Assembly: GCA_035084275.1 (NCBI GenBank)
Contig: CM068752.1
Location: 7,688,001 to 7,752,000, forward strand
Direction of reading: 5' to 3'
Origin: Hydrolagus colliei
Lineage: Eukaryota
Length of the DNA stretch: 64,000 nt
The notes beneath the pieces were generated by a model that worked only from the letters and a program-made list of their open reading frames with translations, ran no database searches and had not been told where the DNA came from. Positions 1 to 64,000 of this stretch are shown here, in pieces. A program made the translations under genes and the position numbers. The stretch's first letter is position 1; each line of letters opens with the position of its first letter.

Positions 1-252
1 AAGGAGAGCCACATCCGAGAGAGAGAGAGGGAGTCTGGCTCACACTCACCATCCAGCAGGGCATTCTATATTATAATCTGATCTAAATCTAGGCTGTAAA
101 GGTCTCTGAGATGAAAGTGTACTCTATTGCACACCTAGTTCTGTGTATTCCTGTAAATACACTTTAAATGAATACATTTCAGGAGTTGCGGTGAGACCCG
201 AGGTTTCTGTTGATGGAATGTGTGCAGCGAGCTGTGAGTGGTTTGTTCTTAC

Positions 253-312
253 CAATGTTGGCGTGTTTCAGGAGACGACAGATTCGAGCCTCTCTCTCCA
301 GTTTCTGGTGGT
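253..312 (-). CDS. CAMK2A: CaMKII alpha, exon 3 (60 nt): DHQKLEREARICRLLKHANI(V); later exons lie beyond the left edge
   Basis: Kinase alphaC-helix sequence. Acceptor tgtgttgcag|A, donor TTG|gtaaga; 60 nt. Intron 2 is 313-25034 (about 24.7 kb). Confidence 0.96.
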
Positions 313-529
313 CTGCAACACAAAGACATCAATCACCATCTTGTTTCTTGTCATTCTTTCCACTACAAGACTTGCTATCATATCTGAGGAGCACAGAGTC
401 TGTCAGAATCATGTCTTAGTGTTTCATCTAAAGCTATTTACAGATGTGAACATTCTGGCAACCAACAGAAATAATACACATACTTACAGATCTTGAAGGA
501 TTTCTCCAAGATGAACTTTAGATAGACTT

Positions 530-810
530 AAAACTACTCATCATAAAATCTTACAGCTCAGTTTCCACCACCCTTTCAGGCCATGCATTATAGACCGTAA
601 CCGCTTTCTGGGTAAAAAAAAAGTCTCCTCATCTCCCCTCTGGTTCTTTTACTAATTATCTTAAATCAGTCTTACCGTTTCCTCTGGTTACCAACCCACA
701 CACTCGCCAGAGGAAACAGTTACTCAATATCTACTCGATCAAATACCCTCATAATTTTTAACATCTCAATGAAATCCCCCTTCAACCTTCTCTGCCCCAA
801 GGAGAACATA
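530..810 (-). mobile_element. CR1 LINE ORF2 3' fragment
   Basis: Degraded translation FSLGQRRLKGDFIEMLKIMR...FFTQKAVTVYNAWPERVVE, typical of the CR1 RT C-terminus. Confidence 0.8.
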
Positions 811-3800
811 AATTAATTTGGTTCAGAACTGTTTTAAGTGTTTCCCAGGCACTACCCTGCGTGATGGGCATTAGATAAATGCAAGTTGTTGTTTCCATCC
901 TTCCTCGCTAAGGAGATAATTCTAATCCCTTGTTGGTAGTGCAGTTACTCAAACTCTGGGATTTTTATTTTTAACATAAATTGGGATGGGACAGTTTGTA
1001 GATAACTGCACCTTCACTAATGGCCACCAGGGAAGTCTTGATACAGGGAGGAAGAGCACACGTGAAACCATGGGATTGACAAGGACATTAACAGTGCTCA
1101 CTTTAGCCATGTCCAATCACCTCTTCACACACAAATGTATTACACAAATAACCTTTAGCTTTCTAAGCAGAGAGCTGTTCCACCCAATCTCTTTCACACT
1201 TATCTAGCCACTCAAAGCCTCTTCAGACCCAACTTTTCTGATAGAATATTTATTGTGCTGACTGAAGGAGGCTCACCCATGTGACTAGTGGGTGATAGGA
1301 AGCCTTGCTGAGAGCTGTGTACTGTAACACACAATGGGTTAGACAATGTGAAGTGTGTAAACCATGTGTGCCCAGACACAGTAATTAACAACCAAAGAAA
1401 GGTATTGGCTGTTAATAATCTAATGAACAACATCTATTATTCCCAATACATAAATGAATCATTGGGTAATTTCTTCCACCCAGTGATTTACAATAAAGCA
1501 TTGGAAGAAAGGTATCTGTACTCACTGGACAGGGTTCAGATCCCTAAACCTGTAAGAAGGCAACACAGTTAATGGCTTCACGGAGTAATTAAAATCTAAA
1601 TTTGATTGACCCTGAAAGATGGTCAATATTTTTGTGGACATTAAATTGAATCTATATGCTGCAGCTTCACCAGCAAACTGGGGAACTTGCTTGGTGGTCG
1701 ATTGGCATTATCCCTAAAAAAAACAAATTGATCACTCGATCCACGACTGTTTGTGGGACACTGCTGTGCAAAATTGGCTGCACAAGTTTCGCCAACAAAG
1801 TATAGTCAATTCACTTTACAATATATATTCTTAGAAGCTCTTTGAGACATCTCAATGACATGATATGGTGCTATATCAAAAGCAAGGATTATTATTAATA
1901 TTAGATATTATTATAAAACTATCCTGCCATTGCCAGTTGATCTTACAAAAGTAAAGTGGGCCACCTTAAATGTATGTATCCATATCCCTTGCCTTACATC
2001 CCACGGCTATAACTTAGTTGAGCCGGATTGAAAAGTTTGCGGTGCAGCAGGTGATTTGCTTTCTGCAGAAAAAACCTATCCTCAGGCACCAAATGTATAA
2101 ATTCAATCTCCTTGAGCAAGGATGAGAAACTGACTCCACTGTTTTGTAAATTGATTTCTTTAAGCAGCCCTGCTTTGATTCGCTGGACTTATTTCAATCT
2201 ACCCAAAACACTGATTCCCACTGTGTCTTTGACTTGAAGTACATTTGGAATAAGGAAGGGCTTTGGAAGCAAATAGTGTGAATGGGTCAGGAAACAGCCA
2301 GTTGTTTCCTACAGAGAAGGAACGGTAAAGGGAAACAGGAGACAAAGAGAATGACTGTGGTCACAAGGAAAGGAGTACAGATTGGGATTATCAAATGGGC
2401 CTAAAGGTTTCACGCATTACTGGGTGAGTGCCCAAATGTCAAAAGTAATATTTGTTGGGCAAGACTTCAAACCATGATATCAGCTGTTTTTCAATTGGAT
2501 GCTAAAGATCCTGTAATGCTATTGACAAAGAGAAGGGTCGTGGACAACTATCTGCCTCAGGGCTGTTTGTGGGACCTTGCTGGCATAACCCTTTGTCTCT
2601 TTTACCCACAAAAACAGTTACCTCACTTAACAGGAATTAGCTGTGAAAAACTAATAATAATCCTTGCATTTGATACAGAACCTTGTCACGTCATTGAGAC
2701 ATCTCAAAGCGCATCACTGAATATACTGTAAAGTGGAGTGACTGTGTGTTCTGTGGGCAAAACGTGTTTTGAGATGTGATAAAGCTGTGTAACATGCAAG
2801 TCCTTTCTTTAATGTTCTTAAGTGTAGCGTTTATGTCTCAGCCTCGCACACGTAAAGGCTACCAGCCCAGCAGATAAGCATCAATCCTAAAAGGTTTCGA
2901 ATGTAATGTATGCAGGGTCTGGTGCCTGGCTGCTCATTGGGCGTGCGGTTAGGGCCCACAGTGAGGGGGCGGTTGACAGCTCCCTGCTGTCATAGATGCT
3001 TCTCGCCCACGGCCCTCTGCAACAAGCCTGACTGACAAGGTGGGAGAAGCTGCACAATTTCCAATACCTTAAACACAATTATTAAAGCACAGAGCACACA
3101 AGTGTTACCATTCTACAGTTTCCTCTGCAACATCGGGGAGGGGAACTCCTCACTGAAATCTCCATCGTGAAGGGAATGAATATTTATTCCTATTGATTTC
3201 ATAAAAACTCAGTAACAAAACACTTTGTGCACGAAACACAGTGGGCAATTGCGCACAGCAGTAAGGGCAATTGCGCACTGTCGTGATTTTTGTTCGAGGG
3301 ATTATTACCTCTCGCAATGCAATCCACCAATTGACTAAGAAGCTGCTACTGCTGGATAAAGAGAGCCGAATAGAGTAAGGAAAGTTGCCTAGGATTTTGC
3401 CCTAACCTGCCTGGGAATCTAACTTGGATCCTCTTGCTTGCAATGCGCTGAGATTCCCAGCCAAAATCTCATATCGACAGATGCTGTCTTTCCTTCAGTC
3501 AAATTTGATGTTGGAGGACTCAGTGTACTGCCTCCATTTGATGAACAAGTAATGTTTGGTGACAGATTATTTCATGTGGAATAATCAGCCGCCCACGCTT
3601 CTGGGAATAGGAATCCTCGGAGGCGACAGCACGTGATCTGGCAAGAAGTCTAATCCAGGCAGACAGCAAATGGCTTTCTGTTACTGTGAGGATTGGGATC
3701 CAACATTCAAACATGTCTAGGGATAGGATCAGAAGCTTCTCTAAATGGCTGAACAGGTTTATCCTGAGCCAGAATTCCAGAACCCCAACATACAATAACA

Positions 3801-4854
3801 AACAACAAAATGACATTTAGAGAGAGCCTTTCATGTCGGGAGGACATCCCAAGGTGTCGGGAGGATGTCCCAAGGCCCTAACAACAACCAATTCTCTCCA
3901 GCTCTTCCTGATGTACAGAATATTCTGGAATACAAAGATCGGCACTGATTCGTGGCCATGAATGGTCCGTTTCTGTGCTGTACAGTCTATGTGAATATAA
4001 CTACCTGTACCTCTCCTCCGAATTTATCAAATAACATTGACTGTTCTCTCCTCCTAATGCTGAGTGTGAGATCCTTGTCACACAAACGTTTTGAGACACC
4101 TCGAAGACGTAACAAGGCACTATTATTAATCAAGGGACTACTATGCCTATTATTATTAGCTGCCTCATTTGCCTACATAACTATAGTGGTTGTCATTTAA
4201 AGTAACATTGGGAGACAGGAGCCAGTGTTAACTGTCTGATGGCAGAATTAGGCCAGTCAGAGTGTGTGTCACTGACCACTTGACCAGCGAGACCCTGGCT
4301 CCACAAGGAGAGTGTTTCCGAGAGTCCCTGGCAGAGTCACTGTGACCCAGAGCTGGTGATTGTTGCAGTTTTGTACCAATATCCTAAATGTCATTTATCT
4401 GGGTCTCACTGCATTCAATTCCAAAGTGAATCTACACTGTCCTCTTCAACGCGGTCACTTGCAGACTAATTCTCACTGGTGGAGAGAGATCGCACTAACA
4501 AAGCATCAGCTTCTAATTACAGTGTTAGGTCAGGGAGACATGAACTTGCCAATGGCTGCCATGAGCGGCAGAACACTGCGTTACTGCTTTAATTAAACAT
4601 TATCTTGGGCAAAGGTCATATCTCCATGAAGGATAGTATTAACTGGAGCCCAGCATGCTGGGTGAGATGGCTAATGACCAAGCTGGGCATTTGTCTCATA
4701 ATTGTGGAGCCCACATTGCCAAGGCTCACAGCACAGGCTAACCCAAGATGAGACAGAGTAGAGATGAAATAGGGGATAAACAAAGAAAGAATGGTTAGGC
4801 CATGTAGAGCTTGCGGTTTATCAGGCTGTACTGTATAGTGTGGGAGGAAGGGAA

Positions 4855-5205
4855 GACTTAGAGACTTCCATGGTTACAGCATAGAACAAGTCCATTCAGC
4901 CCATTGTTTCTCTGCCTGTTTCCAGTCCCGCTCCCCTGCTCTTTTACTCCAACTAGCCCCTCTGCTCTTACCCCAACTAGCCCCCACTCACTCCCACCGC
5001 TCATACCCCAACTAGTCCCATTCACTTCCACCTCTCTTACCCCCATGGCCCTGCACATTTTTCCTTTTCAAATCACTACCCAATTCACTTTTGAAAACTT
5101 CTGTCAAATCTGCGCCCACCGTTCTTTCAGGCAGTACATTCCAGACTGTAACAACTCTCTGGGTACAAACATTTTTCCACATCTCCCTCTGGTTCTTGGG
5201 AAAGA
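4855..5205 (-). mobile_element. CR1 LINE 3' end
   Basis: NQREMWKNVCTQRVVTVWNVLPERTV (CR1 FTQRVV..WN.LP motif) followed by the CR1 3'UTR gggctgaatggac..ttctatg. Confidence 0.8.
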
Positions 5206-5867
5206 ATGAGTTAGCAGAGGACACTTGATCTCAACATAGTAACTCTACAGAGAAGAATTGGAATTGGAATCTCTCATCTCTCGTGCCTCCCTACCTCCAT
5301 TTCCCGATGGGGAGATGGAGGTTGGGAGGCACGAGAGACGAGAGATTCATCAGAGAGATAAGCAGAATCATGAAGGTAAAACAGAAGGAGATGGGAAATG
5401 TTGGGGAAGAGGATAATAATAATAATCCTTGCATTTGATAAAGCGCTTTTCAGGTCTTCAAGACGTCTCAAAGCACTTCACAGAATATACTGTAAAGTGA
5501 ATTTTCACTGTTTACTTGTGGGAGAAGTAATGGCTGGAGTGAAAAGACAGTGTCCTCTCATTTACCCTACATTCACTTGATTCGCTAATTTCTTTGAATT
5601 CACCTACAATCTTATGAACTAAATGCTCCCTTTGCCCCAGTTACAGTGGCCACAAACAGTAGAGCAGCTTACCCAAATATATTAGCTCTTCATCATATAA
5701 TTAATGTTTAATGTGCAGCAGAAACACAACACATTGTGAAGACGATGGAGAGCCATTGAAATTTCACTGATGGTGCTGCCTGTAATCTGTTCATGATTTC
5801 ATTACTATCAGGTCAGCTCAGCACAGCCCAGTCTATCCAATCATTTTGGGCCTCAAAGGAGTTGTAT

Positions 5868-5990
5868 GAACATAGGAACAGGAGTAGGCCATTCAGCCCT
5901 TAAGCCTATTCCACCATTCTATTGGATCACGGCTGATCTGTACCTCAACTTCAATTACCCGCCTTTACCCCATATCCCTTAATATATGTG
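5868..5990 (-). mobile_element. Shark-type CR1 3' UTR fragment; similar pieces at about 18085-18180, 20290-20350, 31320-31385, 32535-32720, 48885-48990, 62565-62660 and 63195-63255
   Basis: cataggaacaggagtaggccattcagccc is the reverse complement of the CR1 terminal motif. Confidence 0.7.
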
Positions 5991-6278
5991 CTGACCTGAG
6001 AAACATCTACCCACCACAGTCCTGAGAATACAAATAGCCTGTGAGTGATTGACATTGTGTGTGTGTGTGAACACTAACAGTGAATATGTGAACATCTCAA
6101 CTCGCTCAGAAAATAGTGATATTATCATAGTCAATGTTCTTGATCAGTTAAAAACACTTTCCTTTCTTTCTCTGAGAAGGCAGTTAAATATCAGTAACTG
6201 AATGTAAAATTCTTCAGAAAAAGCAAGTTGGGCATAAAACGGACACGGTTCAGTTCATTGATATAACAGCTCATTCTA

Positions 6279-6442
6279 CAGTAAACTCCTGATAACTCGT
6301 CATACCAATGGGAAAGGGCTTGATGATGAGTTATCAGGAGTGGTGAGTTAGGCGTATGCTTAAAAGTGTAAATAAACTTAGCCAGGATGACTGATGTGTT
6401 AGTGATGAGCTAAGCCAAAGTTAAGTTATTAGGAATTTACTG
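6279..6442. mobile_element. Tc1/mariner (Tigger/pogo-like) MITE, 164 bp
   Basis: TIRs CAGTAAACTCCTGATAACTC vs reverse complement CAGTAAATTCCTAATAACTT (17/20), flanked by TA on both sides. Confidence 0.7.
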
Positions 6443-8970
6443 TATTGTTTTCAGGTCGTATCAGGTGAACCTTGTTTGAGTTACTTTATATAACGTAGCT
6501 GAGGCTACAGCTACAATCTACAGCTTTAGCGGATTTTACCCTTTCCTCATAAAATAATAAAACTCAGCTTTTGAATTCTCTAAGTAAGTGAGTCAAGGAA
6601 ATGTTCAGTCAAAGGCAAATTATGACAGCGTGAAAATTACGGTACTAAAAAAAATTAGGGGCACACAGTGCATCTCATGCTATCTGGTTGCTAGGTAACG
6701 TCCTGCCTCGATTAATCTGTGCGGAAAAATGTTGAGAATAATAAGGAGTGTGGGGGTAGGTGGCTCACTGGGAGGTAAGCGCGATCAACTCAGAGCTGAA
6801 CTGACTCCAAGGTGACATATCTGGCAATGGAATGTCGGGATGGAGCCAGCCCCTCTCTGTGGGGCACTCGGAGGTACTGGTGAACAGTAACAAAAACAAC
6901 AAAAGACCTTTACACAGCGTCTTTCACGTCGGGATGACATCCCAAGCCATCGGACGGTCAGGGATTCGAAACGTATTTGTTCTGCATTAGTCGTATAATA
7001 TCCGACTTGTACAGAGCCTTACACAAATGACACGACTTATTCAAGATTGGCATAACGCATACTTTGACCAAGTCATATTATATGTCACTGATACCATTCA
7101 TGTGAGGTTTGAAAAGAGAGGCTATTGAAAAGCGACGGGAGTTTGCGCTGGTGACTTGACCAACAATCCTATGGATTAATCATCGTTCATTCTCTCATTC
7201 ACTCACTGCTCTGAGCAATCGGGTTGGCAGAACCTACAAAAACAGTGACTATGCTGTGATGGCGAAGCAATTTGAGGAGCAGCAAGGTTTTCTAAGTGCT
7301 TTATTTTTATGTAATGTTCTCCTCCATCTATTATTGCTATTGTTTTCATTGTTTATTAAGATGGAACAAGTAAGGTCGATGATGTTGTTGTGAAGGAGCT
7401 GAAAGGCAGAGATAGACTGGTGATTATTGGCAGAGACAATGTCTTCCTGTGCTGTGATCTCTGCCTCTCCCCTCCTCCCCCAGTTACTCCTGTTTACTCC
7501 CACTCCTCAGTTCCCCACTGTGTTTCGTGTCAACCACAGATGAGCTGATATTTCCAGGATAGGGCCATGCGTGTGTGTGTGAGTGTGTGAATGCGCATGT
7601 GTGCATATGTGAGTATGCATGGGTGTGTGTGTGTGTGTGTATTTTATTGGTGAAATACAGCAGCCAATTGCACACAGCAGTGTCCCACAAGCAGTCGTGG
7701 ATTGAGTGATCAAAATTATTAATAGATGTATTAGATATATATATATAAATGACATTTACACAGCTGGACGTCCCAACAAAGATGTGGGACATTCAAAGAT
7801 TTGGACCTGAGCTGGTGGTTGGGATCAGGAATAGATGGAGGGCAAGGAGGGATGAGGGTAGGTGGGTGAGTGAAGTATTTTGTGGTAAATTGAACACATT
7901 AAAAGTGCCACCATGGAGCTTTCTTGTGATCATGTGGACCAAGGGATTGGGAGCAATAATTACTGTCAATGTCATGTTGACAAAATACCAGAATGAGTGC
8001 GACAGAATGAGAGAAGGGAGAGAGGGACAGAGGGAGGCAGAGAGGGGGAGAGTGAGGGAGGAGGAGGAGGGAGAAGGAGAACGCAAAATCAAGGTAAAGC
8101 TGGAAGCAAGAAAAAAAACTGTCGAACTTCTTAATTGCAAGCTTTTGAACGTTCTCTTTGTTCCCCTGATCCATTGCTGATTATTTTTAGCTTTCAGGAG
8201 TTTGAGCTGCCATGTTAACAGAAAGTAAAATGCCTGTTAACATTGGGCTGGTAAATTATTCCAAACACAAGCTCTCTCCGCCCACCATGGCTATTACAGC
8301 GGAGTTTCAGTCAGTGCTAATGGAGCAATTGTACCAAGCTGAAGCCTGCGACGCTACACCAATCAGAGGAAGGCAATGACAGAAAGAGTCTCAATTTCCA
8401 GCACTGTTTCAACCCTTTAGCTTCACCAATGTATCACTTACGGCCAGTCTCCATTTCAATGGCTGCAGCACATTACTATACTGAAGAGTACTTCAGCACA
8501 GGGGAATTATCAAGAGAGCAACTTTAGCAGATGCCTTTGCCATTCCCAATGCCAATACCCAGCTATTATCTTCCTTTCATTGTTAACTCAAAGCTGATTC
8601 TTTCCCAGTGCAAAGAGATCAACTCAACACACCAACTTATATCTCTCTCTCGCCCCCACTCCCTTTGCCTTGAATCCCTGAGTTAAAGGCAACACTTCTA
8701 GTTCATCAACCTTTGATGTATCAAATCCCATACAAAATATGCAAGGAGATCGGTCACTGGAGCCAGACAGCCCCCTCCTCAGAAAAGGGGAAGTGTAATC
8801 TGCTCTGTAATGGATTCCAGGGAAAATATTCCATGATTTCTGGAGGTCTAGAAATCCTCTGTCTCTGATGGATTTTCTAGTTTCTCTGTTGGTTGAGGTT
8901 TAACTCAACTGAATATCTTTTGTTTGTGTTTCAGTATGTCCTCTCGGCCTGGCACCTTGATAAATGAAAT

Positions 8971-9240
8971 TTTGTTTTGGGGAGTCAACTGGGTCTGCGT
9001 GTCTGACACATGTGGAAACCTATCCCTGTTGCTTAACCCAGCTGAAAATTCCATGCCTCCCACCTACACATGGGCATTCCCGAGAGAAATTGTTGGAACT
9101 AAATGCTCTCTCTCTCTCCCTGGAGGGACACGTCCCGCTGACCTCATTCAGGAGAGTATTAGGTGCAGGTTGGCAAGAGCCAAGGCTTGGGGGGGGCCCA
9201 GAGTGTGCGTTGGGGTATCTCCTGAAGTCTAACCAGCTAA
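8971..9240 (+). repeat. Unclassified dispersed repeat, family A (other copies at 20731-20988 and 31781-32062, both minus strand)
   Basis: Collinear shared blocks: gtctgacaca, ccacctacacatgg, gagagattgttggaa, ccaaggcttgggg, gtctaaccagct. Confidence 0.75.
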
Positions 9241-10109
9241 AACTTCATAGTTTGCCATTGATATTACTATACAGAAACCTATGCCTCAAGTGACACCTGT
9301 ACCTTGTCATCCCTTGGGCTCTCAATGTCAAGGGCCTGTCCTTAGAGCAGCCAAGAAAGAGCACACACAGGGACAAGAAGGGTGCTGTGGCTGCGGGCAC
9401 CACAGTTCATATCCCCAACCATAGTACACCACACACACACAGTACTGCAAACAGAAGGAGAATAGCCAGCTGTACTCGCTAACTGCAATCTGTCTCAGCC
9501 TCAGCGATATTGCTGCATCCTTACTGCACGACATGCGTGTGACAGCAATGGAACACAATTGCTCCCGGGCTGTCAGTTCAGCTTGTTCTTTCATCATTCA
9601 TTTCTGATTTGATAAATACAAGAGCGAAGGCTTACAATATGGTGGCCTTGAGTAAAAAGGGTAAAAAGATTTTAGGTTGCAAGTCTCTCTGCTTGTCTCC
9701 GTCACTGGGTGACAGTTATACTGGTACAGTTTGACACCACATTGCTGGCGACGGGTGAGATTCCTTATTTATTAAATCTGCCCAGGCTCCCATCAGCCAT
9801 GTCCAAAGCTTTTCCCATCAAGTCAGTAAATCCAGGAGCTGATAAGCACAATTGATGGTGTTTTGATTTGCTTCACAATCCTTGTGCTGACAACAACAAA
9901 ACAACAACAAAACAACAACAAAACTACATTTATAGAGCAGGAGGACGTCCCAAGGCGCTTACATCACATGCACACACACAAACACATACACACACACACA
10001 TACCTTCATCACCCTAATCCCATACCTGTCTGGATTTCTGAACTCCACATTAAAAATATTGCACGCTTCATGTTTTGAAAACTAGACTAGATGAGAAGTT
10101 CAGCTCTTA

Positions 10110-10470
10110 ATAATAATCATCCTTGCATCTGCTACAGAGCCTTAACATGTTTTTGAGACATCTCAAAGCACTTCACAGAATGTATTATAAAGTGGAGTGA
10201 CTGCATTTTGTGGGTGAAACACGGCAGCCAATAGCACACAACAGTGTACTACAATCAGTCATGGATTGAGTGACTAAATTGTTATGACATTTTCAAGGAT
10301 TATAATCCCTAGAAAGCGATACGCCAATTAAACAACAACCGGGTCCCTACTTACTGCTAGGTAAACAGAGACATGTGTGTGTGGAGTAACCTGCCTAATG
10401 TTTGCCTCGCCCCCGGGAATTGAACCCAGCTTGTGAGGTGAGTGCTCTAACCACAATACCGCAGGACTCC
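10110..10470 (-). mobile_element. Near full-length DeuSINE-like SINE
   Basis: Same head, core and tail architecture. Confidence 0.8.
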
Positions 10471-13400
10471 CAACTTCTTTCCACATCAGGGTTTTTACAA
10501 GCCAGTGCTGCCCGACCAGAGAAATCTCTTTACATAATTACGCTGTGATCGGAAGGTGGTTGGATATGATGAGCCGGAGCTTGGAGATGGTGTGTGGGTG
10601 GCACTCAACTGCGGAGTCCAGATAAACAAATCCTTAATAGCATGAAATCCCCGTCTTGGTCCTGAGGAGACTGTGTAACCACATGGGTTCAGGAGTCACG
10701 GCTGCAGCTGCTGTCTAACAGGATGATTACGTGGTGTTGAATGTAATTTGAACCAAGAACATTTTTATTGAGATCAATGGTGCTGAGAGAGATGCTGGTG
10801 AATGGGATTAGCTGAGTAATAAGACCACGGCTGCTATTATACTGTGTGTGTGTGTGTGACATACATTGTGGTAATGGGCTCAGACCTGCTAACATACACA
10901 CACGCGCACACTCTCACTCAATATCATGTCAGTCATTCCGGCCTTGCACCATTCTTAGAAAGAGAAAACCCAATAGAAAACTTCCTGGAATTGTTCAATA
11001 CGACAGTTTCTCTCATAAAATACACCGTCCATTCGCTTTACGATATATTGAAAGGCTTTGAGACATGTCATTGACGTGATAAGGTGCAGTATCAAATGCA
11101 AGGATAATTATTATTATTATGCTAATTATAACGTGTTGATTTTACTGACTGGTAGCAATTCTTGTTTCGTGCACATTGTAAATAATGCAACCAAGGTTTT
11201 TTCCTGACTCTATCATCATGACCAGGTAGGGGTTTAATGTTTGATAATGAAGGATGACACTGCCAGCGTTTTAGTGCTCCCCCTGCAATATGCTGGAGTT
11301 AGTAACACACAGTTCTATCAGCAAAACTGATTTGTGGAAGGGGTGATATGTCTTTGCGAGCAGCTTTTGCATTGATTGTTAGTCATTTCCTACAATATTT
11401 ATTAGATCCATTTAGTCAACTGATAAATACAGGGACATTCTTATGTCACCATGGCAACACAAGCAGCCTTAAACAGACAGGGCAGTGAAGCAAAAATGGG
11501 AAAGGAGACAATACTCTACAACACAATAGCATTTACATTTATATAGCGCCTTCAGTGGGAGGGCGAGTGGGGGGTAAATCTCACAGTGTTGAACACTGCT
11601 GGCTGCGTAAGGAACATTGGATCTGAACTGAGGACATTTTCTTAATGTAGATAGTTTTGATTGAAATTGATAAGACGAGGATACAAAGCATAGGAGGAAA
11701 GGAGAGAACATTTCAGAGGAGTAGTCAGCATTATAATATTGGTACCATAGAGAGAGAAGAGGTTGCAATGGAAAGACAGAGAGAGAGTGAGGGTGTGAGG
11801 GGGGGGGGGGGGGGGGGTGGGTGGAGGGGAGCAGACGGGGGGGGGGTGGAGGGTGGGTGAGAGAGAAGGATAACCTATTAGACCTTTTTTTGTCAATAAC
11901 ATTGTCCCACATGATAAGATCATGTAGTGGTGAGCGCCGTGGGACTGAGCAGAAAGCCTCTGAGGACCATTCTGTCAGTGATGTTTAGTGAGAGGCTAAC
12001 ATCGGGTCACATTGCTCTGTTATTTATCTACATGCAAATGATTCTCTCCAAGATGAGGTTGATTAGCGTAATTTGTTAACCTAATTATTTGCATTTGTGG
12101 CCTCGAGACACTGAACCCACCAACACCAATTAGATACTGGTTCTCTCTTGTCAAACCAACAATCCACCTACAAAATACAGTCACTTCAGTTAACAGTATA
12201 TTCTATGAAGTGGCTTGAGACTCAACTTTGTGCCTTATACCAACTGCAAGGATTTTGATTATTCTAATAACCACCTGACAAAAATAGCTAAGAAGTGTAT
12301 TTCTTTTATTTGTGAAAATTTCTTCACATAAAACAAACCCCATTTTGTTCATGAGTAAGAGGCCCTGGATGGATCAAGCCTTTAAAAAGTGCTGCCATTT
12401 CCCTGCATTTGATATAGCACCTTGTCACGTCTTCAAGATGTCACAAAGCGCTTCACAGAACACACTCGTGACTGTATGTTGTGGGAAAAACACGACCACC
12501 AATTGCGCACAGCAGTGTCCCACAAACAGTCGTAGATTGAGTGACCAATTTCTTTTAAAAAAGTGATTATTGCCCCCAGGAAAAGCGATCCAGTAATTAA
12601 CTCGTTCGGTCCAGAGGGAACTGCTCTCTGCTCTGCTCCTCCTCTGAGAGCCAAGAGCTTTTCAATATTCACAGTTCCCATCAGGCATCTTAATTTGAAC
12701 TAATGCAGTTAAAAGCTTTCCTCCCCCAATTCTGTCCACAAAATACAGTCAATTCACAGTCTGTGCTTTTAATTCCTGGGCAGGTGGTGGGGTGTGGGGA
12801 ATACTGAGAGTCAGTTACAGTCAGAGAGTGAAGTGCTTTGAGACGTCTCAATGACCTGAGAGTTTGCTATATCAAATATAGGCATTATTATATATTATGC
12901 ACCATAATAATTTGGTCATTTCAATTCATGACTGTTTGTGGGATGCTGCTGTGTAATTGTTGCCGTGTTTTGCTCACAAATACACAGTCAATTCACTTTA
13001 CAGTACATTCTGTGAAGCGCTTTGAGACGTCGATAAGCGCTATATAAAATGCAAGTATTATTATTATTATTATTGCTACTGGGCGTGAGGAGTAAGAAAA
13101 CTTGCCCAACATTTTTCCTGCCTGGGAATTGAATCCAGATTGTCTCGCTTGCGAGGAGAGTGTTCAGCAGAAAGTCTGACACGGTTCTGAACAGAAATGT
13201 CTCCCATTAATAACACCACTGTCCTCATGTCAGCAGTGAATTGGATTGGCAGCGCTGACTTCCCTTCAAATTAAATTTGTGTTGTGTTCTTTACAGAGGA
13301 AACCGCTGTCTGTCATGAGATCTACAGAGAATAACAACAAGCCCACCCTCCCAGTGTGGCAGTGGGCATATAGCAGCCCCCACACCACCACCACACATAG

Positions 13401-13499
13401 TTAGTTATGTCCTGCCATGTGCCAATCACTGTTGTGTATATCCTACAGAAAACAGGGACACTGAGGAGCTCTTACCGTCGATTAAATGCTACACTTGGA

Positions 13500-13845
13500 T
13501 AATAATAATCCTTGCTTTTGATATAGCACTTTTCACGTCTTCTAGACGTCTCAAAGCACTTCACAGAATATACTGTAAAGCAAATTGACTGTATATTTGT
13601 GAGCGAAATGCGGCAGCCAATTGCGCACAGCAGCGTCCCCACAAACAGTCATGGGTTGAAATTATCAATTTTATTATTGTGGTTTTTTTTTTTGAGGGAT
13701 TATTATTTGGCCCCCGAGTAGGAAACTTGCCCCAAGCTTTCACCCGGACCTGCCAGGATTCGAACACAGGTCTCACGTAAGGCTCTCTTGTATAGCACTC
13801 TTCAATCAGGCTATAGTGTCTCTAACCACTGAGCTACAGGACTCT
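13500..13845 (-). mobile_element. Near full-length DeuSINE-like SINE
   Basis: Head gagtcctgtagctcagtggttagagacac..., B box gttcgaatcc, central core and (ATT)n tail. Confidence 0.85.
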
Positions 13846-16800
13846 GGATGGAATCTTCTCCTGTGCGGAGTGTCTGTCTGTCCAGGACACTGGGCTCAGG
13901 ATTACACATTGGGGATGTGGAGATGGATGGATGGATGAATACTGTGGTGTTTTGCTTGACTGACGTTGGGGCCGAGGGTGTGTGGACTGAACCTATCTCA
14001 GGAGGTAGAGTGTGAGGATGCTTTTGAATCTATGATGAAGACAATTGTGCCTATCCAGGCCATCCTGCCTGTGCCAGTGCTTTCAAAGATCTACTCAATT
14101 AGGACCACTGACCCACTCTTATCCCAAGAAACAAATATATCCTATTCATCTGGGAAGCATTGTTCTGAGTTGACTTTCTCCCTTGGAAGCTAACAATATC
14201 AGCTCACACTGGTTTCCGGTTCCTCACACCTGATTTCATTCTGCTTCTCTTGTAGCTTCTGTCTGTGTGTGGGTGCGTGCGTGCGTGTGTGTGTTTTTGT
14301 AACAATCCAAATCAAAAGAAAGTTTGACTGACCTGGGGTTCAGAGGCTCTCTGGAGAGAAGATGCATAATTTGTGTGAAATGAGCACAGCAGAGCCGTGT
14401 GTCGGAGCCAATAAAGCTCAAATGTCACAGCAAAAAGCCCACACATTGTGCAGCCTGCTCGCTGGATCCCTCCCACGTCTAATGCTCTCTGATATGTGCA
14501 ATGCCTTCTGTGGCTTGCCCAGAGAAAAAACACTTTAAACCCAGTTTTAACTGTCCATCAGTCAGTCATTCAGTCAGTCGTCTACTGATTTTTTTAAATC
14601 TTGACAAGACGCATGTGGCTTCATAATTTGGTCCTGTTTGCTGCATTTTTACCCACAGAACACAGTCACTTTACAGTATATTCTGTGAATAGCTCTATCA
14701 AATGTAAGGATTATTATTATTATTATTATGCTCTACGGAATGCACTGACTTGAGGTGTGTTTTGAATGTGTACATTCTGTGTCTCGGCACTTTTGGTTTG
14801 TTATATTTGAATAAATCTTATTACAACAATGGAACCTTCAAATTAACCTCAGAAAAGATTTATTATTCCAGTTTCCTTTCCCCAGATCCCAATCTGTGCT
14901 ACTCTGCTCTCTGGGGGAGAGTCTTAACAAGATTACTAGCAGGATTGGCAGTGATGAGATACGGATCTCAATCCACTGCGTGAATATAGAGGCGGCGTGG
15001 CGATAACAAGCAGAAAGACAGCCTTTCCCTCTCTCTCTGGAGGCCTGGTGCCTCAGGGGCTAAGCTGGGATGAGATGCTGGGTAAACTTGCCTATATTCC
15101 CCATAGCTGAGTGCGTTAAGGGGTGATCTTTAAAATAATGAAGTAATTGGCAGCATAGCAAATCCTCTCTTTCCCTCCAGTCGAGGCAGCTACAACAGTT
15201 CATACTATCATCTGCAAATTAGAACCGAGACGGCCAGACATGAGATCACACACCACCTTCACACAGAGGATTGTGAGAAGCTGGAATCCTCTGCCTCTGG
15301 AAGGCCATTAAACCCAAAGCAAAAGGGAGGTGAGATGAGATACTTAGGAAACTACAGCATTCAGGCTGACAGAGAGAAGAGAAATAGGATTTAAAAATAT
15401 TTCATAGATATTCCTTAATTTGCACATGATGCACTCATATCGTTTTAATTTCTACTAATTTGCCCAGTTCCTATTGAAAACGTTCCTGGCTCTGTCACAG
15501 GTTTCTCCAGCATTTCCTATTCACTGAAAAAAAACTACTGTACATTCATCCTCATTTTCTAAACCCTTCTTCATTTTTACCACATCATCAACAACGACGA
15601 TGACAACAACTTGCAGTTATATAGCGCCCTTCACACGGGAGAGCGTCTCAGAGCATTTTTGGGAGCCATTTGTGAAAAAGAATTCAGCCTCACAAGGTTC
15701 TCTGCAAAAGCCTTTCTGCTGACCTCCCCCGTTCTCCTGATAAATCCCAGTGGATGGTTTCCTGTTACGTGGTGTAACAACAAGCACATGGTTTCCTCTG
15801 AATATCCAGCCCCAGAAGAGGATTCCACACACACACACATATATATATACATACACTACAGGTCCCAGCTAAAGACCTTTCTCTTTGACCGCACCTTTGA
15901 TCACCTTTCTATCCCTGCCCCTAGCTCGGTCCCGGGATCCATTGTTGTGAAGCGCTCTGAGACCCTGTCCGGCATGGAGGGCGCGATATAAATCAAAGTT
16001 GTTGTTGTTGTTTACACACACACACATATATACAGACACACACATATAGATACTCACGTAATCATGTACACACATATTCCCACATACATACAGCCTCAAT
16101 GTCTCAGTCAGCCTGGGGTTAGGGAGGAGGTGGACACGGTGGGTGGAATGTTGTTGTGTTGTAATTGAGACTTAAGTGCTCACACTGAGAGACCAGGGAA
16201 GTCGCTGTTAGAGGAGTAGATGTGCCTACATCTACTGGTGTCTTAGCCAGACACCCACCCACAGCAATGCAACTGCATTTCCCACCATTTGACAGGACTC
16301 CCTTTCAAAGAGATTTCATGCCTCTCTGCTTCTCTCAATGCACCCTTCAGTCTCCTGTCACACAACGCCCAGCTCTTCTGAGCTGTTGTAAGGCTCAAGA
16401 TGGGCATCTCTGAAGTACACCCAGCGCTGCCTCAAAGCAGCGCTTTGAGTGCGTGTTTTTTTTTACCACTTGATGTTGGCTCCAGTTTCAGACTCGGTGG
16501 ATCTAAAGCGAGATATTAAGAAGCGGTAATTGTCCTACAGCGCCTCTGCCTGCGAACCTGGAATAGGCAACCAGGATCCGTGGGAGTTTAGCTCTGGAAG
16601 TTACAGCAAAAAAACTAGATAACCTGCAGGGATCTGTTCACTGTCAAGGGACATTCTCATTATCACGCTATAATTGTTTGATTCAGGTTCACCTCTCTGT
16701 CTCTTCTCCTCTCCTCAAACCATCAACCGGTACCCAGTCTCTGTAACTTCTCTCAAGAGGCCGCCCTTCATGTTGCTAACCTGACTGAATGGGTGTCTTC

Positions 16801-18234
16801 ACTGAGCCAGTCCCTGCCAGTCACCGCACACAGCAAATGTGCCAGATTTCCAGCATGGCCTAGCCATTGCACGACATGTAGCAACTCCTACATTCTCTCC
16901 TCCCTAGACCCAGGCTGCTGAGATCAACTAGATCTAAGGCTGAACTGGCCGCAAGGTGACATATTTGGCCATGAAATGTCAGAGTCGAGCCAGCCCTCCC
17001 TCTGTGACGGTCTATAGTCTGGTTCCTGAGACTGGCTGACGTCTGCGGTATATTCAGGGCTCTCTCTCTCTCTCACTGCTGATGATAGCACAGCCCAGCC
17101 TCGCTCAACAGCAGGACCTGGAAGGGCCAACCAGTCACTGGGAGCAGAGAATCCTCCCACTACAACTCCTGGTAACCCTGCAGCTAAAGCCCTAACTAAC
17201 GGGTAGAGCTGTTCTCGATGGACAAGCAGCAATGAAGCTAGCAGACAGATAAGCCCCTCTTTTCTCTATTTTCCTTTATCCTCTCTCTCTCTCTCACTTT
17301 GCTCTAATATTGTTTATTTAAACATAAATGCTGCTTCCTTTCTGACCAATATTTATTCTCTTCGTTTCACATTTAAAAATGTCTCTTTAAATTCCTCTGG
17401 CGTTTGCTGCGAGCTCGGCGTGCCTGTACACTACAGTCTGACTCTTTTCATTACTTTATTATTGAGTGCTGCTGTCCTCCCCCTCAGGCACTCACCCACG
17501 TACATTATTCTCCACCGTGTGGGTGGACAGCCTCCTCTCTCTCTCTCTGCCTCTTCGCTTTGTTACCAGTTCCATTGGTTGATGGGTTACAGACAGCAGC
17601 ACACAGTAGCTAGCTGGCTTACTGAGGCTTTGCCTTGCTCAGTGAGAAAGCTGCCTGGCCGCATCCCTTCCACCATGGCACGGGCTCTCACTGAGTGTGT
17701 GTGAAAGAGAGCGTGTGCAAATGCCAGCTCTCATGCGGCACATTGTGGCTTCTAGAACAAACAATGATAGCTCCACAGTTTGCCATTACGAGGCTCTGAT
17801 TCATTCACAGTCCTTAGATTTTTTATAATAATCATTGTAGATTGTTGAGGCGTCGATAGAGGGGATCAACTGTATATTTTTGAGGGCAAAACGCGGCAGC
17901 CAATTAAACAAAGCAGTGTCCCACAAATAGTTGTGGATTGAGTGACCACATTTGTTTAAAGTGATTAGTACTTCCTGAAAAGTCAATAGGCTAACAACTG
18001 GGTTCCTCCTGACCACTAAGTAAACTGAGGTATGTGGAGTACGGAAACTTCCCTAAGGTTTCCCCCTGCCTGGGAATCCATCAGATACCATATATAGTTT
18101 GGGACACAAATGACGTCCAGGATAGTGGAAGACAAACTGGATGGACCTTGGTCTTTTTTCAACTAGAAATTCTTTATGTTCCGATGAGAGACAGCACTGA
18201 GCAGGAGCACCATTCCCAGCCCAGCAGCATTGAA

Positions 18235-18530
18235 TATTAATCCTTATATTTGATATAGCACTTTTTACGTCTTCTAGACATCTGAAAGCGCTTCGCAGAA
18301 TATACTGTAAAGTAAATTGACTGGATATTTGTGGGAAAAACGCGGCAGCCAATTGCACACATCAGCATCCCACAAACAATTGTGGATTGATGTGATCAAT
18401 TTTTTTTTTTTTTTTTAATTGGATTTTTGTCAGGAGTGTAGAGTGAGGAAACTTGCCCAAGGTTTTAGCCTGCTGGGAATCAAACCCAAGTCTCTCGCTT
18501 GAAGGGCATGTGCTCTGAGCTACAGGACTC
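18235..18530 (-). mobile_element. DeuSINE-like SINE on the left flank of the US22 fragment
   Basis: Tail, core and head present; head ends at about 18530. Confidence 0.8.
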
Positions 18531-18622
18531 CCCCGAAGTAGGCAAAAAAGTTCACCATCTCATTGAACTTTACCATAGAGTAGAAATAATGAACGAGAAG
18601 CAATAATTTTCTGCAGCTCTGC

Positions 18623-19056
18623 TCAATCCAGAAGATCAAGCAATTTCGTAAATGTATTCGCTTCGCTGTCTGTGTAACTCGGTGACTTTAAGCTACTCCT
18701 ATCCAAGTGGCAATCTTTCACTGTGTGTAGGTACCCTTCAGTAGTCTTTGACATGTATCCTTTGCGTCGACTTCCTTTCAACTAGGGATCAGTTGGAAGC
18801 ACACCTTTCCCTTCAACTAGCTGAGTTGTATTTTTAGCAATTTTGTGCGGTGCTCGATTTTCATAAGCAATACACAGTACCATCTTCTGCAACGAGGATA
18901 ACAAACTGGAGGCAAGGTGCGAGGCAAGGCAATCCATCTAGACACCCAACACCTCCAGATTTGTGAATTTGACTAGGTACAGACTTTTCCACGAGTCAAG
19001 CATATACTCTCTCCCCACATAAACAGGATCTTCCCGGTTTGTTAATACAAAGAGTA
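18623..19056 (-). pseudogene. Degraded US22-like (SUKH superfamily) gene fragment inside CAMK2A intron 2
   Basis: With one -1 and one +1 frameshift the minus strand reads ILFVLTNREDPVYVGREYMLDSWKSLYLVKFTNLEVLG/CLDGLPCLAPCLQFVILVAEDGTVY/AYENRAPHKIAKNTTQLVEGKGVLPTDP*LKGSRRKGYM...FTKLLDLLD*. The W..(L/F)YL....(L/M)EVLG and hydrophobic-EDG.VYAYE...H..A motifs are recalled from fish and viral US22 proteins. Confidence 0.72.
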
Positions 19057-19280
19057 TATTTGTGGGCAAAATGCGGCAGCCAGTTGTGCACAGCAGGCAT
19101 CCCCACAAACAGTCGTGGATTGTAAATGATCAATTTATTATTGTTGTTGTTTGTTCCGAGGGATTATTATCAGGCGTGTGGAGTAAGGAAAGTTGCCCAA
19201 GGTTTTACCTCGACTGCTGAGAATCAAACCCAGGTCTCTCGCTTGCAAGGAAAGTGCTCTAACCACTGAGCTGCAGGACG
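19055..19280 (-). mobile_element. 3'-truncated DeuSINE-like SINE fused directly to the US22 fragment
   Basis: Head and core present; stops at cccacaaatata, with no tail. Confidence 0.8.
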
Positions 19281-22200
19281 AATTGTCGAAGCCAATTGCC
19301 AACCCAGTTGGTCAAACCCCAAATCTCAAGACCATCTTGATCTGTCAGGACGGGCTTAACAATGGACTTGGTCCACTAGAGGGAGCCCTTTGAGTAACAG
19401 ATACAGACCAACATTATGCTGGTTTGAACTGGAGAGGTGACAGACGTAGTGAAAGGAAGGCTAATTCTAAAGCAATTACGCACTTTAATTGAAGTATCAG
19501 CCTGAAATCAGCATTATGGACATAACAATCTTTCTGCTTCATCAAGAGGACAGATTTTAAAGCCTCAATTAACAGCAGTTTCGGTTTATACAGATAGAGC
19601 ATCTCAAAGAGAGAGAGAGAGCATGCTCTATAATGAACAAGAGCACAGGGATTGGTGACAACAAGCGAGAGAGGTTTTTTTGTTGTTGGCTTTGGAAGTA
19701 AGGTGGTGGTGGCGAGATGGGGAGTAGGTGGGTGAGGGACAGTAAAACTCCCCAATCCAGTGTTAAAAATAAGAATTTGTTCACTCAATCCATGACTGTT
19801 TGTGCGACACTGGTGACAATTGGCTGCCCTGTTTCACCCACAAAATTTACATTCAATTCACACTTATAGTATATTCTGTGAAGCGGTTTGAGACGTGGTG
19901 AGGCGCTATATCAAATGCAAGGATTATTATAAGTAGTATTATTGGGCAAGTTTCTCTGCACAGTGATATTGATTCTCAACACTTGCCGGTGGCTGGTGTT
20001 TGAGTAAACTGGTGACATTTACTAGCCTTGAAATAGAATGAAATTACCCTTTCACTGGTAATGCAAACTACACCGAAATGTGGCAAATTATGTTAAAGGA
20101 GACAGTTTTATCCTGATGAACAATCTGCTCAATCATGGCGTATCCCTTTTAAGAGAAAGCTGTTTGACTTGGATGGCATTTCTACTCTTATTCCCAAAAT
20201 GTTGATCAGATTTTCTGTTACCATAAGAAAGCCTGTCAGTGAGATAAATAATGAGAGGAAGATTGTTGCTATTATCTAGTGAAGAGCAAGAAATGGGGTT
20301 AAGGTGGAGAGCTCCCGTGGGGGAGGGAGCACTAGCACAGACACGATGGGGAGAGCGAGAGAGAGCAGGGAATAATGCCAGTTGCATTGGCACCAAACAG
20401 CGCGGACCATTAAACACAGATTTATTAACATTTCACCAAATGATTAATGGTTAATGTGCAGCCGAAACAACATATTGTGAAACCGATGGAGCCCCATTTA
20501 TATTCCACTCATGGTGCCGCCTATAATCTGTTTATGGTTTCATTACTGCCAGGTCACCAGGGTCTGCTCAGTTTATCCCAGTCCCTTGGGTCAGTTTAAT
20601 GTCTCTCCTACTGATTGCCCCAGAGAGAGTGGTGCAGAATACAGATAATATGAGAAAGATTTACTGGTGACACCGGCTTTGCTCCCTAGCACTTGTTTCT
20701 ATGATAATAATCCTTACATTTGATGTTGTCTTTAGCTGGTTAGACTTCAGCAGTTACGCCAACGGACACTCTGAGCTCCGCCCCCAAACCTTGGCTCTGG
20801 CCAAACCTGCACCCAATACTCTCCGGAATTAGGTAAGCAGGATAAGTCCCTCCAGAGTGCATTCCATTCCAACAGTCTTTCTCTGGGATTTCCATGCGTA
20901 GTTAGGATCTCAAGTTTGGTTCGGATAGTCTCAAGCATGGTAATGGGTTTCCACGTGTATTACACATCTGGGTGCCCAACAAAAACATATCGTGCCTACG
21001 GCGTCAAAACATCCCATCATTGAATGAGGTGATTGCCTGCCCTTACACACTGTGTGCTTGAGGCACTGGAAGACTGTGGTACCACACTTTTTTTATGAAC
21101 CACTGCTTTTGAGAAAGGAGCGGGGAGAAACTTAAGAGAAAATAAAACAATCTCGAGGGTTTAGTCGTTTGACTGACTCATGGAGTGGATGACCAAGGAG
21201 TTGGAGCTAAAGCCGCAGATCAGACATTACAGGTTCCCTTATCAGTAATTCTTTGACAATCTCTCCTCCATTTAGGTTTGGGGTGATAATTCAGCCTGGC
21301 AATCTTTCAACCAAGCACGCTCCCAGCTTTTCACAAATTACATTATCCCCAGTGGTATGTCTTTCATAAACTCATTAAACACATCAACACAGACTGAAAA
21401 CACATTTAACTCAACACCGCATAGATAATGCCTATTGCCCGATTGACTCAATGTGAAATTATTCAAATATACAAATCCACCAGGTCCTCTTTTATAAACA
21501 ACAAAAAAAATTCAATTTATAGAGCTCCTTTCACATCAGAAGGACGTCCTTACAATGTGGACCCTTATATAAGAGGCTGATTGTTTTATTGTTGACCCCC
21601 CAACTCTAACCACCCACCCCATCACCACATTATAACAGGATGGTCTTGACCAGCAAACCAATCAAATGAACTCCATATAATTGGGGTGCAAGCACAGTGT
21701 GTGACATGACAATAATCTGACCAGCGAGAGCTGCTAGATCTGCAAATCCAACCTCCTACCCCTCCACCCTCCCTGCCCTCCATCCCTCCTGATCCCAACC
21801 CCCACGCTCAGGTCCAAATCCCTTACTATCCAGCGCCTTGGGGATATCCTCCGGACGTGAAAGTCACTGTGTACATGTCAATTGTTGCGTGTTGTTGTTG
21901 CTGTATAGAGGGGGCTCTGTCTGCTCTGTGTGTAAATAGAACTGACACTGGATTCCACTCCTGTGCCAGTGCTGGGTGTGTTCTGGCCAATGCCATGACC
22001 TGGTGAGACCTGTTCCTACTTCTGTCCTGCCCCTGGGGCCTCAATGTCAAAATTTACTCACCTTCTCACTGTGTCCCTCAAGGGCCCTTTACTCTAGATC
22101 TCACCACGTGGCCTTCCTCATCCAGTCACACGTTGTTTCTGACTCACTGCCCTTCCGTGCAACTTACCTATTGAGGAACTCAGTTCTGTCTGACACCCTC

Positions 22201-23334
22201 CTTCGCCCTCAACCCTGCAACTAAAATTCATCAGTGATTTTTAGTGCTACAATGCCTCAAGCGCAGTCTGAGACATAGTCTGACGTGAAGGGCGCTATAT
22301 AAATGCAGGTTTTGTTTGCTGTTGTTGTTGTTATGATTGCTTTAACTATCACAATGTCTCTCAGATCACCTCAAACAAACCTCAGCTCCTGAGCGAACAC
22401 AGAACCAGCCTTTTTCCAGAACCTTCAATTCTTAAATTCAGGTTCAGAATAAACAGGATCAGCTGGAATTAAAACCAGCTTCAAGGAACAGAACAACATG
22501 GACAGTGAAATAGAGGCGCTGAATGTTTGATCTTTAGCAGACGAGAGCGTGTGTGCCAAAACTCCCACTCTGCGTGGGCGGTGTATTGTGTGCCCATATA
22601 CACACCCTCCCCTCCTGTCCCGACACACACACTCACTCACATACATACACACACAACAGACATAATGCCTCATCCACCTGCACCCACATTGAGTACAATT
22701 TCCATGGACACCACAATGATCTGACTCACTGTACCTGAATCTCTTTGTTGCTGTAGTTAATAGCATTCAATTCAGCTCCAGCCCACAGTGTTTTTATAGG
22801 AGGCCGTCTCCAGACCATTGCAATGCCATTTGTTCTTTTACTATTAGTGATTAATATTATTCACCCCCGACACACAGGACCTCGCGCACACACACACACA
22901 CACACACACACAGGCGCGCGGACTGGCTGGGAACACTCACTCATTCACATGGTCAAAATGCAAGTTTCTCACAAAGAATCATTTGGGGCGATGATTGACA
23001 CAGAGGGAGCTGGTGAGATTGATAATCCCCCAAGTGGGGGCTGTGGATTATACTCTGTGTTTGCAGCTCTCAACCCAGACCAGTGGCAATGGGATGCCTC
23101 CTGTGAATGTCTCCGTGTGAGATAAGTGAGTTTGGGGCCAGGATCAGCCCTACTCCCGGCGGGGATTGATTCACCACAAACTGTGCCATCAATGATTAAT
23201 CCTGGGAGAATCTCAGTGAGAGATACTTGGGATATCAGCAGTAGGCAGTGGGAAGGGTTCCACTCTCAGATAGGGAATAAGAGAGCAAGCTTCAAATTGG
23301 GGCAATTTATAAATTCCTGACAACTGTCTAGTGG

Positions 23335-23690
23335 AATCCTGTAGCTCAGTGATTAGAGCATTCACCTCGCAAGCAAGCAGAGCCGAGTTCGATTCCTGGG
23401 CGGGGCAAAACCTTAGGCAAGTTCCCTTACTCCACACAGCTCTGTTTCCCGAGCAGAAAGTAGGAACTCAGTTGTTTAGTCCATTGTTGGATCGCTTTCT
23501 GAGGTTAACAATTCCTTCAGAAAAAATATATCGGTCTCACTCAATCCACGATTGTTTGTGGGTCACAGTTGTGAACAATTGGCTGCCGCGTTTCCCACAA
23601 CATACACAGTCACTCTACTTTACAGCATAACCCTTTGAGATGTCTAGAAAACATGAAAAGCGCTATATCGAATATAAGTTTTCTTAATAT
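23335..23690 (+). mobile_element. Near full-length tRNA-derived SINE (DeuSINE-like); representative of the dominant family, with dozens of mostly truncated copies in both orientations across the window
   Basis: Pol III A box TAGCTCAGTG and B box GAGTTCGATTCC, central GCACAATTGGCTGCCGCGTTTC Deu-like core, and an L2-like tail GCGCTATATCAAATGCAAGG(ATT)n in most copies. Confidence 0.88.
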
Positions 23691-24429
23691 CCTGTGAAGC
23701 GCTTTGAGACATCTCGAAGACGCGTTAAGGCGCTGTATCAAATGCCCAGGGTTATTATACCTAGGATTGGACAAGGATAACAACTGCATGTGGGAAGAGA
23801 GATCAGGGGGTGGCTGGGGTCTGTGTATTTGTACTACAGCCAGCAGCAACCTTTAGGTGAGGAGAGAAAAGGGAGAGGGATAGAAAAGCATCTCTCACAG
23901 GTACCTGCACACATCTGCTCTCTGTTTACCTCCAGAGGTGTGGTGTACAACACAAGACCTAATTGGGAGGGACTGTGCCGTGCCTGTTACAGTATCACAC
24001 AAACACTCTCTCAACCTGCGCTAACAAATAACCCGATCCATCGCCACAACTGCAGAGGAACGTAATGACGTTTTGCCCACAAAATAATACAGTGACTACA
24101 CTTTACAGTGTATCCTGTGAAGCTCTTTGAGACACCTCGATGACAGAATAAGGCGCTGTATCAAATACAATGATTATCATTACCAAACAAGAGTGTAAAA
24201 GCGCAATCAATAAAATCCGAAATCTGCACCTTTCCATATCTCCTTCAGAATCTGGGTGGATTTATCGGTTTATTAGTTTGTCCCCACGTCAAGCACTGCA
24301 TTGTAAAAGCTGAGAAGCTCTCCCAGTGGGTGAGAAAGCAGCATTCACACTTTCCCTCCTCATTTCATCTTCGGAGATTATCTGTTTGATTATCTGTAAC
24401 GAGATGCATACCACCACTTACTGTCCCTC

Positions 24430-24680
24430 TCTTCCCATCCGTCTCTCCCTCCCTCCCTCCCTCCCTCCCTCCCTCCCTCCCTCCCTCCCTCCCTCGCTCT
24501 CATCTCCCACCTCTCCCCCTTTCTTCCCCCTGTCCTCTCCACACTCCTCCCTCTTTCTCTCTCTCCCCACTACCTGCTTCTCCTCTTCGTCTTTCTCTCC
24601 TTCTCCCCCCTCTCCCCCCTCCTGTCTCTCCCACTCTACCCCTCCTGTCTCCCCTTGTCCCATCCCATCCCTTTCTCTCT
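24430..24680 (+). repeat. (CCCT)n polypyrimidine tract; similar tracts at 28045-28200 and 42385-42435
   Basis: Seen directly. Confidence 0.9.
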
Positions 24681-25034
24681 CCTCACATTTGTATCTATGG
24701 TGGATTTGAGGCTGTGAAGCTGACATAGCCACAGGTGCTTTTACCTGGAGGTTTGCAGTGCGGAGTGAGGTGAGGATGGAGCTCAGTGTATATACAGGCA
24801 ACTCACTTTACAGTACATTCTGTGAAGCGCTTTGAGACACAGTCTTAAAGACGTGAAAAGCGCCATATCAAATGCAAGGATTATTATTACTGTATTATTA
24901 ATGTACAACCTACTGATAGTTCACACACACAGCGAGAAAGAGAGAGAGAGAAAACGAGAGTAAAGTCGGAGCCTGAGATCTCAACAAAACTCAAACCGTT
25001 CCCGATCAAGTGGGGAGTACATCCCCTCACTCAC

Positions 25035-25129
25035 CTCGGGCAGACAGTTTCTTGGTGTTGATAATTTTGGCTGCATAATCCTGTCCAGTTAGAGTCTTCA
25101 CACATCTCTTGACCACAGAGAAAGCTCCC
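25035..25129 (-). CDS. CAMK2A: CaMKII alpha, exon 2 (95 nt): (K)[31 protein letters not shown]
   Basis: Kinase Gly-loop and the AAK catalytic lysine. Acceptor ttttcag|G, donor GAG|gtgagt; 95 nt keeps frame with exons 1 and 3. Confidence 0.97.
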
Positions 25130-25242
25130 CTGAAAAATCACCCCAAAACACATATTAACATTCGCAGTCAATCCCAAACAAAGACAAAACAGAATCGATG
25201 GCTTGAGCAATCATTGTGTGTGTTTGGTGTGTGGTTGCCTTA

Positions 25243-25368
<126 letters not shown>

Positions 25369-27509
25369 TCAGCCTCTAGCTCCTCCAAACCTTTTGATTG
25401 ACAGCTCACCCAATGATAAACGTGGAAGACACAGCCAGTCCTAATCTCACTCTCTCCACATCACTCCCCTCACCCTCATCACACACACACACCCACATCC
25501 AACCCGTCCAGGTTTCCAGGGCAACAGCATCCAGCTCTAAAGAAACCACTTTAACTCTTTAATTACTGGATGTTCAGCGCTGTGTGTGAGAGAGTGAGTG
25601 TATGTGTGTGAGAGTGAGTGATTGAGTGAGTGTGCACACACCCCTGACTTTATTCAGAAAAACAGCCCCATATCAAATAGCTAAGGCTATAGACTGGCAA
25701 CAAAGCAGATTTTGTTATTGACTAAAAAATAATCTCTGGCCTTCAAACAAAAAAGGGAAACAGAGAAACGTGATTGGAAGCAGATTATCCCTCTGCGTGG
25801 GGTTGAGTTTCTGGTCTACAGCCCGATCAATAGGGTTTAACATGCTATAGTCTATCGGTCAACTTTAACTACTCTTTGATTCTTTCTCTATTGAAAAAGT
25901 TGAGTAAGCTTCCTTACTCCACACCCACGCCTCCGTTAGCCTAGCAGTAAGTAGGAATCTGTTTGTTAGTCGAGCGGCCAAATCGCTTTCCTGGGGGTTA
26001 ATAATCCCTCCAAAGTACAATTTTTTTTAAATTAAGAATAATATTTTAAAAATTGGTCACTCAATTTGATCACTGTTCATGGGGACGCTGCTGTGCACAA
26101 TTGGCTGCTGCATTTAGCCCACAAAATACAGTCTATTCAACATTACATTCTATGAAGCGCTTTGAGACGTCTCTAAAATATGATAAAGCACTGTATCAAT
26201 ATGCAGGGATTATCATCATGGTTATATTATTGTACAAAAGATATTACAGTATTATGGACTAGAAATCTCCGAGCTTTCAACAAAAGAGTAAACAGAGAAA
26301 TGTGATTGTGAGGAGATTATCTCTGTGTGAGGGTTGAGTTTTTGGTTTCCAACCTGATCAATAAGCTTTTAAGCTCTGTGAGCGCTACCCTGCGTGAGGA
26401 GCGCTATATAAATACAATATAATATAAATACAAGTTGTTGTTGCTGCTGTTGTTGCATAGCCTGGGTAGGTGGATACAGCTGATAGCCCCTCTGTCAACC
26501 ATGAAAAGGCCACTTATTCTGTCACACACTCGAAACAGGGACTTCAATAGTGACCTAAATGCAATCTCAGCTTCCAATAAAAAGCTTTCTGTCCACGACT
26601 GTCGCCTCGGGAAACACTCCTCAAATGTTACCGTTAAAAGATAACAGATCCTCATCGCAGGACGCTTGGCAGAGGGGCAGGTTTGGCTGCCAAGACTCTC
26701 GCTTTGTCTCTCCCAGCCCTTGGCCTGGGGCAATGGGTCTGCAGTCACACCAGGGATTCCCACGCACTGAGCTCTCGGTTTCAGGCAACCCAATCAGCAG
26801 AGCCTGGGCAGCGGCACAAACCATAAACCCTTTATTTAGAGACATTTACCTCAAATAATATTGCCAAGTGCTGACAATGGGAGGGATGGTCATTGAGCGA
26901 GAGGGCCAAGAGATCTTGGCCCTCTCAACAAATAACATTTACACAGCGCCTCTCATGTCGCGAGGACATCCCCAAACGCTGGATAGTCAGGGAGGTGGAA
27001 CCGAGCTGGGCGGTGGGGGGGGGGGGGGGAGGGGTTTGGAATAAAACAATACAAAATAAGAACGGGGTAAAAAGCTCACAATTTATTCCATTAATGTGTG
27101 GTATTTTATGCTAAAATTCTTTTAAGAACGGCAGGTTTCAACACGATTCAGGGAAGAGGGAGAGTGTGTGTGGCTCAGGAGAAGGGGAGCTCAGGACAGG
27201 CAAGAGAATGGTAATGAGCCTGGTTGTGTCAAGTGAAGAAAAATATTAATTATAATAATAATAGCTTGGTCATTTCAATCCATGACTGTTTGTGGGTCGC
27301 TGCTGTGCGCAATTGGCTGCTGCATTTTGCCCACAAAATATACAGTCAATTCACTTTACGGTGTTTTCTGTGAAGCGACTTGAAATGTCTAGAAGACGTG
27401 ATAAGCTGCTACAACAAATGCAAAGATTCTTATTCTTGTTGATAAAAAAACAAGTCGGGTTTGGAGATAGTCGGAGGCCAGAAGTGAGGAGAGACTCTGC
27501 TGTTGCATG

Positions 27510-27840
27510 ATGAACATAATAATAATCCTTGCATTTGTTATAGCACTTTTCATATCTTATCGACGTCCCAAAGCATTTTACAGAATATACTGCAAAGTGT
27601 ATATTTGTGGGCGAATCGTGGCAGCCAATTGCACACAGCAGTGTCCCACAAACAGTTGTGGATTGAAATAACCAATTTGTTTTATTATTGTAGGGGGTGT
27701 TTTTGGATGGATTATTATTCGGCATGTGAAGAAAACTTGCCCAAAGTTTCGCCCTGACCTGCCTGGATTTGAACACAGGTCTCCCCAGCTTGGTCTCCCC
27801 AGCTTGCAAGACAAGTGCTCTAACCACAAAGCCATAGGAG
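27510..27840 (-). mobile_element. DeuSINE-like SINE with an internal 14-nt duplication (ggtctccccagctt x2); tail-to-tail with a plus-strand copy at about 27270-27410
   Basis: Direct reading of head, core and tail. Confidence 0.8.
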
Positions 27841-30800
27841 CTCCTCAAGGCTCCTGAAGGTTTGTGTATGTGTGTGAGTGAGTGAGTTTGTGTTGTGAGT
27901 GAGTGAGTGTATGTGTGTGAGAGTGTGAGCGAGCGACGCTGAGGCTTACTGTAACAGATGGCTCTGAATCGTGTGGGATTGTTGTCTCGACAGAAACTGA
28001 AGAACCAACATTATATTCTCTCTGAATTAATTTGCTGACAGAATCTCTCCTCCCCTCCCCTTCCCTCTCCTCCCCTCTCCTGCCCTCCCCTCAGCTGGCC
28101 CTGCCCTGCCCTCCCCCCAGCTGGCCCTGCCCTCCCCTCACCTGCCCTCCCCTCGCCTGCCCTCCTCTCGCCTGCCCTCCCCACTCCTGCCCTCCCCGGC
28201 AGGAACGCAGTTTTCAGTGGTTTTCCCAGAGCAGTTTGGTCAGGAGGATTTCTTTATTATAATTTTTTTTAAAGAAATTATTATCCCCCCGGAAAAATAC
28301 AATCCACCAATTGACTAACAACCGGGTTCCTATTCACTGCTCGGTAAACAGAGGCATGTGGAGTTAGGAAACCTGCCAAAGGTTTTGCCCTAGCTGGGAA
28401 TTGAACCAGGTCCTCTCGCTTGTGTGGGCGAGGGCTCTAGCCACTGAGCTACAGGACTCCAGTAGACACGTAACCACATTCTCTTTGGATTGGTGATGGG
28501 CTTCCGCACTGACTGTGGCCAAATAGGTTCCCAGGGCACGGTTCCATCGTGGAAGCCTCAAAGCTTCTTGTCGACAGGTAGATTATCTCTCGCTTTCTCC
28601 CCATGTCTCCTCACGACCCGATGATTCACTCACACTTCAACCTCTTTCACACACACATCACAAGTGGCTGTTTCACAAATGTCACAAATTAGACAGTGAA
28701 AGGAAGTCACAGTTGATGCTGCCAACGCTTGGTAAACGTTGAGCATTATACGTATCTCAGTGTTCCCCTTGTCTCTGTTAAAACCTTCCAGCCATTGCTT
28801 TAACCATTGGTTTATTTGATCCACACTGCTTTCCCTATGTGTTCAATATTCCTATTGGTCACAGTTTAGTCGTTAGGCCTTTTTATAATTTAACAAGACG
28901 CGATTATCCCCAAGGGATACACAAACAGCCTGACCCTGAGCAACACTCTGTGTGTCACCTGTTTGCCGTTTCACTTTCCTAGTCAAGACTTTTGCTCTAG
29001 TCAGATTTCCAATTAAATGCCAATTTGTGTCTGATTAAAATAATAAGAAACCATAGCATTAAAATGATCCAAGCCAAACTGGTGTCACCTTCCTTCCCCA
29101 CAATATTGAGCTGACTGCTCCGATCCCAGGACTTTCCTCTTTTCCCTTCCTCTTTATGATCTTCCTCTTTTAATCATCAGAATCCTGGGCAATTCAGGAG
29201 TGTTCACTGGCCATTGTATTGAGTTAATCCTTGCGTTCAATATAGCGCCTTATCACATCATTGAGACGACTCAAAGAGCTTCGCAGAATATACTGTCAAG
29301 TGAATTGACTGTGTATTTTCATTTTGTCTGTGAAACGCAGCAGCCAATTGCATACAGCGGTGTCCCACAAACAGTCGTGGATTGAGTGACAGAATTTTTT
29401 TAAGGGATTATTACACCCAGCAAGTGATCCTCCAATTGATTAACAACTGGGTGCTTTCTTACTGCTAGGTAAAGAGAGGCATGTGGTCTAAGGTAACTTT
29501 CCTAATGTTTCACCCTGTCCTTCTCTCTTGCGAGCTGTTTGGAGTTGTTTCATTGTTTCATCATGAGAGAGACAGGGCGTTCCTTCCCACTGATAGTCCT
29601 GTTTGTAATATGTTCAGACACTCACTTTCCTTGTTAGCCGCAGAATGCCGCTTATGTAATGAATGTGTGATGTAAGTTTCACATTGCAAGACGAAAAAAT
29701 ATTCCTCAGATAGTAATGTGGTAATGGTAAGATGGTAATGTGTTTATCAGACAGAGCGAGAAGTCCAGAGCAGAATAATCAGACCTGTCCACAAAACAGC
29801 TTGTGTTTGTTTGGCAGAAATATCCCCTTATCAAGAATCGGTTGAAATGAAATTGACAGCCTAACAGGAAGGGCAGGGGAATAATAGAGACTGTACAAAG
29901 AGCACCACGTCACATTAACATTAGCATGAACATTAAGGGAGTGTTTGATTTACTGTTACTGCACTGAGGAGAATTAGCCAGGCCACACAGTTCCGTCAGG
30001 TCAGCCAGCCTGCTCTTAAATTAAAATAAATCAACATCTGGGTTTCTAAATGACACATCACCGCCGGCGCCAAATATTATCTGAATGAATATTGAAGCAG
30101 GAAACTGTGACAACTGGCTCGGACAAGGAGACAAAAGGCGTGACTCATATTGGCTGAGATCTAACAGGGTTTGGTCTTGCGAAGCTCCTTTAAACTCCTA
30201 CACTGGGAATATGGACCCAATGTTCCTGACTCCAGGAATGGCAAGCTATGTAGTCTCATCTGGTTAGCCACTAGACTGAATCACGTCATTGAGAAGTCTC
30301 AAAGCACCGGACAGCAAATAGTGGGAAGTGAATTGACTGTGTATTCTGTGGGTAAAACATGACAGCCAATCGCACACAGTGGGTGTCCTGGCAGTTTCCA
30401 TGCTGCGTTTGTGTCCCGTCATTTCGCTCACTTGCTGTGCATTCCTCACCACCAAAGGTCACACAGCATCATTCCTGCCATGTAGATTTGGGAATATAAT
30501 CATTATTCCCAAGCGATTCCCTGATGCTCAGACTCCTGCACAGTGAGGCTGTGCCTCTCACCTCTCCCTCGCTGTCAGCCATGCACCATTACATCGGAAA
30601 GGTCCCGTCAAACGGAAGGAAGTGTGGACTGAGAGATATTGGTCAATCTTTCAATTTCCTTCTGTGCTTCTCTCCCTCCCTCCGCCATTCCCTCCCACAT
30701 GCCCACTGCCCCACCCACCCCCACCCACTTGGCAGTTGACCTGAGACCTTGGGCACGTCCTGGGACAGCTAACGCTCGTAGCCACCAATCCCTGCAGATC

Positions 30801-33169
30801 CTCCCAGGTGGGGTGGGGGGTGATGGGAGGGGGGAAGGGAAAGAAATGCTGGGCTCCCCTCCACAGTGTCAGGCCCATTGTATTCCTCACCGGTGAGGAA
30901 CCATAGCAACCACCATCCACTGCTTGTAACTAGGTCGTTCTTCACAGTTATTCTTTCCAGAATTTTCTGAATATCAAACATAAGTTGAGAGAAAAAAACA
31001 AATCCTAAAGCAGCCAGTCAGGCCGGCCTGTCTTAGCATTCGTCACAACACAGTGGCCTCGCACTTGGTCACCCACTCATTCACTCAGTCACAGAGACGC
31101 CTCAAAACGCCGTATGAGACTGAAACTTGAATTGATAACCAAGGCTATTTTTCTGTCTGAAGAACTGTCACTGTATTTTCTGGGTTTTAATAAACGCCAA
31201 ATTACAACATTCTACTGAGTGACAACATCATCATCATCACACAACTGTTGAATCTGAAATTGTAAACGCATTTAAAAAGGGATTGGTTAAGTGATGGAAG
31301 AGAAAGAATAGAGAGAGAATGGGGAGTGGGGTTAGAGTAGAGAGCTCCGGTGGGGGGAGCGAGCACCAGCACAGACACGATGGGAAGAGGGAGAGAGAGA
31401 GAGAGAGAGAGAAAGAGAGCAGGGGAATGGGATTAGAGAAGAGACGTAATTTTATGAGTAAACACTTGTGAAGCAGAATGAAGTACCCTTTCATTACATA
31501 ACCACACAGATTTCTGCAGAAATTGCCATAGTATCGCCTCCCAGTTTTCAGATGACTGTGATCATTATATGAAAAATTTCCTGAGGCTCCCGCACTGTGA
31601 AGTGCGTGTGCTTTACGAAGCTAGCACAAGATACAAACACTACGTGTAACCCACAGCGTTTCGGAATATCTTTAGGTGAATAATAATCTCTAAATTTCAA
31701 CTGATCTAAAAAACAAATCTAGGTAGATTTGGTAGTGATTGCCCAGCAAGGCAAAGCTTGCGAGACAGTGCTCACAATAGCAAGCTGGTTAGACTCCAAC
31801 TGTTACTCCAACGCGTACGCTGGGCTCCCCCTCCCCAAGCCTTGGTTCTCGCCACCTCGTACTCTCTGGAATTAGGTAACCAGGATTCGTCCTTCCAGAG
31901 AAAGAGAGAGTGAGAGAGTGCATCCTATTCCAACAATCTCTCGCTGGGATTTCCATGTGTAGGTGGGATACGTGAAAATCTCAAGTCGGGTTTGGAGACT
32001 CTTAAGCAACGGTGATGTGTTTTCCGTGTGTGTCAGACGCATGACTGGGCACAAAAAAACATGCTCCTGAGTGGCTCAAATTAGGAAAAGTCTGTTCATC
32101 CCTGATGTGTAGGGACTTGGGTGTTTTAGTTGGGAACTCAAAGAGAAGTTACAGTTGGTGTGGGCTAGAAAAGGAGATAAATCGAGTTACTGCTCCTTAC
32201 CCACTCCTTCTTTCCCTTTTTTATACACAGCGTCTGTATGGCTGGCAGGACAGGTAAGTGCTTGCCTGAGTTATCACAGGGACCTTTACCCTGGCACCTT
32301 AACAAGAGGAGAACAACATAGGTAGCTAATGGCTGGAGCAATGGATGGCTACTGTACTGTACTGATCTGTAGGTCTAAACTGCTCATGATCTCAATCACA
32401 ATGATCTAGTCACCAATGGGCAGGTTCAGATCCGAAACACTGACTGTCCAGAGCCTTGGGACATCCTCTCAACGTGAAAGGCACTAAACATAAATGTAAT
32501 TTTGTTGTTGTTGTGCTCCTGATATGCTGCTTCTAGAATCATAGAATCTTACAGCACAGGAGACCATTCGACCTATCGTGCCTCCACCTGCTCTTTGAAA
32601 GAGCTGCCAACTCATTCCCACCTCCCCCCTCACCTCTTACCCCATAGCCCTCACATTTTTTTTCCTTTCCAAGTACAAATGCAATCGGCTTTTGAGAAGC
32701 TGCTGTTGATTTGATCTATAAACTTTGCCTCATCGTGGTTTGAGTGAAGATTTTCCTTTTTTTCCATGGCTGAGGAAGTAATAAGCAGCTGGCGAGATGT
32801 AGTGCCTTCCCACAAGGGATTAGCAGCTGAAGTGAGACGGGGGCACAATATGAGAGTGAGTTATAACCAACAATGACACATCACACCCACAAGCACTCTG
32901 GCTCTGGAGCAGGGAGGAGGCTGTGGATATTAATGGGAATTTCACCTTGTTCTTTTCTACCATCTCAGCAGGAACGGCCCTACATCCTGAACGTTTACAT
33001 CCAGTGATTTTCTTTCTTCATTAACAGGCGGTTGATTTTCCTTGAGAATCACCACTTCGATATTAATAATCTCCTCCATCCTAAAATTCCAGAGATGTCT
33101 AAACTAACCAGTATTTGTGTTAAAAAAAAAAGGCCCTATAAAGGGATTATGATCTTCGATGGGTCACAG

Positions 33170-33510
33170 TGGAGCGGTTAGAGTATTTGGCTTGCAAACG
33201 AGGGGACCTGGGTTTGATTCCCAGGCCGGGCAAAACCACAGACAAGTTTCCTTACTTCACACAGCCATTTACAGCACTAAGTAGGAACCTGGTTGTAAGT
33301 CGAACAGCAGATCGCTTTCTGGGGAAATAATCTTCAATGAAATAATAATACTATAATTTAGTCACTCAGTCCATGCGTGATTGTGGAAATCTGCTGTACA
33401 CAATTGGCTACCACGTTTCACCTACTAAATATACAGTCAATTCACTTTACCGTGGATCCTGTGAAGCTTTAATAATGTGCTAAGGCATTATATCAAATGC
33501 AAGGATCATT
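33170..33510 (+). mobile_element. Near full-length DeuSINE-like SINE
   Basis: Head, core and tail present. Confidence 0.8.
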
Positions 33511-35221
33511 ATGAGGAACATTTAGAGCCAGACACCGAAAGAAAAAGGTAGCAGAAATACGCTGACTCTGTGATAGATTCACGACTGATTAGAAACTTTA
33601 ACATGGTGTTGATAGGATTTGTCAACAGCTGTAGTTGGATATCGTACCAGACACTCACAAGAAACATCAGACGCCTTTGAAGATTCAGAAAAAGTTGTAG
33701 CTAATTGTCTGGTAAATTGGATGAATTCTGTAGTGGAGAGCAAGGCAGCTACACAGCACACAAAGAGCTGGGTGTCTGTCTGTGTTTCCAGGGGTTGTGT
33801 GTACACTGCGAGATAGAGAAGAGCAAATATTGGTGTAGCTTTCACTAAAGATTGTGACTGTGATATTGTAACTATCCCCCCAGTGACTGAGGGAGGGAAG
33901 ATTTTTTTTTGCTCATTTGTTGCATTTCCAATTTTCTCCTTCCTTCAGGAATGAGATGCCTTTTTTGCGTCCCCTAAGGTGATTGTCAGCTGGGGAGGTG
34001 ATGTATCTCTGCCGCTCCTGTATATTCCTGTGCCCCGCAGAGGAGTTGTTTACACTGATCTTTATTTCAAACCTAATCACCAATCTACGCAACATTCTGA
34101 GTGTACCACGGAGGCTGAGCCACGGGAACGTGTAACATGTCTTAACGTGTAAAATGCATTAAAGCCACGTGGCTTTCTCATCCATGGTCCCAAATACACC
34201 TTGTGGAACAGAGTCAGTGAGTTACCAGAAGGGAGGGTTGCACCCAGTAATGCACTGCTGCTCCTCACTGTTTACTGTGAATTAATTAAGCTTGTAAGTA
34301 AGCAGCAACATGCAAGCTTCATCTAATTACTCCTCCTAATTGTTTACTCGGCACCAGTTCTGTGGGAGCTTAGCGTTCAATGTTTCTTCTGACTTAAACG
34401 GAGCCACTCGTTCTACTTAAACGGAGCATTATTGCAGCTTTCACCGTGACCCGGGAATGTGGACGGACAACATTAGCAGGAGTTTCACTGTAATGAACAC
34501 AATGTCACCCAAATGTTTCTGGTATGAGGTGATGCACTGACCGACATTCTGGTGAAATAAATTCTGATTAAAAGAGAAACAGTGACCCAGTATTAGCCAC
34601 AACCTAACCCAGATCCCAGATGTTTTCTGCCCTAGGTTTCAATAATTCAGATCTCAGCTGTTGCCTGAATCCCTCAAAAGACTGAACAAGTCTTTTATTT
34701 TTAACCTGTCTAGCACTGAGGTTCCCTGGTTGACGCTAGTTGATGAATTATCCAGTGTGGGACTGAACTGATCAGCCTTTCCCTGGAAAGTCCTGTATTT
34801 AGGCTAGGATCTATGTTGCTGGCTGATCTTTGTGAAGTAGGATTTCACTTAAAATTCTCCCCCCATCATGTTTTGAGGGATAACTATCTCAGGTTTTAGC
34901 TCTTGAATCACTGACACAGACAGTTTGACCAATATAGGAAGATGACACGTAAGAAAAAGTGGGCAGCAGAACTTCCCTACTCTTATATTCTAACCCTTTT
35001 GTAAGAGTGAGAGAAACGCAATGTAAAACTGCTTCCCATTGAATGTTCCCCATCAACGATCACTTTCCGGTCAAGGCCAAACCATCTCCTTGTGGCTGAC
35101 ATTAATCCTATCCACAGTCCATCCATTGGTCCCCTGTATAATTACTGTTAACATTCCTTATCTCTCTTGCTGTTGGTCCACATCACTGTGCACTTTCTAA
35201 TGAAGTTGCTGTGGTTGGGAG

Positions 35222-35516
35222 TAGGGCCCGGCGATATATCGACATATCGGTTATATCCGATATAATTTTCGTATCGATATGCCGATATCGGAATTTTAAA
35301 AATATCGATATATCGCAAATATCGATGTATCGTTTCTGGCGATATATCGGTATATATATCGGTATAATGCGGACTTTTTCAACTTAACTTGTCAATATCC
35401 GAATGCGCGCGCACACCGGAATGCGTGTGCGCATGCGCAGGACAAAAAACCTTGCGATATCAATATGGGCAAACCGATATATCGATATCGGAAAATTTCC
35501 ATATCGACGGACCCTA
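35222..35516. mobile_element. Non-autonomous hAT-type MITE, 295 bp
   Basis: Imperfect TIRs TAGGGCCCGGCGATAT / ATATCGACGGACCCTA; perfect 8-bp target-site duplication GTTGGGAG at 35214-35221 and 35517-35524; many ATCG/CGAT subterminal repeats. Confidence 0.9.
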
Positions 35517-35855
35517 GTTGGGAGTGATTTTTTTTGTGGCTTCTGAAAATAAAGGGGTGGTTACAATAAAGATGACACCTTTCCCCACCCTCCCTATCAT
35601 TCTCCTTTAAGTAACGTCATTGTGGCCAAAGAGAGAGGGTAACACGGAGGGTAACATCTTGCTTTCTCTCACTTTGAATCCTTTGGGTTGAGAAGCTGCT
35701 GGCAAGCAGGCTAGACCAGGAAACTAAATGGTTTTAGACTTTTTATAGTTATTAAATAAGCAGTGATTTGTGCCACAAAGTAGACAGTTCCTCTACCCCC
35801 GGGATAACTTCCCTGTACAAACTTGCGCTTAAGTGAAAGAATCAATGGATTCACA

Positions 35856-35861
35856 TTTATT
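35856..35861 (-). terminator. Candidate ARSI polyadenylation signal AATAAA
   Basis: First AATAAA on the ARSI strand after the stop codon (about 345 nt downstream). Confidence 0.4.
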
Positions 35862-36205
35862 TACCCAAAGAAACAGCTTGTTCCAACCAACAAATCTGAT
35901 GTTTATCTCTAACCAAGTCCCCCACAGTCTCACACCACTCTCTCTCTCTCTCGCTCACACCGTCCATTTACCCATCAACGTATATTAGTTGCAAACCGGA
36001 TTTTGCAGGAATGAATTGGAATGTCGATTTTGTAGAAAAATCCAGTCAGTAAAACGGCTGGAGTAAATAAACACACGGCGAAGGAATTTCACTGGGAATT
36101 TCTGAATGAATACAAAGGGATCCGGTTTGCTGATACAGTACCACAAATCAGAGCCCAAGGCTTCCGGTTTGAAGATCTTTTCCTCATCCTTGGGCTCAGC
36201 GAAGC

Positions 36206-37601
36206 TCAGATCCTGTTTGACATGATCCTTGTGTTCAGTTTCTTAAAGAATGATCGAAGTTTACAGATTTTACACGCTTTTTTCTTTCTCTTGGTCTTGG
36301 CCACGTACTTCTGCTCGACCTCGGCCTCCTCCTCGCTGGCCCACGGCCCCCAAGCCCCCCCGTGCAGCTCAGGGTTAGCTCGGGGGTCCTCGGGGGGGTA
36401 GCGCACGGGGATGGAAGTCTCGTGGTAATGGGCCAGCCTGGCCAGGAGCCGCTTGACCACCTCAGGCCGCGAGTCGGAGAGGTCAAAGCGCTCGTATGGG
36501 TCACCAGTCACGTTGAACAGCCAGACCGACTTCTTAACCCTGCTCCTCAGCCTCTCCAGGTTCCACCAGCTGCCGGGGAAGTTGGGCAACATCTGTGGTG
36601 GGATCCAGTCGCTGTGGCCCGGGTCTCCGGTCATGAGTTTCCAGTCACCCACCCTGATGGAGGCCTGGATCGCTGTGTTCCAGATGTCAAAACCGTCCTC
36701 CCAGGAACCGTACTTGGCCTGGCTGTACAGGGGGTCGATGTTGTGCAGGATCTCGGTTCGCGGCGATCTCTTGCCCTCGCTGATCGTCGACCACAGATCA
36801 TAACCATCCAGCGGCGGTGACACAGTGAGGTTACCCTGGGCGAGAGAGACCAGGGTCGGGTACCAGTCGGTGATGTGCACTAGGGATTTACTCACTCTTC
36901 GTTTCTTCTTAATCAGTGGGCTGTGGACGAAGCCAATCCCTCGTATCCCACCTTCCCAATAGGTCCCCTTCCGCCCTCGGAGAGGCCAGTTACTGCCCCC
37001 AGAGAAAGGCTGGCCCCCGTTGTCGGTGGAGAAGATGATGATGCTGTTTTTGTAATACCTGTATTTCTTGAGGGCCAACGTGATGTTCTTAATGGCTTCG
37101 TCCATGCAGGTCACCATAGCTGCGTACTTCCTGCGAGCCACATTGCCCAGGGACCTGTACTGGTAGATGTATTCCTTTGGGGACTGCAGGGGAGTGTGCA
37201 CTGCCTGGAAGGCCAGGTAGATAAACAGGGGCTCCTTGGGATTGTGAGAGGCCAGGAGTTTGCTGACGCGCTGGGCATACAAAGAGGTCGAGTACTTCCC
37301 GCTGTGCTCCCAGGCCACGTTCTCACCGTCGTGCAGGTCGAAGCCGCAAACTCCCGGCCCGTCACAGTTGTCATACGTGTAGTAGTCGGTGCTGCCAGTC
37401 AGCGTGCCGAAGAAGGTGTCAAAGCCACGTCTGGTGGGCAGGCACTCCTTCTTGTAGAAGCCCAGGTGCCACTTGCCCACCATGTGGGTGGAGTAACCGG
37501 CCTCCTGTAGCTTCTGTGGCAGGGTGACTTGGTCCAGTGGCAAGCAGTTGGGTTGCCTGGGTCTGATGATAGAGTGTTGGAGACCAGTGTGGATCTGGTA
37601 C
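36206..37601 (-). CDS. ARSI: Arylsulfatase I, exon 2 (1396 nt to TGA); full protein 567 aa
   Basis: Acceptor ttccccag|G completes the split Arg codon (GR|YQIHTGLQH). Contains GKWHLG and ends [21 protein letters not shown], matching the ARSI C-terminus. 308+1396=1704 nt, an intact frame. Confidence 0.97.
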
Positions 37602-40494
37602 CTGGGGAAACACCCAAGCAACACGGTTAGCATCTCGTACAGAACAGGTAGAGGGTAAGTCATTACTCTGACTTATTTATACAGCAGCATAGCAATGCTC
37701 TGGGGTTTTTCCTAACCAGAGGCAATGATTTGTTGAACTAATAGACAGAGGAAAATTATTCCCATTAACCTGGACGATAATAATAATAAATCATGCATTT
37801 GATATAGAGCTTTTCCCATCTTCTAAAACGCTTCACTGAATATACTGTATATACTGACTGTATTTTATGAGTGAAGCGCAGCAGCCAATTGCACACAGCA
37901 GCGTCCCACAAACAGTCATGGATTGAGTGACTTTTTTGAGCGATGTTACCCTCGGAAGGCAATCCACCAATCGACTAACATCCAACCGGGTTCCTACTTA
38001 CTGCTAGGCTTGTGTGCTGAGCAAGGACACTTGCCTAAGGTTTCACTTCCTGCTGTCCCCTCAGCCTAGAGACATTGACCAGCATTTTACATTCACAAAA
38101 CATTGGCAATTACTGTTCATCGGCTCGGTGCTGCTGGGACCGGGGGCCGCTGTTACTGTGAACCAGCCTCAAAAGTGATCAGTGATGATTTCCTCCCAGT
38201 TATGACATCCCCCTCCAGGCGGGAAAATACATTCACAGCCTCCCCGACAGCTCAAATGCCCGTTAAACAGCCATTATTAGCAATGATTCTATTTGGCTCC
38301 AATTACGGCTCAGGATCTGCGCTGGACGGAGCACTGGGTGTGAGAGACGCGCCTCTGATCACTGAGAATTCCTCTCAGATTAGCTCTCAGTGGACCCGAG
38401 GGGGAGTCACAGATCTGGGGCTCCTCACCCACTATCAGAGCACCTTTTAATTGAAATGACGTACGCAGCAATAATGAGTGTCCTGTCTAAATAATCCGAG
38501 CTTTTTTTATTTCCCAGGTTTTCACCTCCCAGAACAACTCACCCCTCGTTTCCCAGCGACCTCCTGCGCAAACACTGCGCAGCTGAGCCACACAATGGAA
38601 TCAAAGTTCATTTGAAGAAGGTGGAACCTTTCAGCCAGATGTCTATTAAAACCCTGCATTAGGACACTACGTCCTGAACTTGGCAACACTCTCCCTCTAT
38701 TGTCTCCACCTTCCTCATCTTCAGGTTGGGCTTGTAGAATTTCCTATTCGACCGTTGACCACAGTTACGTCCCACTCCGCGGTCCGCCACCGTCAAGCTG
38801 TTGTTGTAAACGGGTGGCACTGAGGCTGAGAAACTCACTGACAGTATAACTATTATTATTGATAATAATACACAATAATAAAAATGGGTAAGTTCAATCC
38901 ACGACTATTTGTGGGACACTGCTGTGCACAATTGGCTGCCACGTTTCGCCCACAAATATACAGTCAATTCACTTTACAGTATATTCTGTGAAGCGCTTTG
39001 AGACATCGATAAGATGTGAAAAGCGTTATATCAAATGCAAGAATTATTCTTAACTGCATCTGCTGTCTCTCACCATTGTTCCCATTGTGCTGAGCACCAG
39101 CACAGTCACTACACACTGAATGGCCTCCTTCTGTGTTGCAAAAGGGACAGAGGCAATGCAATGCTCCAAACAGACTGTCCAGCACTTGTTTATCTGTTTC
39201 CGTCCGATGGCATGTCACGAAGCTGTCTCCTCTGCCTCAATGTCACATCTGCACAGAATCACGTGAGGACGGAGCGAGAGGCCAGAGTGGATCAGAGAGA
39301 GCGTTCAGGGACACGATTAGTTGCTGCCTCAGAATGTGAGCCAACTCCCAGGTGCACACTGAGCAGCCAACACTCCCCTCTCAGGCTCCATAAACTCAAA
39401 ACTCAAAGCCAACAAAACTTTCCTGGTAACTATCAACAACCTCCTCTTTGGTGCACATTTTTCTCCTGTGGTTCTTAACTCTTTATAAAGCCTGTGCAGT
39501 CCAGTAGCTTAGTGGTCAGGGCACTCGCCTCGCGAGTTTCGAGTCCCGGGCACAGTGAAACATTGGACCAACAAGAAAGTTACATGAGTATAGCGCATTT
39601 CACGTCGGGAGGACGTCCCAAGGTGCTGGATCAGTTTCTTTACCAATTTCTTTACTCCACATGCCTCTGTTTACTGAGCAGTAATTAGGAATCTCCTTGT
39701 TAGTCAATTGGAGGATTGCTTTCCAGGATAATAATCCCTTCAAAAATAATAATAATAATTTGTGGGACAGTTTTGCCGACAAAATATACAGTCAATTCAC
39801 TTGATAGTACATCCCGCGAAGCTCTTTGAGACAATGTGAAGACGTGATAAGGCTGTACGTCAAATGCAAGGATTATTATTAAGGTGAGGTGGAAAGAGAG
39901 AGGAGAGAGACCAGTCACAATCTTAACCAAAATAGATACGTCTCAAGGGCCCACAATACACAAAATCCAAAGCTCTTTTGCTGAATATTTAACCAAGGCA
40001 AAACAGCAAGATAAGTGGGGAAGGCGAGAGTGAGGTGGTTTAACTGGGAGTAAAACTCTGTTTATATTAGATTACTATAATGTGATTCTAAACTGCATAA
40101 ATATGAATACATAAACACATGAAGCTGAGACTGAGTCTCGGCCTGTAGCAAACTTAGCATTAAATCAAAGGGATTTCTCAGGCAATAAATGCAAATCAAC
40201 TGCAGCTCATTAAGTGCTGGCTAAACAAGGATAATACTCGAGTTTTTTAAGGGCAAAGATTTTATTATTATTTGTCTCTTTCTCTCTCTCTCTCTGTCTC
40301 TTTCATTGCTGTGCATTCCTAGGCTCTCAACAGCTGCTTTCTGCAAACCCTGTGGTTTGTTTTCCCAATATCCTTTCCTCTTCTGGTACGTTGCACGTTT
40401 CTCATGTGCTGTTTAGTGTTTGTGTCAGTGAGTCTGTTTCACTTGGCTTTCTGGCATTTCAACCTTTTCTTACGTTTTATATCTATCTATGTGG

Positions 40495-40800
40495 AGTCCA
40501 GTAGCTCAGTGCTCGCCTCCCAAGCTAGAGGACCCAGGTCCGAGTCCTGGGCAGGGCGAAACATTGGTCGACTTTCCTTACTCCACATCCCTCTGTTTAC
40601 CCATCAGTAAGTAGGAACCTGGTTCTTCGGCGACTAATGGATCACTTTTCCAGGGATAATAATCTCTTTGCAAACAAAAAAATGTATAATTTGGTCACTC
40701 AATCCACGACTTTTTGTGGGACACGGCTGTGCACGATTGGCTGCCGTGTTTCGCCCACAAAATACAGTCAATTTACTATATTTTCTATGAAGGGCTTTGA
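40495..40800 (+). mobile_element. DeuSINE-like SINE in the ARSI intron
   Basis: Head gagtccagtagctcagtg and core present. Confidence 0.8.
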
Positions 40801-41610
40801 GATGTATGCATCCGGAGGGTTGTGATTTGTTGGCTTGAAATGAACTTCACGTTAACTCGAACTTCAGCTGAAATTTGACTCCAGCCAAATATGAAGCAGA
40901 CAGCAGGTCAACCTGTCAACCGTGCATTTGACACAACACCTTATCATGTTATAGACACATCTCAAAGCACTTCACAGAATATATTTTGAAGTGGATTGAC
41001 CGTATAATCATTTGGAAAAAAAAACATCATTTTATGAGATTTAGAAGTCGGAATTTATTAATTTATTGCAACAAAGCAAATACTTTTTCCACCCCGAAAA
41101 TGAAAACATATTTCACATTCTTGAATTTGAGGTTGGATTAGAAAAACACAGAACGTAATACAAATTCAGCTGGACTGAATGAATAAATGAATGAATGTAT
41201 GAAGGAATGAATGAATGAATGAAGGAATGAATGAATGAACCAATTTAATCAGATAGATACATGGAAAAAGTTTGTGTTTCTCGAATTCTTGGGTAAACAC
41301 AATGTCTGCTGCCGGATGGAAGTTTTAATAATAATATTACAAATAATCCTTGCATTTGATATAGTGCTTTATTATGTTTTCTAGATGTCTCAAAACGCTT
41401 CACAGGATATACTGTAAAGTGTAGTGACTTATATTTTGTGGGTTAACATTTGGATTGGTTGGTTTTAAAAATACGAATACCCTGGCACTCTGCAGATATA
41501 TTCATCATAATATTAACTTGGTAACTCAATCCACGACTCTTTGTGGGACGCTGCTGTGTGCAGTTGGCTGCCACGTTTCGTCCACAAATATACAGTCTAT
41601 TCACTTTCTC

Positions 41611-41920
41611 TCAAAACACAAAATACTGCAGATGCTGGAAGTCTGAAACAAAAACAGAAACAACCACCACAACAAAATGACATTTATAGAGCACCTTTCA
41701 CATCGGGAGAACGCTCGGCAGCAGGTTAGGCAGCATCTACGGAGAGAAGAAAGTTGAGTCAATGTTTCGGGTCCTGAACCCTTCGTTCTGACCCCCCCCA
41801 TCCCTCCCCCCAGTTCTGACGAAGGGTCGTGGACCCCAAAAGTTGACTCACTTTTCGTCTCTCCATAGATGCTGCCTGACCTGCTGCAGATTGCTCCCAG
41901 CCACTTCTGTTTTTGTTTCA
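41611..41920. mobile_element. Penelope-like-element-derived inverted repeat (shark-type) in the ARSI intron; partial second copy at about 45910-46030
   Basis: Arms gcagcagg(t/c)aggcagcatct..ggagag...gggtc..gacccttcgt are reverse complements over about 100 nt; a short SINE/L2 tail interrupts the left arm. Family assigned from memory. Confidence 0.65.
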
Positions 41921-42048
41921 CTTATCAGTATATCCTTTGAGACGTCTCAAAGAATTGATAAGGCGATACGTTAAATGCAAGGATTATTATCATTGTCATT
42001 ACTATTCGCTGCCTTGCAGTTAGCCGCAAGCCACAGCCCCAGCCTTAC

Positions 42049-42356
42049 CTCCCTGTGATCAGTTGGCTTCGGGATGGAGTGCAGATGGGTTGAATGTAAT
42101 AATTCTCCAGTTTAACCCCTTCCGCTGCCAGTCGGTCAAGGGTTGGGGTGTGAATCTCCGAGCCGTGGTACCCGACATCGTGATAGCCTTGATCATCGGC
42201 CAGGATGAAGATGAGGTGAGGTTTCTGCTTTACTCTGTTGCCCTTCAAGGGTGTGTGGTCCTCTCCTCCCAGTCCAGTGTTCAGCCAGTCCCAGGATAGA
42301 TAACCGAAAGACAGCAAACTGACCAGGGAAAAGCCTGTCAGAGCATAGACTGCCAT
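42049..42356 (-). CDS. ARSI: Arylsulfatase I, exon 1 (308 nt): N-terminal hydrophobic segment, ILADDQG metal-binding motif, CTPSR formylglycine motif
   Basis: ORF 42045..42356 reads [24 protein letters not shown]...[15 protein letters not shown], closely matching human ARSI. Donor AG|gtaagg (phase 2). Confidence 0.97.
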
Positions 42357-42680
42357 GGTTTGGTTTTCAGGTTAACACACACACATCCCTCCCTCCCTCC
42401 CTCCCTCCCTCCCTCTCCCTGCCTCCCTCCCTCACTGCCTGACAGCAACTTTTGGGGGAAAAAAGTTTCTAAGAACTTTTGGATCAAACTTTTCTCAACA
42501 TTTATTCTGCAAAAGTTCTGAGAGTTTACAGTCTGGTTAAAGCCTTTTTTTTCCTGTTATAATTTCACTGTAAATCAAACACACAAACCCTTTCTCTTCA
42601 GAGCCTGTATCTCTGTGTGTGTCTGTGTGTGTCTGTGTATCTCTCTGTGCGTCTCTCTGTGTCTCTGGCTCCGTCTGTCG

Positions 42681-42795
42681 CTTATACTCGGGCAGCAGCA
42701 GTGCAGCCCAACTTGATGACGGTTAGAAAGCACCGCCCCTCGCTCTGTGATCGGACGGTTCCTGGGGCTGTGGCCCTGTCCGGCGTTTCTATTGG
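42681..42795 (-). promoter_or_regulatory. Candidate ARSI promoter: CCAAT box (42791-42795), GC box (42732-42739), TATA-like TATAAG (42681-42686)
   Basis: Correct order and spacing on the ARSI strand, in a locally CpG-richer stretch 330-440 nt upstream of the ATG. Confidence 0.45.
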
Positions 42796-44435
42796 CTGCG
42801 CTTGATGCCCATCACCGACGGCTGTTACCCTCCCCATCAGGTTAGGTTGCAGGTACAGTTGTGCAAACATGCAGCCAGAAATCTGGCCACCACTGACAGC
42901 TACACACACTGACACACATACTGACACACACAGCTGGCCAGGGTCAGGGCTATGCACACACATACACATACTTGCACACACACTGCCACACTCACACCGT
43001 ATTTTCTGTGAAGCGCTTTGAGATGTATTAACGATGCGATAAAGAACTCTTTATCAAATCATAAGGATTAAAATGCAAGAATTATTAGAAACACCAGAAT
43101 ATTTCCATATTTATTTCACAGACATCAAGACATCTGAGACCTTGCCCTGTGTTAGTGGTGCGGGGGGGGTGGGGGGGGGGGGGGTAGATATAAATTCCAG
43201 TTGTTGCTGAATGGTTAATGTCATTAAGCATTAGCTTCCAAAAGTTGAAAAAGTTCTGGGACTCATTTTTGCACATACAGGAATAAAGGAACAGCAGGAA
43301 GCCATTCGACCCAACAAACCCATTTTATTTACTTCTTGTCAGATTTTGAAATTTATATTTCTCAATCCTCACTCCGTGTCCCTAATCCCCTTAAAACCCC
43401 GTGTCTCTTGTGTTTCCCTGGGGAGAGTGCTTGCTGCATGCTTAGCCGCCTGCTTTCTGCTCTCACATGCCCGAATGACAGGAGAAATAACTTTTTCTTA
43501 TTCCTGATCCAAGCACATAACCACATAAGCATAAAAGTTTATGTCTCCAGCAGGGATTCTATAAACCATGGATTAAAATTGCCCAATTTGCTAAATCTTT
43601 ATTCCCAACCCACGTAATCTCTGAGTCAGCAGTTTGAATGTCTGAGACGCCTCCCCACCCCGCCCCCCCACCTCTCCCCCCCATTAGTAACAGATGGGAC
43701 TAGGCAAGTGAAGTTCTTTTTTTAATAAAGATAAAGATATTTTTAATAAAAATTCTATAATTATGCTGTGAATTTTATACGTTGAAAGAAAATATTTTTA
43801 AGTCCAGTCACAGGCTGGAAAAAACCAACGCAGCTCAGAGTAATAATAAACCCTGACATTTACTCAATCTCTCCCTCAAACACTCCGAGACACGACCCTG
43901 TGTGAAGGGCGCTGGATATATGCAACTTGTCGTCGTTGTTGTTGTCTTGCCGCTCAATCAGTTTGCTCCCCAATCACAGCAGGCATCAGTGTGGCACACA
44001 GCACTTTCAATCAGTGAGTTGTTGTTATATTACCAGTTTCCGGCATCTGAGTGGCCAGTAACATGTTTAATAGCACAATTTAGTGACTCACTTGAGCAGC
44101 GGAAAGTTTATAAACTATTAAAAATAAGTTTTAAGAGTTTATTTTGCACAAGGTTTTGCAGTTGCACAACAACTAGTGAGAGGGAGAGGCAGAGCGAGAC
44201 TGTAACTGTCTGAATCAGCCTCCTCTGAGCCATTGCCAATGTCACATTGAGCTACCATAACATGTCCATTGTAACCAAGCCTTACACCTCAAGATGCTTT
44301 ACCCTCTCATTCTGGTCCTTATTGGCAGGACATTGTCTCCTTATATCTGTGATGATTGGTACAGCAGATTAAAGGATACTGGGAAATGATTGATCCAATT
44401 GTACAGCTTGTGTCAGTGTCCAGCAACAACACAGC

Positions 44436-44690
44436 TTAGAGACACAATAAAGCTCCCACTGCACATTCCCAGGTCTGGGTTAGAGACACAGTAAAGCTCC
44501 CTCTACGCTGTGCATCCATCCGTCTACACTCCCATGTCGGGTTTAGAGACACAGTAAAGCTCTCTCTACATTGTGTGCCTGTCCACACTCCCAGCTGGGT
44601 CAGGGTGAGAGATACAGTAAAGCTCCCTCTACACTGTCTGTCCATCCACACTCCCAGGTCAGTGACAACACAGGTTAGAGACACAGTATA
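44436..44690 (+). repeat. Five-unit degenerate tandem repeat with core TTAGAGACACAGTAAAGCTCCCTCTAC (units start at 44436, 44480, 44543, 44606, 44675); single inverted unit at about 51490-51550
   Basis: Seen directly; resembles a tandem repeat I recall as abundant in shark genomes. Confidence 0.85.
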
Positions 44691-47004
44691 GCCTTTTTGT
44701 CAATATCTTTAAATCTGATTTCCTTGCCTATTGCCCATCACTGCAGTTGTTCAAGTTTTCAGACATCTGTTTACATTGAAAGGCCTTACCCTGTGAGACT
44801 TAAGATGAAGACTTCATTGTGTAATTGAGTATGTGTCCAGCAGAGGGAAGCAATAGAGGAGATAAAGCAGCCATTAGTCTGTGAGCTGAGGGGCTGAGAT
44901 CAGTCACTGACTGGTGGGAGCAGTTAGGAACGTACCATGTCACCACCTCTCCCCATTCCCTGCCACACATCGTTCTCGGTTGGGCTCGTTATGATCCAAG
45001 TGGGAATCGGAGAAACAACTTGCATTTAGAGTCTCGGAGCGATTATCAATGACAGAGCCCAATGCCGAGCCAACGATTAAGGAGCGACAAAAGACACACC
45101 CGATGTCCTTCCTGCTTTATCTAATCAGGAGAGAAGAGATAGAGAGAAGTGTTTGGCTTGCCTGCCATTTTCCAACAGTAGATACTCTATCTCTGAATCA
45201 CAGTTCTGTTTTGTCATAATAATAATAATCCTTGCGATTATCAAATTGGAACCTATAGCGTCTTATCATGTCTTCGAAGTGCCTGAAGCACTCTGTCGGA
45301 TGGGTAGAGAGTGCAGGCTGGACGAGGCTTTCAGGAGGAAGGACGTAATTGTAATTTCAAGCCAAGAATTTTAAAATGATTTCTCCTCCGTCAGTCCCAT
45401 CCGGAGCGGCCGAGCACAGCAGGAGCCGCCGTGGAAGATGTTCAGACAGAGATGTTTGTGTGTGTCGTGTGATTCCCTGAACCAGATAACAGCTGAGGCA
45501 CACTCAGCCAGTAAACACAAGAGATTTCCACCCTTAGAACAACTGGGAGAGAGAATGCTGTTTCTCCATTTAGATTGTTATCGTTTGGTTCTGAGGCGCC
45601 ACCCAGTGTGAAGGGCGCTGCATAAATGCAAGTTGTTTATGTTGTTGTCTGGTGTCAAATTAACACTGACTACGGCAGCAGATTGTGAGGCTGTCTCAGA
45701 GTGACAGTCCCAACCTTGGGACGTTTTTGTATTCTGTGAAGTGCTTTGAGACGTCGATTAAGACGTGGAAAGCGCTATATAAATGTAAGGATTATTATTA
45801 TTTATTATAACTAGGGGATGTGAAAAGGGCTAAACAGAGAGGTCAGGGAGAGGAGAAAGATCAGGTGAAGGACAGGAGATGATGAGATCACTGCACCCTT
45901 CTAACAGTGCACAGTCCTGGTGAAAGGCCATGGAGACCTGACACTTTCCTCTCTCCATAGATGTTGCCTGACCTGCTGACTGCTGTTTTGATGTCAGATT
46001 TCCAGCAGCTGAAGGATATTTTGGTTTTTCTTTCATTGGAAGCAGCGTTTGGCAATGTGGAGCCGAGGCTTTAGTTTTAGCATGGTCTGGGGTTAGCTCC
46101 AATAACACTGCTGATGAAAGGTGGCCTTCAGGTCTGGGCAGCTGATCGTTCTACAAACATTCTCTCTGCTTAATTAACAGGAGAATTTCAGCCTGTGTTC
46201 AATGCTCGGATCTGGCTCCGATTCCAATTTCAGTGGCACAGCTCTGTGGCCTCTGACTAACCATCTTGCTGATATTTCATCCACAAAATATTCAGTCAAT
46301 TCACTTTACCGTATATTCTGTGAAGACGCAAGGATTATTATTAATATTATTTCCTCGATGATACTGTATTTAATTCTGTGCCGGAGCATTCACTTTGATG
46401 TTCTGTTTACTTGATTCCATGTCTTATAAACGGAGGTAAAAGATCCAAGCTCGTGACACAGGCACATCCACCAACCACACTGGGTCATGGGGTGGGGGGG
46501 CGCAGATTGATAGAGAACGTTCTACCTGCTCTGTATCACTGTCTGTTTTATCCCCCAAAAGACTTTTGTTCCTCAACCTCACTCTGTGTGTTACTGATCT
46601 CAGCCTCGCTCTATGCTGAATGGCTGATCTCAGGCAGGGTAATCAGACCGGGCTACAAGTCAGGAGAGGATGAGCCAGGGATTCTCCCCTGATCATCATT
46701 CCCAGATGCTCAGCCTGTGTGTGTGTGTGTGTGCATGCGTGTGTGTGCGTGTGTGTGAGTGTGTGTGTGTGTGTGTGTGTGAGTGTGAGGAAGGGAGGAC
46801 AGGATATGTAGCCAGGTACAGTGGCAGGTTCGTGTGGCTGAAAAGGAAACTATTTCCTCAGCTTTCGAGCAGCTGCCAACATCCACAGCAACATTTACCC
46901 TTTCAATTAGTCTGGTTCTGCAGCCTGGAGTCATCAGCACTGCGGAGAATCATTCTCATCAACGTGTTCTCCCTCAGCAACTTTTCCTCATGCTCCACAT
47001 TGTG

Positions 47005-47305
47005 GAGTCCCCGTATCTCGGTCACCAGAGCATGAGCGAGAGACCTGGGTTCAATTCCAGGCAGGTCAGGGTTAAACCTTGGGCATGTTTCCTTACTCCA
47101 CATGCCTGATAATAATCCTTGAAAGACAAATTTGGTCATTTCAACCCACGACTGCTCGTGGGGACAGCTGTGTGTAATTGCCTGCCAAGTTTCGCCCACA
47201 AAGATAAAGCCAATTCACTTTACAGTATATTCTGTGAAGCATTTTGAGACGTTTAGAAGACATGAAAAGCGCAATATTAAATGCAAGGATTATTATTATT
47301 ATTAT
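47005..47305 (+). mobile_element. DeuSINE-like SINE
   Basis: B box ggttcaattcc, core and (ATT)n tail. Confidence 0.8.
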
Positions 47306-50300
47306 CCCAACACTTTATTCATTATCCCCAGAGTAAATAGCTTCATTTCCTTCACCAATCATTAGCCCTTGAGTGTGAGGTTGTGTTTGTGTGTATATGC
47401 TTGTGTCTGTGTACGTGTGTCTTGACTATTTGAGTCTGTGTGTGTGTGAGTGTGTGTTGATGTGTATGTTTGTGTGTTGCTGTGTGAATACATGTGTGTA
47501 CGTGTGCCTTCATGTATATGTGTTTGTGTGTGTAAGTGAGTATATGTGTACTGTCTATGTGTATGTGTATATGTGTGAGTGTGAGTGAGTTTGACACTTC
47601 CCAGCACAGCACTACCAACTCTACTTTCCTCGCGTCCCAAACTTTTGAACTTTTGGCTGAGGAATGTTTTGCTTTGGAAATCTGTAGCCATCAGCAAAAG
47701 CAAAACCACTTTAGAAAAATGTACATTCCGTAAATAAAGTGAACACCTTTGATCTCGCCTGTACAAATAGCTCCTGCCCTCCAGCCAGAAACGAGAGCCA
47801 GGTATAACGAGAGGAATGTCAGCTTTTAATATGTGGTGTCTTTAATAGCTGCTGTTCTTTTTTGCTGCTAATTTGTACCATTGCGGCTTTGGCCAAATTG
47901 TGGGAGACGAGTTTGGGGATCTTCAGCTCTCTGTGCCTGTCCGCTCCACACATCTGCTGCAATGGGTCATTATTATACGTTATACAGATGTGACATGAGG
48001 ATCAGATCTACTTACTGATAAACTCGGGTTTTATGTCTCCAGCTCCTCTGTATGGAAAATAAACAAATAATTTATAACAAGTTACCTTGTCAAATAGCAC
48101 AGTAATTACTGTCAAACACAGCGCTTTTGTAAGCAGACATAAATACAGTAAAGGTCTCACAAACAAGCCGTGAGGTGAATGAAAAATTTATCTGGAGGGA
48201 TCTCGGCTGACAGTCTAGCTCCTGACACAGGTCTAAAGTGGGAGAAATGGACACTGTATGAAAGGTGAGGAGAGAGGGTCCCCATCTTGTGGATGTGGCT
48301 ATGATTCCATGGCAGGGAAATTGCCTAATTCTTATCATTGTTAATGAGAACACATACGATTTCAATATGTTCTGTATTCTTTATGACAAGCCATTCGAGT
48401 GTTTAGACTGTATGAGGCTCTATCCACATCAATGTGGTGCTGTTGTATGCTGATCAGCGCAGGGTAAGTCAAGACACTGCAGTCTGTGACTCCTCTGGGT
48501 AGATCTGTTATCTGGCAGGTCGCAGAGTCACAATAGGAATGGGTAGTGATGGCTGGCTGACTGACTGTGACTGACTGACTGCCCGCTCTGTGTTTGCTGA
48601 CCAGCCAGTGTCAGACCATTAAAATGGTTATCGTCAAATCAGATTTCGAAGTAGAAGCTGGGAATGTGCCTGGGACAAGTTCCTTTAGATTCCGAAAGGC
48701 TGTGGATGCTGGATCTAATCAAATTCTCTAGACTCAGGATAGATGTTTGCCAGGTCATCAAGGGATATAATAATAATAATAATCCTTGCATTTTATATAG
48801 TGCTTTTCACATCTTATTGATGTCTTAAACGCTTCACCGAATATATTGTAAAGTGAATTGACTGTATATTTGTGGGCGATATGGGACAAAGGCAGGGAAT
48901 TGGAGTTGAGGTGCAGATCAACCTTGATCTTACAGATTGGCAGAACAGACTCGAGGGCCTGAATGGTCAGTGGCCTGAACAACATCCTGTGATAAATGTT
49001 CTATCGTTTCCAGATGTGTTTTTTGCCCTGATTTTCCACAGGCTGCAGAATCAATGGAGCCATTCACTAACTGATGGGAATGCTGGGTGTTGGCAGTGGG
49101 TGGGGAGTACACAGGACTTCAGTGGGAGCCGCACACACCAGCACACGACCTTTCAAATCAGTGACATTTCAGTCTGCAGTGGAGCTATATATATATAATG
49201 AGTGTAAAGTTCTGCTCTATTTGCGCTGCTCAGCGGCCTGTCTCCCAATAAACCCCCGGGGTTATTGCAGGTCACTGCTCACGAACCTTGGGGCGAGGGG
49301 AGGATGGGGGTTAGGGGTACATTACAGGAGAGCTCTGCACATACCCATCAAGCGTTCCTAAACTCTAATAACAATAATAATAATCCTTGCATTTGATATA
49401 GTGCTTTCCACGTCTGAAAATTATTGTCAGGCATGTGGAGTAAGGACACTTACCCAAGGTTTCGACCTGACCTGCTGGGAATTGAACCCACGTCTCTCAC
49501 TTGTAAGACGAGTGCTCTAACCCTGTAGCTACAGGACTACAATATTATGTCTCATATCCCTTCACAGAATACACTGTAAGGTGAATTTTCCATCCCTGAC
49601 ATTCACATTGTCTGTGCTGGTACCAAACCTGCTCACTAATCCCTGCCGCTGCTTGCGTCTCCCCTTTCACACCCACTCACCTTCCTCCTCAATCTGTGTG
49701 TCAGTGGCTCTCAGTGACTGTGGAGGAAGCAGGAGCTATATCTGCCATGCATCTGGCGGCAATGTATTTCTGGAAGGATCTGTGAAGTGTTGCCCTTCGT
49801 GGATTTCCTCCCTGGTTTCCTGGGTACACACGTTAGTTCAGCACAACACTTGTTTACTGTGCAAATTTATAGATGTGGTCTTTGAATTAGTTGGAAAAGA
49901 GGTTTGCAGCTTATTTGAGGGCTTTGGGAATGTTATCCATTGCTATATGTTGGGTTTTGGGACATCCTCCCAATGCGAAAAACACAATGTAAATGTGAAT
50001 TATTGTGGTTTGGAATTGGGAATGTTACAGGTGTACAGCGTGAATACTGCTGAAAATACTGAGTACGTCTTGGCTCTGACCAGCCGTCCACTTGGCTGTT
50101 TAACCTTTGATTTCTCGCCCTGCCTTTGCCGACTTTCTGGTGGGACTCCCATTGTGACCAGGATCTGACTTCTGGAAGATAGTGAAAGTCGGGCCTATAA
50201 ATAGCAGCTGGTAAAAGGGCAGGCAGTTTGGTGACTGACCAACTTGGCTGCCTGACTGGTTGGTTGGTTGGTTCGTTGGTCAGTCGGTCGGTTGGTTGGT

Positions 50301-50589
50301 TGGCTGGCTGACTGACTGACTGGCTGACTGACTGACTGGCTCAGCGGTGAGACATAGAGTACTGCAGCCAAAGCCAGAGAAACACCAAATTGTGGCTGAC
50401 AGTTTCTAACGGTTCATCTGCTTCCAATCACTGATCAAACCCACTCTGTGTTTGAACAGTTTGTTGTCCTTGGCTGTGTTTTACTTTGTGGCCTCTTCCC
50501 TCGGCTGCCAATGAGTGCAGCACAGCTGTGTGCTGGCTCTTGGGTCCGATCTGAGCTGAGCATACAGTCTCTCTCCTTTGCTACCGTTA

Positions 50590-50925
50590 TCCTATAGTGC
50601 AGTGGTTAGCGCGCTCGCCTCACAAGCGAGTGACCTGGGTTTGATTCCCAGGCAGCCTAAACCTTAGTCAAGTTTCCTTACACCAGACACACACACAAAC
50701 GTGCCTCTGTTTACCTGGCAGTAAGTCGGAACCCGGTTGTTAATTGATTGATGGATCACTTTCTGGGGGTGATAATCCCTCAAAAAAGAAATAAGTGGTC
50801 TCTCAATCCACGACTGTTTGTGGGGATGTTGCAATGCGCAATTAGCTGCTGCGTCCAAAGATTCAGTCACTTACACTTGACAGTGTGTTCTGTGAAGCGC
50901 TTTTAGACGTCTAGAAGACGTGATT
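50590..50925 (+). mobile_element. Near full-length DeuSINE-like SINE
   Basis: tRNA-like head tagtgcagtggttagcgcgctcgcc...gggtttgattccc, followed by the core. Confidence 0.8.
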
Positions 50926-53254
50926 CAAGGGAAAAGCGAGGTCAGGCTCAGTGGTCTGTTCGGTTCCAAAGACTTGTTGGTAAGAAAGTTGTGCGTCTGA
51001 CAGCCTGACATTCATTCGCTCTCATTGTTGCAACTGTAGCCACATCTGCTGCCCATTTACTGCCTGAGATCAGGTTTATGTGAAGCTTCAGACAATCGCT
51101 GTGCCTGGGTGGGGGAGGGGGGGGGGGGGTAACAGAGGGACAGAAACAAAGGGTGGGGTGGGAAGGGAGAAACCCCATTCATTCCAACCAGCCCACAGCT
51201 CCCAGCAGCAACAACAATTTCCATTTATATAGCCCCCCAGCCCCCTGACTCCCAGTAACATACAACAAATATAACCAGATATAACATAACAGCCAGTTAC
51301 AGGCTGTCCCTGCACACAGCTCAGCTCCAATTGTCTATATAGTGATTGCTGTGGCACCTCAGGCTGAGCAGGTTAATTTAAATTTGCCTGAATGTTGAAC
51401 CAGCAGATACACATTTCTCTCTCATTATAATGTGCTCCCTGGCAGCTCGACACTAACTAACTCCACACAGGTTCTGACCAGAGAGTGTAACTGTAGAGGG
51501 AGCTTTACTCTGTCTCTAACCCGTGCTGTCACTGACCTGGGAGTGTGGACGCACGGTGTGTGTGTGTGAGCTCTGATGAGAAGCTAACTGTGACATTAGA
51601 GCATCAGCTGCTATAGGGTTAAAGCACATATTGTGGCCCTGTGCGCATGAACACCTCTGTGTATTGAAGCTAAAGCCTGCCTCAGTATTCCCCTCTGCTA
51701 TATAACAGATTTATATTTCAAAGACTGTGGGAGAGTTGGGTCTTTCACTGTATTAAAGCTTCTGCCAGACTGACAGCAGAGCCAGAGCCCCAGAGAGACA
51801 AAGCCAGAACCAGAGAGAGAGAGAGAGGCAAAGCCAGGAGAGACCAGCACTTCATTCCTCTCCATACTCCCTCCGTTACCTTATCCCCAACTCCCACCCT
51901 CCCGGCTCAGCCTCATGCTCCACCACAGACTTGCGCCTTAGGACGCACGCTGCCCTGTGTGAGAGGCGCTGTGTAAACGTAAGTTATTGTTGCTGTTGTT
52001 GTGAAAGACAAAGCTAGGTTAGTGTTTTAGGTGTGAGCCGTGGTCAGGAATAGGTAGAGTCCAGCACCTGACTCTCTGTGTCTGAGCTGGAGTGTAGGCA
52101 GAGATGCGCAGTGATCAGGTTAAGAGAGCTAATCACTAACAAGATGATTATAACAGGGGGAGAGCGCGGGTAGCAAACAACATCAGTGTAGATTTTGCAG
52201 AGAACTGGACTGAAATTACCCAGCAAAGTACAGTTACATTACGAATAGCAGCCAGCTCGGGATCTGTGAAAAAAAATGCTGACAGTGGAACCTTCCAGAA
52301 GCTTTGTGTTACATGACTTCAGACATTAGGTATGACGGACAGTCTCTCAACTTCGCTCTGTGAAAAAGTTCCATTAAACTTCTGCAAAAGCAGTTTCAAC
52401 TGTTAATAAACCCTATGCATTTCAAATACCTTACAGGGATCCCAGTGACTTTAATGGTTGCTTTGTTATATACACAATTTATATTGCCTTTAGCTACGAA
52501 AACCTACATATCTTCCAAGTAAAGCATTCTAGAAACCAAATGGTTTAGTATGCGGCTCCGATGTGTACAATATATCAGGCGGGTTAATATTGCCCATTTA
52601 AAAAAGATAACATTCGTCATTTTGCCGCTTATTTGTGGGGGACGCTGCTGTGCACAATTGGCTGCCGCGTATTGGCCACAAATATATAGTCACTTCACTT
52701 TACAGTATATCCTGTGAAGCCCTTTGAGGCACAGTCTAGATAGAAGACGTGAAAAGTGCCATATCAAATGCAAGGATTATTTTATTTATTTAAAGTGGGT
52801 TGACTGACTATTTTGTGATAAGGCGCTCTATCCAATGGAAGGAATATTAATATTATTATTATTGTCTCTTACTTGGTCTTGATCGTGGTCAGTACTGACC
52901 TGTGTATCGCTCCGGAGCCCCAGCTCATGAATGGTAATGTGTTGTGAAAGTTGTTTTAAAATCCCCCTGAGAACTTAGTGCCAGTTGTTGATACGCAGCA
53001 TTCCTGCACAGTTTCTGTTGCTTCACAACAACATGTGGAATGAATTGTGAAGGTTTGACATTGAATCTATCAGATTTACACAACAGATGGAAATGGTAGA
53101 ACATTTTGTAATGTTTTCTCGATAGAGTCGAACCATGTGATTTTTCTTGCATAAGATGTTGTTTTTTAAAAAGCGAAAAGGAAACACATTTGTGACCTCA
53201 AACGGATCAATGGTGTGACAATTAATCACTAATAATAACTCACCAATTGGCCAA

Positions 53255-53931
53255 NNNNNNNNNNNNNNNNNNNNNNNNNNNNNNNNNNNNNNNNNNNNNN
53301 NNNNNNNNNNNNNNNNNNNNNNNNNNNNNNNNNNNNNNNNNNNNNNNNNNNNNNNNNNNNNNNNNNNNNNNNNNNNNNNNNNNNNNNNNNNNNNNNNNNN
53401 NNNNNNNNNNNNNNNNNNNNNNNNNNNNNNNNNNNNNNNNNNNNNNNNNNNNNNNNNNNNNNNNNNNNNNNNNNNNNNNNNNNNNNNNNNNNNNNNNNNN
53501 NNNNNNNNNNNNNNNNNNNNNNNNNNNNNNNNNNNNNNNNNNNNNNNNNNNNNNNNNNNNNNNNNNNNNNNNNNNNNNNNNNNNNNNNNNNNNNNNNNNN
53601 NNNNNNNNNNNNNNNNNNNNNNNNNNNNNNNNNNNNNNNNNNNNNNNNNNNNNNNNNNNNNNNNNNNNNNNNNNNNNNNNNNNNNNNNNNNNNNNNNNNN
53701 NNNNNNNNNNNNNNNNNNNNNNNNNNNNNNNNNNNNNNNNNNNNNNNNNNNNNNNNNNNNNNNNNNNNNNNNNNNNNNNNNNNNNNNNNNNNNNNNNNNN
53801 NNNNNNNNNNNNNNNNNNNNNNNNNNNNNNNNNNNNNNNNNNNNNNNNNNNNNNNNNNNNNNNNNNNNNNNNNNNNNNNNNNNNNNNNNNNNNNNNNNNN
53901 NNNNNNNNNNNNNNNNNNNNNNNNNNNNNNN
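53255..53931. other. Assembly gap (677 N)
   Basis: Run of N; the true size is unknown. Confidence 0.99.
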
Positions 53932-54479
53932 TGTGCGCAATTGGTTGCCGTGTTTCGCCCACATACGTACAGTCAATTCATTTCTCATATTCGCCCACAT
54001 ATATACAGTCAATTCACTTTACAGTACATTCTGTGAAGTGCTTGGAGATGTCTTAAACACATGAAAAGCGCTATATCAAATGCAAGGATTATGATTATAT
54101 TGTTATTTACAGTACATACAGTATTGTGAAGAGCTTTGTCGTTTAATGTGTGAGACAGAATCTTGGCCACTGGTTGATTGCAGACGTGAGAGCCCCTGAT
54201 CAGACAGTGAATGTTAATTGGTAAACGTTACAGCCGGTCTCTCTTATCCCGTCGTCGCCAGTAATATTTTAATTAACCTCAGATAAGCAGAGTGTTTAGA
54301 AGATCCTGTGATCCCGACTCTGTAATAATTCCAGGCTCCACATTCTAGCTGTTCCCAGGCGGCCTTGAGTTTGCCAGCGAGGCTCTGAGCCAAACACACC
54401 GTGCAGGAGCCAGGAACAATCCCCAGTCTGTATGGGGCTAGCTCATCTACACCCAGAGTCACAGCTCTGAATAAGAATA

Positions 54480-54855
54480 AGAATAAGAATCCTTAGATTT
54501 GGATTTCCCTTACCACATCTTCGAGACGCCTCAAAGCACTTCACAGAAGAGAAGGTAAAGCACACTGACTGTGTATTTTGGGGTTGAAATGCGGCAGCCA
54601 ATTGCGCACAGCTGTGTCCCACAAACAGTCGTGGGTCGAAATCACTCATTTATTATTATTATTTTGCTTTGAAGGAATTATTAACCCCGGAAAAGTGATC
54701 CGCCAATTGAATAACCACCGGGTTCCTACTTACTGCTAGGTAAACCGAGGAGTGTGGAGTAAGGAAACTTGCCCAACATTTCGCCCTGCCGGCAATGGAA
54801 TCCAGGTCGCTTGCTTGCGAGGGAGGCAAGTGCTCTAACCACTGAGCTACAGGAC
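54480..54855 (-). mobile_element. Near full-length DeuSINE-like SINE
   Basis: Head, core and tail present. Confidence 0.82.
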
Positions 54856-55089
54856 TATAACACGTGATCCATGTGTGTCACCCAGCTCACCCAACCAAAC
54901 CAGTCTGTCGATGTAACATATTAAAGATTTGTACTGGTGATGACATCTATAGCATTAAAACACATTTTTTACGTGTGTCTGCGTGTGTCTCAATTCTAAT
55001 CTCAGGCCTTTCTGGAATCTTTGGGCTGAGCTTGCATCCACTCCCTCAATAACAACAAGAACACCATCACAACCAACAGCACCACCACC

Positions 55090-55121
<32 letters not shown>

Positions 55122-56199
55122 ATTGCATTTATAAAGTGCCTTTCATGCCAGGAAGATGTCCCAAGGCGTTGGACACTGAGGGTTGAGAGAGGGAGGGGGT
55201 TGGGGGTAGGGCAAGGGATAAGAAGAGGAGGGAGGGTGACCAAAGGCATGGTCAAAACAGAGGATCTTGATACACAAACTGAACCCCAGCCCAGTGACAG
55301 CGCTGTCATTTCCTCACAGTTGTCTTGGTCGGAAGGTTGTGGGTTAAAGCCACGTCTGATGCAATGCTGTGGTTCCACGTGCAGCCACAAGAGGGAATTG
55401 TGTCATTTTGTTCACACCATTTAAAATCTTACTTAAGATTCTCTCTGAGGTGTCTCTGTGAGCTAACTTGTCTAATCATTATAAATAACAACCCTTGCAT
55501 TTCATACAGCGCTTTTTGCGCCTTCTAGTCGTCCCAAAGTGCTTCTCGGCATCTACTGTAAAATAGAGTGACTGTGAATTGTACGGGCGAACTGGCATGA
55601 CGTCTCAAAGCGCTGAACAGGATTTCACTGTGAAGTGTAGTGACTGTGTTAGCAGGCGAGCTGCACAGCGATATGTGTGTGTGTGTGTAAAGTGAGCACT
55701 GAAATATCTTGAAGTTAACACCGACGGGCATTGACATGCTTGCCCTGTTGTTGAGGATTGAGACACCAGGTGGCGCAGTTGATCAGGTGTAAGAGCTGAG
55801 GTGCGGTCACTATGTTCCTGGGAATTTCCATTTAATTTCTGCTCCCTGGGGAGATTCCTTAAGTTATAGATAACCACAGTCTGTGGAGACATCAGTATAA
55901 TATCTCACACAGTGCTCCAAACATCAAATAGCTCCAGCACTTTGCAGAAAACCACTGGCCAGTGTAGTGACTGTGTTTCTAGGCAAACACACAGCAGACC
56001 ATTCTGCATTATCTGGGGGATTGTTAGCCAGGACCAACCCCATCATGTGATCCGCCGATCAACCAGGTTGATTTGAGTTTTTGAGTGTGTTTCAACAATC
56101 AGGTTCCCACTTACCTGCCAGGGAAACAGAGATGTGGGGCACCACTGCCTGGTTCCCCTAATCCGCTGGCTCAGTCACTTACCCACTCTCGTCACTGGG

Positions 56200-56640
56200 T
56201 CATAACATTGTGGGATCATAGGCCTTCCCGGAGATGGGAAGAGAGAAGGTAGTTTCTCCCAATGTCCTCCAGATTATTTGATCATTTGGAGGGTGTGGAC
56301 AGGTTGACAGGGGGTTAGCAGGTCGCGATGGTAGGGTGGAGCAAGGCCTTGGAGGGCTTTAAAGGTGAGGACCAGGATCCTGAATTAAAATCCTGTGATT
56401 GATGGGGAGCCAATGGAGTCGGGCGAGAATGGGGGAGATGGGGTCACGGAGCCTTGTACGGTAGAGGAAACGGGCCACAGAATTCTGGATGATCTGCAGT
56501 CTATCGAGGGATGGGTTGGCCAACAAGCAGGACATTGGCTTAGTCGAGCCTGGGCGCAATGAAGGCGTGAAAGAGAATTTCAGCGGCCTGATGGGTGAGG
56601 TAGTGGTGGAGTTGGGCAATGTTGTGGAGGTGAGGGAAGA
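56200..56640 (-). mobile_element. L2 LINE ORF2 C-terminal fragment
   Basis: LQIIQNSVARFLYRTRLRDPISPILARLHWLPINHRI matches the L2 consensus LQ..QN.AAR......HITP.L..LHWLP. Confidence 0.85.
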
Positions 56641-58821
56641 CACAGATTTACACACACACACACATAGTCACACACAGAGACCCAGATCAGATGTTTCCTG
56701 TTTGTCTGGATGTCCCGTTTCATCCACACGGTGCCTCAATCTCAGCGCTTTCTGTGGAAATGATGAAGTTTGCAATTTCACATCCCCTTTTCTCAGCCCA
56801 AATTTCCCTGTGGTTTATGGGTTAGGCATCTGACACACGATCGCACAATGCCTGTCCATTGACCTGACACAAGCTGTATGTGTGTGTGTGTGTGTGTGAG
56901 TGCAAGTGTAAAGCGCTCTAAGATGTGTGAGTGTGTCTCCACTGGCCAGTTCCTCATTCTTGTGCAATAAACCTAGGATATGATAACACCGTTTGTTTCT
57001 AATGTTATTACCCATTGTTTGTGTGCGCAGGTGCGTGTGTGAGTGATTGTCTGTGTCCTGTCAGTATGTGTATATATATCTGGGTACAGACAGCGGTATA
57101 TCTGTGTGAGTAGATAGTGTGTGTGTGTCTGTGAAGACGGTGTGTGTGAGTAGGCAGTGTGTGTGTGTATGTGTGGACAGAGAGTGTATCTGAGAGACAT
57201 CCAGGTATGTTGAAATCTCAGTATTTATTTTCATTTAAAAGCTGAAGCAGCTTCTTGTTAAAATTGCCCATGATTAAAAGCGAGAAATCTTTAAAGTAAA
57301 CAGATAATAAAGCGATCAGAACAAACCCAGCGGGGCCCAACTAATCAGTGAACGGAATTTCTCCATGTCTGTCTGTCTCTGTGCCTGTCTGTGTTGGTCT
57401 GAATGTGTCTGTCAGTCTCTGTGTCTGTCTGTCGTTGACTTTTAGACCCAGTTTCCCCTGGTTCATGTATGACTGAACTACAGGAGGAGGCTGGTTGGCT
57501 GTGATGTGTTCTGCTGTGTTGTCAGAGCTGTGGATTTCAGACTCAGAGATTCCCCTCAAAATCCCCCTCCTCCTCCCCACAACAGGCTCATCGTGTCTGT
57601 GCCATGTCCTTTAAGAGAAAACCCTCAGTCCTGTGGACCCACCTATCCCCATCTTCTCTTCCTGGCTGTTTAAAGTGTCCCGTTCGCACTCACCCAACTC
57701 GCTTTCAGTTCCTCTGAAAACTTCATACACCAAACCCACCCAACCCCAGGAGATGACCACAGCTTCTGCTCTGATCTGCCCCATTCCCCGTCTCACACAA
57801 ACAGATAAGACAGGAACAGTCTGACATGGCTGAATGGTCTGCTCCTGTTCCTATGTCCCAGATAGACGCAGCCTCGCTGGTTCATTCCCTTCACTCAAAC
57901 TCCACACAGCCATCAACACAGAACACAAGCACCTGAATGCTGTCTCCCTCTCCCTGCTCAGTGAGTGTCTGTCAGCCTCAGCTGAACTTGTCATGGAAAC
58001 CAGAGGTTGGGATGATCAGAGGTCAGGACACAATGTTTTTTTAGATGTTTTATTTCTAGTGTCAGGGTTTGTGGCTGGGTTGGGAGATATTTCAGTTCGT
58101 AAATGGTGACCGTTCATTGATAGGCACACAGACTGATGGGTTTCCACACACATAGGACCCCCAAACCTTCCCCCAAACCAGTAGCTTTGACTTCCACACA
58201 ACCGCCACCCCCTACTCACTATCCCAGCAAAACATCAGTATAAACCCCATTCCCCCCCGCCCACTCCCCCTCAAAGGTAGCAGGTGAAGAAACAGAAACA
58301 GTGCCTTAGCAAATTGATTATCAAGAAAGTAAATTGATTTTAAAAAAAAGGGAACTGAACAATAACAGCCACCAGCACAGCCACAGCTGGGTGGGGGGTG
58401 GGGTGGGCGAGGTCAGAGCGAGGTGGGTGAATGAGAGGGTGCAGGGAGAGGGTGGAGGGAGGGAGGGAGGGAGGGAGGGGATGAACAATGTCAGGTGAAC
58501 TCAAAGAGGTAAAGACTCCTGGTTTTAAGATCAGCAAAGAATCTAAACTGAATGATTTGGCTGTAAGGGGATGGCATTACAATGGCTACTCCACTGGTGG
58601 GCGGTGAGTGACGCTTAGGGTTTGTGGCTATGGCTGAGAGACGGGAACTGCTCTGTGATCCCGGGAAGGCTGTTTTGTTGACAGTGAGGTGACCGGGGAG
58701 AGAGGGGGATTGACTGAGGTGTGAGGAGGGGTGGGAGAGGTGAAGGGGTCATCCCGCTGTGTCTTGGCCAGGCTGATGCTGTTGATTGTTCGGTTCCGAT
58801 TGTTCGCCTCTTTTGCTAAAG

Positions 58822-58827
58822 TTTATT
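58822..58827 (-). terminator. Candidate CD74 polyadenylation signal AATAAA
   Basis: About 220 nt downstream of the predicted stop. Another minus-strand AATAAA lies at 57224-57229. Confidence 0.45.
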
Positions 58828-59044
58828 TTCAAACAAATCAATAAAAGCGATTAAAAGCGATGAATGTGCGGTTATTGCTAGAAGCAGCTCCAGCGAAGCC
58901 TTGAGTCATATCCTTGGCTGCTTCAGTTTCCTGTAAAACAGAACATGTCAGATCGACTGGGTTCATTATAAACCTGCCCTCTCCTTCGTGCATGTCTGCT
59001 CTCTGTGTGTGTGTGTATGTGTGCATGTTTAAGTATGCGTGTGT

Positions 59045-59061
59045 CTAAGTGAGAGTGTGCT
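59045..59061 (-). CDS. CD74: CD74 last coding exon: (K)HTLT-stop; summed CDS 972 nt, 323 aa
   Basis: Acceptor ctgttattgtccatag|AG; short terminal exon like mammalian CD74; AATAAA on the minus strand at 58822-58827. Confidence 0.5.
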
Positions 59062-59150
59062 CTATGGACAATAACAGTGGAGCAGAACAAGCGAGCGAGT
59101 GAGTGAGGGAGTGAGTGACCAAGGGAGTGACTGAGTGAGGGAGATGTCAC

Positions 59151-59198
59151 TCAAATAAGACAGGCTGGAGGTGGGCAGATCCTCGGGGTCTGTGTTAT
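59151..59198 (-). CDS. CD74: CD74 penultimate exon (48 nt): (H)NTDPEDLPTSSLSYL
   Basis: Good acceptor ctctctggttgttag|AT and an acidic C-terminal peptide in frame; the donor A|gtgaca is weak. Confidence 0.62.
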   Translation of the reverse strand: MTQTPRICPPPACLI

Positions 59199-59650
59199 CT
59201 AACAACCAGAGAGAGACGGTCAGACACTGGTTACACATGTCAGACACCCCCGAGAGAGAGAACTGGGCTGGAGAGGAGCCAACAGGCACGAAGGGAGAGG
59301 GGGGAGGAGAGGAGTGAGGGAAGGAGAGGAAGAGGGGTGGTGGGGGAGGAGAGGGAGGAGAGGGAGGGAGAGGGGAGCTGCCCAGTGTAAGAGGGACGGG
59401 TGTGGGAGGGAACGAGTATGAGATAGCAACAAAAACACAGCAAATAGGACAGTGGCCACAGATGCTTACATTCCGTTCAACTCCCCGAAACACGGAAAGT
59501 TGGGGGGAAGGGGCCTAGCAGCTGCTCCCCCTGTCCTGTCTCAATTCCACTCCCTACTCCCCCTTTCTCCCTCGCGCCCCTTCCTCCTGCACCGCCGCCC
59601 CCCCCCCCCCCCCCCCCCCCGCCTGAGGAGAGGTGCTGATTGTCACGTAC

Positions 59651-59851
59651 GTTCGCAGTGGATTGGTTGTCCTCGGACACGGGTGCCAGGGATCTCACTG
59701 CCGTCGAGCTGGACACACCAGCAGTAGTTGGTGCTGGCATGGCACTGCACTGCTGTGTAGTCACCGTTCTGGTCACAGGTTGGCCGATAAGCACCAGGAA
59801 ATGGCTTGGTCGATTCACGCACATGCTGACAGTTTGTCTTGGCCGGAATCG
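59651..59851 (-). CDS. CD74: CD74 thyroglobulin type-1 domain exon (201 nt, phase 1-1; p41-type cathepsin L inhibitor domain)
   Basis: TNC...GAYRPTCDQNGDYTAVQCHASTNYCWCVQLDGSEIPGTRVRGQPIHC shows the six-Cys Tg-1 pattern with CWCV; canonical splice sites. Confidence 0.95.
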
Positions 59852-60030
59852 CTGGCCGGAGAGAAGGCAACAGGCTCAGTGGGGAGCGCGGGCGAGGGAG
59901 TGTGAGACACAGAAAGCATGTGTGAGGAATGCGTAATAATAATGATGTCTACGAGATTATCAGAAGTGAGCGTGTGCCAGTGGCCAGTGAATGCTGTGTA
60001 ATGAAGGCTGTGTCAACCTGGGCTTTATAC

Positions 60031-60132
60031 CTTTCACCATCTTGACCTCAGCAGGGGCGGCTGTGACTTCATTGATGGTGGCCAGGGCCATTGGCTTGAA
60101 CATCATACTGGAGATCATCTTCCTTCCTCCAC
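60031..60132 (-). CDS. CD74: CD74 extra linker exon (102 nt, phase 1-1): (G)GRKMISSMMFKPMALATINEVTAAPAEVKMVK; no mammalian counterpart
   Basis: Acceptor ccctgtgacag|GT, donor AAG|gtataa; open and frame-preserving between exon 6 and the thyroglobulin exon. Confidence 0.78.
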
Positions 60133-60169
60133 CTGTCACAGGGCAACCGTCAGGAGCAGCCAACATCCA

Positions 60170-60402
60170 ACCCAACTTCACCCAACTCATCTACATCCTA
60201 ACCCATTACACCCAAAACCCAACTACACTCAACCCACTTACACCCAAAACCCACCTACACTCAACCCACTTACACCCAACCACACCCTAACCTACCTACA
60301 CCCAATCCAAATACACCCTAACCCACCTACACCCCAACCCACCTACACCCTTAACCCAAATAAACCAAACCCACCTACACCCTTAACCCAACTATACCCC
60401 TA
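60170..60402 (+). repeat. Degenerate minisatellite (about 15-16 nt unit, aacccacctacaccc) in the CD74 intron before the extra linker exon
   Basis: Seen directly. Confidence 0.8.
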
Positions 60403-60557
60403 TCATCAGGTGGTTGGCAATTGCTGCCCAACAACAGACTTCATAGTGGGGGTTAAGGGAAGGGAATGTGGCAGAGCGGTGTTAGGGTATTGGGGGGGAT
60501 AATGAGGGGGCCAGGAGAGTGTAGCTGAGGGAGAGTGTCTGTGATGGGATGTCCTAC

Positions 60558-60657
60558 CTTGGGCTTTGGGCCGTGGGGCGACGGTGGAGCTGATTTTGGG
60601 CTGATGTTCCTGGGTCAGTTGGAACATAAGCCAGTTGCGAAGCCAAGTCTCAAACTC
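60558..60657 (-). CDS. CD74: CD74 exon 6 (100 nt): EFETWLRNWLMFQLTQEHQPKISSTVAPRPKAQ
   Basis: FE.W...WL.F motif of the CD74 trimerisation domain; tttgcag|G and AAG|gtagga; ends in phase 1. Confidence 0.92.
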
Positions 60658-60753
60658 CTGCAAATAAAGCAATGCTCATTAAAGTCCGTGAAGAGATGGG
60701 AGGTGGGGTGGGGACGACAGAACCCTCTCTGTAACCAACAGCGCGTCTCTCAC

Positions 60754-60849
60754 CTTCCACACGGGCTCCTCCACATTGTCGCGCAGGGTCCTCAGGTTAC
60801 TGAACAGCGTCCCCTTCAGCTTTGGCAGCTCCTGGGTCAAGTTCTCTTT
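60754..60849 (-). CDS. CD74: CD74 exon 5 (96 nt): KENLTQELPKLKGTLFSNLRTLRDNVEEPVWK
   Basis: Matches the trimerisation-domain pattern P.LKGS/T...NL..L......WK; 96 nt; canonical splice sites. Confidence 0.92.
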
Positions 60850-61036
60850 CTGAGGAACGGAAACATAGTGAGTGAGTGGGTGACATTATCAGCAGACCCC
60901 AACTCCAACCCCCAGCCCACCCCAACCTCCAGCCCTGCCCCTCAAACCCCAGCCCTTCCATCCCAACCCTGCTCCCAACCCCCAGAACAGCCCGCCACTG
61001 TCCCCTTCCCCCAGTCCCTCCCACTGTACCACTCAC

Positions 61037-61093
61037 CTTCAGCAGCTCCTCGATCTCTTGCACCAGTGTGAGGGGTGGGGCCTGGGTCGGGGT
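61037..61093 (-). CDS. CD74: CD74 exon 4 (57 nt): TPTQAPPLTLVQEIEELLK
   Basis: Phase 0-0 exon with tttcacag|A and AAG|gtgagt; first helix of the trimerisation domain. Confidence 0.88.
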
Positions 61094-61407
61094 CTGTGAA
61101 ACAATGACAAATGATAATTGGTCGTGTGTAGTGGGGTGCGGGAGGCACCGCGTGAACTCCAGAGTCAGGTAGCGCTGGGGGGTGGTGGGGAGGGGAGGAG
61201 TCTTGTCACCACGGTAGCACCATGCGTGGCCCCCACCCCTACCCCCACCCAGTGCCAGTCGTGTCCTCGTTTACCCCCACCCCGGCCCCCAACCCTCCTC
61301 CCCCTCAGATGATGGATGGCACAGACAGGTGGACACAGAGACCAGAGGCCCCATCCCAGCTTCCCCCCCGCCCGCCCCACCTCCCCACCTCACAACACAG
61401 CCCATAC

Positions 61408-61487
61408 CTTTGATGTCTCGGGATCTGGGAGGTCGTACATCATGGGTATGTTCATCATGGGACGCAGGCGCATAATGGGTCTGGGTC
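61408..61487 (-). CDS. CD74: CD74 exon 3 (80 nt): CLIP region (R)PRPIMRLRPMMNIPMMYDLPDPETSK
   Basis: Met/Pro-rich CLIP-like peptide; 80 nt like mammalian exon 3; ttctgtgcag|GA and AAG|gtatgg splice sites. Confidence 0.9.
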
Positions 61488-61813
61488 CTGCACAGAAAGA
61501 GAGGAAGCTCATTATCTTCAGCCTCAGCCCAAACCTCCCACCCCATTCCCTGATGCCAACCCCGCCCAACTCAGGAGGAAAATCCCTCCTAGTCCAGTGC
61601 CTTGGGACGTCCTCCCAACGTGGAAAGCATTGTGTAAACGCAATCTGCTATTGTGATAATAATAACTGGCATTGGATATCACTTCTTATCATGTCACCCG
61701 AGACATCTCTCAAAGCGCTTCGAAGAATCTACCGTGAAGTGTTGCGATTGTGTATTTTGTGGGTGAAACGCATTGCGGTGCGGGCTGGTGTCTGTGCCGT
61801 GTGGATGACCTAC

Positions 61814-61989
61814 TGGACTGGGCTGCGGAGTTCTTGTTACGGATCTCAGTGGTAGTTTTCTGCAGGTCAGTGATCTTGTCCTGTTGTTTCATGAGGAACA
61901 TGACACTAACCACTTGGCCAGCGATGAGCAGGACTCCCAGGATTGTCACCCCGGTCCACAGGAGGCCGCGGGAACATCCTCCGCCACCG
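61814..61989 (-). CDS. CD74: CD74 exon 2 (176 nt): transmembrane segment (S)GGGGCSRGLLWTGVTILGVLLIAGQVVSVMFLMKQQDKITDLQKTTTEIRNKNSAAQS
   Basis: Conserved CSRG...L.AGQ...Q..LQ pattern of the CD74 transmembrane region. Acceptor ccccacag|C, donor A|gtaggt. Confidence 0.93.
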
Positions 61990-63534
61990 CTGTGGGGAAC
62001 ACAGAGATAATAATAATAATAATCCTCACATTTGGTACTGCACTTTATCTCGTCTTGGTAACGTCTCAAAGGTCTTCACTGACTATATCATACAGTGTAT
62101 CCATTGTGTATTTTGTGGGCGAAACACAGCAGTCAATTTTGGCACAGACAAACAGTCATTGTCTGGCAATCCCTGATGTGCCCACACCCCCGTCTCTCTC
62201 TCTCCGTCTCTGCCAGAATCTTTCTGGTTCCAACCCTCTCCGCAATCTTCCTGTGAACTTCCATGTCCTGTTCCTCCCAAACTCCAAACCTCTCCACCCT
62301 CCTCCCGGCGTCCCTTACTGGGAAATTAATTCTCAGCCTCACCATCTCTTCCTCCACCCTCACTCTAACCTCCGCTCTTCTCCTCTCTGGCCCCCGGCCT
62401 TAGTATTACCTGACCACAAAACCAATGGTTACATAATCCCCAGAGCTGACATCAATGTTGGTTGGAATCCAACACCACCCATAAAGTTATGAATCTGAGC
62501 GGGTATTACAGTGACATCTGACACTCCCGGACCCTAACCAGACCCCAGGAGAACAAGCCCAGTACATACAGGAACAGGGGTAGGTCATTCAGCCCTCGAG
62601 CCTATTCTACCATTCTGTTAGATCATGGCTTATCTGTAAATCAACTCCAATTACCCCTGATACGCTGACATCACACTGTACCAATGGACCCTCACCCCTG
62701 GGACCACACCATGATGACGATGATATCTGGCAACTGCGCACAGAGTGAGGCATTTGAAGAGAAACAGACCCAGATGCGGGGCGGGTGGGGGGTGGGGGTA
62801 GGGTGGGGAAGACTTCTGGTCAGCTCATCGTGTCTCACTAACAACCAAGTCAGGTATTTTTCAGCAATAAAATACTTACATTTGATATAATGGCTTATCA
62901 TGTTGTTGAGACACGTCAAGTTACTTCAGAAACTACACTGTAAAGTGTAGACATTGTGCGTATTTTGTGTGGGCAAAACGTGGCAGCTAATTGCACCTAG
63001 CAGCATCCCACAAGCCTCCGTGGAGCGACTGATCACATTCTGATTGAGAGTCTGGGAGAGGTTGATTGGGAGGGAGCTTGGGAAGAATTTTGGAGCTTGG
63101 GAAGAATGAGGGATTTCCAGCCACACCCAACAAAGGTGACTAAATCAGGGCTTTGGGATTTCCCTTCATGATTACTATCCAGAGAGGGCAGGGAATAGGG
63201 TTAGAGTGGAGAGCTCCAGTGGGGGAGCTCTCCACCAGCACAGACACGATGTAGAGAGCAGACCAATTTCAGTAAACTCATCTGTTTCTCTGCAGCAGTG
63301 AACGTGTTACTGCCCGAGAGATCAGGAAACAGAGCGCATTCACACAAAAATCTGAATAAAAATAACAATATTTATTATTGCATCTGAAATAGTGCCTCGT
63401 CGCAATGAGAAGTCTCCCAAGTGCTTCACAAAATATACTGCAAAGTGCAGTAGTGACTTGTTCATTTTGTGGGTGAAACGCAGCTGCCAATTACGCAGAA
63501 ATACAAGCAGTGTAAAAAGTATGGGAGCCGGTAC

Positions 63535-63629
63535 CTGCTCTGACCACGAGCGTTGCCGGTCTCAGTGGTGCCAGTGCTAACGGTGTCCTGGTTGTGGTTC
63601 AGTAAGGTGTTCTGCTGCTCGTCCTCCAT
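63535..63629 (-). CDS. CD74: MHC class II invariant chain, exon 1 (95 nt): MEDEQQNTLLNHNQDTVSTGTTETGNARGQS; acidic dileucine-type sorting motif
   Basis: ATG at 63629; donor AG|gtaccg (phase 2) joins exon 2 in frame; EDEQQNTLL resembles the CD74 endosomal sorting signal. Confidence 0.85.
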
Positions 63630-63764
63630 AGCTGCGATTCTCGGCTTCAAACTGTGAGACTGACTCGCTCTGCTCTGAAATAGGCTGTGCGACACTCCGA
63701 CACTCACTCTTGTACTGAGCAGAGGCGTCAACACATTCAGACCAAGACCCCAGCGACCAACAAA

Positions 63765-63802
63765 AAAAGGAAGTTGACTCTGGTGAATTCTGGAAAGTCC
63801 CC
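63765..63802 (-). promoter_or_regulatory. CD74 proximal promoter: canonical NF-kB site GGGGACTTTCC (63792-63802) and Ets/PU.1 site AAAAGGAAGT (63765-63774)
   Basis: Exact consensus matches 135-175 nt upstream of the CD74 ATG. Confidence 0.65.
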
Positions 63803-64000
63803 ACCTTAACTATGCACTAAACATCACCACCGAATATAAGCAGCCTGGCTTCACAGGCTCTAACTGTACTGCTCATTACATCACCTCTGAAGGTTTCTAT
63901 TGTATCAGCTTCAATAGCCTTTTTGGTGGTAATGAGTTCTATAGTATAATGATAATCCTTGCATTTTATACAGCACCTTATCGCGTCGTTGAGACGTCTC

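Follow-up and report, generated by a model that had tools for sequence, protein, structure and literature searches.

A 5′-truncated, non-coding US22-family relic in CAMK2A intron 2 of the chimaera Hydrolagus colliei, possibly a retroposed host gene copy

The window, i.e. the whole 64-kb stretch of Hydrolagus colliei DNA analysed here, carries three CaMKII exons with GT-AG ends, exon 1 at 25305-25244, exon 2 at 25129-25035 and exon 3 at 312-253. Exon 1 fits best on the alpha subunit in the PDB (E 6e-7 vs 5e-5 for delta), and the minus strand also holds an ARSI-like two-exon sulfatase gene (36206-42371) and, with an exon of the thyroglobulin type, a CD74-type gene (59646-62075); ARSI and CD74 are neighbours of CAMK2A. 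These data bear out the placement of the relic described below in CAMK2A intron 2 (313..25034, minus strand), on the strand of its host gene. A run of 677 N lies at ~53.3-54.0 kb, and a single tRNA-headed SINE family makes up ~6.7 kb (10.5%) of the window, in both orientations.

Sequence homologous to US22 proteins occupies 18623-19033 of the minus strand, with a possible extension to 19050-19066. It lies in unique DNA that, by self-BLAST of the window and by the pile-up of the SINE family, spans ~18532-19053 between two SINE copies. The preliminary description had reported a ~430-bp non-repeat island at this site, and the island and its strand are real, but the unique DNA extends over ~520 bp and the US22 part over 18623-19033. 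As was also reported, the relic is absent from the list of open reading frames, which holds frames of at least 90 aa.

Direct comparison with Pfam US22 (PF02393) gave weak matches: the frame with the first and last parts of the relic matched at E=0.0059 (profile positions 29-117 of 124), the middle frame alone matched at E=0.018 (positions 72-93 of 124), and the 17.1 and 15.6 bits scored by the relic's two frames lie below the gathering score of 35. No Pfam US22 match was returned for three of the five relic pieces submitted, and a word-based homologue search with one relic frame gave 0 matches among 27 candidates. With phmmer, one relic frame against 1.84 billion representative proteins retrieved four at E<=0.001, the best being P0001 (6.9e-14); P0001, P0003 and P0004 are US22 proteins, and P0002 is a repetitive protein. 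In the reverse direction, tblastn of P0001 against the window gave E=2e-30, with an alignment ending at 18626, and a family profile built without P0001 still matched the relic (E 6.3e-7), as its sole locus in the 64 kb. These three results uphold the assignment to the US22/SUKH family originally made from the letters alone; no transposon gave a better match, and no transposon family was matched at all. Two candidates were set aside: P0002 (E 5.7e-5 in phmmer), which is repetitive, has no US22 domain and gave no tblastn match to the window, and a Pfam match to CDC24_OB2 (E 0.02-0.08), which overlaps the end of a SINE and was judged to be chance.

P0001 is UniRef V9KZW9, the ‘15.5 kDa protein’ of Callorhinchus milii, an intact single-domain US22 protein of 199 aa that matches Pfam US22 with 77 bits (E 1.7e-21). 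Its UniRef cluster, named for V9KZW9 of this holocephalan, has seven member sequences; the record shows a UniRef source and no contig, so that P0001 is a presumed rather than a demonstrated chromosomal gene. In the Atlas, a query with P0001 returned US22 clusters from Chordata as the three best, with scores of 0.93-0.95.

Aligned to P0001, the relic consists of four pieces, all on the minus strand and in the order of the protein. Piece A (18946..19033) corresponds to P0001 residues 66-95, with 19 of 29 residues identical over 66-94. Piece B (18870..18944), in the second frame between the frameshifts, corresponds to residues 96-120 (20/24 identical over 97-120) and is the piece that alone matches Pfam US22 at E=0.018. 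Piece C1 (18794..18868) covers residues 121-145 (17/25 identical) and is followed by a rearranged stretch (18764..18793) that holds an internal TAG and has 10 codons vs 8 in P0001. Piece C2 (18626..18763) encodes the C-terminal helical tail, residues 154-199 (23/46 identical), and directly after the codon for the last residue of P0001 stands the natural stop, a TGA at 18623..18625. For each of the four pieces, none of 1000 shuffles was as good. Summed over the pieces, 79 of 124 aligned residues (64%) are identical to P0001, in the same order and up to the stop.

The registers against P0001 confirm that there are two compensating 1-nt frameshifts, a loss of one base at ~18944-18946 and a gain of one base at ~18869. 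The internal TAG, likewise noted before, is present at 18784-18782, and it falls inside one of two directly repeated 14-nt segments (18772-18785 and 18807-18820; 93% identical, 35-nt spacing), so that it looks like the product of a local template slip rather than of a point change. The fragment is collinear with P0001 to the natural stop and has no intron, as had been stated; this does not by itself separate a retrocopy from a virus or a DNA copy, and a comparison of teleost isoforms located no introns.

At the 5′ side of the relic the first ~55-65 codons are missing, with a 3′-truncated SINE in their place, and the N-terminal third of P0001 was found neither upstream of that SINE nor anywhere in the 64 kb, where the best local score was 38 and no match lay close to the locus. 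The junction itself (19034..19066, minus strand) is ambiguous, since the end of the SINE here overlaps what may be a weak resemblance to P0001 residues 55-65: of the 11 codons, one is identical and ten in succession differ, nine by one base and one by two bases, giving a summed distance of 11 against a null mean of 17.9 (fraction 0.003), for a boundary that was chosen post hoc. Microhomology is a possible source of this overlap, or else chance. At the 3′ side, the stop is followed by 90 nt of unique DNA (18533..18622, minus strand), a candidate remnant of a 3′ UTR with no second copy in the window; it does not match P0001 (435 of 1000 shuffles were as good), and it contains neither AATAAA nor poly(A).

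The relic is a pseudogene and makes no protein, because it has no start, lacks the first ~55-65 codons and carries two frameshifts and one stop; of a functional gene's complete reading frame with a start and whole domain it has neither. An alignment-based model of P0001 (pLDDT 80.8) shows a SUKH domain and a long C-terminal helix, with the core layout described for SUKH proteins, four helices and six strands arranged as a beta-hairpin plus a four-strand meander (PMC3113570). The part missing from the relic contains the first helix of the core and both strands of the beta-hairpin (44-51 and 54-62), without which the fragment could not fold into the domain. Viral US22 folds were matched by the model, with 63 BFVD entries at E<=0.001, down to 9e-14, and the 50 matches listed are at most 31% identical to P0001. 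Its top PDB match was Smi1/Knr4 (3d5p; Z 5.5, rmsd 4.0 over 92 aligned residues), a middling score, and at the sequence level neither P0001 nor a 107-row profile matched any PDB entry. By analogy with viral US22 proteins, the intact parent would probably be a protein-binding adaptor in virus-host conflict.

To place the relic in the wider family, 238 proteins were collected with a three-sequence profile, and the makeup is known for the 120 listed, i.e. 96 teleost genes, three frog genes, six ranavirus proteins, 14 proteins without an organism and P0001. The 119 other listed members are 26-39% identical to P0001, the six ranavirus proteins being at 32-34%. No shark or ray protein is among the 120 listed of the 238, from a search whose terms favoured teleosts and which was limited to proteins of 73-349 residues. 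Among 121 proteins, all four relic pieces fit best on P0001, whose summed score is 396, against 200 for the runner-up and 194 for the top-scoring viral protein.

A tree of fish host and viral US22 proteins, the comparison suggested at the outset, was calculated from 45 rows, of which one is a masked frame from the window, four are P0003 domains and 40 are further proteins. Near-duplicates (identity >=64%) were excluded, as were P0002 and P0004; the tree is unrooted and ranaviruses are its sole viruses. Within this sample the window and P0001 form one clade (support 100/99) with a stem of 1.46, which is separate both from the teleosts and from a clade of amphibians and ranaviruses. The branching order of the three groups is uncertain, since according to a warning of the tree program long branches converge at the centre.

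C. milii V9KZW9 resembles the relic in its 64% identity over 124 residues, in order, C-terminus and stop position and in its clade, and differs from it in that the relic lacks residues 1 to ~55-65 and carries the two frameshifts, the rearranged stretch and the stop. The chromosomal US22 genes of teleosts and frogs (uncharacterised LOC genes) share PF02393 and a length of ~190-250 aa, are host-encoded and often occur several per species, but they are only 26-39% identical to P0001, belong to separate clades and are annotated as intact. Viral US22 proteins share the fold and Pfam family of P0001, both in the ranavirus group of FV3 5R and ADRV 6R/49L and in fowl adenovirus ORF4, crocodilepox virus and betaherpesvirus UL23/24/26/29/43 (Foldseek E 1e-13 to 1e-4); unlike the relic's relative, they are at most 34% identical to P0001, and the ranavirus proteins group with frog genes and not with the chimaera clade. 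By its nearest relative, the relic's source belongs to the lineage of V9KZW9, either as that gene or as a paralogue or orthologue of it, and a host source is the more likely.

Both ends of the unique island meet SINEs. SINE copy 1 (19054..19280, minus strand) has a tRNA-derived head (Rfam tRNA at 19210-19280, E=2.2e-4), lacks the ~95 nt of its 3′ tail and abuts the US22 fragment; the depth of the family pile-up drops from 17 to 2 at 19056-19053, where this copy ends. SINE copy 2 (18230..18531, minus strand; Rfam tRNA at 18466-18529, E=0.0083) is full length with its 3′ tail, begins 90 nt behind the stop codon and ends with that tail 395 nt after the stop. SINE 1, the US22 fragment and SINE 2 all lie on one strand, although two same-strand SINE neighbours are expected by chance in 1 of 4 cases, which counts against reading them as a sign of retroposition. 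No convincing target-site duplication was found in five pairings, the only matches being between SINE and SINE or 6-8-mers away from the ends. The major SINE of the elephant shark has been described as tRNA-derived, with a 3′ end common to a CR1-like LINE (PMC1845163), and the SINE of the window is likened to it by this description, not by sequence.

The age and parentage of the relic were estimated from its divergence. The SINEs differ from the majority of the other family copies at 20 of 221 columns (9.0%, copy 1) and 30 of 281 columns (10.7%, copy 2), and the neutral decay of the relic is estimated at roughly 8%, with a wide margin, from 4 of 22 highly conserved sites at which the relic differs and P0001 keeps the residue; the decay is therefore of about the same age as the SINEs. 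No stop by point mutation is found in the relic, where 0.8-1.7 would be expected. The unequal end branches of the tree (0.63 for the window, 0.22 for P0001) are what a dead copy should show, yet they disagree with a relative-rate count against outgroups, which gave 5 vs 5 changes; from that count, P0001 may not be the direct parent and may instead be a paralogue or another species' orthologue. The core is better kept than the tail (57/80 vs 23/46 residues identical to P0001, p=0.021), although with independently defined conserved columns the difference is not significant (38/52 vs 19/34, p=0.11). A third split, 41/49 vs 39/77, was set aside since P0001's own residue had defined conservation in it, which makes it biased.

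The preliminary description had left two origins side by side, an endogenous viral fragment or a retrocopy of a host gene. We favour the host, because the nearest relative by far is an intact C. milii protein, no close viral relative was found among the ranavirus and BFVD proteins compared and no other viral gene was found in the flanks; of the routes by which a host copy could have arrived, retroposition is only the most likely. Our best reading is that the relic derives from a host US22 (SUKH-5) gene of the chimaera lineage as a non-coding, 5′-truncated copy, probably retroposed together with SINEs, and we give this reading as a whole a probability of about one half.

Chimeric retrocopies formed by template switching between SINE RNA and mRNA are a known concept, as are 5′-truncated processed pseudogenes. 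The relic is like them in joining a small-RNA head to a 5′-truncated coding fragment, in lying on one strand and in having a retro-element tail at the 3′ end; it is unlike them in having neither poly(A) nor a target-site duplication. On this route, SINE 2 would have been part of the 3′ UTR of a US22 transcript, a short way past the stop codon, a step that we offer as conjecture. A LINE reverse transcriptase would have primed on the LINE-type 3′ tail of SINE 2 and copied back through the 90 nt of UTR and ~135 codons, and would then either have stopped or have switched to a SINE RNA, represented by SINE 1, which retains its head, lacks its tail and adjoins the fragment. One trait of retrocopies is present, namely 5′ truncation combined with an intact 3′ end of the coding region, but poly(A), AATAAA and a convincing target-site duplication are absent, which counts to some degree against retroposition.

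These absences agree with a second origin at the DNA level, in which a duplicated or once-resident host US22 gene lost its 5′ part in a deletion that also took the tail of SINE 1, the SINEs being independent insertions. A tailless SINE could not have inserted by the usual route, so that a later deletion explains the junction as well as a template switch does, and the better conservation of the core than of the tail (p=0.021), together with the 5-vs-5 rate count, suggests that the divergence accumulated partly under selection. With the independent columns, however, the difference in conservation is not significant (p=0.11), no promoter-side or other DNA of a parent locus is recognised, and the unique DNA after the stop amounts to only 90 nt. 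We regard such a remnant as a serious but clearly less probable origin than a retroposed copy.

A viral origin we consider unlikely, somewhat more so than a DNA-level remnant. The relic would then be a DNA or mRNA piece of an undescribed chimaera virus carrying a US22 gene of the C. milii lineage, either captured from the host gene or its donor; as a virus fossil, it would represent a third, holocephalan US22 lineage, of which the expressed C. milii gene would be a domesticated or exchanged member. US22 genes are known from herpes-, adeno-, irido- and poxviruses (PMC3113570) as well as from a coronavirus of the axolotl (PMC11065284), and they move between virus and host, as seen for two Hyperolius genes that nest among ranaviruses (98/96), one of them at 89% identity. 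Moreover, the relic has no intron and may not have been copied directly from P0001. Against this stand the lack of a close viral protein (32-34% identity to P0001 for ranaviruses, at most 31% for the 50 listed BFVD matches), a homologue search with P0001 that found only P0001 itself among 94 candidates, and the position of the relic, whose nearest relative is the C. milii protein and which does not nest in a viral clade of a tree with six ranaviruses. Nor is there a second viral gene nearby: 64 flanking stop-free stretches (at least 50 aa, from 15.5-23 kb; shorter pieces escape this search) gave no Pfam match at E<=0.01, and the GC content of the relic, 43.6%, is unremarkable for the region.

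That the relic serves as an alternative CAMK2A exon or a frameshift-recoded mini-gene is very improbable: it does lie on the host gene's strand and its frameshifts compensate, but the frame common to the outer parts is interrupted by TAG codons at 18940 and 18784, the first helix and the beta-hairpin are missing and conserved sites are altered. Chance similarity or a transposon ORF, to which the sub-threshold Pfam scores and the empty word-based search might have pointed, can practically be dismissed given the match at 6.9e-14 in 1.84 billion proteins, the tblastn value of 2e-30, four ordered pieces, a matching profile without P0001 (6.3e-7) and no transposon family match.

The SUKH-5/US22 group was reported in 2011 from adeno-, irido-, pox- and herpesviruses and from the genomes of lancelet, salmon, frog and platypus, and the chordate members were suggested to stem from integrated herpesviruses (PMC3113570). 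Duplicated US22 genes of ranaviruses are covered in another study (PMC4015033). For cartilaginous fish, no paper on US22 was found in the openly licensed literature. An undescribed US22 reservoir in these fish, as first proposed, does exist to that extent, but it is already on record as a UniRef entry with the Pfam domain. Its novelty is smaller than was first implied, because V9KZW9 with its US22 domain is already in UniRef and chordate US22 was noted in 2011 (PMC3113570).

The relic itself does nothing, and its worth is as a pointer to a deep US22 lineage of the chimaeras' own, in which one gene is intact and one or more copies are dead. The distance of this lineage from teleost and from amphibian/ranavirus US22s equals that between the latter two. 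If jawed vertebrates have had US22 as a host family since early times, the usual view that derives the vertebrate copies from integrated herpesviruses (PMC3113570) would need revisiting, and viruses may have taken US22 from their hosts. The window alone cannot show such a host-first origin, since three groups on an unrooted tree fit both directions. If instead the relic were a virus fossil, it would mirror the traffic between frogs and ranaviruses, and US22 would have been swapped between virus and host in all three jawed-vertebrate groups sampled.

Some further family members deserve mention. P0020 and P0122, the two US22 genes nested in the ranavirus clade, are annotated on a 244-Mb contig of Hyperolius riggenbachi, and P0020 and the common midwife toad virus protein P0037 share 89% identity over 200 residues; these similarities point to a recent frog-ranavirus transfer or to an endogenous ranavirus. 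P0003 (1020 aa) has four US22 domains, all in the amphibian/ranavirus clade. P0108, a protein of 268 aa in the teleost clade, has precomputed PF00619 (CARD) and US22 domains, a pairing that may connect host US22 with innate signalling.
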